A stretch of DNA of 62,824 nucleotides, filler included, from Asterionella formosa (taxonomy: Eukaryota): the NCBI GenBank assembly GCA_002256025.1. It is 10 parts of 10 records of this genome, joined end to end, with 100 filler letters (N's around TTAATTAATTAA, not from the genome) between each part and the next. Parts side by side here need not be neighbours in the genome. Positions count along the whole stretch, not along the records: positions 1 to 18,042 come from NKIB01004177.1; 9 more parts are not named here. The stretch is one strand, 5' to 3'. Below, piece by piece: positions 1-62,824 of the stretch (the first letter of the stretch is position 1; each line of letters opens with the position of its first letter). Under the pieces are notes generated by a model. The model ran no database searches. It was not told the origin of the DNA and saw only the letters and a list, made by a program, of their open reading frames with translations. The translations under genes were made by a program, and so were the position numbers.

Positions 1-569
1 GACGATGATGAATATATAGAACTCATGCATATAATGAACAAGAGGCGGCATAGCATACAAGAGGATGCATCGATATGAAAATTTAACTGTTGAAAATTAA
101 AGTTAAAAATATATATAATGTCAGAGAAGTAATCTAAAATATCTCTATTATCAGAGCGCAAGGACGATATTATGTAGCAGATCACCAGAATAATTTGTGT
201 TATAATACACACATGATATAATAATTTTTTATTATCAGAGCGCGCCCAGTATGTGAACAGTAACATGAATTTTATATAGGTGGAATTGATAGGGAGTCCA
301 AGAAGCCCCTCGAAAATCACAGGCTATGAAACAAAAATGTGACGATGGGCCCTGTTAAAAAACGAATGTGACACAATCTCCAATAGTAAGGTTTCGTATT
401 TGCTTCGTCTCCATCATTTATCATAATTGCTGTGCACACGTTGCTGGTACCATCATATCACCATAAAACTTGGGGTGTAGGCCTCGATGTTGTTTGTCTG
501 GCCTCGAAATACTGTCCGTAATCCATTGCCAGTCGTGGGAAGCAGAGTCAAGCACTTCACTGAACAACC

Positions 570-3500
570 ATGGCGCCACCACCAGCTAAACCAAAGCTCA
601 ATATGGAGGTGCTCAGATTGAAGCTGGCGTCCAATCAACATGCCTCGAGAACTTCAGCACCAGAACCTTTGGGCTTCACCACGGGTGCAAACTTCGATCT
701 CCCCTTTCATCTCGACGATGATCCACTGCTGCGGCAGCTCGCAGAGGATCGATTGAAGGAATTGCCATGTCATTCCATCGTCACCAGCAACAACATTTCC
801 GCTGGAAGGGCAACTATAGAAAATCAAAGACCGATGCTGCACTCGGAACTCCCGTTTCGAGAGGGAATTCAAAGGATCCAATATGAAGTTGCAAAGCCAC
901 CTGTTAGCACCGCAGCTGCTGTCGAAGCAACCGAACATCGTGTCAACCAAGGTGAAGCGCTAGGAAGCGCTTCATTCGTTTCCAAAGAAAGTTCAAGACC
1001 TGAAAAAAAGTCTACTAGAGTTGAAATGGAAGGAAGCAACAATTCTTCTGACGATAATTCCACTAATTCGCTGAAGCGTAAGCGACCAGGAACGCCAAAC
1101 GGTGACGAGGCGGTTTCGAATATCGAAAAGTTCAAAGATTATAGTACCAAACAGACCACGATAGTTCCAGCCACGCTGAAAAGTCCCACAAATTTGCCTT
1201 CTTGGCAAGGTGGATTTGACAAGTCTCATGCCAACGTGACCGATACCACTCATTCCCTTCAGGCTAACGAGAAATTCGATTGTAGCGATGATTGGTCAGA
1301 TGAAGGACGTGCATTGATTAAAAAAATTCATGCTTGTATCCTCTCAGATGAAGAGATCCTGACACAAATGGATATCATAGAAAATGTGATGGAATCCCAG
1401 TCCGAATCTGACATATCTCCCAAGTCAGTAACAAGTCATTTGTATGCCGCCGAGGAGGATTTTCTCGCAAAAGTGGATCGAAAGATTATGGCAGCGGAAA
1501 CAGATGATTTTCTTGAAAAAATCGGACGTAAGATTGATGATGCCGAGCTTAATAAAATAATGGATAACATTTACCAGCAAATTGTTGTCGCCGAATTCAA
1601 CGAGCGCTGGCCTGATGGAAAAATTCTCTGGGAAGAAGAAAATTTGAGAGAACCGAAGGATCCTACTGAACAATTTTCAGAGACAAATTGGGACATAGCA
1701 TTTTATGATGATAAAGATTTGAACCCGCATTTCTCTCCTCACCGAAAGAAGCGACAAGGAATCTCTTGCATGGTAGAGGACGAGGTTTTCTTCGAGCCTT
1801 CGGAGTTCGTTGCAATAAAGATTCTTCCAAAATTTATCGACTTGACTGATGAGCATATATTTCAAGCGGACATCCTGTTTAGGAAAGTTGTAAAAAAAGT
1901 GAAGGAATTGCACCCTAATGGTGTCCTTCGAATCTACCTGCGCGATCATGAGACAGACTCATCATCGGTCCAGCTTGAAGCCCGTGGAAACAAACCGCTG
2001 GTAAAAATCAGCTTGCACTTTATTCAGAACTTAGTAACAGCTCGGCAACTACGCTATCTAAGCTCTGTCAATCAGAAGAAGATGAACTCCTCTCGCGTTG
2101 CCAGTGACACAACGAAGGCGCCTTGTAAATTGTTCGATGAGAGAATAAGTGAAAAATCTAAAACCCAGGCAAGCGACAAGCAAGTAGATTATATCTTCTT
2201 TGGCCAAAAGGTGAAGGACCTGAAAATCAAAGAGCACGAATTTAGCGCAATCCCGCTAACATTTATCAAGAGTAGCATGTGGGAGCGCCACAAGGAAGAT
2301 ATCGGACGCCACTGTGATGACAAATGCCAGTGCCCGTTGAAGCTAGCAATGTTGACACGCAATGTAGTAGGAGATTTCATCAGGAAGCAGACCGAGAAAG
2401 ATCCAAACTGGAAAAACCCTAATAGACTTGTTGAGGGAAATTACCCTGTTGGTTTCATTGAAAACTTCATCCCGAAGTTTCTGGAAGTATTGAGAACTGA
2501 ATTTCCAAGCGAAAACCCAAAGGAATTGTACAGACGGCTCGAAGCCATGTGGCTGAAACACAAAGGATCGATTCAATACGGAATAACTTGCAGAAAAAAC
2601 TGTCATTGTGGCGAAGGTTGGGAGGTTGTCTTCAAGAAAGGCCGATGTGGAGATAATCGTACCACGCGTCCATCGAAACCTTCCATTACTTCTCAAGACA
2701 CATTAATGTCGATACCTCGCAACAAAACCAGCTTAATAGAGCCTTCACGATTGCAGTGTTTACCACAACCAGCGTCTTTGAAAAGAGACGCAAAGGAAAT
2801 GCGATCAAAAGGAGACCCGAAGGAATTCGTTATCGATTTTCCTTCTTCGCAAGGCATGGGCTTCTTTTGTGTGACGGACACCCGAGGCGTCTGCAAAATA
2901 ATTTCTGTAAATACGAAACAGCAAATTGATGCTAGACTCGCAGTGGGAACCATCATAGTTGCTGCTGCTATTTCAGGAAGCAGAAGTGAGTGGAACCACA
3001 TTTCATCCCATCGGGATATTGAACACATGTTTGAAAGTGCCAAGCAGAGGCGAGAGCTCATTTCTGTTCGCTTCATCAATTCCGAGGTCAAGGCAACCGA
3101 TATTCATCAAGATTTCAAAGTAGCGTGCAAGGATTGGGGTCCTGATGGTGTCTGGAGAGGCAAATATACTAAGTATCCCAATGGCTGGGCAGGTGGTGCC
3201 GCTCTCGCGTCAAGTGTTTCGTCGAAACTTAGCGAAAAGATGACTGCAGGGAAATATTCGGTGACGATGCCAAAATTGTCTCAGTTGCCCCAACCACTTT
3301 CGACGCCAACACTTTCGCAAGACGATTCCACAAGCTACGAAACCAAGAAGCAGCCTACAACTGTATCATTGCCTCCAACCGAACAACCTCTATTTGAATA
3401 TTTGTCTACTCAAGCCATCGCTAACCACAGAATGCACGGAACTGTCAAACCCATTTTGCGCATGGCGAAATTACGTTGGTCTTTCCATGCAGAGGAAGAG

Positions 3501-6032
3501 AAGAAGCAAGGATTTTTGCAGAACTATTTGTCAACTGTTGTCCCTCCAAAAAAGAATCCCAAAATATCGTTCGGGAAGCAGGTCGAGAAGCGATTTTATA
3601 ATCCTTCAGATACATCAATCGAAATGATGATTCCATTGACAAAAGAGGCAGAAACTGTTTTTCGAGAATCTTCTCCGGCAATTTCTGTGATCCTAAAGAA
3701 AGACAAGATGCAAACTCCAAGCTATGAAGCGCTCCTAGATGCAGTGAATAGCTCAAGTAAATCCTACACTGATTTATTCGAGTTATTAAAAGGAGGAGCA
3801 AATCCAACCATGACAGGGAATTCCGACAAAACCCCAGAATCTTATATAAAGGACAAACTCATTTCGTTGAATGGTGAGATGCTTCGATGCAAGGAAGGTA
3901 GCGCAACATGGACCAGCTTAAACATGCAATTCCAAGAATCTGATCGAAAGAAAAAGCTTCTAAAGATCTACACCATTGCTCAAGATGTAATGAACCAGGC
4001 CCGCTTTCTCAAATGTAATGAGCGATTAGATATTCAACTTGCTTGTTCCGAAAGTCTTTCATTGACCGAACTTGGACTTGAAAGAGAGGCTGATGATTTT
4101 GTTTGGTGGGATGTTTATGTGAAAGGGCAAAGAGTCCCTCGAACCCAACCAGCTACGTTGTCGAGTAGTATTGATTGGTTAAATGAGAAGGATTATCACT
4201 GCAATGAAAATCTCGATCTAGCCAAGGCCCGAGGAGAAGAAAGAAAATCCAACATTGTTCTTATTCTGAATAAGGGTAATCCAGATAGTGCCTTCTATGA
4301 ACTTGGTAGAAAGACAATCACCCTACGGGAGATTCGGCAAGCTTCAATTACTGATGGAAAGCTTCACAGTGACCTTGAATCAAGCAAGTACCTGAATAGT
4401 TGCAGGATCATTTTGAATGTGAAACGAAGGGCGGCTGAAAAAGACTACCGTGAAAAGAAACGTCAGGAAGCCACAAAGAAGCTCAAAGATCTACTACAGC
4501 AAATTGACAACTTTGTTATTGAAACGGGAAATGTTTATATGGAATCATTGGCAGCAGAAATACGATTGTCTATGCCTCATGCCCCTGCCATGTCCTTGCT
4601 GCATGCAGCAATTTATCTCGATGAGCCTGACTATGTTGAAGTTCTTATGAAGAAATATGGTGCCGACCCTCACTCAAAGAAATCTCGTGAGACACCTTTG
4701 GCACTTGCAGAGAAGAAGTTTGACAAGGTTTTAGACGACATTGAATTAAAGAAGAAACGATGTAGAATCCATGGTCTTCTTCTTGGCAAGTCAGTGGAAC
4801 AGTTGGAATCTGAGATGATTACAAATAGCAGTATTGATGATGACAATGATGATGATGATGACATTGAAGCTGAGCAAAGCAATGTAATGCACAAACTCAT
4901 TCCCGCAATTCACACGATGATCCCACCAAAGCACTCCCATCAATCAAACATAGATATCCAGAATGCCTGTACCCTACAAGCTTCAGTTTCAGAATCCTTC
5001 TCTCAAGGAAACAAAATCGTAAGCAGTATGAGCCATGGAATTTTAGAGTCATCGAACTCTGTACGTACTGCACTGCCATCAAATTGTAACACTCCAAGTG
5101 ATGTGCATTGGAACTCAGACAGTCAAACAAGAAACTTATACATGGCACCTCCCAGCTCACAAAATTTTGTTCATTTGAAATTGGATTGGATGCAACCCAA
5201 AACTCGAGGGGAATGTTTATTCTTCAACAAACCTGGAAAATGTAGACATCATCACTTATGTGAATTCTCCCACATCCAGCCATCGCTTGGAAACATTGTA
5301 GACCAGATTGAAGTCTCCTCCTCCTCTTTATCTAGTATGCATTGTCCTAATGTTAGCATCCGAAATGCCATGTCAAATGGTGAACAATATTTCACAGCTG
5401 GATACCTTGCTGGTGATGGTACCCGATATTATGCTGAGGGTGGACGAGCAGAAAAAGTAAATGGTATATCTTGGTACAGGAGTAAATGGGAGGCAGAAAA
5501 TGCACTGCTCAAGGTGGTATTCATACACCAGAATAATCTGCACCAGAAGCCCTATGTCAGTTATGAACAATCAAGTAAGTCAACGTCACATCCTTTGTTT
5601 GCACAACCCCAAAATGCCTACCAGCAAAAATGTTTTTCTTCACATTCTAACATGAATGTTTTCCACACACACCCACAAGGAGCATTACCAGGAAAAGATG
5701 ACTTTATTTTCAGAAGGTTGATAGATTCAAATCTTAGTAACATTTATGTGTTGTTGTACAAGTCACCATTGAGGAGGGATATGTGGACTATGCATCACAA
5801 GCATGATCTATTTGCAGCTGAATTTACAGCAGACGTTGATGGTATCATACAAAGATACCAGTCGGCTCACCACCCTGGAGGAGAATACCATAAACCACGA
5901 TGGTGGTACAAGACTGAAAAGGAGGCTAAGGCTAGTGCATTTGACTGCTTCTTGGATCATGCTGCAGAACGTGGCATGGTAAATCATGATAAGTTGAGCC
6001 GCATTGATGGGACAAGATTTGTTTTTAGTTAA
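570..6032 (+). CDS. Large multidomain orphan protein (1820 aa): twin W..H-x-CxxxCxC modules, PDZ-like, ankyrin-like x2, C2-like, CCCH zinc finger, two dsRBD-like modules
   Basis: Uninterrupted 5.46-kb ORF. CCCH CLFFNKPGKCRHHHLCEFSH (~5214-5273); ankyrin-like SLLHAAIYLDEPDYVEVLMKKYGADPHSK..ETPLALA; C-terminal FTAGY...WYRSKWEAENALL and FAAEF...WYKTEKEAKASAF. The ORF is confident, the domain calls are by eye. Confidence 0.85.
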   Translation: MAPPPAKPKLNMEVLRLKLASNQHASRTSAPEPLGFTTGANFDLPFHLDDDPLLRQLAEDRLKELPCHSIVTSNNISAGRATIENQRPMLHSELPFREGIQRIQYEVAKPPVSTAAAVEATEHRVNQGEALGSASFVSKESSRPEKKSTRVEMEGSNNSSDDNSTNSLKRKRPGTPNGDEAVSNIEKFKDYSTKQTTIVPATLKSPTNLPSWQGGFDKSHANVTDTTHSLQANEKFDCSDDWSDEGRALIKKIHACILSDEEILTQMDIIENVMESQSESDISPKSVTSHLYAAEEDFLAKVDRKIMAAETDDFLEKIGRKIDDAELNKIMDNIYQQIVVAEFNERWPDGKILWEEENLREPKDPTEQFSETNWDIAFYDDKDLNPHFSPHRKKRQGISCMVEDEVFFEPSEFVAIKILPKFIDLTDEHIFQADILFRKVVKKVKELHPNGVLRIYLRDHETDSSSVQLEARGNKPLVKISLHFIQNLVTARQLRYLSSVNQKKMNSSRVASDTTKAPCKLFDERISEKSKTQASDKQVDYIFFGQKVKDLKIKEHEFSAIPLTFIKSSMWERHKEDIGRHCDDKCQCPLKLAMLTRNVVGDFIRKQTEKDPNWKNPNRLVEGNYPVGFIENFIPKFLEVLRTEFPSENPKELYRRLEAMWLKHKGSIQYGITCRKNCHCGEGWEVVFKKGRCGDNRTTRPSKPSITSQDTLMSIPRNKTSLIEPSRLQCLPQPASLKRDAKEMRSKGDPKEFVIDFPSSQGMGFFCVTDTRGVCKIISVNTKQQIDARLAVGTIIVAAAISGSRSEWNHISSHRDIEHMFESAKQRRELISVRFINSEVKATDIHQDFKVACKDWGPDGVWRGKYTKYPNGWAGGAALASSVSSKLSEKMTAGKYSVTMPKLSQLPQPLSTPTLSQDDSTSYETKKQPTTVSLPPTEQPLFEYLSTQAIANHRMHGTVKPILRMAKLRWSFHAEEEKKQGFLQNYLSTVVPPKKNPKISFGKQVEKRFYNPSDTSIEMMIPLTKEAETVFRESSPAISVILKKDKMQTPSYEALLDAVNSSSKSYTDLFELLKGGANPTMTGNSDKTPESYIKDKLISLNGEMLRCKEGSATWTSLNMQFQESDRKKKLLKIYTIAQDVMNQARFLKCNERLDIQLACSESLSLTELGLEREADDFVWWDVYVKGQRVPRTQPATLSSSIDWLNEKDYHCNENLDLAKARGEERKSNIVLILNKGNPDSAFYELGRKTITLREIRQASITDGKLHSDLESSKYLNSCRIILNVKRRAAEKDYREKKRQEATKKLKDLLQQIDNFVIETGNVYMESLAAEIRLSMPHAPAMSLLHAAIYLDEPDYVEVLMKKYGADPHSKKSRETPLALAEKKFDKVLDDIELKKKRCRIHGLLLGKSVEQLESEMITNSSIDDDNDDDDDIEAEQSNVMHKLIPAIHTMIPPKHSHQSNIDIQNACTLQASVSESFSQGNKIVSSMSHGILESSNSVRTALPSNCNTPSDVHWNSDSQTRNLYMAPPSSQNFVHLKLDWMQPKTRGECLFFNKPGKCRHHHLCEFSHIQPSLGNIVDQIEVSSSSLSSMHCPNVSIRNAMSNGEQYFTAGYLAGDGTRYYAEGGRAEKVNGISWYRSKWEAENALLKVVFIHQNNLHQKPYVSYEQSSKSTSHPLFAQPQNAYQQKCFSSHSNMNVFHTHPQGALPGKDDFIFRRLIDSNLSNIYVLLYKSPLRRDMWTMHHKHDLFAAEFTADVDGIIQRYQSAHHPGGEYHKPRWWYKTEKEAKASAFDCFLDHAAERGMVNHDKLSRIDGTRFVFS

Positions 6033-6449
6033 GCTGTTTCTGTCTGAGGTTTGTTGATAAAGTTGTAATTGGTGACTGAAGAAGCAAGAAATCATGTGAT
6101 CTACACCACATATGTGAGTTTTTTTCAGTGGCAGAAACACCTAAGAATTAATGAAAAGTGAAAGGCACCATCAATTTTGATATCTATGTATTGGGAAGCT
6201 GAGTGCTGAGCACTGTTGCTTACCATAGGTTTACAGCACATTGATATTTTGTCCACCTTTCAGCATGATAATTGAGGCTCTGACAATGGCAATACTCACA
6301 GTTGTTTGCTGTTGTTGCCAGTATGATCATTATCAGCCTCTAGTAGTATCTAGTATGTTCTACTACAAGTACCACCAGTCAGATATGGCCATATGGCCTT
6401 GCTGATAATCTATGTTGGTACAGCATGAATGTTCCTTGAGATATGGCAA

Positions 6450-6591
6450 CATCGAAGCATCTCACCATTCAACGAAATGAGTTTGTCCTTTATATAAGAC
6501 TCTGGGGTTTTGTCGGAATTCCCTGTCATGGTTGGATTTGCTCCTCCTTTTAATAACTCGAATAAATCAGTGTAGGATTTACTTGAGCTAT
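6450..6591 (-). repeat. 142-bp inverted copy of 3748-3889 (coding sequence of the 1820-aa gene)
   Basis: Its reverse complement matches atagctcaagtaaatcc...gagatgcttcgatg, with one mismatch seen (taagactctgg vs taagattctgg). Confidence 0.95.
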
Positions 6592-6648
6592 ATCATCCGG
6601 ATGTGTGAGTTCCCCCAAAAAAGCAGAAATTTTTTTGATTTTTGCATT

Positions 6649-6669
6649 TATCTCTGTTAAGATTGGCCC
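6649..6669 (-). mobile_element. Solo PIF/Harbinger-type terminal inverted repeat
   Basis: The reverse complement GGGCCAATCTTAACAGAGATA matches GGGGCAATCTTAACAGAGATA at 22208, the terminus of a Harbinger transposase remnant. It is flanked by CTG (CWG-type target). Confidence 0.6.
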
Positions 6670-7064
6670 CTGGGTTAGAACCACGACGCAAGGTGTTTTA
6701 GTTTCTTGTGTGTGCATCATACAGATATCATGATAATAATAATATGCGAACTCCAAGTTGACACCTCGTGAAGTGATGCTGCTGCTAATACTTGACAACA
6801 TGCGATGACGATGTTATTTATAACTTGTCAATTGCAGTGAACTTGGAATATATGCTGTCCATGCGGTACAATATGTAGTATGTACTAAAGATACGGGAGT
6901 ATTTTTCTCGGCACATGATCACTCCGCCTACCGCACCTATGTACAGCGGGCGGATTGGAAGCATGATTGCTTCTGAGGATTGTCCACCCTTTTTCTCTTG
7001 ATGGATTGCAACCCAACACACAAAAAGCATTCCATCATTTGAACTTCGTTTTCAAAGAGACACA

Positions 7065-9428
7065 ATGATCGCTCGTGCTGCTGCTGCTCAACGACTGTGT
7101 CGCTCACTAGCTAGAACTGGAACTAGTGCACCCGGTCTTGGCTCATCGCTGGAAGGCACTTCTCCCTTCGCTCGAAAGAAGCCAATTTCGACAGAATGCC
7201 GCTTCCATTCGACTGCACATGTTGATGTCGAGTCTCACTATGACGAATCTACAAAATGTAATTTTATGCCTACGACTGAGCGGAACTATGAGTTCTTTCA
7301 GAATGTTGAGCTTACTTCTGATGGAGTGGCTGTTATTCGATTTGATTGTCCTAAGTCAGTCAATACAATCAGTTTTGCACTCAAGGACGAAGCCAAACAA
7401 TTATGGAAGAAAGAGATTGAAAGCAATCCTGCTGTCAAGGCAGTTGTCTTTTCATCCGCTAAGCCTGGCATGTTCATCGCAGGAGCCGATATTTTTGATA
7501 TCAAGGCGATCGAAGACAAGGCACAGCTTGTCCCTCTGATTGAAGACGGCCTCAATTTCTTCCAGCACATGAAAAAGAAGGGCATTCCTCTTGTTTGCGC
7601 CATCGACGGTCCTGCGCTTGGAGGGGGACTTGAGTGGGCTCTGTGGTGCGACTACCGTGTTGCTTCTGATAGCAAAAAAACAAAGCTTGGTCTCCCAGAA
7701 GTCAAGCTCGGCCTTCTCCCTGGTTTTGGCGGTACTCAAAACCTTCACAAGCTCATCGGTCTACAAGCAGCCATGGATGCTATGCTAACTGGCAAGGACA
7801 TCCGACCTGATAAAGCCAAGAAGATGGGCCTCGTAGACCTGGTCACTAGTCCTGCTGAAGTCGAGAGGGTTGCTATTGAATCCGCTGTCCAGCTCGCCAA
7901 AGGTACTTTGAAAGTCAAGCGCAAGCCAAAGGCCTGGATGAACCGCCTTTTGGAGGACACATCGTTCGGGCGATCCATTATATGGAAAAAGATCGACGAA
8001 ATGGTTATGAAGAATACAAACGGAAACTACCCTGCTCCATTGAAGATCATTGAGTCGGTTAAGTATGGAATCGACAACCCCTCCAAGCGGTTTCAAAAGG
8101 AGCGCGACCTTTTTGCCGAGCTTGCTGCTACTCCAGAGTCAGAAGCTTTGATTGGCATCTTTGATGGTATGACTCAAACTAAGAAACACTCATTTGGAAA
8201 TGTCGCGCAGCCAGTGACGACTATTGCTGTCATGGGTGCGGGGTTGATGGGAGCTGGTATCGCCCAAGTTTCTGCTGAGAAAGGTTTCTCTGTTCTCTTG
8301 AAGGATCGCGATGATGCCTCAGTCTCTCGTGGCCAAACGTACATGAATGAAAACTGGAGAAAGAAACTGTCCAAACGGCATATGACACAGTACCAATTCA
8401 GTCTTAATACTTCAAACGTGACCCCTCTCACGGACGACATTGAGTCCTGGAGGCGACATTTTGGGAAGGCAGACCTTGTCATTGAGGCGGTCTTTGAAGA
8501 TCTTGACTTGAAGCGCAAGATTGTTGCCACAATGGAAGAGGTGACTCCTGAAAATTGTATCTTTGCCACCAATACTTCTGCCATTCCAATCGGGGATATT
8601 GCTGTTGGCGCTAAAAGGCCAGATCAAATAGTTGGTATGCACTACTTTTCCCCAGTCCCTCAGATGCCACTATTGGAAATCATTCCACATGCTGGAACTT
8701 CTGATGCTACGAAGGCCACAGCATTTGAGGTCGGAGTCAAGCAAGGCAAGACTTGTATCATTGTCAAGGACGTTCCGGGGTTCTACGTAAATCGTTGTTT
8801 GGGTCCTTTCCTGGTCGAAGTCAGTGCGTTGGTACGTGATGGTGTTGGCCTTGAGCATTTGGACAAGAGCATGAAAAATTTCGGTATGCCAGTTGGTCCG
8901 ATCACTCTAGCAGACGAGGTCGGTATTGACGTGACTTCGCATGTAGCCAAATTTTTGTCGAATGCCGACCTTGGTACTCGCATGGGTGGAGGTGATATCG
9001 CCTTGATGCAAAACATGATCGAGAAGGGTTGGTTGGGTAAGAAGTCTGGAAAGGGCTTCTACTCCTATAAAGGAAATAAGAAGATCCTCAACCCCGATAT
9101 CAATGGATATATCAAGACATTTGTTACTAAGGATTTAAAGCTCGCAGAGAAAGAGATCCAGGATCGAATGGTTAGTCGTTTGGTGAACGAAGCCGCCAAG
9201 TGTTTGGAAGACGAGATTATTGAGGACCCCATTGTTGGTGACATTGGATTGGTCTTTGGTATAGGTTTCGCCCCATTCCGTGGAGGTCCATTCCGATACC
9301 TCGACCAAATCGGTGTTGAAAAATATGTCGATATGATGAATGGTTTTGCTGACAAATACGGTCCACAATTTGAGCCTTGTCAATTGCTGAAAGACTATGC
9401 TGTATCTGGGAAGAAATTCCACAAATGA
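7065..9428 (+). CDS. HADHA: Mitochondrial trifunctional enzyme alpha subunit (enoyl-CoA hydratase / 3-hydroxyacyl-CoA dehydrogenase)
   Basis: Crotonase motifs FIAGADI, ALGGGLE, LPEVKLGLLPGFGGTQ; Rossmann GAGLMGAGIA; GMHYFSPV; PGFYVNR; Arg/Ala/Ser-rich transit-peptide-like N-terminus. Confidence 0.96.
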   Translation: MIARAAAAQRLCRSLARTGTSAPGLGSSLEGTSPFARKKPISTECRFHSTAHVDVESHYDESTKCNFMPTTERNYEFFQNVELTSDGVAVIRFDCPKSVNTISFALKDEAKQLWKKEIESNPAVKAVVFSSAKPGMFIAGADIFDIKAIEDKAQLVPLIEDGLNFFQHMKKKGIPLVCAIDGPALGGGLEWALWCDYRVASDSKKTKLGLPEVKLGLLPGFGGTQNLHKLIGLQAAMDAMLTGKDIRPDKAKKMGLVDLVTSPAEVERVAIESAVQLAKGTLKVKRKPKAWMNRLLEDTSFGRSIIWKKIDEMVMKNTNGNYPAPLKIIESVKYGIDNPSKRFQKERDLFAELAATPESEALIGIFDGMTQTKKHSFGNVAQPVTTIAVMGAGLMGAGIAQVSAEKGFSVLLKDRDDASVSRGQTYMNENWRKKLSKRHMTQYQFSLNTSNVTPLTDDIESWRRHFGKADLVIEAVFEDLDLKRKIVATMEEVTPENCIFATNTSAIPIGDIAVGAKRPDQIVGMHYFSPVPQMPLLEIIPHAGTSDATKATAFEVGVKQGKTCIIVKDVPGFYVNRCLGPFLVEVSALVRDGVGLEHLDKSMKNFGMPVGPITLADEVGIDVTSHVAKFLSNADLGTRMGGGDIALMQNMIEKGWLGKKSGKGFYSYKGNKKILNPDINGYIKTFVTKDLKLAEKEIQDRMVSRLVNEAAKCLEDEIIEDPIVGDIGLVFGIGFAPFRGGPFRYLDQIGVEKYVDMMNGFADKYGPQFEPCQLLKDYAVSGKKFHK

Positions 9429-9989
9429 AGACCACTTGTCAAGAACCTGTATTAGAAACTTGTAGTAGTCCTTCTGGGTACAATATCCTTTCAAGTGCAA
9501 TTTCTATTTGGCCACCATGATGTTCATATGGTCACTTGTCCAACCTCTTGTAAAATGTATGAACAAAGAAAGGTCGCAATTCAATTGTTCTTTAACTCTT
9601 TTTGATTTACTCCACCTAAAAGGGACACTAAGCTAGTTAGTCTTTTATGTTGCATGGTTGGTGTTGTTGCTCACAGCAAAATTTGTTCGTTGGTTTATGT
9701 ATCCTTATCACTGTCATCAAGCTTGTTCTTGACATGGGAACGCACAATTTGACTCATTGGACTATGAAGATCAACTCCACAGTCCTTGTTACATACGTTA
9801 TATAGAGTATATATTTATTTATTATATTTATTTTCCACTGGATGCCAAGTAAATAAATAGCTGCAATAAATCAGGCTGTGAACGAACATTGATGTACCGG
9901 TACTTGCAGCGCAAACCTCCCGGTAGTCCATTGAACCCCCAACTCGAATCGACTCTGGAATAGTCTTGATTATCTTATAACAATCTGCA

Positions 9990-12179
9990 ATGTCTTCGGA
10001 AGATGTCATGACGATTACACCGCTGGGAAGCGGCCAGGAAGTGGGACGGTCGTGCCACCTGCTCGAGTTTCGCGGGTTGACAATTTTGCTCGATTGCGGA
10101 ATCCATCCAGGATATGAAGGCATGAACGGCCTTCCATATCTTGATCGAATCGAGCCAAGTCAAGTTGATATTCTTCTTATCACACATTTCCACTTGGATC
10201 ACGCAGCGACCTTGCCCTACTTTACGGAACGAACAAGTTTCAAGGGGCGCATCTTTATGACACATCCAACCAAAGCCGTCCTGCGCCTGCTTCTAGGGGA
10301 CTTCTTGCGGTTGCTGCAAATGAAGAATGCGAAGCCAGAAGATGTCCTGTATACAGAGTCGGAACTATCATCGTGCATGGACAAGGTAGAATTGATTGAC
10401 TACCATCAAACTGTGCAAATCAAAGGTTCTGGCTTGAGTTTCTATGCGCTCAATGCAGGCCATGTCCTCGGTGCTTGCATGTATTGGCTAGATTTCGGCG
10501 GCCGTTCGCTGCTTTACACTGGGGACTATAGTATGGAGGAAGATCGACATTTGATGGCTGCAGAGGTACCCACCAAGAAGCCTGATGTTCTAATTTGTGA
10601 ATCCACCTACGGTGTTCAAGTCCATGCCTCTCGACCAGAGCGGGAAGCTAGATTTACTGGAACCATCGAACGCGTAGTAACTCGAGGAGGGAGATGCCTC
10701 ATACCTGTGTTTGCTTTGGGTAGAGCACAAGAACTTTTATTAATCCTCGACGAATATTGGCAGGAAAACGCTCACCTCCAGAAAGTGCCCATTTACTACG
10801 CTTCCAAAATGGCCTCGCGCGCTCTTCGAGTTTACCAAACCTACGCAAATATGATGAATGCTCGTATCCGTGCGCAGATGGATGTATCTAATCCATTTCA
10901 TTTTCAATTTATTCAGAACCTGAAGTCGATTGACGTCAACTCGTTTGATGACTCGGGGCCATCAGTAGTTTTTGCCTCCCCTGGTATGCTTCAATCCGGA
11001 GTGTCACGTCAGCTATTTGACCGATGGGCAGCAGACCCAAAGAATGGTGTATTGATCGCTGGTTATGCAGTGGAGCACACTTTAGCCAAAGAAATTATGA
11101 ATCAACCAAAGGAAGTTGTTACACAAGAAGGACGACGTCAACCTCTGAATTGTTTAGTGGATTATGTTTCATTTAGTGCTCATGTTGACTTCGTACAAAA
11201 CCGAGCATTTATCACATCTGTAGAGCCAAAACATATTATTCTTGTGCATGGACAAAAGGATGAAATGGGACGTCTCAAGTCTGCACTCCGCTTGCTGTTC
11301 CAACGACTACCAGAGTCGAAACAACCTACAATCACAATGCCGCCCAATTTGCAACAAGTCAAACTTAAATTTGCAAGGCGCCGACAGGCAAAGATAATGG
11401 GTGAGCTTGCCGAGGGCGATCAGCCCAAAGAGGGAGAAGAAATTCAAGGAATTTTGGTTACTCACAACTTCAGTAGCAAAATTGTGGCTCCCAAGGACTT
11501 GAGTACATACACACCTCTTCGGGTGGGTGCCATTTCGTCCAAGTTACATGTCCCTTTTTGTGGCAATACGCATACCCTTCAACTATTTTTGTCAGAAATG
11601 TTCACTGGTGTGACATGGAAGGAAGGAGAACAGGGTGTTGATGGCCAAATCATCATGGTCTACAGTTTACGTTCCGATAATATTACAGTAACAACTGGAA
11701 TGAGCCGAGGAGTTGCAACTGTGGAGTGGAATGCAAGCCCAGCTAATGATGTCATTGCGGACGCTGTTGTGGCATTATTGATGCATGCACAAAGTAGTAC
11801 AGCTTCTATTCGCCTAACAAGCAAACCTTGTCGTCACGGAAATTCTGACGACAGTGACGAGCCATCAAGTAAAAAGCTGAAGACGACGAGCGAGAGTAGA
11901 TTACGGCTGATTAGGGACGTCCTCCTTGATCAGTTTGAATCTGTGGAAACGGTATATGATTCCAACTCTGCAACATATGAAATAACTACTGATTGTGGGT
12001 CGGGACCAGGCACAGTAGTAGACGATGGAACCTTGGTTTGCACTGCCAATGTCAAGTTTGATGATAACGAAGGAACATGTGCCACCATAACAGTGGAATG
12101 TGCAGACACAAAACTTGCAAACAATGTACGCGACTGCTTACAAAACATTGCAGCAACATCTGCTCCACTGCAAACATGA
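9990..12179 (+). CDS. CPSF3: Cleavage and polyadenylation specificity factor subunit 3 (CPSF73/YSH1), MBL/beta-CASP endonuclease
   Basis: PLGSGQEVGRSC, THFHLDH, NAGHVLGA, YTGDYS, PVFALGRAQE, SFSAHVD, ILVHG, and a CPSF73 C-terminal EWNASPANDVIADAV. Confidence 0.97.
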   Translation: MSSEDVMTITPLGSGQEVGRSCHLLEFRGLTILLDCGIHPGYEGMNGLPYLDRIEPSQVDILLITHFHLDHAATLPYFTERTSFKGRIFMTHPTKAVLRLLLGDFLRLLQMKNAKPEDVLYTESELSSCMDKVELIDYHQTVQIKGSGLSFYALNAGHVLGACMYWLDFGGRSLLYTGDYSMEEDRHLMAAEVPTKKPDVLICESTYGVQVHASRPEREARFTGTIERVVTRGGRCLIPVFALGRAQELLLILDEYWQENAHLQKVPIYYASKMASRALRVYQTYANMMNARIRAQMDVSNPFHFQFIQNLKSIDVNSFDDSGPSVVFASPGMLQSGVSRQLFDRWAADPKNGVLIAGYAVEHTLAKEIMNQPKEVVTQEGRRQPLNCLVDYVSFSAHVDFVQNRAFITSVEPKHIILVHGQKDEMGRLKSALRLLFQRLPESKQPTITMPPNLQQVKLKFARRRQAKIMGELAEGDQPKEGEEIQGILVTHNFSSKIVAPKDLSTYTPLRVGAISSKLHVPFCGNTHTLQLFLSEMFTGVTWKEGEQGVDGQIIMVYSLRSDNITVTTGMSRGVATVEWNASPANDVIADAVVALLMHAQSSTASIRLTSKPCRHGNSDDSDEPSSKKLKTTSESRLRLIRDVLLDQFESVETVYDSNSATYEITTDCGSGPGTVVDDGTLVCTANVKFDDNEGTCATITVECADTKLANNVRDCLQNIAATSAPLQT

Positions 12180-12203
12180 TACACAACGAGATTTATTCAT
12201 AGT

Positions 12204-13700
12204 TTACATTAGCTCCACTTTCACTTCATTTGACGCTTTATCGTCGCCCAACCGTTTTGTCGAAGGCGTGACTTTCAGAATTCGGTAGCCACACTCTGGA
12301 ATTGCCCACATGTTACCATCCGTACCAATGAAGGCGCCTTGCCACTTGTCTTTTCTGCCTGGCAAATTACCAACCAGCTGCATGGGATTCTCGTTTTCCC
12401 CGATCTCTGGTCGTGTGTCAATGCGGAGCACATGTTTCCCATTTGCTGGGATAGCATAGACAGCTCCATCTGACGAGAGGACCCCACCTTGCCACTTGTT
12501 TTTTTCTGTGCCGACAAATCCAAACGTTGAGCAGTGATCATTAGTAACATTAATCTTCAAAATAGATGACGCATCAGCTGGCATTGCGTAAATGTGACCG
12601 TCTTCTCCTATCGCACCACCCAACCACTTGTAGTTCTTGGTACAATCTGTATCATATGACGCTCGATGAATGCTCAATTGTTTACAATTCTGCCCCTTGC
12701 TACCTTCGGTTGTGTCTATCTTCAAGACGGTGTCAGCATGTGAAGGAAATGCGTAAATCATTCCATTTCGCTTGAGACCTCCGTGCCAATTGTAAAGCTC
12801 GCAGCCATGATCTGGCCCAACTAGTGAAGCCGTGTCTGTAGCACAATCAATTCGTAATACAGAGCATGTTCGATATGGCATTCCGTACACAGCATTGTCG
12901 TCTCCCAGTATACCTCCGTACCACTTGTTGGTATGTTCCATGTTGAAGTTTGTGTATTTTTCTGGTATGTCAATGTCAATGAAACTAGTTGTATGTGTCT
13001 CAAGATTTACTTTGAGGACGTTTTGCGCATTGGATGGAATAGCATAAATGGCTGTCTTTTCGTTGTTGAGCGAGGCCCCGTGCCATTTCCACTGCTTCGG
13101 GTTGTACCCCTCAGGCAAAGGGATCAAGTTGATAATGTTACCTTTGGCCTCACGCTTACCCCACATGGCATCAATATCCACTTCCAGAACATAGTTGGCC
13201 CACGCCGGTATCCCATATAGATACCCATGCGCAATGATTCCTCGAAGCCATTTGAATTTCCCAGTAGCAGCATGGTCGGGCAGCGGCTCAATGCGGATTT
13301 TGTAGTCCCCATCCTCGGGATACAAACAAATCAAAGATTTTGAATGCGAAGGAATTCCGTAAATGCAACCATCTCTGGGATCGCATGCACCTCCAAGGTA
13401 TTTGTGAATTCCAGGAAAGACGCCGCCATGCTGGGAGGCCCCTTCTCCATATTCCTTAGCAAGTTCCACTATTGCCTTGGCCATCGGCTCCGAGAGATGA
13501 TGAGGATCAAGGAACTGTTGCTGTAGCTTTGCACATTCCACCTTCCATGCATCATCGTCGGATTGGGGGGCTGGTTTCGACCCCAAGATTCCCATATTTT
13601 TTGGATTTATTACCCAAGCGGGCGATTCTACTACAAGAGCTGAGATGATTGCAATAAGCAAGGCTACTACTTCGGCAAATTCAGGTCTGCCGAGGCGCAT
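12204..13700 (-). CDS. Repeat protein, probable beta-propeller (KWxGG...DGxIYxIP..A..VLKI repeats)
   Basis: About 8 repeats such as KWYGGILGDDNAVYGMP and KWQGGVLSSDGAVYAIP. The start is ambiguous (13700 or 13595). Confidence 0.85.
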   Translation of the reverse strand: MRLGRPEFAEVVALLIAIISALVVESPAWVINPKNMGILGSKPAPQSDDDAWKVECAKLQQQFLDPHHLSEPMAKAIVELAKEYGEGASQHGGVFPGIHKYLGGACDPRDGCIYGIPSHSKSLICLYPEDGDYKIRIEPLPDHAATGKFKWLRGIIAHGYLYGIPAWANYVLEVDIDAMWGKREAKGNIINLIPLPEGYNPKQWKWHGASLNNEKTAIYAIPSNAQNVLKVNLETHTTSFIDIDIPEKYTNFNMEHTNKWYGGILGDDNAVYGMPYRTCSVLRIDCATDTASLVGPDHGCELYNWHGGLKRNGMIYAFPSHADTVLKIDTTEGSKGQNCKQLSIHRASYDTDCTKNYKWLGGAIGEDGHIYAMPADASSILKINVTNDHCSTFGFVGTEKNKWQGGVLSSDGAVYAIPANGKHVLRIDTRPEIGENENPMQLVGNLPGRKDKWQGAFIGTDGNMWAIPECGYRILKVTPSTKRLGDDKASNEVKVELM

Positions 13701-13879
13701 GAGCGAATGACACGAGAATAGAATTATCGATAGGATGATTCATTCAGTAACGCTCGAGTTGAAGGCAAGAATGAGCGACGATCTCCAATCCTGACTTCAC
13801 TTCGTTCCTTGCTGATATTATGATCCCAGAAAATAACAAGCTGCTGAAAAAACAATGTTCTGTACAAAAATATATCATA

Positions 13880-14205
13880 CTTGGTACCAGGTACCGGTAG
13901 GAGTACTCCTTGGTATCATTTTATTAGAGGATTTACCGGTAATCTGGTACTGGTACTATGTAGAGACGATGATTTTGTTGATTCAAAACAGAGCAAGAAG
14001 ACATTCATTTTGCAGTTGCTTCTCAAGTCTGATTCTGGTCCCGGTATCCCTCGTGCTGGTACAGTAGGAGGTGGTTGATGGTGTGGCTGTGCGGCACCGG
14101 ATCTGTCGTCTGGCCTGTTGCTCGGGAATACGTGCGATACCAGTAGATATACCGGTATATATGTATGTGTAGCTGGTTGCAACCTGACGCTCAATATACC
14201 GGTAA
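13880..14205. repeat. GGTACC/TACCGGTA-rich low-complexity tract
   Basis: ttggtaccaggtaccggtag, tctggtactggtac, ataccggtata, etc., upstream of the propeller gene. Confidence 0.7.
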
Positions 14206-14380
14206 TTGGATACGTTGCCTGAGCATAGAGTTGTTCTGCATTTAATAATCAAGAGTAAAACTTTTTGATGTGCACACAAAATTGACGCAATATTTGTTCT
14301 TTTTATGGCTGGGTGGACGAAGACTAAAGTTTGGGTAGCCATAGTAGAGCTGGTATGTTATTTTTTTAGCTTTCAGTTGG

Positions 14381-14932
14381 ATGCTGACTCTATCATGTCA
14401 TTTCACTTGCTTCATTCCATCTGACAATGGTGGTGAATATCTCCAGATCTACTTTGTCTCCCATGTGCACCGCAAGCTGTATCTGACCATTTTGACCATT
14501 ATGAGCCAAAGAGACATTGGTGCATACGGCAAACAATGCACCCACCATCCGTTTATATTGACTTGTTTCAAGGCTGCCATAAGCAAACATGTGCTTCATG
14601 ATTGCTGGCTACCAGCAGACCAATTGCAGTTATACATACTCCAGAAATACTCAATTGAGGATGAAGCACAGTTTAATTTAGCTTCGATGATAAGGGTGGT
14701 CAACAAGGTGCTTCCTCTCATGAGTTATGCACCAAACATTCTAGAGATTCAAGGTGGCCAACAAGTGCAAGTATACAGGCATTCCTTCCAAAATCGGAAA
14801 TGTCGCTATCTCTTCTTTGTCACCACCAAATTGAAATTCGTTCCTGCCCTCCCTTCACATTTGAAAGTGTCATCAGCCATGGGAGCGAGATTGGTGTGTA
14901 TTGACAAGGCTTTGAGCAGGCAGTCAGAGTAA
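14381..14932 (+). pseudogene. Degenerate ORF of unknown origin, probably transposon-derived
   Basis: A 183-codon protein-like ORF inside CpG-poor, repeat-rich DNA, with no recognisable motif. Confidence 0.3.
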
Positions 14933-15814
14933 GCCATTGTCAATGATAATTTCTAAACAAGAAATTATAGTGATGGATGATGCTATCAACAATGGCAATG
15001 GAGATGGATTGGAACAGCCAAAAAGCGAAAGAGGGGGAGCAATGAATCAGAACCAATTATATTTAGTCTTGCTAAACATCATCAGATGAAAACAGACATC
15101 TGCAAAAAAATATCATATTTCCATGATGCATCATAGGATTTTTATAATCTGATAATAATTTTTTGTTATATCATCTAATAATTGTGATAAATGCCCTTGT
15201 AATTTTGAATAGTAACCGTTTTGACTACGTATATTTAATTATTATATGTATTGTTACTATTTGATTCCTGTATTTGAATTTATGGTAGGATAATGTACCA
15301 GCTAAAGTAAGCAATGTAATTTGGCTTGTCATTTCCATCCATCATCACTTCAATTTTTGCAACAACAACGAAATACTACCGGTACTTAGCGATGATAAGT
15401 GGAATGATTGTTCGCGATAACGTCTTCAATTGTTGGTCAAGTGATCATTATATCTTTGATTAATCGTCATGTGCAGTGAACCTAGTATGTTCATAATCAT
15501 TCAATTAAGAATACACAGAGAAGAAATCATTCAAACTTGGACTGGTTCTGCACTCAGCGCACATAGTACATCCGTTTCTTTGACCACCAGCATTACAATC
15601 TCGCCAATCAGCTTGTGAACAAACACATTCTATTTGCTCTTGTTGACATTTTCAATTATCACATGATACTACATCAACAATTGAGATTCAACGTAGAAGG
15701 AGATACGAAAATGTAACAGACTGCTGTCCACATAGTTATAGCTATAGAATGATTCTGATTACAATTTCTTTTTCATATCGCTCGTTTCCGCATTTGGGAT
15801 GCTGTACTTTATTC

Positions 15815-16325
15815 ACTGTAGAACTTGTCCACATCTTTCTTTCCATCAATAGAGCGACAAGTGACTCTCTTCATTGTTGTTTGCTCATGATTGAAAACCC
15901 TCCTGGTATCGTGTATCATCAACAATAGAGGGACGAATGTCCTTCATCATCATCATTGTGGTTTGCTGTAGGAAAAATTTGATAACCGTATTGTCATTTA
16001 CTTGCTTGTTTGAACTTTCCATTGCCTCAAACCTGCTAAGCGTGTGCGTAAACACACTGTCGACTTGTTTTCATTGGTATGTTGTTCTTGTATTCACGGT
16101 TGAACTTTTCCGCATCTTTGTTACCATCAATAGAGCGACAAGTGGCTCTCTTCATTGTTGTTTGCTCCTGGAGAAGTCGGTGTCCGCGTCATGAGGACAG
16201 GTGTCCTTCATCATTGTGGTTTGTTGCTGGAAAAATTGGTACCCATATCGTCATTCGCTCGTTGGAACCACTGTCTGTTGCTTCAAACCTGCTTAGCCTG
16301 TGTGTACGTACACTGCTGACTTGTG
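15815..16325. repeat. Diverged tandem duplication (~270-bp unit)
   Basis: ccatcaatagagcgacaagtg(a/g)ctctcttcattgttgtttgctc occurs near 15843 and 16124; tcaaacctgct...cacactg..gacttg occurs in both copies. Confidence 0.8.
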
Positions 16326-16639
16326 TACATTACAGCAGTGACTTAGCTACTAAAGTGCGTGTTATAATATCATACTCTGTAGTACGATGCAGAATACAGT
16401 TCCCAATCAACATTGAATGATTGATAAGATGAAAATGTGATATTACAATAGGGTTGCTTCGATGCATACATCACCAATATGTGATATGTAATATTGAATA
16501 ATGTTTATCACATAACTATGATACATTGATCATAGAACTATGATGATTTCATAAAATGTTTATGATGTATTTTTAATCAAAATATGATCATGTTAAAATA
16601 AAACAAAGATAATAAAATACGATAAAAATATGTACACAA

Positions 16640-17250
16640 TTGTTATGAACAGGATAGAATGAAAATGAATTAAAAATAATAAATTTGTCATCACTCCAAA
16701 CATGCTGTGCTGGACAATCCAGAGTCGTGAAATTATCACTCCACCATTGTAGTAAAAATGGAGGAATACCGCTATATATAGTACAGGCGGCGCTACTAGT
16801 AGTATAGAGCAGTGTCAATGTTTTCCTAACATTTATGATATGGTTTGCATTGTAGAAGTCTCACACTAATTATATTTATTATGTAACTACTAAGTATGCA
16901 TTGGATTCTATTAGATCCATTCAAAAAACGTTGTCATCAATGTCCTGTTGATTAATGCTGTCATTGTCATCAATTTTCTTCTCAGTAACATTTGGCTGAA
17001 GTGGCTCAACATGATATTGATCTTAAAATCAGCTGTTGCTACAAGGAAATGAATCATCAGCCAATACATAAAAAAATTTAAAGCTGTCTAGATATGATAC
17101 CATAAGACCAACAGTGCTATTTACATCATCATTTACAAAATCAGAACCGAGTTTGAGTAATAGCATATATTGCTCTCAATTTTACGATCATACAATCCTG
17201 AGCGCTGCAGTAGCAACAGTCCTGAACATATGGTGTTCTGTTGCAGCGGG
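16640..17250 (-). mobile_element. Internally deleted derivative of the Plavaka-like element at 23.4-26.5 kb
   Basis: 16645-17020 is homologous to 24001-24377, and 17018-17245 is homologous to 26141-26395. Confidence 0.8.
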
Positions 17251-18042
17251 AGATATATACTGATATCATTGTTCATTCAAAGAATTGGACAACGCGACTA
17301 CATGAATCCCATGAGAAGACAAGTAATCATTCAACAACCTACCGCATCCATTTGACAATGAATCGCTAGTACTTGTGTTTTCAATGAACTCATTTCGATT
17401 TAGACTGGGCATGGTGAAAGTGAATTCCTGAAGTCTGTTTTCAGGCAACGAACAAAAACGAGGTGAATACTAGATATATTTTAATCAAATCTGTCCAGGG
17501 CTGGAAAAGCGAGGGGCAATTGGCGTAAATTGTCTTCCGAAATGCGAACATTCGAAATATACAAAATATATTTTAATGAAGGGCAATATCAGACCTTTTC
17601 TATGTACGAAAATATTTTTGATATCATGGTCTATAGTAAGCTAAAAATGACATTTATGCTACCGGTATATTTGTTGGCATTAGGTAAGTGAATGGCGCGA
17701 CGATAGCTAGTTTTTGAATTGCCTCAACAATAACCCTTCTCGATGGCCACTTGCCTTCTCGTAGGGCGCCAATCATACATACGGTAAACGTACTCGCGCT
17801 AGCCAGGCTCGAACACATGTATCCACTCGCAGGCAAGATGGTCGGGCGTGTCTTGCCTTCAGCAATCAGAATCGAAGAATTGAAAATACGGTATTGCTTA
17901 CCACGCAATTCAATGTCATAGAGGCAATACCACAGTCTACACGAAGCTGGAGGAAACAGCAAGCAGAGGAACAACAAAGGGCAGAACACGGCAATTGTAA
18001 ACTCTCATTTCAATAGCCTCGATATACGATTGCCATTGCCCA

Positions 18043-18142
18043 NNNNNNNNNNNNNNNNNNNNNNNNNNNNNNNNNNNNNNNNNNNNTTAATTAATTAANN
18101 NNNNNNNNNNNNNNNNNNNNNNNNNNNNNNNNNNNNNNNNNN
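18043..18142. other. Artificial contig spacer N44-TTAATTAATTAA-N44 (also at 36167, 37388, 38610, 39831, 41052, 59165, 60385, 61605)
   Basis: The same 100-bp spacer, with stops in all six frames, occurs nine times. Confidence 0.98.
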
Positions 18143-18529
18143 TTCTAATCCCACCTTATTGTGAGCTTATTTGATCTATCTTGTAATCGTTCACATGACC
18201 AATTATTAAGGTTCTCTTCCCAAATTTGTATATAGATATTCATTGTGTTGTTAGACATTCAATTCTCAATTGACAACTTAACTCCACTCACTTAGTAGAA
18301 CAATCGTGAATATTCAATGCTATCTGCATTGCATATATACCTTTCCTTCATTGAAATATTGATTACTTAGAACATTCTCCATTCGAATATTTACCTTGGT
18401 TTGCTGATATAGTTCTTGGCAATCAATGCTGTTCAAATTCTCACAGCATTTCAATACGGGATTTTGGCTGGAATATTATTCAAGATTGATTAGTTCGACT
18501 GAACTAATATTCACGCAGCACTAAATCTT

Positions 18530-19270
18530 GACATGGTTGTACCTGGTACTACCAGGTACCGGTATAGTAACCACACCAGCTTTGTATTATTAGCTCCTGC
18601 GGTACCAGGTACTCCATTCAGTGCGTTCATAGAATGTAAGCAAGGGCAGGTCGGGTAATTGAGAAGTTTAGCTCCGTTTAATCGTTTTACCGGTATCCTG
18701 GTAATATAACCCGTTTCTTCTTTTCCTGGGGCAGTACTGGTACCTGGTACCGGTACCAGGAACAAAGCCACCGATGCATCGTTTTACCTGGTGGTAGTCT
18801 ACCTGGTATCTGGTACCCCTGGTACCCTGGTACCTACTCCGAGCACTTACTACCGGTACTCTGTTACGTTTGAAGGCAGAAACGAACGTTTGAAATGGTC
18901 GTTGTTGCCAACAGATGTCATGCGACTCCACATAAGCAGTACAGTACCTGTACCCGGTGCCTGGTACCAGGTACCAGGGTAACTGGTACATGGTACCAGC
19001 ACTGGTTGCAGCAGCTTCATGCGCGCAGAGGACGAGGAGGTGATTTACAGTATACCGGTATATACATACCGAATCCTTTGAAATGGTGCCATTATTTTTC
19101 ACCATGTACCTTACATAGTAAAAACAAAAAACGATTCCACCTGCCTCGTTCCAACAAAGCAAAGTGGCCGTTCAATTTATTCATCTCTCCATTTCATATT
19201 GCCTGTATATTAGGTACCGGTATTCATTTGTTACCACCGGTACCGATAGCCTACCTGTATTTCGTAAGGG
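18530..19270. repeat. GGTACC(A/T)-rich low-complexity tract
   Basis: Dense gtacctggtactaccaggtaccggta and ctggtaccaggtaccagggtaactggtacatggtacc, upstream of the USP gene. Confidence 0.8.
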
Positions 19271-19474
19271 ATCGTACTGCACTATTTGATATGGCATGAT
19301 TCTCAATGCTAAGTTGAAATATAGCCGTTCGCATCTCATATTCTTGCTATATTTATCCTTGTGCTTTTTCATTCTACCGGTAGTTGCTATTATCGGCTAT
19401 CCTGCTAAACTTAAACGTGCTACCTGAATAGAGCTACTATTGACTGTACAGAAATCATCATCACTTGATTCATC

Positions 19475-22185
19475 ATGGCGAAGAAGAAGAACAAGGGGAA
19501 GAAGAAGGCAGGTGGCGGCAACAAGCCCGCAGCCGCAACAAACAACATCATGGTGAAGGTACCGGAGCCCCCTGTTGCAGCTGCAGAAGTGGCTCCACAG
19601 CCACCGCAAACAATTACCGGTACTACCTTTCCTCCGTCTTTGGAGTCATCCATGTCTCTTTTTTCGGACCAACAGCAACAGCTAATTAAACTCTTGTGCT
19701 CCATGGGACAAGCTCACCTCTTTGAAGCTTGGAACAGCGACAATACTGCTGATGCGGACAAGATTGCATTGGTCACACAGCTGGAGTCTCTGGATACATC
19801 TTACCCTACCGGGGGCCTTACTGGATACATCGAAAATGCTCGTGAACTCCTCAAAAAGTCCAAAGCAGGGGTGAATCCGTTGGAAGGTTGGAGCCCAAGC
19901 GTTCCCACTGGACAGGCCTTTGATATTGGCACTGAGGAATATGCTCGAATTGAAGCAATCGGAGCGAATGAACTCGGTGCTGTTGGATTTGTTTTGGTGG
20001 CGGGGGGTCTTGGGGAGCGCCTGGGGTATGGTGATATCAAGGTATGTTGTTGCTACGTTGGTTTGTCTTTAGTAAATGTCCTGTATTGTTGAATTGCTAA
20101 ATACAAACGTGTGCGTGCTGTTGGTTGCTCCACCATATTCACAGATTGGACTTCCTACTGAATTGGCAACTGAAACGTGTTACTTACAATTTTATATCGA
20201 GTATATCTTGGCCCTTCAATCGAAGTTTGCTGGATCAAGAAAGCTTCCATTGTGTATCATGACTTCAAATGACACTAACGCAAATACTGTCAAACTATTG
20301 GAAGAAAATAATTATTTTGGAATGAGCAAAGATCAACTCGTCATTGTTCAACAAGGCGATGGAGTGCCTGCCTTGCTTGACAACGATGCCACGATTTCAC
20401 TGGAATCCAACTTCAAGGTAGCCACCAAGCCTCACGGTCATGGTGATATTCATGCCTTAATATACTCCAAAAATGTCGCGAAAGAATGGGTGGCACAGGG
20501 AATCAAATGGATTACATTTTTCCAAGATACCAATGGTCTTGCTTTTCATACGCTCCCCCTTACGCTTGGGGTTTCAACCAAATTTAATCTCATTATGAAC
20601 TCGTTGACCATACCCCGAAAGGCCAAACAAGCAGTTGGTGCCATTACGAAGCTGACCAACGCTGCAACTAAGGAAGAACGGTATGTGTTTAGGTGTGACG
20701 TGTCTACGTATTTGTGGCGGTGGTTGCCATGATGATTTGTTACCAAAACTGTTGTAGTAGATAGAGACATCGGAATTTTGGTTGACCGAGAACAAAAGGA
20801 AGACTGAGCAGCAACCGAACAATTTTGCAAGATGTTTTCCTATTTGTAAAATCTATGAATTAACACATCGCCTGTTGTCCTTGTCAGAACAATCAATGTC
20901 GAGTACAACCAACTTGATCCTCTCCTTCGAGCAAATGGAAGTGCTGATGGCGACGTAAACGATTCGTCTGGTTTTTCTCCTTACCCTGGTAGGTGGCATC
21001 CCTGAGATTTTTTCGTAATTGCGGCTCTTTTTTTTTAATTTTTGTCACGCATCTGACACTAGCGTCTTATTGCCTTATCCAGGTAACATCAACCAATTAT
21101 TGTTCGCTGCAAAGCCATATTTGGCTGCCTTGGATGAGACAAAGGGAGCAATGCCCGAGTTTGTAAATCCAAAATACAGCGACGCCGAAAAGACTACATT
21201 CAAGAAGCCTACTCGTCTTGAATGTATGATGCAGGACTTTCCAACGGTACTCAAGGGAACAACGTCGGAAAAAGTCGGGTTTACCTCTATCGCCGCCAGT
21301 ATGTGCTTCTCTCCCGTTAAGAATGCTACTTCTGATGGAGCTGAATTACAAAAACAGGGCACACATCCCGGTGTTGCCGCCACTGGAGAAGCTGACCAGT
21401 ATGGTGCCATTCGTTTGATTCTCAAATCAATTGGTGTGAATGTAGAAGAGGGAGACTTGGAGATATTTCAAGGTATTACTTTTGTAGGCAGTCCTGAAAT
21501 TGTCATCAAGCCTGGAATTGTGCTATACCCAGGAGAGTACAAGAAATTGTTCCCTAGTCCTGAGAAAATTTCAATTTCGAAAAAGTCATCGTTGGTAATT
21601 AAAGGGTCGGGCGACCTGGTTATCGAAAGCCTGACTCTTGATGGAGCTCTGATCATTGAGTGCGAAGAAGGGTCAATTGGTTGCCTCCGAGATATTGTAG
21701 TCAGCAATGCTGGTTGGCGCCGGGTAGCTGCCGATTTGTCCACAAGTGAAGTTATTGTCATGCGAGGTTACAAGATGGAAAAGCAAGAAACAACGACTAT
21801 TGTCGTTAAAAAGGATGGTAGCATTGAGGGTTACTCGCCGCCTCTTCTGGAGCATGTCGTGGATGTGACGGTAACAACTTCTCCTGCATCAGAGGAGAAG
21901 AAAGAGGATGAGAAGATTGCTTCCACACCAAAAGCGAATCTTTTTGCAGTAGAGAAAGTGGATGAATTTCTAACTCCCAAGCCAATGACAGAGAATTCGA
22001 CCTCATCTAAGGCTGTCTCGAAAGATATTCCTGTATCATTGACTGAGCCATCCAAGCCGATGGCAGGGCATACAATTCCATTTGAAGGTGTTTCAAATGA
22101 CATTCCAGCATCATTGACTGAACCATCCTTTGAGGAGCTAGCCCAATCAGCACCCCCCTCTGGATGCCCATGTGCAATCATGTAA
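19475..22185 (+). CDS. USP: UDP-sugar pyrophosphorylase; exons 19475-20041, 20145-20680, 20888-20988, 21083-22185
   Basis: [78 protein letters not shown]. Three GT-AG introns restore the frame. Confidence 0.94.
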
Positions 22186-22207
22186 GCTAGCAGAATGCAG
22201 GGACTAA

Positions 22208-23335
22208 GGGGCAATCTTAACAGAGATACAAATAATTATTTTTTGTTGTATCTTCAGAAAAAATTTCACAAATGCATCTCAGTATCAGTGAAACAGTTAG
22301 CCGTTTTTCGTGTCTCTGCAAACATGTGCATCAGAATCTGCAAAAATAGTGACAATGTGTACTTCAATTATCCAACCTGTCTAATGATCATCATTACTCA
22401 AATGAGAATGACAAATCAACCAGAGTAACCTGACAGCTGGGCTTTCATTGAAAATCTTGATTTAGAACAGGAAATACAACAAGAGCAACAAACAAACCTT
22501 TTTGTTACTTGCAGAGTTGCATTATGGACAAAACTTGAAGCCAGTGCAATCAGCAAAATTGGAGCATCAACAACTTGACTGGAATGATCATGTCACAAAG
22601 CTTCTCCATGAGAATAGGGTTCATTGTTAATATTGCATGTCTCTTCAAGTTTTCAACCAACTACTGGAACAACTTCGACCTTCCATCAGTTGATGCTATC
22701 AAATTAAAGCAAGTTCCGGTTTATATAGGACAAATTGGCATATTTATCCCAAGTTGATCCTTGCCATTGGCCTTTGCTGACTTGCAGGCAGAAACATCAT
22801 AGACATTCATCATGTCTATGGAGTTTCTTATCCACCTGTTAATGCAATCACTAAAATCTTCCTTGATGTGGTGAACTCCTGAACAGCATTATAAATTTAA
22901 TTCCCACTAACAAATCCTTGTAACAAACAAAGAGAAATAAGCAGTGATGAATGGATTTCTTGAAAATAGCAAACAGCAACTATTTTGTGGATGTATTGCT
23001 GCTATAGATAGGCATTTAAAGCCTATTTAAAAATCAAGAAAATATGATAATGTCAGCTTCTAACAAGCATATCAGTCTGGGCATTATATGTAATATTGAA
23101 TTGAAAGTTCAAGCTATTTACAGCAGTAATTGTTGCTTCCTTAACTTTGTGTTTTAGCACCAGGAAAATGTCCAGATCAGAAGAGGACATTTGAAAGGAC
23201 ACATTTTTCAGATGGTATACAACTTTTGTCCAGGACAAAAATACTAGGTGATGCTGCTTACACATTGACTAATCAAGTGGTCCTCTGTCCCATTTTTGGA
23301 AGTCAAAGGGAATCAAAAAACAATGATGCAGGCAT
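22208..23335 (+). mobile_element. Degenerate PIF/Harbinger DNA transposon (TIR plus DDE transposase remnant)
   Basis: TAA followed by the TIR GGGGCAATCTTAACAGAGATAC; FCGCIAAID at ~22984; ILGDAAYTLTNQVVLCPIFGSQRESKNNDA at ~23241; many stops, strongly CpG-depleted. Confidence 0.75.
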
Positions 23336-23429
23336 GATAGGATTATGCAATATGACATGGCACCACTGGTTTGCTGTTGCATATTTGCCATTAGATTGGG
23401 AGACACAATACTCAGGTGGGATACATGGT

Positions 23430-26400
23430 AATTTTCCATCGGGATATGCATTTTTTTCAAGAAATTCGTTTAAAAACTTTTAATCATCTGACACTTTACA
23501 ACGTTCACATCCAATATCGGGATTATCAGCATCTTCAAATGAAACCAGGCAATCACGACAAACATATAGTCGATATAATCCATTACCACCCCTGAAACCA
23601 CAAATTTTGTTGTGCACTTCTGTATCACCAATGATCATTCCAATCTGGAAATAAACTTTTGTCATACCAAGACCATGAACCCAAATATCGTATGACTTGT
23701 TTGGATCGCTCTTCGAATGGCGACAATAGAAATCCTGTAACAGAATGGTATAATTTGAGTCTAGCTAGTACATAAGGACAAGTCATCAACAGATAAATTC
23801 TTATTCATTTGTTTCTCCAGATCACTTACTTCAATTTCTGGCAAAAGAGATACCAATTGCCATCCATCAACTTTTTTCATTCCTTCCTTCTAACGTTAAA
23901 TTTAAGATTGTCAACAAAAACGGATGCTCGGAATGTTTCATTTGTTTATCAATAGCTAGGTGAACCATCACTGAAAACTGCTAGGGCAACAAATAGGATA
24001 TGAACAGGATAGAATGAAAATGAATGATTAATAATAAATTTAGCATCACTCTGATCATGCTGTGCTGGACAATACAGAGTCGTGAAATTAGCACTCCACC
24101 ATAGTAGTAAAAATGGAGGTATACCACTACATACAGTAAAGGCGCCACTACTAGTATAGAGCAACATCAATGTTTTCCTAACATCTATGATATGGTTTGT
24201 GCATTGTAGAAGTCTCACACTAACTATATAAATTATGTAACTACTAAGCATGCATTCTTGGATTCTGTTAGAGCCATTCAAAATCAACGTCGTCATCAAT
24301 GTCCTATTGATTAATGCGTTCATGGTAATCAATATTCTTCTCAGGAACATTTGGCTGAAGTGGTTCAACATATTGATGCATATCCTCTTCACTTACATTG
24401 GGAAATGAGAAGTATGAGTTTGGGTAGATGATATTTGTTGTGGAAGTAGCAATTCCACTAGGAATCCTTCCATATTCAGATCGATTCTTTTGTGAAAGTC
24501 CAGTGTAGATTTCCTTATAATAACCGAGTAACTCATCAGTCCATTGATCAGTGAGACCATTTGAAACTGAACTTGCTTCCCTCACATTTTTTGATAAGTG
24601 GTTGCCCACCAATGTCGACAAAATCAGTAGAATGACGAATATTGTTCCTTCTCTGAAATTTCCTGCGTATCTGGATTGAAACCCAAATTTTTGTTGCAAT
24701 CGGAATTTTCCTTTCAGCACCAAGAAGCAAAATGCTTCTGTACTGGCATTGATCAGGCAGCGAACCAACAAATCATCATGATTGCAATTCAGCATAGTAC
24801 TGTGCCCGAAGACTCAGTTGAAATTTGGTCACACCAGATTTGTCTCCTGTTAAAAATGGTTCTCCACGGCTTGTCCTGCCTATAAAATACACTGTGCGTA
24901 GCAAGAACATAAGCACGCCAGACTTGGTATCCTCGGCTTCCTCTGTCAATGTCCTTTGACTGCGCAAAACGATAAAGCGTGAACGCCCACCTAATAAAGT
25001 CATCAATATCCATAGTCTGGAAGTTAGCTATATTCTGTTAGACCAGCTGGTGTGTCATGAATTATATTAGCATTTTTAATTCAAACATATTTGATAAGAA
25101 TATAATCAGCAACTCAAAACATCATGCTTTCAGAGCATCTCCCGCCCTGCAAGAACTTGCCTAAGATTCCTTTAAATCGATTATTCAATACATTCTGACA
25201 TTCTCTAGCTCAACTTTTTAATGCACATGCCACCAAATGTTGATATAATATTATCTAAACCTGCCTTGTTGGTACGTTCAATGGTCTGATTCATCGGCAG
25301 TAGTGCATCAGACCCATTCCATATGAAATCACTCTCCAATTCTTTGCCTAACTCCGGTTTCACTGTGTATAACCGAGTTAGGCAGGTCAACATTGGGCAA
25401 ACCAATCCTGGCTGTTTGTGATTGGAAATGCCCTTCATACTACTTGGACGAGATAGGCAGGGCGGGATGTTTGATTCTCTTTTGGGACCAGAAAAAAGCA
25501 CATTAGATGATATTCTGTTTTACAGTACCTGCAATTCACGAATTCTAACCTCAAACTTACATGTTCACAGCAAAACTTCTTGGTCTTGAAAGCAAATAAA
25601 ACTCACAGCCATTGTGGCAAATGATGGATCGATTCAATTTTAGCTAAGCAGTAAGCAGGAACGACGTTCTGATTAGGCTGCTGAAATTGAAGATTCTTGA
25701 TAACCTCGTATGGACGAGTTTTGAACCGAATTACGACCTTTGTAGTGATTGAGTTCATTGACCAATTGAAAATATCCTTTGGCAATTGCAAATTGTTTTT
25801 CCCTCAGTTTTTCATGTACTTGTTGGTCCGTGTGATTAGAAAATTTATGATATGGTACCATGTTGTCCATCTGCATCCGGGAGTTATTAATGATATCATC
25901 GACAGGAGCCATTTTTCTTGTATCAACAACTGAAAAAGAAACGTCATCATCGCTTTGAGTATCAATTACGGGATCCTTTGTACTAGTAGCTGATGGTGTC
26001 CCCATCGACAATGGGGAAGTACCCCCACTAACTCCCTGTTGCCGATTGGGTTCCTTTGGATAATCGCCTATTCGCTTTTTCTTTGTTATCTCATTTTGGT
26101 ACTTGCTTCTTTGTTTGTCGTTGTCTGCCTTAAAGTTCGATGATCTTAAAATCAGGTGTTGCAAACTACAATGAAATGAATCATCAGCCAGCACTACATG
26201 TAATATTTTACGCTGTCTAGATATGATACCATAAAACCAACAGTGCTATTTACATTATCATATACAAAATCAGAACCAAGTTTGAGTAATAGCATATCTT
26301 GTTTTCAATTATACGATTATACAATCCTAAAAATGTGATGATTTACTGTCCCACTGCAGTAGCAGCAGTCATGAACATATGGTGTTCAGTTGCTTGCTTA

Positions 26401-26510
26401 CTACTCCACCTACTATTTTTAAATTTTACGATCGTACAATCCTGAAACTATGATGATTTACTGTCCTGCTGCAGTAGCAACAGTCATGAACATATGGTGT
26501 TCTGTTGCTC
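23430..26510 (-). mobile_element. Degenerate Plavaka-like (CACTA/EnSpm-related) DNA transposon with accessory ORF fragments
   Basis: LKLYHSVTGFLLSPF and MIIGDTEVHNKICG...VCRDCLVSFEDADNP at 23480-23770; accessory ORF STEAFCFLVLKGKF...NGLTDQWTDELLGYYKEI at 24304-25013; other copies of its parts occur in this window. The family name is from memory of the motifs. Confidence 0.6.
26305..26510. repeat. Tandem duplication (~115-bp period)
   Basis: tacaatcct...tgatgatttactgtcc..ctgcagtagca.cagtcatgaacatatggtgttc occurs twice. Confidence 0.8.
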
Positions 26511-28254
26511 ACTTACTACCTGGTACTCTGACTACCTAGTACCCTCAGTATATCACTTCCTACCTGCTACTGGTACTCTGTATAGAAATGATAAAATGTT
26601 ATTTTCATATGATGTACCGGTACACATGAAGAACTCCCGCCCAAAAAAGGGGCTTAAAAATTTTGCTACCAAAATCCTTGCGTATAAAATGGGTTATGAC
26701 TTACACCAATTGAATGGTCTGCCGGTAAATAATTAGTTCCAACGGTCATAGACAATATTGATGCAAACAAATTTCAGAAACAGTACCGGTACACGATGTC
26801 GTGGAAAACAATGGACATATTGTGCATTGAATATTTTCGAATTGTCTATATGCAAATATGATCATCTCAACAATAGCTAACAGATGTTCCATATTGAGAG
26901 TGCCTTTGATTTTTATAAATGTACGACACTTGATTTATTTATATATTTACAAATTTTATAACTATATACACGGCATATTTGAAATTGTTCTGTCATGTTA
27001 GCAAACAATGCCTGCTTCATGAAAAGAAATATGCAAAGTAGTAAAGCACATGACAAGAAAGGAAAGTTTACGCAATAACGAAAAACATTGTGGCTTCGAC
27101 ACATGGCGCTTTCGAAGGATGGAGTATGTTTAAGGTAATGAAGCCATGAATGTGGACCTTGGATGACAATTGTTGGTAGGTAGTTCAACAACAAATTGTA
27201 AACTAAACGCACATTTCCTTTTTTCTCATTTGAATCAACAGCTCGTTTTGCTTGTTGGGGAGCACCAATGTAAAACAAAACAAAATTGGTAAGTGCTCTT
27301 GTCATTGGACCTATTCACTTCTGATGGAACATAACTGACGGACAAGCCACGTCTACCTTCTCTCAAAGTTAAGCTAACGATAATGAATCGTTAAGTTTTA
27401 TTCGGCAACATTGGAATCCTGAAACTTACGTATTCAAGAATTTGCTGACAATTTACTATTACAGACTTATACATCACTTGCTATGATTTGTGGTAAGTGA
27501 AGCAAGCAAGAGGATACGATGGAATGGCGTGATGTTGTGTCAGTGTAAGACAACATCATGTCTAGCTAACAAATCATTCCTTCTCATTGTTATTGTAACT
27601 GCATAGGACAATAAAACCGATCAAACAACAGAAAGTCGTCGGCGAGTTCAGAATGACACTAACAGCGGTGAGAGAGACGCAATATTAGTAAGGCATTGCT
27701 TGGCACAAGATTCAGAATAGAGGAAGAAAAGGGCGAGACAGGAACAATATACATTGAGCCGAGTAGAGAGGAGAGAAAAATTCCTCAGGTAGCTGTCGAA
27801 ACAGAAATATCATTGCTAAATTTGTTAATTAAATTATGATCCATTCCAACCTATTTTAAACAATGGTTGTGATTAGAATTTTGATCATGCTTAAGATAGA
27901 TTTACAATGAAACAATTCACATGATAGCATAGAGTTGAGCTGATTTTAGGTTGCGTTGTAGTAATAATTTACATCGGGCGATCATGAGAAGCGAAAATAA
28001 TATGAGAAGGTTCATGATATTGATGAGAAATGTTGTTGATCAGTTGATATACACTGTGTGATGATAACATTCTTATTATCATTATACTTCAAGGTCGGTA
28101 AAATATTAATAAATCATCATAGTTATAGGATACCTTGATCATAGTTTTGATCCAAAACTTATCATATATACGAAAATCCTGTGCCATTTATCATATGATA
28201 GTACCCTTGATCCTATATGCATGATACTTTTTATTTGCAGACAATACCTTATTC

Positions 28255-28830
28255 TTAAACAGCTTTCAATACTTCTCCTATCTGGTACTGCCCACCAAAT
28301 AATATTACAACTATGTACTTGAATAACAACAATTCATCACTTTGCGTCTTCACCTTTCTTTCCAACATCTGCACGTGTTTTTGTTCAATGACAAGCTGAG
28401 CATTTGCGAGCAGCTTACTATCTTTTGCTGCTTTCGTCCCCATGGGACGCACAATGAGTAACTCAGGACTCTTCTTTGTGATTTGCTACTGATCTCGGAC
28501 ATATCCACACCCACCCTTCCACTTTGGGGCACCCTTCGAACAGGAATTCTCTACCCAGTTTCCTTCCTTTTCCCATTTAAATAGCTCCCTGGCTTCATCA
28601 AGGTAGTTGTCGTTTGTCCATTACGTAACCTGTGAATAGAGGCCGCAAAACTTTGTCACACCTTGATTGATTGTTCCCCATCGAGCAGTGCATGCTGTTG
28701 AGGTGCGATCCTTCCCATCTGGGATAAGCTCAACATAGATCTCAAATACCCTGCTCCAAAACTTGCTTGCTTTCTGACCAGTCCCAGTGATTGCGTCTTC
28801 ACTTGCAGCTACCCAGGCCCGAGAGAGTGG
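28255..28830 (-). pseudogene. Myb/SANT-like plus NAM-associated ORF remnant (Harbinger/PIF accessory-type)
   Basis: LSRAWVAASEDAITGTGQKASKFWSRVFEIY...DRTSTACTARWGTINQGVTKFCGLYSQV*, followed by RPMGTKAAK; interrupted by stops and frameshifts. Confidence 0.75.
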
Positions 28831-29424
28831 GTCGGAGTGATGTATACCTCACACCAAGATCACATTGGCCTATAGAGTTCTACATGAAGAGACTATAGTG
28901 AATGTACTGTACTAATTAGCTACTATGTATGCACTCATTAAACTATAAACGTTAGGTTGCTGGTGCAAGCCACAATCTAAACCAATAGAAATACTCCTTT
29001 TATTTGGCTGTGGTCAGAGTCTAATTGACCAAATACCTGATATTTGGTCGATAAGGGGGTCATCCTCAATCAAGGCCAAAGCATATTTGGTCTTGGTCGA
29101 TGCGGTGGCTAAAATATATTTTTTTTTTCGACCAACACAATGCATCATGATGTGTAATGACCCGGAACTTCAATTGGCTTGGTATTTGGTTGATGCGGTG
29201 GCGATACTCCAATCATTGGTGATCATATCACAGATGATTTTAAAGAGTGAATTGATGACGTTTTCTATGTAATGAAACGCCTGTCCTGCGTCAATTTCAG
29301 CAAAATGACCGCAACTTGCTGCTCCTGTGGCGATGATGGTTAAGCGCAAATGAAAACGAATGAAAGAAGAGTCGCTTTAGGGCCGTTCTTATCGTTCTGT
29401 CATTTTGAAATATCCGCCGTGATC

Positions 29425-30216
29425 ATGAGGATCATTGTTGTCATTTCCAACTCGCTTCTATGGTTGTCGGTGATAGCATTTCCTTCTGTCTGTTCGCCTC
29501 CTCGTTTTGACCGTTTCTGTGAGCCAATGATTGGCTCTTGGCACTATGACACCAACCAAGATCCGTTTTCAGTAGCAGAAGTCATGAGATCTTGTGGTGG
29601 CGCGGTTCAGGGAATCCGCGACCTTTCGTTGTGCAGAATGGACGCCATTTATCTCAATAGAGCATATGATGGCTTTTTGTATTGGGATTGTGGATCGTTC
29701 TTACATGGACCGATTGGTGGCCCAAGTCCGGGGACGGTGTTTGAAGTAAATTTGGGAATGGAAGACATGTCTAGGATACGAATAACCGCAACCATTGACA
29801 ACAGTTTATTGGCAGTGAACCAAATGAAAAGATTTCAAAAAGGTACCTGGGCAAGAAAAGATAAAACATTTGATGATGACGATTTCAGTGTTGATCGAAG
29901 AACTGTTGAAGAAGTGGGACCCATTGATTGGGATTCTTGTATGCAATGTCAAATGGCTTCACTTTCCCAGCCGTGGGCATTGCAAAGAGCTCAATGGATG
30001 TTTCAAGATTTATCCAATGGAAATCAATACAAGACCAAACAAGAAGTCTCATTGAAAATCTAAGCATGGGTATCCATGGAGGCAACCGTAGAAGGGACGC
30101 ATTTGCGTTTCGGTGTTGCTTGTCCCAAATCAGGCCTAGCAAAAGAGATTATTTCCAAGTACGGCATAAATGGAAAGTTACAACGTGTGATTTTGCGAAA
30201 AAGTGAAGGTTCATAG
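29425..30216 (+). CDS. Unknown protein with signal peptide, possibly plastid-targeted; in-frame TAA at 30061-30063
   Basis: MRIIVVISNSLLWLSVIA-FPS resembles a bipartite leader. The frame continues for 50 codons past the TAA to a TAG at 30214-30216. Confidence 0.6.
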
Positions 30217-30512
30217 ATGGAGTTTCTTGGCTAACTGTATGGCATAATATACCAATCGTCGAAATGCTACAAGATACTGGCCATGATTGTTCTGCAGTAT
30301 TCTAAGTTGTTGGCACAACAGTTTCCAACATGGTTAGCGATAGAGCATGACACAGTAATTTCGCGGAGACGAGCTTGAACAAATCAGTATTTTACAATGA
30401 AATCTATTCCGGTATTTATTCAAGGTGAAAGCCAGTGAAGTCTTAATGTTGTGTCAATCAGAAGTGTTTTTCTTGGATTGTCAATTGACATATGCTAGCC
30501 CATAGGCCAATT

Positions 30513-31517
30513 TCATCTCTTGGTAACAAATAAAATATCTTCATCGGTTCCAGTTGCTCTCCAAGCTTCTTCAAAGCCACTTGGACATATGTAGCTTGTT
30601 TCTTCTGATATGGCTGGATTTTTTATAACCATGCAGTATTTCGACATTGTTCCGTCTACACGAGCCAAATGTTCTGGTTGAAAGCTAATGCCACAAAGAA
30701 TAACATAATGTCCCGCGTAGGTACTTCCAACCCTTTTCCGTAGAATTGAGTTGTCGAGTAATACAATGGCAATACAATCCTCCCGTGATATCAATCGAAC
30801 CACTTGAGCTAGACTGAGGTACTTGAGGCACAGCACTGGCCAACCAGAACGAGCTGCTTCTTGAAATCTTTGATTCACTCTCACTTCATCCTGATGAAAT
30901 GCTCTTTGATAGTATCCCAATGCGCGGTGCCTCTGATCAACTCCAAAAGTGTTGGAACACAGCATAAATGCCGCTTCGTCCTTCTGAATGATAGTTGCTA
31001 GTAGATATATCAAGTCAATGGACCATATTGATTCCGTCCCTATTACTTGTAGCATAGTTTCTCTACTCTCACAACAGCCATCAGTTCGAATCCACATCAT
31101 GACCATTTGCACACATGCAATCCCACAATCCCACAGTTCCCCTTGCTTCACGTGTACGAGCTGGGTTGGTGCATCGTGGCACATGTGATTCGAGATTGGA
31201 CTTGTTGGGAACAATCGTAGCAGCGCGGCTTCCAGAGAATCCAGATCTTCTTGGGATTCTACTACCGGTAGTCCATTTTCGTAAGTAAATGGATCATTGG
31301 AGGAAAATCGACGCCATGCTGCCATCCAAGTATTTGCCACAAAAGAAGAAATTCGAAACGCCGGCGATGATTCCTTTGAATTAATATCATGGCGTTTCGA
31401 TTCATTCGATGTCATGCTGTTCCTGCCTTTCATCGAATTATGGTTATTGTAAGAATCACAGGGAAGAGCTTTGGGGGCCAGGAGAGAGACGATCAATGCA
31501 AAGAACTGCATTACCAC
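30513..31517 (-). CDS. GUCD1: GUCD1 / AtGC1-like protein (Guanylate_cyc_2, C39-peptidase-like fold)
   Basis: HVKQGELWDCGIACVQM, SIWSIDLIYLL, YAGHYVILCG, FEEAWRATGTDEDILFV. Confidence 0.88.
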   Translation of the reverse strand: MVMQFFALIVSLLAPKALPCDSYNNHNSMKGRNSMTSNESKRHDINSKESSPAFRISSFVANTWMAAWRRFSSNDPFTYENGLPVVESQEDLDSLEAALLRLFPTSPISNHMCHDAPTQLVHVKQGELWDCGIACVQMVMMWIRTDGCCESRETMLQVIGTESIWSIDLIYLLATIIQKDEAAFMLCSNTFGVDQRHRALGYYQRAFHQDEVRVNQRFQEAARSGWPVLCLKYLSLAQVVRLISREDCIAIVLLDNSILRKRVGSTYAGHYVILCGISFQPEHLARVDGTMSKYCMVIKNPAISEETSYICPSGFEEAWRATGTDEDILFVTKR

Positions 31518-31589
31518 ACTCCTCTTTTCATCATTCCATACATGGCAAGCTATAGTTTGAGCGACGAGTGGTTATGTTCGACAACTCCC

Positions 31590-31710
31590 ATTACCGGTAT
31601 TATACCAGGGTACCTGGTACCGGTATCATTTTCCATGCATCACATGATGTAGACAATCATGGAGGTCTACCCTGGTACCTGGTACCAGGTACCGGTAACT
31701 GGTATATACA
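31590..31710. repeat. GGTACC-rich tract
   Basis: cagggtacctggtaccggta and cctggtacctggtaccaggtaccggtaactggta, upstream of GUCD1. Confidence 0.75.
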
Positions 31711-33184
31711 GGGACTTTCCCAAAACGGGATGAAACAGTAAAAACTATTTCGGTAGAAAATTCAACTGCCCATAATTGGAATTTGCACCATAACTACACC
31801 CCAATTGCACCACGATACTTAGAGTGCCAGGTACCGGGTAGCCAGAATTGCACCAGACTATTGTTTGTTGAATAATTTGTTCACTTGCTTAACTTGCCAA
31901 TTTTGCATCCATATACTTGAATTATCAGAATGAGTAAGGGGATCACACATGGCGAGACAAAAAAGCTTGCCAATCTACCTTGGCCAGGATGTCTTGTATG
32001 CCAAGGAAATACCAGCAGATGCTGAAGAGCAATAAGGTAGCCCAAGGAATTCTGAATGCTTTGCACAAATTGAAAAAGGCATCTATTGACCGACGTTTGG
32101 CTAGATTGACTGGTACAAGTGCATTACAATATTGTACAGAAATAAGCTATGAGCAAGGTTCATTTTCATGGTCTTACAAAATTCTTCAAGTTGATGGTCT
32201 TTATGAGTCACTGGTGATGCTTAAGGACAAATGTCCTGCAAACTGTCCATCCATGATGATAAAATCCCTTGTAATGTATGTATGGGTAGAAATACAATGC
32301 TTCTAGTATGACATTATTGGATCTCAGAGGAAAGGAAGTGGTTGATGTCATGGGTGATCTTATAAAATGTTGTCAGGATCCCTTATAACTTACCACAAGG
32401 ATCATCCTGCTCTACTTGGATCTGGTAATCCTGTATACAATTCAGTTGTTACAGATTGTTTAGATAGAATTGGGATAGATAGACGAGACTACTCAAGGCA
32501 ACCTAGTACAGAGCAGCTCCAACCTTGCTGGGAATGATTGTAGAGTTAATTGGTTAGTTAAATCAAAGAAATAGCATGGTAATGATGGCAACAACCAGTG
32601 ACCGATTTCAACCATCACATTTGGTGAGCTTGTTATTTTAGTTCTGTGCTGATGTGCATGATGCAACAACATTGGAGAGGAATATTGAACAGGTCCACAT
32701 GCGCAACAATAACATTTCAAAATGACTCCATGCTGGCGTCATGTCATTTCTGCACCACATATTTATTCACACATTAGTTATTTGAAGGAAATTATTTATT
32801 TTATACTTTTAACATTACATATAAATTATCAAGATTCATATACTCTGCTATTGTTGTAGTAAAAAGAGTTTTGCATTGTTCTAGTATGTTATGTTGCAGA
32901 CTCTATCCTTTCAATAGCGGCCTGAGAGGTCAATAGTTTTACGGCAAGTACTAATTGTTGATTGAACTGGTACCACCATAGGCTTCTGACGAGACTCAGC
33001 CAGGAAGCAGATCGGACAAGGCTACTGCATAGTATGTTTGGTACCCGTCAGAAAGGCTCTTTGCATCTAACCCCTCACATCCAATCATTGGATCATCAGC
33101 ACCATGCAGCCAAACAAATCATGATATGGCAGTAGGTTGTAAACTGAAGATGCGCAGCAGGAGTGGTTATACCACATTGCTATA

Positions 33185-33351
33185 AGTTCACTGCTTTTGT
33201 TTGAGTCTGATGCACATGTATGCAGAGACACAAAAAAAGCTAACTGTTTTGCTATTACTGAGATATATTTGTGATATTCTAAAGATTGATTTTTTCTGAA
33301 GAGACAATAAAAATTAAATTTCATTTGGAGTATCTCTGTTTAGTCCTGCCA
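33185..33351 (-). mobile_element. Second, inverted copy of the Harbinger terminal region found at 22208-22355
   Basis: The reverse complement aacagagatac...cttcagaaaaaat...atctcagta...aaacagttagc...gtgtctctgca.acatgtgcatcaga matches 22219-22337. It is flanked by TAA at 33352-33354. Confidence 0.75.
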
Positions 33352-33480
33352 TAAGGAATACGACCAAGTACCCTGGTGCTGGTTCAATTGGTCTGCATGG
33401 GCATACTGTACAGAGCTTATAACATGAGGCCACATCAGTTCAGTTCTACCGGACAAAGTACCAGGATACTGTGTACCTCC

Positions 33481-33605
33481 ACCGGACAATCCTCCAGTAT
33501 TTGAGAAAATGATCGAACTGTTGTTCATCAAGACGAACACGGTGAAGCTAGTGATTTTCGGTTGAAGTTTAGCGAAAACCACCTCCTACCGGACGATTGT
33601 CCGGT
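33481..33605. mobile_element. Candidate MITE (125 bp, 19-bp TIRs)
   Basis: accggacaatcctccagta ... taccggacgattgtccggt (17/19 inverted match); no clear TSD. Confidence 0.5.
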
Positions 33606-34039
33606 TAATATCTAGTACTAGCTTGCAGTAGCTCTCTACTGAAGATTAATTTTTTAAATGGAATCCTGATTGAGCGAAAATGTGCTTTTTTGTCAGTACA
33701 AGTGTGATACATACGTGGCTGCAACTATAATTTAGAATTGCACCAATCAACATCACTCTAGCTAACGTATGACATATACCATTTCTGTGAGTATAAATAT
33801 GGTACATAATAAACATTTTTTGCTAATTTGCACATTTTTGGTTGCATCCTCTTCCCTTTGTGCTCACCATCATGATGTCAGATGTCCCTCTTCATCCTCA
33901 TGGCATTACTTTACAGGAATTCAATGAGCAGATGATGACGGACAAGAAGGGTACTTGCTGGGCATAAATTTCTGACAGTTTGGCCCCTTTTTGCTGGTGT
34001 GCTGAACAGAAACCAGGATGGCTTACAGTTGCTTATTCC

Positions 34040-34420
34040 CTGCTGGTCCCAATCAATTGAAGAGATTTTCATCTATTTTAAAGCAAAAGCCAAGAAAGGA
34101 CAGCTATTTGAATAAGGTATTGAATCAAACAACATCAGCATGCACAGTGTAAGGAAGGGGGCTGCTACTTATACTAGTGCCTGCCCAGGGGGACCTTCAT
34201 CAGGTTCTATCAGTGTAAATGGTGGATGGTCAATGGGCAGAGTCAAGGACATCGATGTCCAGTGGTATGAGCATTTGTGGGAAGGTCCTTATGTGGTCTA
34301 CCCATGTTACTTGCATGATTCTCTTCCTCTCCCCTATGTTTTTAAATCTGAAACTTACGGTAATGAAACGACCAAGGCTGCAGTGTTTCCAATGATGCTC
34401 CTATGTATGTATCAGTTGAT
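34040..34420 (+). mobile_element. Crypton-like tyrosine recombinase remnant
   Basis: HSVRKGAATYTSACPGGPSSGSISVNGGWSMGRVKD matches the H-x-x-R ... GWSxG.V.D.Y box of Crypton recombinases; degenerate. Confidence 0.7.
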
Positions 34421-34624
34421 GTACTACCCAGTATATCAGGAAGGTCCGGTAATCTGCGCACATAGCGTGCAGGTTGCTCGTTTTCTGTTCATCGATTCAC
34501 TTACGAGAAAAAGGAAGGGGTATACCCCAAAAATTGTCGAACCCCTAAATTTTGCGCCACTCCGATATTCTTGAAATAGTCGTTTACATAGACATTAAGC
34601 CGTTACTCGTTTTATTGTCAAAAT

Positions 34625-35170
34625 GAACTTGAAGTCAGCAGTCAGCAAAAGAAGTCAGCAGTCAGCGATTTTTTCAAATTTTCAGCAAATCAAGTCAGCA
34701 GTCCGTAGTTAGCAAGTTGAAGTCAGCATCTTTACGATAGTACCGGTACATGGTGGTAACAATATCACGAAGTAGATTGCAATGAATTTTTTCAGGCATC
34801 AATGTTGATTTCACAGTTTATTATCATGTACGGAGTACCAGGTACCAGGTACCAGGTACCAGGTACGTCTATGTTACTCCCAATAGTATAGTATGAACGT
34901 AGAAGGCATCGCTTTTAGTATCCCAACAACAAAAAGATGATGCATTTCCATTGTTATTCTAATATGAAAAGTAGACACAGTTTGTACACCTGTAATGGTA
35001 GTCGGTCTCTTCCTATGTGTAAAGTAGCTTGTTTGATGTCAGCATGTTGAAGTTAGCAGTCAGCAAACAAAGTCAGCAGTCAGCGAATATTTCAAATTTT
35101 CAGCAAATCAAGTCAGCAGTGAGCAACAAAAAGTCCGCAGTCAGCAAGTTGAAGTTAGTAGTCAGCGATT
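34625..35170. repeat. Two direct copies of an AAGTCAGCAGTCAGC-rich module (34625-34730 and 35040-35170) flanking a (GGTACCA)4 run
   Basis: Both copies share tttcaaattttcagcaaatcaagtcagcagt; gtaccaggtaccaggtaccaggtaccaggtac lies at 34835-34866. Confidence 0.8.
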
Positions 35171-36266
35171 CTGCGGTGAAAGGTGGCAGCGCTTTTCCTT
35201 TTGAAAGTTTGTAATGGTTACAGGTAGTAATCTAAATAAATTGAAATAATTTGAGATTTTCATCATTTCGGAATTGGTGAGCCGGACAGACTTCCAATGA
35301 AGTAGGTTGAAACCGCTACATGGAATTTTTAGTATATAGTGCACGCGATTCGCTGATTACCGGACCTTCCAGCATGTGGATGCAGGAGGTACTTGGTACC
35401 TGGTACCTCCTCGTAAAGTATTTGCACAGGGTGGTGTTTGTTATAGTCACGTGATCGTTTTCCTATTCTATCGCCTATCACATGCTGGAGTGATAGTAAC
35501 AGCCAAAGCAAAAGCATCATTTGACTTGCACAGCTTTAAGTTTGTCATAGTCACGTGATCATTTTCGTATTCTATCCCCTATTACTTGTTCGTGGTGAGT
35601 TGCCCCTGGTATACACCTGGTACCCTGATACCATGGTAACAGGTTACAGGTAATGATGTACCATGCTCCTTGAACACAATATATATGTATATATGATAGA
35701 AATAAATAATAATAATTGTTTTTTTGATTTTGTTCTGTTGATTTCGACATCAAGTATGGCATACGAACGGATTCTGGATTCCGTCCTGTGGTACACTCGT
35801 GTGTGGAATATATTGTATGTAGCCTGTTCATATCTGACCTACGTGAATGTCGAAGTGTCCGGTAAAACTGAAATGCAACTCAATTATAGGAGCAATGGTA
35901 CGCGCATGATCATGGAAATTCTTAGAATTTTTTCGAGACGGAAGCAAATCAATCATACAAACCGGGGCCGGTACCTGGTGAGCGATCTTGCGCATCAATA
36001 CAGATGTATATAGGGTTAGTGTTATATCATATATGTATGAGAACTCAATAATGAGAGAACTCGACTAACCCTCATTGTATACTTTGGTGTCGACTTGGAG
36101 AACGAGTTACACACAAGGATTAACAAATAAGCTCATATATTCAACAAATACTACTACTTCTAGTTANNNNNNNNNNNNNNNNNNNNNNNNNNNNNNNNNN
36201 NNNNNNNNNNTTAATTAATTAANNNNNNNNNNNNNNNNNNNNNNNNNNNNNNNNNNNNNNNNNNNN

Positions 36267-37387
36267 ATGATGCTCTCCCAAAAGCAGCGTCGATACGCTA
36301 CAATCACCAATGGATGCAAAGGCTTAAAGTGATAGGCCTCCTTACCCTCACCACGAATCGAATACTTCATGTCGTATCCTATTTCGTCTCCTGAAGTTGA
36401 CAAAACACAACAAACAGCAGATTCTGTAATTTGATGAAATTTGAACTTCTTTTTCTCGTCACGCAATTTTTCAAGAGACTGTCGAATTGAGTGTAATTCA
36501 TGTCTTTCATATTCTTTAATGGAAAACTTGAAAGAAATCAGATTCTTCAGCTGCAAGGGCACCCCACCAGTCACCTCAAAGATTTCGGTACTATTAATCC
36601 GTGTTGCCACTTCCTCAAAGGCTGCACATGTTTCCTTAAAATCCATGTTGCAAGGGTGATTGTATTCCTCAAACCCCTCATGACTTTTCTTGTAGGCATC
36701 CTCATTGTCTGTTGAAGCTGAGATGATGGAGACAATGCGGAGGTCTCTGTTCATTATGTTGTTGATGGCACTAAAAGGAAAAGGAAGCAAACCCAAGTCT
36801 TCAGCTTCCTTTAGCTCTGGTCGATAAAATAACTCGTTCACCTGGTCGAAAACGAGGACCCATTTCTTGCCCATACTTTGAAGAATCAAGTCAATGTTAG
36901 CTACAAAAGTATACAGATTTCTCGGTATATCCAAACTTGAGCCAGCCTTCATCTTGAGAGCCGATAATGAAGTACCGAATGAACTGCAGATTGCAGTGTA
37001 CAAATCGTCAGCATCGTCCCATTGACGACAGTCTGGAATAAAAGTTACGAGGTACTGGCAGCTGCTGTCATATTGCAGCGTACGAACCAAGTTGACAAGT
37101 GAGTGCGACTTGCCAATTCCATGTGGTCCCTTAATCATGATTCCAGTCGGACAATATTTATTTAAGGCATTGTCAACCATTGTCATGATTTCCTTCACAA
37201 TTTTAGGGCGATATAGGATTCCCCTTCTATTGCAATCATTAAACCGCTCACGTTGGATCCTTTCCATCCAGTAAGTATCTTCCGGGGAAAAAGCCGGTAA
37301 AGTAAAATCAGAGTCAGAGTTTTGATTGTTCGAACGAATCTTGTAGATATGCATTTCCTTTTCAACATTCCGCTCCTCCTGCTCCTT
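36267..37387 (-). CDS. Partial P-loop NTPase (Crinkler/STAND-like), open at both contig ends
   Basis: Walker A GPHGIGKS, Walker B WVLVFDQ, and TGGVPL (GxP motif). Confidence 0.75.
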
Positions 37388-37649
37388 NNNNNNNNNNNNN
37401 NNNNNNNNNNNNNNNNNNNNNNNNNNNNNNNTTAATTAATTAANNNNNNNNNNNNNNNNNNNNNNNNNNNNNNNNNNNNNNNNNNNNATAAAAATATAAA
37501 AAAAAGTATAAAAATATGAAAAAAAATATAAAAATATAAAAATATGGAAAAAAATATAAAAAAAAGGCAAACTCTAAATGAATACGATTACCCTAGGGGG
37601 GGAAAGTATATTCATAGTAACTAATTGAGATAGTATTGCAATTAACGAT

Positions 37650-38609
37650 AGGTAAGTATAGTCCTATTGTAAACCTATTGTAGTTTCTTTTAAGTATAAT
37701 ACTATTGTAAACCTATTGTGATCTGTTCTAAGTATAATACTATTGTAAACCTATTGTAGTTTCTTTTAAGTATAATAATATTGTAATCTGTTATAAGTAT
37801 AATACTATTGTAAACCTATTGTGATCTGTTCTAAGTATAATACTATTGTAAACCTATTGTGATCTGTTCTAAGTATAATACTATTGTAAACCTATTGTAG
37901 TTTCTTTTAAGTATAATACTATTGTAAACCTATTGTAGTTTCTTCTAAGTATAATCCTATTGTAAACCTATTGTAGTTTCTTTTAAGTATAATACTATTG
38001 TAAACCTATTGTAGTTTCTTCTAAGTATAATACTATTGTAAACCTATTGTGATCTGTTCTAAGTATAATACTATTGTAAACCTATTGATGTTTTTAAGTA
38101 TCATAGGACGTAGGTCTTTTGTGGTAATAGTATGATTCCCGAAGGTAAGTATAATACTATTGTAAACCTATTGTAGTTTCTTTTAAGTATAATATTATTG
38201 TAATCTGTTTTAAGTATAATCCTATTGTAAACCTATTGATGTCTTTAAGTATCATAGGACGTAGGTCTTTTGTGGTAATAGTATGATTCCCGAAGGTAAG
38301 TATAATACTATTGTAAACCTATTGTAGTTTCTTTTAAGTATAATACTATTGTAAACCTATTGATGTTTTTAAGTATCATAGGACGTAGGTCTTTTGTGGT
38401 AATAGTATGATTCCCGAAGGTAAGTATAATCCTATTGTAAACCTATTGTAGTTTCTTTTAAGTATAATATTATTGTAATCTGGTTTTAAGTATAATCCTA
38501 TTGTAAACCTATTGATGTCTTTAAGTATCATAGGACGTAGGTCTTTTGTGGTAATAGTATGATTCCCGAAGGTAAGTATAATCCTATTGTAAACCTATTG
38601 TAGTTTCTT
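37650..38609. repeat. AT-rich tandem satellite: 38-bp monomer with a higher-order unit of 124-152 bp
   Basis: aagtataatactattgtaaacctattgtagtttctttt and variants; a 51-bp unit aagtatcataggacgtagg...cccgaaggt at 38096, 38247, 38371 and 38523. Confidence 0.95.
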
Positions 38610-38709
38610 NNNNNNNNNNNNNNNNNNNNNNNNNNNNNNNNNNNNNNNNNNNNTTAATTAATTAANNNNNNNNNNNNNNNNNNNNNNNNNNNNNNNNNNN
38701 NNNNNNNNN

Positions 38710-39830
38710 GTCATTTGTCAATAAGTAAACATCTCCAGTCATTTGTCAATAAATGACGAGATGTTTTTGGGTCTTGGTTTCTAATCACTACTAAGAATAT
38801 TGATTCTCGATTCGTTGGATTCCATATATTTTATCACCCTCCCTGATCTCGAAACCAACAATCCATGGTCCCATTCATAATGTGGGTTGCATGAGTGTCA
38901 TGAATTTTCTGAGTGACATTCTTTGAAAGTAGGTCTGCAGGATTCTTTAAAGTATTCACATAGTCAACTCTAATATCCCCAGCCTTCACCTTTTCTCGAA
39001 TGAAATGATATCTTACATCAATGTGCTTAGTTCGTGAACCAACCTGCTGATTCTTTGATAGAAAAATCGCACCTGTATTGTCTTCTGCAATGATACTGGG
39101 CATTTCCACGTATTCATCTTCATTGAGTAGATTCATTATAAACGTAGTTTTCTTTGATCCATCTGATAGAGCCACATACTCTGCTTCAGTGCTGGAAACA
39201 GTAACAATCTTCTGTCCTTTCGAAATCCAATTCACTAGCGATGCACCACCAATCATACCCAAATATGCACTTGTCGATTTCCTTGTATCTGGATTGTCCC
39301 CAAATGAGCTGTCTACCACGTCTTGAACTCGTAATTCATGTGGCGGTCTCTTTTTTAATTTTCTGTTCCTTTCATCAGTTGCAATGAAACCTAACAAACG
39401 TTCAACAGCACTCCAATGGGCATCACCTGGATTCTCTAAATGTTGAGAGAGTTCACGACATGCATTCGCGCATATTGGTCCAACTTTCTTCACAAAATAC
39501 AACAATTTTCCAACCATTGAACGATATTCTTTATGGAGAGTCACTTTGTCTGGATTCATTCTGAGAACAATTCCTGGAAATGCTGGGGTTGATGCATCTC
39601 TTGGATACCTTCCAAAAATATCATGATAATCTTGTAGCATAACATGCACAAAATCCTCCATGCTCGACTCCAAGTAGCGTCCCACTTTATCTTGACCCCA
39701 ATCGTACCACACTCCCAAATGCTTCTTCAAAGGGCCAAGCTCCTTAATTGTGAAGTGTTTCTTGATTTCATTTTTGAACCATTTAATATCATTTGGCTTT
39801 CCAGCAATTGCACAATCATCGACATGTGTG
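38710..39830 (-). mobile_element. Ty1/Copia retrotransposon 3' fragment (RT C-terminus, RNase H, PPT, start of 3' LTR)
   Basis: HVDD at the contig edge, YRSMVGKLLY, DSSFGDNPDTRKSTS, SSTEAEYVA, EDNTGAI, RTKHIDVRYHFIRE, NPADLLSK; PPT AGGGAGGG at 38837-38844 followed by TG. Confidence 0.95.
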
Positions 39831-39930
39831 NNNNNNNNNNNNNNNNNNNNNNNNNNNNNNNNNNNNNNNNNNNNTTAATTAATTAANNNNNNNNNNNNNN
39901 NNNNNNNNNNNNNNNNNNNNNNNNNNNNNN

Positions 39931-41051
39931 ATGTGACGTGTTCGACGGCTGCTTGAAGCTGTTCCATTCATTGCCAGCAGCATAGTGCTTTGGTTATCTT
40001 GATATATGATAGACTCCTGTACATCATACCCCTGTGCCTCCAAAAAATACCTGGTCCATAATACCTGGGGCATGACATCATTGACACCAACCAGTTCCCC
40101 TTCAGTTGAGCTTTTTGTGTTTAGCTTTTGTCGTGTGGATGTGCCATAAATGATGCCTTTGCCCATTGACATGGCACCGCCTGTATGACTTCGCATGTCT
40201 GGGTGAACCACAAATGACGCATCCACCCACCATTTGATAACTCGCGTGTTGTTTGCCTCCAGGATGAGGGGCATGTTGATCGATCCACGCAGGTACCTTA
40301 TGGTGCGAGTCAACTTCTTGTAGTCGTCTTCGTCTGGACTTTTAACCCTAGTACATAGGAATGCGACCGCAGTTTGTATGTCGGGACGTGCCCGTTTGCA
40401 CAGGAACAGCAGCTTAGCAGTGTTGTGATGGTATAGCTCGGCCGTTCTTACATCCAGTTTAGTGGTTTTGTCATTAACATCGAATAGGTGCTTTCCAGCC
40501 GGATTTGGTGCAGTTCCATCCATGTCTGGTGGCAAGTCATTCATCATCTCTTTGATGTAGTCAATCATTGTGAATTGAACTTTCCCTTTTTCGTTGAAGT
40601 TGATAGTCATTCCAAGATATTCATGGGTCTTTCCACGCGTTTTTGTGAGTGGTGCTGCGACTCCAAATTCGGTCTCGAGTAGGTCAATTACCTTAGTGAC
40701 AACAGCAGCATCCACATGCGATATTTTGAGATCATCGACATGCCATAATATTGTGCATTGCTTTCCGTCAATGACTTTATTCATCACACATGAGTCATAT
40801 GGGTTTAGTTCAAACCCCCATTTGCCAAGCTGCGAGCTGAGTCGTCTCCAGAACAGTAGTGCCGCCTTGAGGGTCCCATACAGCGCCTTTTTTAGTTCAA
40901 CGTATAGCACTTGTTTTCCTCGTTCGATTTGTATATGTTGGCGATATAATTTTGGGTCAATGCGCACCAGGAGCTCGGCCATTTTTCCTTCAAGCTTCAT
41001 ATGAACTAGATCATCCATGTCAGCTTGCATGAATGCGCCAGGAATATCAAC
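39931..41051 (-). mobile_element. Ty1/Copia retrotransposon RT/RNase H fragment from a different family
   Basis: DIPGAFMQA, LKKALYGTLKAALLFW, NPYDSCV, WHVDDLKISH, RARPDIQTAV, WWVDASF, NTKSSTEGELVG, YQDNQS. Confidence 0.95.
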
Positions 41052-41361
41052 NNNNNNNNNNNNNNNNNNNNNNNNNNNNNNNNNNNNNNNNNNNNTTAAT
41101 TAATTAANNNNNNNNNNNNNNNNNNNNNNNNNNNNNNNNNNNNNNNNNNNNACATACTAGTGCCTACGAGGACAAAAAGAATTATGGCACGTTACTTTGT
41201 CTATGACAAGAAAATTATTGGGTGTTTGGTTCCACCTCGAGAAAAATGTACAGGGGGGTCCAGCAACCATAGGGGGGGGTCCAGGACAATGAAGTATACG
41301 GTACTTCTAGTTAGATACTTCACTTTGAATTCAAAAAGAGTCCAATTAGAAGAAAACAAAC

Positions 41362-43890
41362 ATGGCAATGTATTCAAGGGTTCCTGTCATTCCTTTGATT
41401 AAAGATTACAATGTATTGACTATCAAGACTAAAACATTCAGAGTTGCTTTAACCGGTGGAAGGTTTGAATCATTTGATCAAGATATAATCGATGGAAGCT
41501 CTGTGGAAGTATTGTTGATTGGAGTGAATCAATTTCGTGACATGGCTAACACATGTGCCTTTAGCCCTGCAGATACCTTTTCCTACTTAAAAAGGTGTTT
41601 GACTGACATTGCCTTATCAGATTGGTTGAATGTTGAAGTACACCCAGAAGATCAATCCTACGATAGTTTCGATGAAGCAATGGCTTTGTGGTTAGACGAT
41701 CGTTTACCAAACGAGAGTTTTCAACGTCAACAACAATGGATGCTACACTACTTGTCTAAACCCTTTTCTATGTTGGTAATGGATTTCGGAGCTCGTATTA
41801 AGACTTTGAACAGGCTACTTCAACTAATGCCTCATCCAGAAGATCAAAACGGATTGTCAAAATAAGATATGAAGATCATCATCATCCGATCTATGCCCGA
41901 TGAGTGGCAACAAGAGTTTGAATTGAATCATGCTAAAACTTCAGACCAATCAATTTGCTCGGTTCTTGCTTACTTCGAGAGTCAACAATCGTTTATGGAT
42001 AGAAACAAGCATCTTCCTAAGAACATTTTTCAAGCAATCACGCAAAATCGTCTTCGTATTGCTGAAGGCTGAAGGCAATCATGTGATGCGTCAAGAAAAC
42101 GAGCGTGTCAGTCGTCAATTCTACAACGATAATTTTACTCCAAGTGGTTGTGGAAGAGCGCGTGCTATTTTCAATGCAGCCGGTCGCGCATGGGATCTTC
42201 AGGCGACTGTTCGTCATCAAGCTCTACAAGCCAGTTGTACATACCATGATTATCGTGGCCCTTGCCCGGTACATCCTGAAGGTACACACACTTGGGGCAA
42301 TTGTTTCCAGAACCCTAGTACTCAAGGTGGTCGAGCAGGTCGCATGGCTGGTCGTCATAATGGACATGGCCATTCCAGTTTTGGTAGTCAAGGAAATTTT
42401 GGTGGGCGTGGAGGCGGTTCACACAGCAATCCTACAGAAAGCTACCATACTGACACTGCTAACCCTCTGTCTGCTCCATATGTTTGTATGTTAAATACAT
42501 GGGGTCGTAATACTCATCCATCCGGTTGGGGTACCGTGCCACATGCCGATACTACCAAGAATACATTGGCCCAGGAAATTTCAGTGGTCACGAACCCTCC
42601 TGTTGGTCAGATAGTGACTTTTGTCCCTACTACACAACAGCAGATTGCTGATCGCCATTACAGAGGTATGTGCGATAATAGCGATGCTATTTATAATGAC
42701 TCATTGAGTATATCTCACGTTAGTCACCACCTGGATAATATTGTCTATTTACAGGTTGAATACACTATGAATACCGCTGTTGCTGTAACGCGTGACATAT
42801 ATAAATGTATCGATGGACATGATGTTCCACATACATATCATGGCCCAATTCCGGTTTCCTGTTTTACTTTTAAGGACACATTAACGTCAATTGATTTGAT
42901 TCCGATGTCTCTTTTAGCTCCACGATTGGTGGATGCTATGCCTATGCATAAAATACTACGAGTACTATTTGATAGTGGAGGATCCTTATCCTTTATACAT
43001 GAACGGTTTATGCCTCAAGGCATTTCTTCTTTGTCTAAGGAGACTTCACAATTAATACATACCATAGCTGGTACTTATTAATCGCATGCCATTGTTATTT
43101 TATATGACCTGATTCTACCTGAATTTAATCGATCTGCTCGTGTTTTACAACAAAAGTGTAAAGTTTTTAATGGTCTATGCACATTTGATGCTATTTTAGG
43201 ACTTTAGGACGGGATTTCCTTCGTCAAGTTGGTTTAACCATTGATTTCGTAAATAACACCATTTCCTGTATGGATATAACTGTTCCTATGCATTCTCTCA
43301 CATTCTTTGATGATGCAGAACGTTAACGTGATGTATTATTGTATTTTGATGCACCTATGATTATGGAATCTTCATATGCACTGAAAGTTAAAGCTGCTGA
43401 ATATAATTATGTGAATATTGATACAGTGGTGAATAAACAGATGCATTTAACAACAAGGCAACGGTCATGTTTGCGAACTATATTGTTTAAATATCAAACA
43501 TTATTTGATGGAAAATTAAAAGTTTATCCTCATAAAGAGGTACATTTGGAATTTTTATCAAATGCCATCCCTTGTCATCAACGAGCGTATCCTGTCGCTC
43601 ATATTCATTTAGAAGTTTTCAAAACCGAATTACAACGGTTGTGTGCTATTGGAGTCCTACAAAAATGCGGTGCTTCTAAATGGGCGTCGCCTACGTTTTT
43701 ATTCCTAAAAAGGATGGAAGTGTCCGATGGGTATCAGATTTTCGTGAACTCAATAAAGTCATCAATCGCAATATATATCCGTTACCTCAAATACAAACGA
43801 TTCTCACTAAACGTTCTGGATATGTATTCTTCACCAAATTGGATGTTTCTATGCAATACTATACTTTCGCATTAGATGTGGAGAGTCAAA
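41362..43890 (+). mobile_element. Degenerate Ty3/Gypsy retrotransposon (gag, zinc knuckle, protease, RT N-terminus)
   Basis: Gag-like ORFs; CPVHPEGTHTWGNC knuckle; RVLFDSGGS protease; [36 protein letters not shown]. Several stops and frameshifts; truncated before YxDD. Confidence 0.92.
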
Positions 43891-46215
43891 ATTTAAGCAT
43901 TCCGCAGGTTAGACCGAATGAATAACTGATTTGATCTCACGATTACTATCTTTAGATCGAACACCAAACCGTTAGTTGATATCAATCAGTATTTTTGTAT
44001 GATCAATCAGTAATTCTGTATGATCAATCAAAAAATAATACGTCATACTGAGAATTTTTGGGGCAGTGGGTCTTACAGCAAAACTGTTAGGCCTAACGGT
44101 TTTTTAATTTACAGACGGGGGTGGGGGGGGGGTCCATTTACATACTATGCATGCACACTCACTTCGGTATTTACATGGAGAGCGCTTGCTTCACATATAC
44201 AAACTTAAACAATATGCTGCCGGGGCACTTACAACAGCACTTTACACCCACAAGACTTAAATATGATATGCTAATCCTCTATTTTCCTCTTGATTTTGAC
44301 TCCTTCGTGAATTCGTAGGTATAGTAAAAATTGTAACTCTATGAAAAACAAAGAATTCGTGGTGGTAAGCATTTCTTGAGCCCCTTCCTTTTAACTGCAA
44401 TTGTGATACCAGAAAATGTTTATCACGAATTCCATACTTATGACAAAGTTGTAATCCTGATAATATTTGCATACATCGCTTATGATTCATGAATTGGGCA
44501 ATTGTAAATTCCTATGTAAATTAGTACATAGGTGATAAAATATTTCTCTATCTTAAACAGTCATTGGTATACATCATGAAATGCATTGCATATTGTTCTC
44601 TCTTTTGACATCATCTCTGTCATTTTCGACATCATTTCTCTGCCGCATTTCTTTGGAATGTTGTTGCAGATATGCCCAAAATTGGTGGAGTACTTCTTCA
44701 AAGGTAAGTGTAACATTGGGATATGGAAATATTCGTTTTGATGATAGTGCTTTGATGGATGAGAGGAGATGAGCTTGTATTAAGAAATCATATACCTGCC
44801 AGGAGTAGGTTAGTACTACTAATTGTGGTGCCATTTCGTCATTAATTTCTTCTAATTCAACTAACGCACTTTATTTATGAATCTCCTGTTTTAAGGCATC
44901 ATTTGAGGTGCCGTGGGGAGTAAATGCGTGGGACATAACAGAAGATGTGTAGACAAGAAAGAAGTTGTCTTTAATGACATCTGATGAAAAAGCCAGGAAA
45001 CATCAGAACCGGCTACATGCTCAGGCAGCAAGGGGGTAGAAAAGTTGGTTTTCAGGAGGTGCAGGAGGATAGAATTGGATTCGAAGGAAGGCAGAACCTT
45101 CTGAATGATTGATGGATGATTCATTCAATGATTAAAGATCCAAAAATCTTCCAATAGTTCCATCTGTGAGCATTACAAACTCACCGAAATGGAGTGTAAT
45201 GGAAATGTCTGCAAATAGAAAACATCTTATTCATGTGATGCACCTTATGATGACAATCATATGATCATATAATTTCAACATTATCTAATATGTATAACAA
45301 TTATTGTCATAAATTAAATAGAAACCTTTTTGGAATATGATTATTGTAGAAGATGATGTATACTATTCATTTTTCTTCCTGTACTTTGATGTACAAGCAA
45401 AAATATTGGTTTATTTGTGATCATCATCCCTTGTTGCTCTGCTTTTTGCTCAATCTTCAACACTCAAAAAACGAAGACAATCTGAATGATTGTATTGTTC
45501 CTCAAGTCTTTATGATGTGATTGTTATGTCATTATAACCATGATTCATTGTAATTTGTCTTTGTACATGCATTGTGATGATGATTCCACCAAGAATTGAT
45601 GCAACACCTGAGGAATGGTGCTGCTGACCTTCGCGGCATACACTGTTGGTGATCCAGCGAAGAATCGACACCAACGACTTGAATGTTTGTCCGATAACAC
45701 TGTTGCTCAGGCCTTCATGATTTTTTAAGTGTTATTCTGACATTATCATGCCACAGTATGTTGAGTGTACCATAAGAAGTCGTACAACCGTATGCTTAGG
45801 CATCTTGCCGTGATACCACATACTATGCCTACATATAATTACAGAAATTGTACATCAATACGAACATTACCTATAGTCTATCTCTATATAAACCATATGC
45901 AGTTGATAAAAGTTAGTTAGCATTTTATAATCATAAATGATAGAGAATTAGGAAGCATCATAGTTATGATCCTATATATTTTACTGGTAATAGAAGTGGA
46001 AATGACGAGGATGGCTGATGGATTGACAAAGCGGCAAAGTTGCATGCAAATATACCTTTTCCCTTTGCTCTGCATCGTCGAGCCGTTCCTGCTTCCCTTC
46101 GTAGATGCAGAGAGTTTTCGCGACAGAATAACTGACCAAATTCTAAGCGAGAGTGCGATCCAAAGGGTGTGAAGGCAGAAGAAAGAATTCTAACCACAGA
46201 AGGCCTGTCACCCTA

Positions 46216-49200
46216 ATGGTCCATTCGCAATCCGATCTGCCTGAAGGTGAACCTTCTCTATTAACAACATCAGTTACTGTGTCCGATACGACCTCGCCGG
46301 CTCATTCCCCTAGCAAGCTGCAAGATCCGGCCTTTAGAATACTTGGCAAAGGCGACCTTGTTCGGATAGCTGAAAGGTACATACTTGAACTGTCATTTCC
46401 CTTGCTAGACTTCGTCAACGGTGATTGATCATACACTAACTTGTACGTTTTTGCTTTAGACGTGGACCTGGAATAAAAAATAGAGACGGGGGTCTGGGGA
46501 GAATCATACGATCAATCTCAATACCTCAAGACGAACTGGATGCTATCCAGTCGCATGGTCCCTTGGATAAACATCCATTCCAATATGATGTGGATTTTGT
46601 GCTCGGAGGCAAGATATGCGGTGTACATCGACGCGACCTTATTTACACAACTGCTGATGCAGAAGGAATGACAGCTGATGGTGATTCGATGAGAGCTAAA
46701 CGTAAACGAAAGACAAGTTCAGCTGTTCTAGCAAGTCAATGCGCGCCCGGATCTCCCAAAACGAAGAAAGGAAAACCTGCCGCGAAAGGAGCGACAAAGA
46801 CGGGAGCAGCTAAAAAGAGATCTAACGGTAATGGTCTCCCAACATCAAAGAGAAAGTCTTGCGCCTCGAAAGGTGCGACCTCTGAATCTTCAAAAAAGCC
46901 TAAAGCTGATGAATCTTTGGTTGCCGCCGAAAGTAACTTCATTCCAAAGGACGTGTACGAGAGACATTACCGAGAGTTTGAGAGAATGGTCACTCGCTTA
47001 GAGAAAATAGATCAATTCGGTTTCTTCTGGGAAACTGAAGAAGGTGAGGAGTTCAATGGCGGGGACCAACCCATTGCACGGGTGTCAGACCACCTGCTAA
47101 ATGACACGGAACTAGGATATTCAAACTCATCATTAGTCCCTCCTGGTCAGATAGAGACCCAGATAGGTACATCTGCTGCTGGAGAGGTAATTTTTCCACC
47201 ACCTTTTCTATCATCCCATCCTATATTGGATCCATTCGTGAAGCCACCAATTTTTTGGGGCGATATCAGGAAGCGCCGCGAGGCTGGAAGGTACGAGATG
47301 GATAGAGTAACAGCGATTGAAGAGGAGAGGCGAAGGCGACTTGCACCGTATAAAACTTGGAAGCGAATGAACAAGAGAGTGACAGAGAGTCTGAAACCAA
47401 AGATACCGAAGGGAATGCATCCACGTGTTTTGAATCCAAAAGGTGTTCACTGGGACTTGTATAGGAAGGACATTGTCGCCATGTGTGATGCAGCTTTGGC
47501 GAAAGCTGGGGACAACGGTGAAGGTGGATCTGGTACACTGGGTTATGCTGCCAAGAAAATCAAAGATGTGAGTTCAGGCAGGTAGTCTCATGTTCAAAGT
47601 TCATTTATTTTTTTCGTTTTGCTAATATGCCATGTTGCTTTGAATAGGAAATGGAGAAATTGTACGAAAGAACAGGAACGCGTCACTTTGCAGAATTGCG
47701 AAATGCAGATGCTCGCCACGAATTCTCCCTAGCGCTGCAAGCAAGCGATAACAAAGAAGCTGCTTTTCAAGGTGACTGGCGGCGAATACCGTTTCCTGAA
47801 CGAGAGTATGATCGTCTCTCATCAAATCTTATTTGTTCGGGATTGGGACCAATTGATGAGCTTAGCGCCTCTTATGAGCTTCGAACTACTTTACCCGATG
47901 GTTTTTTGGGGATTTCTTATAAATATAACGATACTGGCCAAAGTGAAGGGTGGATGAAATCTGTTTTATGCGAAAGTTCTCAGGAAAAGGAAAGAAAGGG
48001 GACCACTGAAAATCGTAGTAACAACGAGGCCAAGGCGGCAGAGCTGCTAGCATCTGATCAAGGTGTCGTGAGAGCTCAAGTTCAAGCAACGATGCAGCAT
48101 CTTTTGATACAAGTACAAGACAAAGTGATGACAGACCAAGGCATACTAAGAGGTCAAGAACTTCGGGTTGCCAACTGGGAGAATTCTTTGCCTGACCCGG
48201 AGTTAGTGGAACAGCCTGTTTGGGGAATGGATTGCTACACTCGTCGAAATGTTATGATTTGCTTGTCAGTTGAATTCGATTCGGAAACTGCCCTAGAGTA
48301 CATAGAGCATTGGCTGCTACCGGCCATGAATGCATGTCCCGCGAGTTTGGCCCATGACATGACCAATGCCGCCAAAATCTTGGAAGAAATACCACTGCAG
48401 GAATCAGACAAGGATGGCAACGCATACTGGAGTCATTCATTGCTTGGGCGAGCTCTGACGGCCAAAATTAGAAACTTTGGTCCTCCATGGCTAACTTCTG
48501 TTTCTTATCAACTTCGCCGCGCAATCAGCACTCTTGGATACGATTTCTTTCGTGTTCACCCGAAAGGTCACGGATCGATTGTTTTGAGTCCCAAGTTGAA
48601 AGCAAACACACTTGTTACTTACTATAGGGGCGAAGTCTACCCCTCCTGGAGATGGGGAGAAAAGATGGATGCTATCGAGATGACACAAGAACGACTGGGA
48701 CTTAGACCAAACCTTCCGGATTTTTACAATATGGCTCTCGAGCGCCCACAAGCCGATCCGCGAGGTTATGGGCTTATGATCATTGATGCCTCCCGTAAAT
48801 CAGGCCATGGATCTATGCTCTCGCACAGCTGCGAGCCTACGTGCGAGGTCCGCGTGGCCTCTGTTAATGGTGTTCTAAGTCTTGCCATGACTACTTTGCG
48901 TGATATTGAACAAGGAGAGGAGTTGACTTTTGACTACAATGCCGTTACTGAATCTCTCACAGAATACAGTTCTGCTGTTTGCTTGTGTGGCTTTCGCAAA
49001 TGTCGGGGGTCTTTCCTGCATTTTGCAACAGCAGATTGCTATCAACGTGTTTTAAATAGGAACTCCCCAATAGCAGTACGCTTCGCGAATCTCGTCAAGG
49101 GGTGCATGAAAAAGGTAATGGGTACTGAAGATGAGATAATACTGACAAACCATGGTTTTGGATCTGCGGCATTCGGTGCAGTTAGCTTCAATCGCTACAA

Positions 49201-52200
49201 ACTACTAGGGGGGATGCCCAGCACGGCCAGACTCCACTCGTTGCAATATGTTCCTGTGTGGCTACGAACGTATGTAGCAGATATTCTACGATACATCGAA
49301 TATGAGCGACGGGCACTTCCTGTTGCCCTTCTATGCGATCACCTTGAGAATTTCAAGGTGAAACCGCCCGAAAGTCTAGGGAAATCAAAACCGCGAGTAC
49401 CATCGAAAGTTCCTGATAATGTCAAGCCTAAAGTCCGTGACAAACCCGAAAATGCGTACATCTTTTATTGTAGACAGAAAAGGGAGGAATTTACTGCACT
49501 TTTGCGAGAGAAAGGAGTGTTGGAAAATTTCAAGGGTCTCGAATCCGACCTAGCTGTTAAGAGAGCAATGGGTACTTCGTGGAAAGCACTAAGTGAGGAC
49601 ATGAAATCCATGTGGAAACAAAAAGCACTAGATGACTGGACAACGAATGCAACAGTGAATCAGCAATCAGGTGAGGTCAGGGTTAAGAAGCTAGGTGGAG
49701 GCCCGAATGATACTGACGTCATCGAGCGGCCGTCAATAGTGAAAAAATCTGATGATTCATTAGAAAATGATGAAAAGCATACGATGAACTCAATGAATTC
49801 TCTTACCAGTGCCAAGATCTCGTTCGAGGCTGCAGATGCCGAAGGAGTATCTGCAATGGAACAGCGTATTCAGCAGCTAACTCAAGCTCTCTCACGAATC
49901 GGTCGTGTTTTGGATCGTCACCGTCAAGCAGCACTGGGCTCAAGTGTCCCATCGGTGGAAACAATCAATCAGGTCCACGCGCCCTTATCTATTATGTCAG
50001 ATAGGAAAGCAATTAGTTGGATGTGGACGGATAGTGGGGGACCGGTCCAATCGCTCTTGCATTTCGTTGAGAACGAAAAATGCGCCAGTCCAGGCTTAAA
50101 AGAGTCACTAAAGAGAGTTGTCATGAAGAACAAATCGCTTTCTGATTTCTCCCTCGGTTGTGTTGAATTGAATAGCTGTGATTTGTCGCCCTCAGAAGCC
50201 CGAAATCAATTGGTTCAAGCATTATGTGAAATGCGGGATTGTCTTCTTAGTAGTTTGAATGAAATGGACAAAGATATGAAACGCTGTAAACGAGACTTTG
50301 TCCGGAAGCGAAAGGCGGAGCGAGAATTTTCGGAGGTCCCGGAGGCACGCTCCATTGTTGCAATGGTTCTTCAAGATTTGGTGAATCAAATCGCTGGTGA
50401 CAAATTGAAGCCTGTGTCACTATTGCATTCCGCTCCAGGTTCGGTTCAACCGCATCGCCTTCCGACGAAAGAACACGAGCAGCTACAGCTTGCTGTGGAT
50501 CAAGGCTTATGCGCACACACTCGTACTTTGTTACCTATTTATCGAGAGCTTGCGCGATTAATGGAGGAGATTCGTCGACGAGATGGTGAAAAGCAACGTT
50601 TTGTTTTTGACAAGGAGTACATCAAGATGCATGCATCACCGACACTCGTGGCCTACATCGCTGAAAAATCTATATCGCCTACATTTCACAAAAATATCAC
50701 CCGTGCCTTGGTCCCTTTAAAATTCAAAGATCTTTTTGAGGCATTGCGATGTATGATTCGCAAACGTTTCAAGAGCGACATGCCAGTTGATGACCTAATG
50801 GACGAGTTATGTCTCATTGATTTTCCAGTGACGAAGAGGGAGTCCCCCAAAGCCGTACCCCCTACCAAGCAAGTATATAAGGAAGCTGAAGTCATCATTC
50901 CCACCTTCACCCAAACCAGTAACAATGAGATGGAAGAGCCTTACAAATCAGGATTTTTTTCCATCGAGAAGGTTCCGTGGCTAGAGTATTTCGACGACAG
51001 GTGGAAACTTGAGGCGGCAGCAGATTTATTGGTCCTTTATGCGCGCACGACAACTTTTTTCGAGCTCATTCCCTACACTCCCTTGAAATCCACCCCCATT
51101 GAAGTATATGCCAGGGAGCTTGGAAATGCTGTGCCTAAATCGAAGATAGAAGTGGCACACGCGAGCTCTGTTGGCGATGCGGAAGGCGTTGTATTAGTTG
51201 CTTCGAACAACGTACAAATTGCGAAGAATCAAATCAACATTTCACCAGGTTCCAAAGAAGAGGATAGATTGCCTTCTAACCCAGGAACAGAATCGACAAC
51301 GATAGATGACCTTTGCAAGCCCGACGACGTGATTACAAATGTGACAGTATTATACGATGGTAGTTTCGTCTTATCCCAACTACTACAATGGTACAACGGA
51401 GGAATTGGTCAGAAATCTGGGCTCCCAGATATGCTTGGCTGTGTCGTTTTGCCTTCCATGAGTGGTTGTTTCAACGGGACTTTGAAGAAGAAGGGCAGTA
51501 AAGCAAACCCCAAAACAACGTATGCCTCTGAATTGCGGCAGTTGCTAGTTAAATGGCTAGAAGATCCACGGCAAAGAGGGGGTCCTCTTCCAGATGATCT
51601 CCGCCAAGTTTTTGCAGGCTCCAATGAAAGAATTTCTTCAGAGTCGAACTTGGTTTTCATGGGATCTCCCGTCCTTGACCTTCTGATAATGGGAGATGAC
51701 ACAAATTTAAATTTAGCTTTGAATGTTCTTCGGGATCACGCCGCGACTGAAATGGATTCATCTAGTCACAAGCCAGAGTCCGCCACGGACCACCTTCAGT
51801 CCACAGTCGACGAAGGTAGACCCGCACAAGCTGTTGCGAATTGGGTGCAATGTGAGAATCCAAAATGCTTGAAATGGCGGAAGGTTCCGTGGCATGTGGA
51901 CCTCGACATGTTACCGGAAAAGTTCTTTTGCATAGACAATGTGTGGAATATCTCGTCAAACTCTTGTGATGCCCCAGAAGAGGAATGGGATGAAAACGAC
52001 ACTCAATTACGAAATGACGGGATTGAAAAAAGTATTGATCATGCATCAAATGCAGTACCGGTACTTCCAAAAAGTAACACGAAAGCCACCAAGACGATCA
52101 TGACCAAAAGGCAGGCTGCTAAGGTACGAGCAGAAGCACGAGGGTCCTCAACACTATTGAAGCAAGGTATAACTGCTTCGGCGACCACTCGTTGCGAGGG

Positions 52201-53029
52201 TCTGCCTTTAACCTCGGAAAAAGAACTGCATTGCAATTATAAAGAGTTGAGTAAGGAGCAAATCGATAAAATATCCACCTCTGTTCCACATGCATTTCTT
52301 CCAAAAGCCAACAACAAAGCACAGAAGAAAATCAATACAAAGATTCATGTCTCGTATATGCGAGCAGAAGAAGGAGATACCTCGACGCTTTTGGAGCCAA
52401 GTCCAACCCTTTCGTCGCCCACTCAGTATGAGGAGCTGTCTGCAATTTCTGAAAAGGAGTTGCCTTGCAACGATGAAGGATTGATTGATGGAGTAGGGGA
52501 AACGACTAGCGCAGTTGAACCCCACGTTTTGAGTCGCTTGCCAAGAAAGAAAATGCGACCAGAACAGGACAGTAATTCTGGTCTCCTTTCCTCGTTTGTA
52601 AAACCATTCGCAACGTTGGACTCGATTCAGCGGGAACTGAACGGTAGAATCCCCCAAAAGCACGGTTGTCAAGCTGCGGTACCTAGAAAGAAGTCTTCTT
52701 CATGCAAACAGGAGTCACCAATGAAAATTAATGGAAGTCGAGAACTACCGGCGGATGTACCCAGAAAGAAAAGTTCACCTCAGACTGAGAAAGGCTCCGT
52801 ATTAGCTACTGAAGCGAAAAATAATGAGCCATCATCAATTCAAGAGCCACTTATTACTCCAGCAAAGCAGAGTCGATGGGGGCCGCGCTTGACATTCCGA
52901 GAAGAAGTACCAGTAGATCTGAATGGGACGTCACGCTCGGATTTTTTTGATTATGAGTCGGAACAAGAATGGTTTGAAGACAAGCCTCATCCTTTGCTCG
53001 GCTCAAGATTTCTTCAACGGAAGTGGTGA
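46216..53029 (+). CDS. ATXR3/SDG2-like SET-domain histone methyltransferase with bromo-like, HMG-box and CW zinc-finger domains; exons 46216-46376, 46460-47567, 47648-53029
   Basis: YRGEVYPSWRWGEK, DFYNMALERP, SHSCEPTC, GEELTFDYNAVTES, CLCGFRKCRGSFL; HMG DKPENAYIFYC...WKALSEDMKSMW; CW WVQCENPKCLKWRKV...FFC..NVW...CDAPEE. Two GT-AG introns join the frames. Confidence 0.9.
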
Positions 53030-53223
53030 GAAGGTATCCCCCTTATGTACAAATACTACTTAACAATAGCAGTAGCGACTTTCGGTCTTGATGCACTCCA
53101 GCTCGTTGTACGAGGATGAGTCGTTAAGCTTATTGCTACCTACGTGCAACTTATAGTCAGGTCTATATCCAGTTACCTTCTATATCATCACATGATGAAA
53201 GCATTCTTTTGTCTAAGGCGACG

Positions 53224-54348
53224 CTAGACTCGATTTATTGGATTGCTGTTTCCTTGATCTTGCCTTCTCAACATTGTTATTGATTTGTTGAGAAAGCGAA
53301 TGGGCAGGAAAACTCCATACCTCAGAAAGAATCCGAGAACGGTTCTAAACGTATCAACTCCGACAATACCTCCCGCTTGAGCCAGAGATCTGAGCAGGCC
53401 AACGCTTTCCGAGCGACCCCGAATACCATAAAGAATAGCTTGAGCCCTTGAGAGATTTCGCTTCTCTCTCAGCTTCTTCATGGCTGCTTTTCTTCGATTA
53501 GCCTTTTCCGAAAAGAACATTTTGGAGAATGCAAAGATCATTTTCAAAACCACTGGTCTCTTTTGCTTCATTTCGTCAGTGGATAAAGTGTTTGGAGCCC
53601 CAACCTGTAGTTTGTCGCGCGAATACAGGCCAATCTCCTTCAAGTGTAGTTCAAAGAAACCCGGCCTGAAGTTCTCTAGACTCGTCATGCGTTCTGCAAT
53701 GACAAACTTACTCATTGTCAAACCAATTTGATAGATGCCTCCTGTGACATTCATTGGGTTCGCACCTTCCACGAAGCGCGCTCCTCTCACTCGTGAAAAT
53801 TTATCAAACGGTACCTTGATTCGAGCCCATTCGTCGTCCACTGTCTTGGGAATCTCAAACTGCGCTTGAAAAAGCTCCTCTCCTCGCGACGCTTCAGTTC
53901 TCGTGCTAAGCTTCCAGACACGTCGATCTGCCTCATCATCACTGACCAATCGACAGTCCACGTACAATCCTTCCGCGTTTTCAATCTTCAAGGGCTCGCT
54001 AAATGGGAGCGTCCGAGTGCCACAAAATCCGCCACCATCTTCTCTGCAAATGCCAGTCCAGGTTGCAAAAGGTTGACCTGGAACATTTTGCAATGCTGAA
54101 GTGCTAATCCCTCCCATGATTGCATCGTCGATGCGGTCAAAGCTATCTACAGTCGATTTAATTCCAAAGTCAAAGACTGGAGAGTATTTTACATCTTGTT
54201 CGGTGGAAGCGGACATGTGGCGGGTTGTCGCAACTTTTGTCGGATGTGGAGCCACCCGGCGGGCCAGCATTCTTGGCCTAAACGCGTGCGAAGTAGATAT
54301 CAAAAAAAGAATGCTCATCATCATCGGTGAAGCCCACGTTGTCGTCAT
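53224..54348 (-). CDS. CIA30/NDUFAF1-family protein, probably plastid-targeted
   Basis: RIDDAIMGGISTS, GGGFCGTRT, EWARIKVPFDKF; leader SILFLISTSHA-FRP (signal peptide followed by Phe). Confidence 0.85.
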   Translation of the reverse strand: MTTTWASPMMMSILFLISTSHAFRPRMLARRVAPHPTKVATTRHMSASTEQDVKYSPVFDFGIKSTVDSFDRIDDAIMGGISTSALQNVPGQPFATWTGICREDGGGFCGTRTLPFSEPLKIENAEGLYVDCRLVSDDEADRRVWKLSTRTEASRGEELFQAQFEIPKTVDDEWARIKVPFDKFSRVRGARFVEGANPMNVTGGIYQIGLTMSKFVIAERMTSLENFRPGFFELHLKEIGLYSRDKLQVGAPNTLSTDEMKQKRPVVLKMIFAFSKMFFSEKANRRKAAMKKLREKRNLSRAQAILYGIRGRSESVGLLRSLAQAGGIVGVDTFRTVLGFFLRYGVFLPIRFLNKSITMLRRQDQGNSNPINRV

Positions 54349-54429
54349 TGGTGAGGCTGAGAAAGGAATAGTTGATTAATTATATTTAGAAAATGTCAGG
54401 TTGTTGTTTTTTGAACTTCGTAAAATGTG

Positions 54430-54785
54430 AACAGTACCGGTAGTTGCTTCCCTTCATCACAGTCGTTGAGTGTGTGTCGTTCTCGAATGATGATACATAC
54501 GTATCATACATGATATGTAGTACCTAGGTACCGGTACCAGGGTACCTGGTACCACCTGGAGGAGGCAGAAGACTGCGTCACATCAGACGATGGATCATAA
54601 CATCATCATCATCGTTGTACCTCTACCGGTGGTCGAAGTATGGAGATCCACATACCCGGTACCTGGTGCTACTGGACCTGTTATTTGCTTGCTTCTATTT
54701 GTCAACTTGACCGTATTTCACATCACAATCAGGATATAGCGACCTATGAAATAGATCATATCCCGGTACCAGTAGTACACCTCAG
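54430..54785. promoter_or_regulatory. Divergent intergenic region (CIA30-like / elongase) with GGTACC-rich motifs
   Basis: About 465 bp lie between head-to-head starts, containing gtacctaggtaccggtaccagggtacctggtacc. A regulatory role is inferred from position only. Confidence 0.45.
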
Positions 54786-54812
54786 CTTTCCTCACTGCCA
54801 TCAGCAATCATC

Positions 54813-55747
54813 ATGGTGGACGTTATTTCAAGCGCATTCACTGTATGGCGCCCAAACATTCCGGAGTCTATTGACGGGAAGCCTCTTGCAACTCATCTTG
54901 GAGATTTATTCACAGCCTTTCCCACGGATCGCTTGCCTTCGAACTCATTAGTTGCCATGAGTATGAAACCCACTATTGTTCTCGCCATGGTTATATTTTA
55001 TCTCAATTCTAAAGGTCCCCTCAAGGACCTTTGTGGCATGCTCAAGATAACGGGCAAGTCCATATACTTTCGAACGGTTGTGGCTATTCACAATCTTTTC
55101 CTCGCCATCTTTTCGTTTCTTGTCGTCATTCATACGTGGCCTATCGTCGTGCAGCACTTGAATAACTACGGAATCAATGCTACCTACTGCGACCAGGAAG
55201 GAACACTCTGGAGCTCGGGCTTTGGCGCTTGGGCGACCATCTTTTACATTTCGAAATATTACGAATTCATTGATACTTGGGTACTTGTTATCAAAGGAAA
55301 GGAGCCGTCCTTCCTTCAAACGTACCACCATGTAAGTTGGCACATTACCAAAGTAACGGTATCAGGCCCATTGCTGCCGTATAGAAAGTGTTAACACATT
55401 GCTTTCAGGCCGGTATTGTCCTTACGATGTGGGGCGGAGTTGCCAGTCAGTCCGCTTGGTTGGTCTGGGTGGTTCTCTTGAACTCCATCATTCACACTCT
55501 CATGTACATATATTTCTTCATCAAGACGATTTGGCCCAAGACGGTCATAAAATCTGCTAAATACTTGACGAGCCTTCAAATTGCTCAGTTCGTTACTGGA
55601 ATCACTGGAACACTTGGAGTGGTTTATATGGGGGACTCGTGTGACACGACATCGTCTAGGTTCGTCCTCCTATGCCTTCAAGCCTATGGAGTCGGACTCA
55701 TTATATTGTTTAGCCAATTTGCGGCCAAAAAATACAAGAAAGCGTGA
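54813..55747 (+). CDS. ELO/GNS1-SUR4 fatty acid elongase; exons 54813-55331 and 55409-55747
   Basis: HNLFL, FYISKYYEFIDT, SFLQTYHH, NSIIHTLMYIYF, TSLQIAQF, and C-terminal KKYKKA; 77-bp GT-AG intron. Confidence 0.94.
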
Positions 55748-56171
55748 GTGAGTGGTTGGTGAAAGTTGTGAATTGATTCATAATCACCAGTAGTAACATG
55801 GTCCACTTTCTAGGCGTGGACCCGTATAATTTCGTTTATAAATTAGATACCGGTATTCAAGCTAATTTTGGTGGTGGCTGATGTATGTTATGACATCGAA
55901 ATAAATCAATAATACAGAGAGGACATGACAAGGAAATAATTGCAGAGCCATGCCGCTGCCAGTATGCATGGTAATTCTACTTTTATGGCAAAAATATAAT
56001 GCCGAACACCCTAAAGAGTAAAGGTTGGATTCTGTCTGATACGGATTGCACATAATGATAACTCTATACTAAATTAGACTATGGCTTTACCAAGTCAAAT
56101 CTCTAACGTCTAACTTGTCTAAACCTCCCAGATTTGCTCCTCTGCTACCGATTCTACGAAACACGATAGAC

Positions 56172-56220
56172 TTATAACTATTTCTCGTCATCCCAGCCCA
56201 TGACATCAGCAACGATAGGT
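56172..56220 (-). repeat. Degenerate duplicate of the PDI C-terminal coding sequence immediately after its stop
   Basis: The reverse complement reads PIVADVMGWDDEK*L*, echoing PIVA and ADIMGWDDEKEL*. Confidence 0.85.
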
Positions 56221-57540
56221 TTACAGCTCCTTCTCGTCATCCCAGCCCATAATGTCAGCAAGCGATAACTCTTCCTCAGGAAGTGCGGCTTCTTTGCCGT
56301 CCCATGGATCCACCGCAACGATAGGTGGTAGCTCCTTTGTCAACTTCACGGTCGCCTGTCGGCCAGACGTGATGCCATATAGAAATGAGGTAATGGATTT
56401 CTCACTAAACGATCCTCGCAAAATAGAATAAGCTTGGCGGTCTAAGGATAAGGCGACTATGGCTGGATATCCAAAGGTCAGTTCCATGGTTTGCTCCAAG
56501 TCATATTGGGTCCCACCTTCCACCCAAAGGAACGCAAACGCAGTTCCCCGAAATGTCTTGCTCACGGCAGCCAACATATCAAGGTACTTATTTCTTCCCT
56601 CCACACCAGACTCCAAAATATGAGGCAAGGCAGCAATGACGCAGATGCGATTGTTTCCCTTGCATGTTTCCGAGAAAATGGTTGAATTGGTCAGTTCTTC
56701 GACTTTCTTGGGAATGCCTGTTCGATCTACTTCGTCTAAGATTGCTTTTACAATGGCAGACGCGGTTCTCTGACCTTGATAGTCGGTTGCCTCTGATTTT
56801 CCGCCAGAAAATATTTTGATTGTAGGGTATCCCGAGACTCCGTATGACTGAGCCAGTTCCTTCTCAACAGTTGCGTCTACCAAACCGAGCAGAACATTTT
56901 CATTCAGCAGTTTTTCAGCTGCTTCTTCCCATTCTGGTAACAGCTGCTTGCAGTGGCCGCACCATGGCGCCACGAAGGCCACCATGGAAACTTGAGGATT
57001 GTCAAGAACTCGTTCTTGGAAGTTGTGGCTGCCCAAATTGACCACATGAGACTTGCCCGATGTTTTCTTCTTCTTGTGAGGCTGCCCGCCCGCCCCCGCA
57101 TTCGGATTAGCTTGTCTGGCATTAATCACAGCTACAAGTTCATCCGTCAATGCGGAAACCATCTCTTGAAGAGACCGCTCCCCCTTGTACTCCTTCGCCT
57201 TCGTTTTATCGTTTCCGAAAATAAATATGGAAGGAAATCCTTTGACTCCGTAATTGTCCGCAATTCTCTTTCCAGTCCCAGATGTTGCATCCACTGCAGC
57301 CAAGTGAAACACACCCCTCAAGATTGACGCAATGTGCTTGTAGCCGGGTGCCAATTGCTTGCAATGTCCACACCACGGTGCATAGAATTGTACCATCCAA
57401 ATGCCATCAGATTGCAGGACTTGTTCGAAATCGGATGTCTTGTTAATGAATTGGACATGCAGGTCGTCCTCGTAAAGCGATTGCGCTGTGCTTAGCAACG
57501 ATGCCAGGAGGAGGAGACTGGAGAGTAGCTTCATCATCAC
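56221..57540 (-). CDS. PDIA6: Protein disulfide isomerase A6/P5-like
   Basis: Signal peptide, two APWCGHCK thioredoxin domains, P5 C-terminal domain (ICVIAALPHILESG, FGYPA, PWDGK) and ER-retention-like EKEL. Confidence 0.93.
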   Translation of the reverse strand: MMMKLLSSLLLLASLLSTAQSLYEDDLHVQFINKTSDFEQVLQSDGIWMVQFYAPWCGHCKQLAPGYKHIASILRGVFHLAAVDATSGTGKRIADNYGVKGFPSIFIFGNDKTKAKEYKGERSLQEMVSALTDELVAVINARQANPNAGAGGQPHKKKKTSGKSHVVNLGSHNFQERVLDNPQVSMVAFVAPWCGHCKQLLPEWEEAAEKLLNENVLLGLVDATVEKELAQSYGVSGYPTIKIFSGGKSEATDYQGQRTASAIVKAILDEVDRTGIPKKVEELTNSTIFSETCKGNNRICVIAALPHILESGVEGRNKYLDMLAAVSKTFRGTAFAFLWVEGGTQYDLEQTMELTFGYPAIVALSLDRQAYSILRGSFSEKSITSFLYGITSGRQATVKLTKELPPIVAVDPWDGKEAALPEEELSLADIMGWDDEKEL

Positions 57541-58119
57541 TGTTGCTTCAATATTGAAAAATCAGCTGCTGAGGCGAGTGTTGCGAGGCAGTGTGGCAGT
57601 GCGAGTCGATGGGGCTCCATCACAGTGTAGCAGGTGCCAGTAAAAAACTGCCATGACCCATTGAGAATTTCTTTGAACTGCCGTGAACCATTTGAGCGTA
57701 GAATAACACGTTTTGCTATCAAACTTAAGTAAATGTAAATTCTGAGAGTTCTCGCTCCTTCTCGAGCATGTACCGGTAGGCTAGTCAGCTATGTATTTCG
57801 TTTGAAATTTGGAGTCATTGATCATCTCTGTAGATTGGCTGCCGGAAATAGTGAATCGACCAAAAAAACATAAAGAACACGGATTAGGGAAAGTTTCGAG
57901 TTCTCATCGTGATATAATATAAAACGATATATACAAGTATTTCGACATTGATTTAATTAGTGTCGGAACGTTAACCACATTTACAGAAATAAAGATTTTG
58001 TTTTGGTATTGAATTGTACAGAGATGGCAAATGATATGGGTGCGCCTATATCTGATTGAGGATTTTGATATATATGTATCTGTCAGTCCACAAAACATGA
58101 AAAACAGTACACAGCTATC

Positions 58120-59164
58120 ATGCAAACCAGCACCACCATGCCGAAGTCAAGAAAAAGTCGAGCTTCCAACATCAAGAAGGAGACAGAAGCACTTCATTAT
58201 GCTCAGGTCATTATTCAATGCAACATGCTTGGCATTGTTACAGAACTTGAAGCAATCAAGGCGAACAATAATGGAAAGCTCCCATACTACGGAGCCATTA
58301 CCAACATGGTGAAGGCTCAGACGGTATACTTCCCTTCTTGGCTTACCAACAAAAAAGTCGACTACTCGTTACCAAAGGCAGGTGCTAGTGCTGTCCCCAA
58401 CATGGGTATACTATCAGGAGATTCTCAGGCAGATATGCGCTCATTTTACTATTCAAGTACTAGTAGAACATCTACTTTGACAAGAGAAGAGGATGACAAC
58501 ATGACAGTACATGATAATATCAATGCTATTAATATTACTATTGAATTATTTTCTACAACTATGACTACTACTGCTGCAGTTAGTGTTCCTGCAGTCATTG
58601 TCCCCATGACCACCATACTACTTACTGGAGGCCGGCCAAAGGGAACCACTCAAATGGCATCAGCATCGATGCAAAGAAGAAAAATGGAAGAATGCATTGT
58701 CTAGTCGGCCACAGAATACATGAGGGTTAGAGAAGGACTGCATCAAAAGAACAAGAAAGCAAGTAGATTCACACTTGCCTGCATAATTGTGGGGAGAAAA
58801 GAGGCGCTTGGTTTCCTCCTGGAGTTGAAATAAATACAGAAGCAGTGAGAGCGAACTCGGGCAAAACACAAAAAGCCCCAGGGAAAAAACGAAGCTTCAA
58901 TGTCACCAATGCTCGAAGTTGAGCCATACATTATTGTGCTGATTGAACAACTCTCCAAAATGAGAGTCCCAATTACATGTTGGCAGGGACTGGAACTTGC
59001 TAACTCACTTGTGTCTGGTAAATCCATCATGGAAAAAATTGTGCTGTGGAGGCAGAAACATTGTATTTCATTCAGAGAGGATCCAACATTGTCTAAACCA
59101 CTGGGATCAGGGTACTGGAGGGGATTCATGATTCGCAATTGGCTTCATGTCAAGGCAAAGAAAG
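58120..59164 (+). mobile_element. Degenerate pogo/Tc5-like transposase N-terminal region (CENP-B-type HTH), cut by the contig end
   Basis: GGRPKGTT; SPMLEVEPYIIVLIEQLSKMRVPITCWQGLELANSLV...LGSGYWRGFMIRN; internal stop and frameshift. Confidence 0.65.
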
Positions 59165-59264
59165 NNNNNNNNNNNNNNNNNNNNNNNNNNNNNNNNNNNN
59201 NNNNNNNNTTAATTAATTAANNNNNNNNNNNNNNNNNNNNNNNNNNNNNNNNNNNNNNNNNNNN

Positions 59265-59982
59265 GAGTTGCACCTATCGTGTTCTGGTTGATAAAGATTT
59301 CCGCAACACCATCGATGATGCCCTGTCCGCCAGCAGGGACTAATTTTAGCGCATTCCAACTGCAATCTTGATAGACACTTGAAAGGGTCGCTCCGGCGCC
59401 ACTGAAGAGACGACTAGACATTGTTGTTGCGTTCAGCGAAACTGAAGCGTCCAAAGATGTCACTCGCAGCGCTAATACAGTGTTGGTACCAAAGTTCTTT
59501 GCAATCAGACGGCGCACAGGTGGAGCCGGTAAAATTACCACTTCAGAATCACCAGAAACAATGATGATATCATCCGAATCAGGACTGCGATATGCTTGAG
59601 CCCCCACAATTTGAATAGTTTGTTGAGTTTGCATGTTTTCGGAATCGATTGCGGAAACAATGGACTCAGGAAGAGTATACACCATTCCGGATGCTCCATC
59701 GTCCTCTTGGGCAGCAGTTGTCAAGCAGTTGTGTATGATTTCTCGTCTATCCCCTACATGATTCACTGCCGTGTGTTCTTCATACATGACGTGGGCTTCC
59801 ATCAATTGGCAAACAAGGTAACCGTCTAAAATATCTAACCAACGTTCCGCTTTGTGGCGAAGCTTAGGCTGCTCGTTACCTTTGCTTTCCTCGGTTTGAG
59901 AGACTGGAGACATCGATGAAGCAGTCAGTGTCAACGCGAGGAGGCCGAATACCAACATTTGGGATGCTTTTGATCTCATCAT
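59265..59982 (-). CDS. Secreted gametolysin/peptidase M11-like protein, N-terminal part only
   Basis: Signal peptide; prodomain ending RRLI; GTNTVLALRVTSLD...LFS...TLSSVYQDCSWNAL...DGVAEI. The HExxH motif would lie beyond the contig end. Confidence 0.7.
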
Positions 59983-61016
59983 TTCGTACGCTTACTAGAG
60001 CTATATATCAAATATTTGACAAACAATGAGAAGCAAAAGGTAATGCAATTTGTGAGCACAGGTTTTTGTAAACGATGCTTCACAGACAAGTTGCGGTTGC
60101 GTATGATTGCCCGAAATATGTTCACCCAATATCGACAAACAAATTCAATGTGGATGCTGATAAGTAAATCGTAAAGTAACTGTTCCAACTTTACCTTGTA
60201 TATTCAATGTTCGGTTTTTGATGATGTTATTTTTTACGCTTTTGTGAGATTGTTTTGTGTGTGGGGGGAATAAATTCGAAACTATTCAGAAATATCATGT
60301 GAATCAATTTCAACTTTCGGCCGTTCATTCCCTGCTGCCTAATGATAACAATGAAAATGAAAGGAATAAATCTCTATTGCCCTTNNNNNNNNNNNNNNNN
60401 NNNNNNNNNNNNNNNNNNNNNNNNNNNNTTAATTAATTAANNNNNNNNNNNNNNNNNNNNNNNNNNNNNNNNNNNNNNNNNNNNAATGTCAAGTTGTCAA
60501 GAGAAACGTGACTGTAACAGAACAAGGAAGCAGAAAGGGATAATGGTCTGTCAACTATAGGATTATACAGTGGGCAAGTGCTGGATCGGAAGCAATGCAG
60601 CACCGACATAATCAGTAATAGACATTAGATTGGCAGCGCAAAGCTACAGTTTCATAGTACCAGCGTCGTAATACATACACTTTCACAGTAGCCACGTCAT
60701 GTTCCAACCAGGTACCGGTATTGAAACAAGGAGGGAATGACGGGAATGTGGAAATTGTATTCATAGATATTGGTGCCTAGTAATCTAACTAAGTTTATGC
60801 TCATACTGCTTTCGACTTCTTTTCTAAGTGACTCCAGCCATTCAGACCCTTTATGTTCTTGTTCAGTTTCTGGTTTTTTGGTCGGAGGCACTGTTGTGGT
60901 CGTAGTCAAAAGTTTTCGTCGTTCTTAGTGCAACATGATGGAACAGGATGGACTAATTTATGAAATTTTTGATTGAAGGTTCAGATAAGGAATGTTTTAA
61001 ATGTAATTGAACGCTG

Positions 61017-61604
61017 TTAATTACTATTTATAAGATAACATCTTTTTATTTTGTGAAATGTTTGAATGGCCGCCTCCTCTTCTTCAAAGTCAAGGAGGTT
61101 GGTAGAATTTACGATCTTGGATGTATCCGAAGAAGGTATGGGATCATTCCTTACTAACTTTTTATATTCTTGATTGTAATTATCCCAGTCATACGTTGTC
61201 AACTCTTGAAAACGAAAAAAGTCTTGCCTACCTTCAATGTCGGGCTTACCCTCACTGTTTGATACTCATTCCTTTTCGATTGCGTTCTGTTGTTCAATAT
61301 CAACAAGAAGCTCTCTGTAGTGCTTCAGTTTTTCATCATTCCAGCAAAACGTCAACCCATTGACTCGGCATGAACTGTTTCCATTAAGGTTTTTGCGTCC
61401 CTTTGCAGATCCGCCAATCAAAACAATTTCTTCATAGGTAGTGGCGTTAAGGAACTGTTCAGGAAAATCAGTATCTTCATCCAGATACTGAAATTTTTTC
61501 AGGGTGCTGTTAACTAGAAATTTACCGCGAACACTCAGGAAAGTATAGGCCTCTGTGCTGGGATGAATGGAATCACCAACACGGGTGCCATCAAGAAGAC
61601 ACTT
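61017..61604 (-). mobile_element. Accessory-ORF remnant homologous to the Plavaka-like element ORF at 24304-24795
   Basis: SIHPSTEAYTFLSVRGKF...RVNGLTFCWNDEKLKHYRELL aligns by eye with LINASTEAFCFLVLKGKF...VSNGLTDQWTDELLGYYKEIY. Confidence 0.65.
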
Positions 61605-61809
61605 NNNNNNNNNNNNNNNNNNNNNNNNNNNNNNNNNNNNNNNNNNNNTTAATTAATTAANNNNNNNNNNNNNNNNNNNNNNNNNNNNNNNNNNNNNNNN
61701 NNNNATGTGTTCATCACGATAGTGCTACAACTGAAAATATGTACTGAAAGCTAGTAAGTGCGACACTATTAGGCAAAGATATTTACAACAAAATTTTCTT
61801 CTCCTCTCG

Positions 61810-62824
61810 TCACACTTGATACATTTCTCGCTCTTGTCCATCTGCTGGGTCAGGTAGCATATTTCCTGGCGATTTCCAATAAGTATAATTTCCACCATAA
61901 TGCAACACGAACCGTAATCCAAAGTAGTGATTGTCTCCAACTTGGGCCGTTGGGACGTACGAGCAAAGTTTAGGAACACGCAAACATGTAGATTGTGCGA
62001 CTGTTTGGTCTTCGCCAATAAACATATTGCGTTCTAAGAATCCTTTTATCGTTGCAATGTATTCTTGGTGCCATTGCTTCCATGTATCTCGATAGGCTGC
62101 CATTTGTGAACCAGAATGGTAAAAGTTTTCCTTTTGCGAGTACTTGTTATTCCACCAAATGTACCGTGGTACTTTTGTTTCATGGTGTGCCATTTGGAGG
62201 GTGGTCGTCTCTGGAACGACTTCATAGTGCACCATCATTGTTTTTCCGTTGTACTTGTCATTTCGAAAGCATCCAATGTCTGACCAAATATAAACGTGTG
62301 ATTGAAAGTAATCTTTCTTTATCGCATCTGTAACGAACCAAGATTTGGACAACCAAATCCAAAACAACTGGTACGATCTGTGAATTTGTCGTTCAGGATC
62401 TTGCTGCAATTGTCCTTCCCAAAATTGCGCACTGTATTCCTTTGCCAAGGGCAAGTCTGTCATGTCCATCCCAATCACCACTGTCCTGTCCCGTGCATGG
62501 GATCTATGTGTTTCCATATGTGCCACTAAATCATGAGATGTATAAATGACCATGCTGTCTTGGAGAGACAACATGTTGGCCATCCATTTGTTGTAATGTT
62601 CCTTTGGGAATTTTGACGCGAGTGAAAAGTAAGCCGTCACGATGGTTGCGTTGCTTTGTGGTCGTACTAGCTGCTGTTGCTGTTGTGTTGTCATGCCAAT
62701 CGGATCATTTCTATTCGACACGGTTTCGTTCAACGTGACCGATTTGTAATGGGTTGACACCATGGAACTCGTGCCAATGACAACAAACAGAACGAAGGTC
62801 AAACCTAAAGCTTGGACATGTGTA
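61810..62824 (-). CDS. HtrL/YibB-like (glycosyltransferase-like) type II membrane protein, 5' partial
   Basis: TM segment, then ATIVTAYF, YNKWMANML, IWLSKSWFV, IWSDIGCFR, FIGEDQ. The frame stays open to the window end. Confidence 0.75.
   Translation of the reverse strand, partial: THVQALGLTFVLFVVIGTSSMVSTHYKSVTLNETVSNRNDPIGMTTQQQQQLVRPQSNATIVTAYFSLASKFPKEHYNKWMANMLSLQDSMVIYTSHDLVAHMETHRSHARDRTVVIGMDMTDLPLAKEYSAQFWEGQLQQDPERQIHRSYQLFWIWLSKSWFVTDAIKKDYFQSHVYIWSDIGCFRNDKYNGKTMMVHYEVVPETTTLQMAHHETKVPRYIWWNNKYSQKENFYHSGSQMAAYRDTWKQWHQEYIATIKGFLERNMFIGEDQTVAQSTCLRVPKLCSYVPTAQVGDNHYFGLRFVLHYGGNYTYWKSPGNMLPDPADGQEREMYQV

Follow-up and report, generated by a model that had tools for sequence, protein, structure and literature searches.

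Tandem dsRBD proteins, which include HYL1/DRB, Loqs, TRBP, R2D2, RDE-4 and Staufen, are non-catalytic and possess two C-terminal dsRBD folds, as does the protein described here. The canonical dsRBD contacts RNA via a GPxH loop and a KKxAK motif. The protein also shares the canonical C-x8-C-x5-C-x3-H finger of CCCH proteins (PF00642), the type I KH fold of Nova and PCBP, and the PDZ fold of the scaffolds PSD-95, PICK1 and MUPP1, with its hydrophobic-Gly-hydrophobic loop. In addition, it has a pair of modules that look like members of the HMG-box superfamily, which comprises HMGB, the ribosome-associated protein Ccdc124 and the C-terminal domain of YABBY. For diatoms, Dicer, Argonaute and RdRP along with methylation-associated sRNAs have been described in one paper (PMC4247016). 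A review (PMC11910954) treats the gene-silencing mechanism as unresolved and, citing a study, states that Dicer in diatoms makes RNAs of 26-31 nt, for the most part from repressed transposons. As a factor that might link RNA to chromatin in diatoms, the present family is a directly testable candidate.

The window, namely the whole analysed stretch of 62,824 nucleotides (filler included) from Asterionella formosa, has an open frame at 570-6032 that spans 1820 codons. The gene is expressed, with RNA contigs over it in all three RNA runs examined; they cover 534-6144 with a polyA tail in run X11 and 344-6479 in run X6, and those of X11 and X14 stop near 6150. It is also spliced, as 5575-5679 is absent from the X11 and X6 contigs; in X14, one loose end has the spliced junction and another contig enters the intron. 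Since the RNA skips this segment and the database protein P0002 lacks exactly the 35 residues encoded by it, the product has 1785 residues, not the 1820 given in the first-pass annotation, from which the in-frame 105-nt intron was hidden. RNA coverage, splicing and a conserved family rule out an artefact or chance ORF. The same contig encodes, at 7065-9428 and 9990-12179, an enoyl-CoA hydratase/3-hydroxyacyl-CoA dehydrogenase (ECH/3HCDH) of beta-oxidation and CPSF73, which marks the host as a eukaryote. The sequencing runs that contain this DNA are mostly from lake or freshwater samples. The features are as follows, all residue numbers referring to the unspliced 1820-codon frame.

570..6032, + strand: gene and open reading frame, 1820 codons unspliced, 1785-aa protein once the single intron is removed
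1071..1088, + strand: basic NLS-like motif LKRKRP (residues 168-173), from the sequence
1800..2078, + strand: type I KH-fold unit (residues 411-503), without GxxG loop
2157..2399, + strand: W module 1 (W1), helical, W571..H574-x7-C582xxxC586xC588, likely zinc site, divergent HMG-like
2439..2651, + strand: W module 2 (W2), HMG-box helix 1-2 register followed by H-x9-CxxxCxC
2823..3083, + strand: PDZ-fold domain (residues 752-838) with conserved L-G-F/Y loop
3135..3200, + strand: W..W..GWAGG motif (residues 856-877), predicted in the groove of its own PDZ
3732..3869, + strand: tentative ankyrin-like repeat 1 (ANK1, residues 1055-1100), from the family profile
4017..4445, + strand: tentative C2-like unit (residues 1150-1292), from hhalign and conservation
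4593..4724, + strand: ankyrin repeat 2 (ANK2, residues 1342-1385) with LLHAA motif, from Pfam and PDB sequence profiles
5214..5273, + strand: CCCH finger C1549-x8-C1558-x5-C1564-x3-H1568, from the sequence
5316..5546, + strand: degenerate dsRBD-fold unit (DS1) with an extra β-hairpin, repeated with the CCCH finger in relatives
5575..5679, + strand: in-frame, stop-free intron of 105 nt, GT..AG, from RNA contigs and a homologous protein
5694..6014, + strand: second dsRBD-fold unit (DS2), α-β-β-β-[hairpin]-α, with a partial KKxAK motif (EKEAK)
6450..6591, − strand: inverted copy of CDS 3748-3889, 142 nt, 99% identical, adjoining a dispersed repeat end

A first homology search gave nine full-length homologs, and an index-free search of 1.84 billion representatives (50%-identity clusters) extended the family to 229 relatives at E<=1e-3, at odds with the earlier view of this protein as an orphan. 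The two named relatives, from Thalassionema nitzschioides and Attheya, are diatoms of two classes, which fits the proposed lineage specificity; the assignment of the family to diatoms rests on these two names. Two segments of the gene matched only the gene itself in a first-look search of the host genome, sensitive to close paralogs, and the family is apparently single-copy. A single module order runs through the 150 relatives listed of the 229, and module profiles on 153 proteins gave it as KH-like, W, W, PDZ, GWAGG, ANK1, C2-like, ANK2, (CCCH-DS1)n and DS2. At the thresholds used, the complete string is present in 10 of these 153 proteins, many of the others being fragments. The least variable portion is W-W-PDZ-GWAGG, not the dsRBDs. 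In a tree of 93 proteins built on W-W-PDZ, the group of this gene has its KH unit ~20 residues from W1, compared to ~180 or more elsewhere. The ~160-190 additional residues between KH and W1 in other clades (P0010, P0062, P0072 and others) read by eye as a second PDZ-type unit (IEVD.K.D...LG), which is absent in the clade of this gene; P0035 has a weak PDZ_6 match upstream of W1.

The domain string that had been read by eye is borne out, its PDZ and dsRBD folds by model-based fold searches, and the KH unit at residues 411-503, overlooked in that reading, has to be added to it. Pfam gives this protein just a weak ankyrin match and no family over its whole length, and seven family proteins searched against each of NCBIfam and PHROGs had no useful family match; a whole-protein match to a known family, which the first-pass annotation had named as evidence against itself, is thus found in none of the three. 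Free-standing DS1-DS2 relatives of 121-385 aa numbered 0 among 85 candidates, a metagenome scan gave 37 pattern matches with none confirmed, and the viral fold library gave no match below E 1e-3; the single phage match to DS1 (tblastn) was judged to be chance. ESM Atlas returned no usable match to two segments and a homolog search restricted to 3690-5000 aa came up empty, results to which no weight is given. Searches of PDB sequences with DS-only and W-only alignments returned nothing meaningful, and those with two other family alignments returned lists filled by ankyrins. No report of such a protein or domain combination was found in the article texts searched; an orthologue could be listed in supplementary gene tables. 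The folds are mostly known ones, and their arrangement and variants are absent from every library searched. Altogether, this is a large, conserved, apparently single-copy family missed by Pfam, which unites dsRBD-, CCCH-, KH- and HMG-like modules in a single polypeptide. Structurally new are a paired HMG-like module with an H/C/C/C site, a repeating unit of CCCH finger and hairpin-bearing dsRBD, and a PDZ whose groove the protein's own internal motif is predicted to occupy. Also new are the KH-fold unit without GxxG loop and the gain, among relatives, of chromatin modules at the N-terminal side and of RRM or KH at the C-terminal side.

Structure models and fold searches assign both DS1 and DS2 to the α-β-β-β-α dsRBD fold, in agreement with the fold that the first-pass annotation had put up for testing. 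Compared to HYL1/DRB, Loqs, TRBP and Staufen, however, they have a β-hairpin before the last helix, a WY motif and a degenerate KKxAK motif; the protein also differs from tandem dsRBD proteins in lacking a Pfam dsrm match, in the repetition of DS1 along with the CCCH finger, and in having ~1500 additional residues (KH, W-W, PDZ, ANK and C2-like). The finger itself keeps the canonical spacing at residues 1549-1568. CCCH-DS1 repeats as one unit, up to seven times in relatives (P0154), which leaves one finger per dsRBD-fold unit instead of the tandem fingers of CCCH proteins. The dsrm profile (PF00035) had no match in 65 proteins or in separate segments, and hhalign of the DS units against a dsRBD profile did not rise above shuffles. 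An AP2/ERF-like DNA-binding domain is a conceivable rival identity for DS1; a four-sequence AP2 profile did not exceed shuffles on the DS units, and no AP2 chain is present among the fold-search matches listed, which are filled by DS2.

The RNA-contact motifs of the dsRBD and KH units are degenerate, partly or wholly lost, and RNA binding is accordingly putative. In DS2, the first lysine of KKxAK is kept in 0 of 20 sequences, the second in 15 of 20 and the third in all 20, and the GPxH loop is absent; the unit is basic, with a median net charge of +6 in the family. DS1 conserves no canonical RNA-contact position, its conserved residues being small or aromatic rather than basic. Such losses would suit a protein-only scaffold, in which the KH and dsRBD folds have given up RNA and now form dimerisation or partner surfaces, as the type-B dsRBDs do (dsRBD5 of Staufen, dsRBD3 of Loqs and TRBP, and the CTD of DRB4). 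Interaction-type dsRBDs are among the top fold-search rows; however, the RNA-binding HYL1 dsRBD1 and MLE tie with them in Z, the CCCH finger is intact, DS2 combines its basic character with an invariant third lysine, and one relative has DS2 replaced by an RRM. We consider a scaffold of this kind quite unlikely.

The structure model and fold search support a type I KH fold at residues 411-503. Its GxxG RNA-binding loop is missing, G..G being present in 3 of 58 KH units of the family, and the second helix is absent from the model. Upstream of the KH unit, an acidic helical stretch (window 1443-1619, residues ~292-350) with an apparent 18-residue period (E..L..IDR.I..AE) is conserved within the gene's own clade. 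Further downstream, ANK2 agrees with the ankyrin consensus and ANK1 less well, judged on their sequences; Pfam Ank is above cut-off at ANK2 in P0019, P0021, P0022 and P0044, and Ank_2 matches the region of P0044 that corresponds to ANK1. The C2-like unit reaches 7.7% in hhalign (E 0.0045) against 14 host C2 domains, and 0.12% when reversed; it has no Pfam C2 match and, in the family alignment, no conserved acidic calcium ligands. The ANK-C2-ANK block may serve as a docking surface for proteins.

W1 and W2 align with each other at 97.8% in hhalign and are, on this comparison of their profiles, homologous. W modules occur in 135 proteins, exactly as a pair in 117 and in six copies in three (P0071, P0034 and P0082). 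The motif W..H-x(n)-CxxxCxC is found in 251 of 267 modules, with n = 7 or 9 in 231, and the 99-100% invariance of its H, C, C and C suggests a zinc site. Both modules are helical in the predicted structure, with pLDDT >90. The HMG helix 1-2 register F..L..E.P......L...L...W is kept by W2 in 85 of 117 proteins, by W1 in 0 of 117 and by 12 of the 20 sequences of the host HMG set. In hhalign, W2 gives 72% to host Ccdc124 and 30-54% to host HMG profiles, with a score against HMG of 21.3 (at most 12.8 in 40 column shuffles); W1 gives 13-22% to the HMG set, and W2 of P0058 matches Pfam HMG_box at E 0.017. Downstream of helix 2, the predicted structure continues with a Cys loop and shorter helices; its fold-search lists are filled by PDZ and KH. 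The W modules resemble helices 1 and 2 of an HMG box with the invariant H/C/C/C site as a cap. They differ from the HMG-box superfamily in that H-x(7|9)-CxxxCxC follows the Trp where HMG has its long third helix, and in being paired or, in the three relatives above, sixfold. They match YABBY-like loci weakly or not at all; a YABBY identity, at most 1.3% by profile, was rejected, and Pfam EGF_STAB1-2 matches on the CxxxCxC stretch were set down as cysteine-pattern noise.

Besides LKRKRP, basic clusters are present at residues 392, 1126 and 1394. An NLS-like motif occurs in 45 of the 47 family proteins of at least 1500 aa, and these 47 hold 138 such motifs, compared to a mean of 51 and a maximum of 72 in 50 shuffles. 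A Pfam scan of 55 relatives revealed N-terminal additions, namely HA in six, zf-CW in one, HMG_box just upstream of W1 in two (one above cut-off), and an AT-hook and a C2H2 in one each, both below cut-off; a fusion seen just once could stem from faulty gene calling, and these counts are inflated by kinship. Towards the C-terminus, an RRM takes the place of DS2 in P0033, and KH_1 lies ahead of the first CCCH in P0023. N-terminal chromatin or DNA modules, C-terminal RNA modules and the enrichment of NLS-like motifs together suggest that the protein is nuclear and faces DNA or chromatin at one end and RNA at the other. Elsewhere in the window, a different contig encodes a 1792-aa SET-domain protein (47651-53029) that also bears SDG2_C in three stretches, zf-CW and a weak HMG box; there are also a fragment of an RVT_2 (copia-type) reverse transcriptase (39879-41030) and, near it, an AT-rich AAA/NACHT-like ORF (36215-37354).

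Ccdc124 as the top HMG-like match of W2 would also fit a post-transcriptional mRNP regulator of Staufen-/tristetraprolin-like logic, in which CCCH, dsRBD and KH would bind mRNAs, ANK, C2 and PDZ would bring in membranes or effectors, and RNA or ribosomes, not chromatin, would be the target of the W modules. The confidently placed nucleic-acid folds (KH, CCCH and dsRBD) are all of RNA type, and RRM and KH have been swapped in among relatives. We nevertheless hold such a regulator to be unlikely, since several relatives gain chromatin modules beside the W pair, NLS-like motifs are enriched and calcium ligands are lacking in the C2-like unit.

The PDZ fold and its carboxylate-binding loop are both present according to the structure model, fold search and motif, and Pfam detects no PDZ in this protein. 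The GWAGG motif is found in 101 of 107 PDZ-bearing relatives. PDZ chains with an extension past the domain (3hpk, 3hpm, 5jxb and 7cqf) align up to model residue 480, which is G875, whereas the alignment of plain PDZ chains mostly stops near model residue 443-452. These ranges suggest that the protein's own W873-A874-G875 sits in the PDZ groove. Unlike PSD-95, PICK1 and MUPP1, the protein is predicted to plug its groove in cis with this internal motif, in which case the PDZ would be structural or self-inhibited and not free to bind tails. The label "signalling" given to part of the string is weakened by this apparent self-occupation of the groove and by the lack of conserved acidic residues in the C2-like unit.

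A Dicer-like gene of full type in the host (L130, contig C12837) shows helicase traces, Dicer_dimer, a weak PAZ and a pair of RNase III domains. The same genome encodes another protein with two RNase III domains, of 1401 aa (L131:2098-6303, contig C7307), and has an 899-aa frame with two canonical dsrm and no further Pfam family (L124:3693-6392, contig C14374), which is a candidate DRB/TRBP-like protein. In the Dicer-like gene, a Pfam scan of its frames found no dsrm, and the tandem dsRBD folds of our protein lie near DRB, HYL1 and Loqs structures, both of which would agree with a dedicated Dicer cofactor in the role of DRB/TRBP/R2D2 in diatom small-RNA biogenesis. However, the canonical two-dsrm protein that the host already has speaks against the gene as an ordinary Dicer partner, the most constant part of the family is W-W-PDZ-GWAGG, and a genomic link is absent, the neighbours being a beta-oxidation enzyme and CPSF73; we regard such a cofactor as highly improbable. 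The "RNA-regulation or silencing scaffold" of the first-pass annotation, itself an inference, is likewise held back by the lost RNA-contact motifs and by the host Dicer with its separate canonical tandem-dsRBD protein.

We therefore favour a non-enzymatic nuclear RNA-chromatin adaptor, at a probability of roughly 45%. The CCCH-dsRBD end would hold structured RNA or RNA-processing partners, the tandem, presumably zinc-capped HMG-like W modules would grip DNA or chromatin, and the PDZ would be kept structural or self-inhibited by GWAGG in its own groove. The adaptor is favoured by the dsRBD folds of DS1 and DS2, the canonical CCCH spacing and the KH fold, by the repetition of CCCH-DS1 in the manner of multivalent nucleic-acid binders, by the retained second and third lysines of the basic DS2, and by the HMG register of W2 together with the relatives' additions and NLS enrichment. 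Its non-enzymatic nature is favoured by a Pfam scan of 65 family proteins, in which catalytic domains numbered 0. A bolder version, which we find very doubtful, is a diatom-invented RNA-to-chromatin coupler, whose tandem zinc-HMG modules of a new type would sit on DNA or nucleosomes, whose repeated CCCH-dsRBD units would trap nascent or transposon RNA that is structured or double-stranded, and whose PDZ would be a self-plugged gate; if true, such a coupler would supply a missing link of RNA-guided silencing in diatoms.

The inverted copy of CDS 3748-3889 lies 420 nt beyond the stop. RNA run X6, which extends to 6479, has the allele of this copy at 3839; pairing of the CDS with a long 3' or antisense RNA is therefore conceivable. 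An autoregulatory hairpin was set aside, as the copy directly abuts a dispersed repeat end at 6590-6672, which we take to be PIF/Harbinger and which is present at 13 further places in the host genome. Six aligned copies of this repeat share the TIR-like common end ...AAGATTGGCCC and diverge beyond it.

Follow-up and report, generated by a model that had tools for sequence, protein, structure and literature searches.

Insertions templated by flanking DNA carry microhomologies of 1–4 nt at their joints, as described in the passages of PMC7407515 on such events, and the passages of PMC4423477 on rice DNA-transposon sites give fillers of up to 123 bp. Inverted gene sequence can also be placed within read-through range by natural rearrangement, as at the PAI1-PAI4 and VIM4-VIM2 loci of Arabidopsis (PMC13213937, passages on these loci). 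Endogenous fold-back targets of RNA silencing in diatoms are poorly known; diatom small RNAs map mostly to transposons, according to the relevant passages of PMC4247016.

The window analyzed here was a stretch of 62,824 nucleotides (filler included) from the diatom Asterionella formosa (GCA_002256025.1), joined from 10 parts of 10 records; positions 1–18,042 come from NKIB01004177.1, and all positions count along the window. In this part, a gene for a putative dsRNA-binding protein is followed by an inverted copy of a piece of its own coding sequence. The copy is most likely a templated DNA-repair insertion.

Inverted Repeat and Its Genomic Support

A repeat search showed an inverted repeat with arms at 3748–3889 and 6450–6591, each 142 nt long, with 99% identity and a spacing of 2560 nt. 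The template arm (plus strand) encodes aa 1060–1107 of the host protein, and the inverted copy (minus strand) was identical to it at 141 of 142 positions (self-BLAST E 1e-53); the sole mismatch, at 3839 in the CDS and 6500 in the copy, was in the third position of a Glu codon. The copy started 417 nt past the host stop codon (6032) and ended 473 nt ahead of the ATG (7065) of the downstream neighbor, a plus-strand gene for a HADHA-type trifunctional enzyme alpha subunit (7065–9428; Pfam 3HCDH/ECH). These values agreed with the original prediction of a near-perfect 142-bp copy with one mismatch, about 420 bp past the stop and about 470 bp before HADHA. Genome-wide, the arm sequence was found in two places only, the donor and the copy.

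The assembly is fragmented (15,436 contigs) and no single record spans both arms, which would favor an assembly artefact. Against this, both copy junctions were present in contigs of DNA run X1 with depths of 166 and 155, as for single-copy sequence; the repeat was collapsed there into a 142-nt contig with a depth of 299, about twice that of the junctions. X1 is a possible source of the assembly, but its sequence differed from the window by a 6-nt insertion at 6850. The right junction was also covered in DNA run X7 from another study, whose contigs do not reach the left junction, and the left junction was present in an RNA contig of run X9. With the junctions supported by separately assembled DNA contigs, misassembly, against which the prediction had asked for a check, is hardly credible.

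The copy, which the prediction had proposed to look for in other strains, was detected in all three genotypes examined, namely the window, X1 (both junctions) and X7 (right junction); X7 had one further change in the 42 copy bases covered. No joint skipping the copy was found in the X1 or X7 contigs, and no copy-free allele was found in metagenome scans by protein alignment and a 22-nt flank pattern. A recent copy, about as old as the strain differences, is supported.

Transposon Relic Around the Copy

The terminal 80 bp of a PIF/Harbinger right end, closing with the terminal inverted repeat (TIR) of the family, was found at 6590–6669 (plus strand, nhmmer E 7e-12), and the same end seemed to resume left of the copy at 6430–6452. 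The transposon homology began exactly at the last 2 bases of the copy and picked up again on its other side. After in-silico excision of the copy, the score of the right end rose from 31.8 to 40.7 bits; with random flanks, 7 of 1000 controls reached the latter score (p about 0.007), the left homology being only about 23 nt. This score came from a right-end profile, which replaced a larger earlier transposon profile that aligned badly at the end. The copy thus appears to lie within a decayed PIF/Harbinger right end (6430–6452 plus 6590–6669), with moderate support for the left part. The location given in the original prediction was correct, but the flanking transposon-end sequence had been overlooked.

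In 68.4 Mb, the relic family was represented by 53 exact terminal 16-mers. Full copies begin with GGGCC at either end, the PIF/Harbinger terminal consensus in Table 1 of PMC4423477 being GG(G/C)CC, and TAA or TTA flanked 22 of 41 distinct family ends examined. Matching 3-bp flank pairs were found in copies L028, L059, L065 and L082 (TGA), and none in L021, L022 and L027. A broken DDE_Tnp_4 transposase relic (PF13359, E 1.4e-12) was present in L021; for the Myb/SANT second gene, the scan covered a single opposite-strand ORF piece out of several and gave no meaningful Pfam match. By its TIR start, 3-bp TAA/TTA target sites and DDE_Tnp_4 transposase, the family is classified as PIF/Harbinger.

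An LTR end at the left joint was ruled out, 6000–6460 being unique in the genome. The flank 6033–6449, considered as a decayed transposon body, gave only weak matches (6268–6322, E 0.1–0.15; 6061–6116, E 0.005 in BLAST and 3.1 in nhmmer), and pairwise scores were no better than those of shuffles.

The position of the copy inside an element end, in a family rich in internal deletions, would suit a Pack-type capture or a deletion filler, in which the fragment was taken up in gap repair or replaced most of the element body in a single deletion, giving a would-be Pack-Harbinger. However, no partner terminal repeat (left end) was found in 1–6589 by motif search with 3 mismatches or by nhmmer, and the three bases outside the transposon end of the window were CTG, not TAA/TTA. 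The copy was also single and only 2.6 kb from its donor, and the element sequence appears to run on across the joint without loss. Such a capture or deletion filler is quite improbable.

CpG Content of the Flank

The copy had 4 CpGs, the same 4 as the CDS arm, while 6001–6452 had none, confirming the predicted contrast between the copy and the approximately 450 bp before it. This CpG-free stretch was the deepest part of a gradient of CpG loss reaching back into the CDS. The gradient model had a log-likelihood of −504.2, compared with −506.5 for a step at 4450–4925; a step at the arm fitted worse than either (−511.5), and the arms were therefore ruled out as the boundary of the CpG loss. The loss was also visible at synonymous sites (48/258 vs. 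9/145, p 5e-4). The CpG o/e of the flank was 0.11–0.2, against 0.43–0.59 in typical family bodies and 0.68–0.79 in outer flanks; the flank is poorer in CpG than either, so simple spreading from the element is not the full explanation, a point against the history proposed below. The low CpG content of the flank reflects an older gradient that becomes steeper toward the relic, and its CpG-free part is older than the copy and was not caused by it.

Origin of the Copy

Compared with the reconstructed target, the junctions showed microhomologies of 3 nt (CAT) on the left and 2 nt (AT) on the right, each short enough for chance. An insert matching nearby DNA almost throughout, with microhomology at both joints, fits a templated insertion. 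Because of these junctions and the transposon setting, repair filler fits best; the original prediction had named neutral repair filler as its alternative.

The copy is probably an ordinary repair scar in an old relic, with an accidental fold-back of little or no regulatory role. An older inverted copy of the host gene was rejected, none being found within 1–9500. Several results count against a repair scar. Local inverted copies were rare: 400 kb from large contigs held none, and the 355 kb surrounding transposon ends held one other. Local filler was absent at 3 of 3 other solo ends joining unique DNA, and the left-side transposon homology is short, as given above. Furthermore, the rare event struck a gene with dsRBD folds, and the copy occurs in the window, in X1 and, by the right junction, in X7.

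For a repair scar, the following history may be proposed. An old PIF/Harbinger element past the 3′ end of the gene would have been reduced by decay to about 100 bp of solo right end, and long methylation of the area may have depleted CpGs as far as about 2 kb inside the gene. A later break about 80 bp inside the relic end would have been patched: the broken end may have primed via 3 bases on coding DNA 2.6 kb upstream, about 140 bases would have been copied in inverted orientation, and the end would have been rejoined via 2 bases, by synthesis-dependent end joining or SDSA. Most mRNA probably stops before the copy or just inside it, and read-through RNA would enter the copy and could pair with the CDS.

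Host Gene and Protein

The host gene (plus strand) consisted of exon 1 (570–5574), an in-frame GT..AG intron of 105 nt (5575–5679) and an exon 2 whose coding part ends at the stop codon (5680–6032; ORF and RNA contigs). The intron was spliced in both RNA runs examined (X9 and X15), giving a protein of 1785 aa with weak ankyrin, CCCH and dsRBD-fold modules, and P0001 lacked the 35 aa that the intron would encode. This intron is a correction to the original prediction.

Domain search confirmed the expected CCCH zinc finger (5214–5273), and the two expected dsRBD-like modules, at 5319–5537 (module 1) and 5709–5969 (module 2; all plus strand), were both predicted by structure modeling to have the dsRBD fold. 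AlphaFold2 models of these C-terminal modules (pLDDT 92 and 86) had the alpha-beta-beta-beta-alpha fold of dsRBDs. In structure comparison (VIA), the best Z was 7.1 (rmsd 2.5 Å over 75 residues) for one module and 5.6 (2.5 Å over 60 residues) for the other; the top rows for both were nearly all dsRBDs, with Z under 8 being middling. Foldseek gave no match at E ≤ 0.001. Of the dsRBD motifs GPxH and KKxAK (PMC4748816), the GPxH loop was absent from both modules (alignments A4 and A5) and KKxAK from the module 1 alignment; module 2 kept only KxAK, and 7 of its 9 distinct alignment rows had a [K/R]xA[K/R] basic patch.

No Pfam dsrm match was found in the host protein or in the 38 of 255 homologues scanned, PDB profile searches found no dsRBD, and the genome-wide dsrm search matched another contig only, not the host gene. 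The Atlas search gave no match for the window part and only leads, at 0.76–0.78, for a homologue. Both modules model as divergent dsRBD folds, and RNA binding is putative. As a side result, the host protein is a member of a large-sized protein family, with 255 representatives and closest relatives at 47–48% identity, whose divergent dsRBD-fold modules are missed by Pfam; one literature search listed no paper on this family.

Transcription into the Copy and Possible Fold-Back

The host transcript was assembled in both RNA runs. A spliced contig of X9 (metatranscriptome) covered the 3′ flank at 6033–6479 (plus strand of the window; the contig is strandless), overlapping the copy by at least 30 nt, while the contig of X15 (poly(A) library) ended at 6144, 305 nt short of the copy, a weak hint resting on contig absence. 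No RNA cover was found at 6513–7054 in X9 contigs, likewise a weak hint; DNA carry-over is unlikely because X9 reaches 6479 yet leaves this stretch uncovered. By word shares, runs X10–X12 resembled X9 and X13–X14 resembled X15.

All 6 full-length spliced members of the cluster lay on contigs with 274–502 nt beyond the CDS, short of the 559 nt that a complete arm would require; this argument is biased, since contigs of read-through RNA break at the repeat. The P0154 contig, with up to 462 nt past the stop, could reach 6494 but was ambiguous (TTG start).

The modeled duplex had an energy of −52 kcal/mol when 30 nt long and of −258 kcal/mol when 142 nt long, and the arms paired with each other across a 2.4-kb loop in the minimum-energy fold. 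Some transcripts read into the copy and could fold back on themselves. The 142-bp mRNA duplex of the original prediction held in part, with RNA entering the copy and the arms pairing in the model, but with the poly(A) contig ending upstream; for transcripts ending before 6450, named there as the counter-case, the X15 contig gives a weak hint, and the X9 contig runs past that point.

An AATAAA at 6561 in the copy was set aside as a donated poly(A) signal, since diatoms lack a dominant poly(A) hexamer (PMC6413133, passages on diatoms). A local hairpin at the arm start was not used (z −1.9 as RNA, −0.6 as DNA).

With the same origin, the fold-back might be active: a read-through duplex of 30–142 bp would be diced or trigger decay, giving small RNAs, CG methylation over the arm and lower expression with no selected circuit. 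The X9 contig, the modeled duplex energies and the presence of Argonaute (one Piwi-domain gene) and Dicer-like (two tandem RNase III) genes in the genome are consistent with this, and inverted-repeat transgenes silence Phaeodactylum genes with CG methylation along the transcribed region (PMC2724275, passages on these transgenes). On the other side, the poly(A) contig halts early, the contigs carry neither strand nor read-through fraction, and diatom Dicer products come mostly from transposons (passage of PMC11910954 citing Grypioti 2024). Both arms keep their 4 CpGs, which also counts against activity, though it is uninformative at this young age. An active fold-back is unlikely, at roughly one chance in several.

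The self-regulatory loop originally proposed would go further: the dsRBD-fold modules would bind the duplex in the gene's own long 3′ isoform and set its level, and the copy would be kept by selection. The modeled folds, the basic patch of module 2, RNA entry into the copy and the presence of the copy in all three genotypes argue for it. The protein family is old, with a copy only about as old as the differences between strains; the protein therefore functioned before the copy arose. dsRBDs recognise shape, not sequence, so any duplex would serve. The further change in X7 gives no sign of constraint, and the missing GPxH of both modules and missing basic patch of module 1 (motifs as in PMC4748816) also tell against the loop, which is possible but unsupported and very doubtful. 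Just as doubtful is its full form, in which chance repair gave the gene of this undescribed CCCH and tandem-dsRBD protein a long-range duplex in its 3′-extended RNA, acted on by the protein or Dicer, and autoregulation came about at a single stroke before spreading across the species. If the loop were true, a feedback circuit would have been born in one mutation. Read as a repair scar, the locus is unremarkable, yet it offers a clean natural test of diatom hairpin processing: if natural hairpins are processed, small RNAs or methylation would be expected at a precisely defined 142-bp position.

Comparison with Known Systems

The predicted fold of both modules, helix, three-stranded sheet and helix, is common to the dsRBDs of HYL1, DRB4, DCL4, MLE and DHX29; unlike these, the host modules have an extra beta-hairpin before the last helix, and lack GPxH and a Pfam dsrm match.

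As at the PAI and VIM loci, a natural rearrangement seems to have placed inverted gene sequence within read-through range; in the passages of PMC13213937 those loci are whole-gene repeats for which siRNAs, methylation and silencing were demonstrated, whereas here a 142-bp piece and a 2.4-kb loop are known from sequence. The inverted-repeat constructs of Phaeodactylum tricornutum, in the corresponding passages of PMC2724275, show that an RNA folding back on coding sequence is able to silence a gene in a diatom, with CG methylation; they were engineered and strongly driven, whereas here the read-through is endogenous.

The Pack-PIF (Pack-TYPE) elements of maize and rice likewise hold a host coding fragment within PIF/Harbinger terminal sequence (PMC8903248, passages on Pack-PIF), but here there is one end only, with no target-site duplication, and a single copy that has not moved from its donor. 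Compared with templated fillers in the passages seen of the rice and maize papers, the copy is longer (142 bp, against 1–123 bp in rice, PMC4423477, and 4–50 bp in maize), its donor is 2.6 kb off rather than within 100 bp, and the break would lie about 80 bp inside the transposon end rather than at an excision site. With these templated insertions at DNA transposons the copy shares an apparent cis-DNA origin, microhomology within 1–4 nt at both joints and a location at a transposon end.

The inverted copy and its support in sequencing runs

The inverted repeat proposed in the original prediction was confirmed, with 141 of 142 bases identical between the coding arm (3748-3889, plus strand) and the copy (6450-6591, minus strand); the single difference falls on a third codon position. 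The copy lies 417 nt from the stop codon of the host gene and 473 nt from the HADHA start, as predicted. A genome-wide search of the assembly (68.4 Mb, eukaryote, 15,436 contigs) found no third copy of the 142-nt arm. Positions 1-18042 of the window are the single contig C4177, and the remainder consists of other contigs with N spacers between them. The N runs with a 12-base spacer at 18043-18142 and eight similar places are contig separators; they produced the 101-114 nt "repeats" of the repeat search, which were rejected as repeats. A tandem array of ~38-bp units occupies 37615-38638.

Four of the 24 runs listed for the stretch were compared, the runs being labelled freshwater, lake or algae metagenomes; these labels are among the grounds for treating the organism as a diatom. 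In DNA run X1, contigs 4893-6479 (depth 166) and 6562-7166 (depth 155) each stop 30 bases inside the copy, in the manner of a de Bruijn graph at a repeat, and an additional 142-nt contig had a depth of 299. X1 was flagged as a possible source, yet it carries a 6-nt insertion at 6850 relative to the window. X7, a run from a separate study, spanned the right junction, where it showed a further change at 6580; it did not cover the left junction. No joint bypassing the copy was present in X1 or X7. The copy is therefore real and was found in the three genotypes seen; misassembly, raised in the original prediction, is countered by contig support for both junctions in X1 and the right junction in X7.

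A transposon relic around the copy

Immediately to the right of the copy, 80 bases matched 13 other genomic places, all with one common end base. Elements of this family were 1.9-3.5 kb long, with one of 7.7 kb containing insertions, and had GGGCC terminal repeats; a broken DDE_Tnp_4 transposase (E 1.4e-12) was detected in the family. TAA or TTA stood outside 22 of 41 distinct family ends, and exact terminal 16-mers numbered 53 genome-wide. Judged by these sequence features against the criteria in Table 1 of PMC4423477, the family belongs to PIF/Harbinger. More diverged, very CpG-poor relatives (75-80% identity) were seen at 22205-23330 and 33195-33320. A different dispersed repeat family, also nested in or beside Harbinger copies, was seen at 15096-17244 and 23999-26536.

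On C4177, the sole significant match of the family profile was 6590-6669, beginning at the last two bases of the copy, and the profile search found no partner end on this contig. When the copy was excised in silico, the match gained 16 model positions leftward to 6430 and rose from 31.8 to 40.7 bits, a score that 7 of 1000 random flanks also reached, as did 1 of 340 local flanks that had been shifted. CAT was shared at the left junction and AT at the right, with AT doubled. Given the extended match, the copy appears to have been inserted into the relic. The relic was 74-82% like the family over 80 bp, while family copies were mostly 85-92% alike, so it is older than the copy.

CpG erosion

The predicted CpG contrast held, with 4 CpGs within the copy and none in 6001-6452. 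The CpG observed/expected ratio was 0.94 at 570-3747, then 0.63, 0.33, 0.35 and 0 (6033-6449), and 0.82 right of the relic. The loss was visible at synonymous positions (48/258 vs 9/145, p 5e-4). A gradient was the best-fitting model, and a step at the left arm lay 5 log units below the best step. The kilobase left of the copy had a ratio of 0.15; only 2 of 399 one-kb windows of large contigs were at or below 0.2. The erosion extends ~2 kb into conserved coding region (4450-6449), where CpG-type amino-acid changes were in slight excess (17 vs 8 reverse).

With a single base separating the two arms, the erosion must have come before the copy. It suggests that the 3' end of the gene was methylated over a long time, probably in connection with the old element; typical bodies and flanks of the relic family are less depleted. 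In Phaeodactylum, methylation is described (PMC2724275) as spreading along transcribed DNA and not into promoters; by analogy, such spread would fit the one-sided loss.

Transcripts and fold-back

The intron at 5575-5679 was removed in both RNA runs (metatranscriptome X9 and poly(A) run X15), giving a protein of 1785 aa. This intron is 105 nt and stop-free, so an mRNA that kept it would encode another 35 aa separating the dsRBD-fold modules. RNA contigs carry no information on strand, level or true transcript end. The spliced X9 contig reached 6479, 30 nt inside the copy, and X9 coding contigs were broken where the arm corresponds to this side of the copy (3889/3860), so X9 reads cross the left junction; the opposite end of the arm showed no break. 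X9 had no cover at 6513-7054. The X15 contig stopped at 6144, and the coding arm was passed without a break. All six full-length spliced cluster members lay on contigs not long enough to include the complete arm, a length argument that is biased, as read-through breaks contigs at the repeat. Modelled RNAs ending at 6479, 6493 and 6591 folded arm to arm with 30, 44 and 141 pairs. Given the read-through and the modelled fold, some RNA can be predicted to form the duplex. A gene with a Piwi domain and a tandem pair of RNase III genes are present in the genome. A small hairpin at 3748-3786, from whose base the arm starts, was not significant as DNA against shuffles. Following HADHA, a gene at 9993-12179 encodes the 3'-end endonuclease CPSF73/CPSF3.

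The host protein

Three relatives shared 47-48% identity with the host protein, and its C-terminal part had 255 representatives; the names were uninformative. The predicted CCCH finger was supported; ankyrin had weak support. Sequence searches detected no dsRBDs. In AlphaFold2 models (pLDDT 86 for module 1, 5319-5537; 92 for module 2, 5709-5969), dsRBDs were the best structural matches of both modules among 48,161 chains, with middling Z values of 5.6 for module 1 and 7.1 for module 2; Foldseek gave no significant match. Of the motifs taken from PMC4748816 (GPxH, KKxAK), GPxH was absent from both modules and a KxAK-like patch was kept in module 2. The proposed dsRBD-like modules thus stand at the level of modelled fold, and RNA binding is a prediction. 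The family of the 5160-6029 product (P0005-P0151; 255 representatives) combines CCCH with one or two dsRBD-fold modules, which have an extra beta-hairpin and are missed by Pfam dsrm; some members have added KH or ankyrin domains.

Origin of the copy and comparison with known systems

We infer that a break inside the relic was closed when repair synthesis switched to the neighbouring gene as its template. Comparable templated insertions are described in PMC7407515, PMC4423477 and bioRxiv 2020.08.10.245175. A donor this close favours copying from DNA in cis over a random cDNA. Repair is opposed by the scarcity of local inverted copies in this assembly (none in 400 kb and one other in 355 kb, although short-read assemblies under-count them) and by the lack of filler at the other three solo ends whose inner flanks are unique. 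The coincidence of the copy with a dsRBD-fold gene is striking and also weighs against repair. At L025, another place with a transposon end, 1974-2376 and 2706-3108 form a further local inverted duplication of 403 bp, also young (97.8% identical), in a repeat-rich region. Against a regulatory role stand the ancient protein family beside a young copy, the lack of any sign of constraint on the copy, and the transcription of the gene. Routine repair within the relic of a transposon most likely accounts for the copy, and a small chance is left for a regulatory effect.

A literature search thin on subscription journals turned up no published account of the locus, nor of any diatom gene for a dsRBD protein with a natural self-hairpin. 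The copy resembles Pack-PIF elements (PMC8903248) but does not qualify as one, with one end, no target duplication and a single copy. PAI/VIM-type hairpin loci (PMC13213937) are defined by small RNAs and methylation; the copy could become one. In its working, it is like filler or templated insertions.
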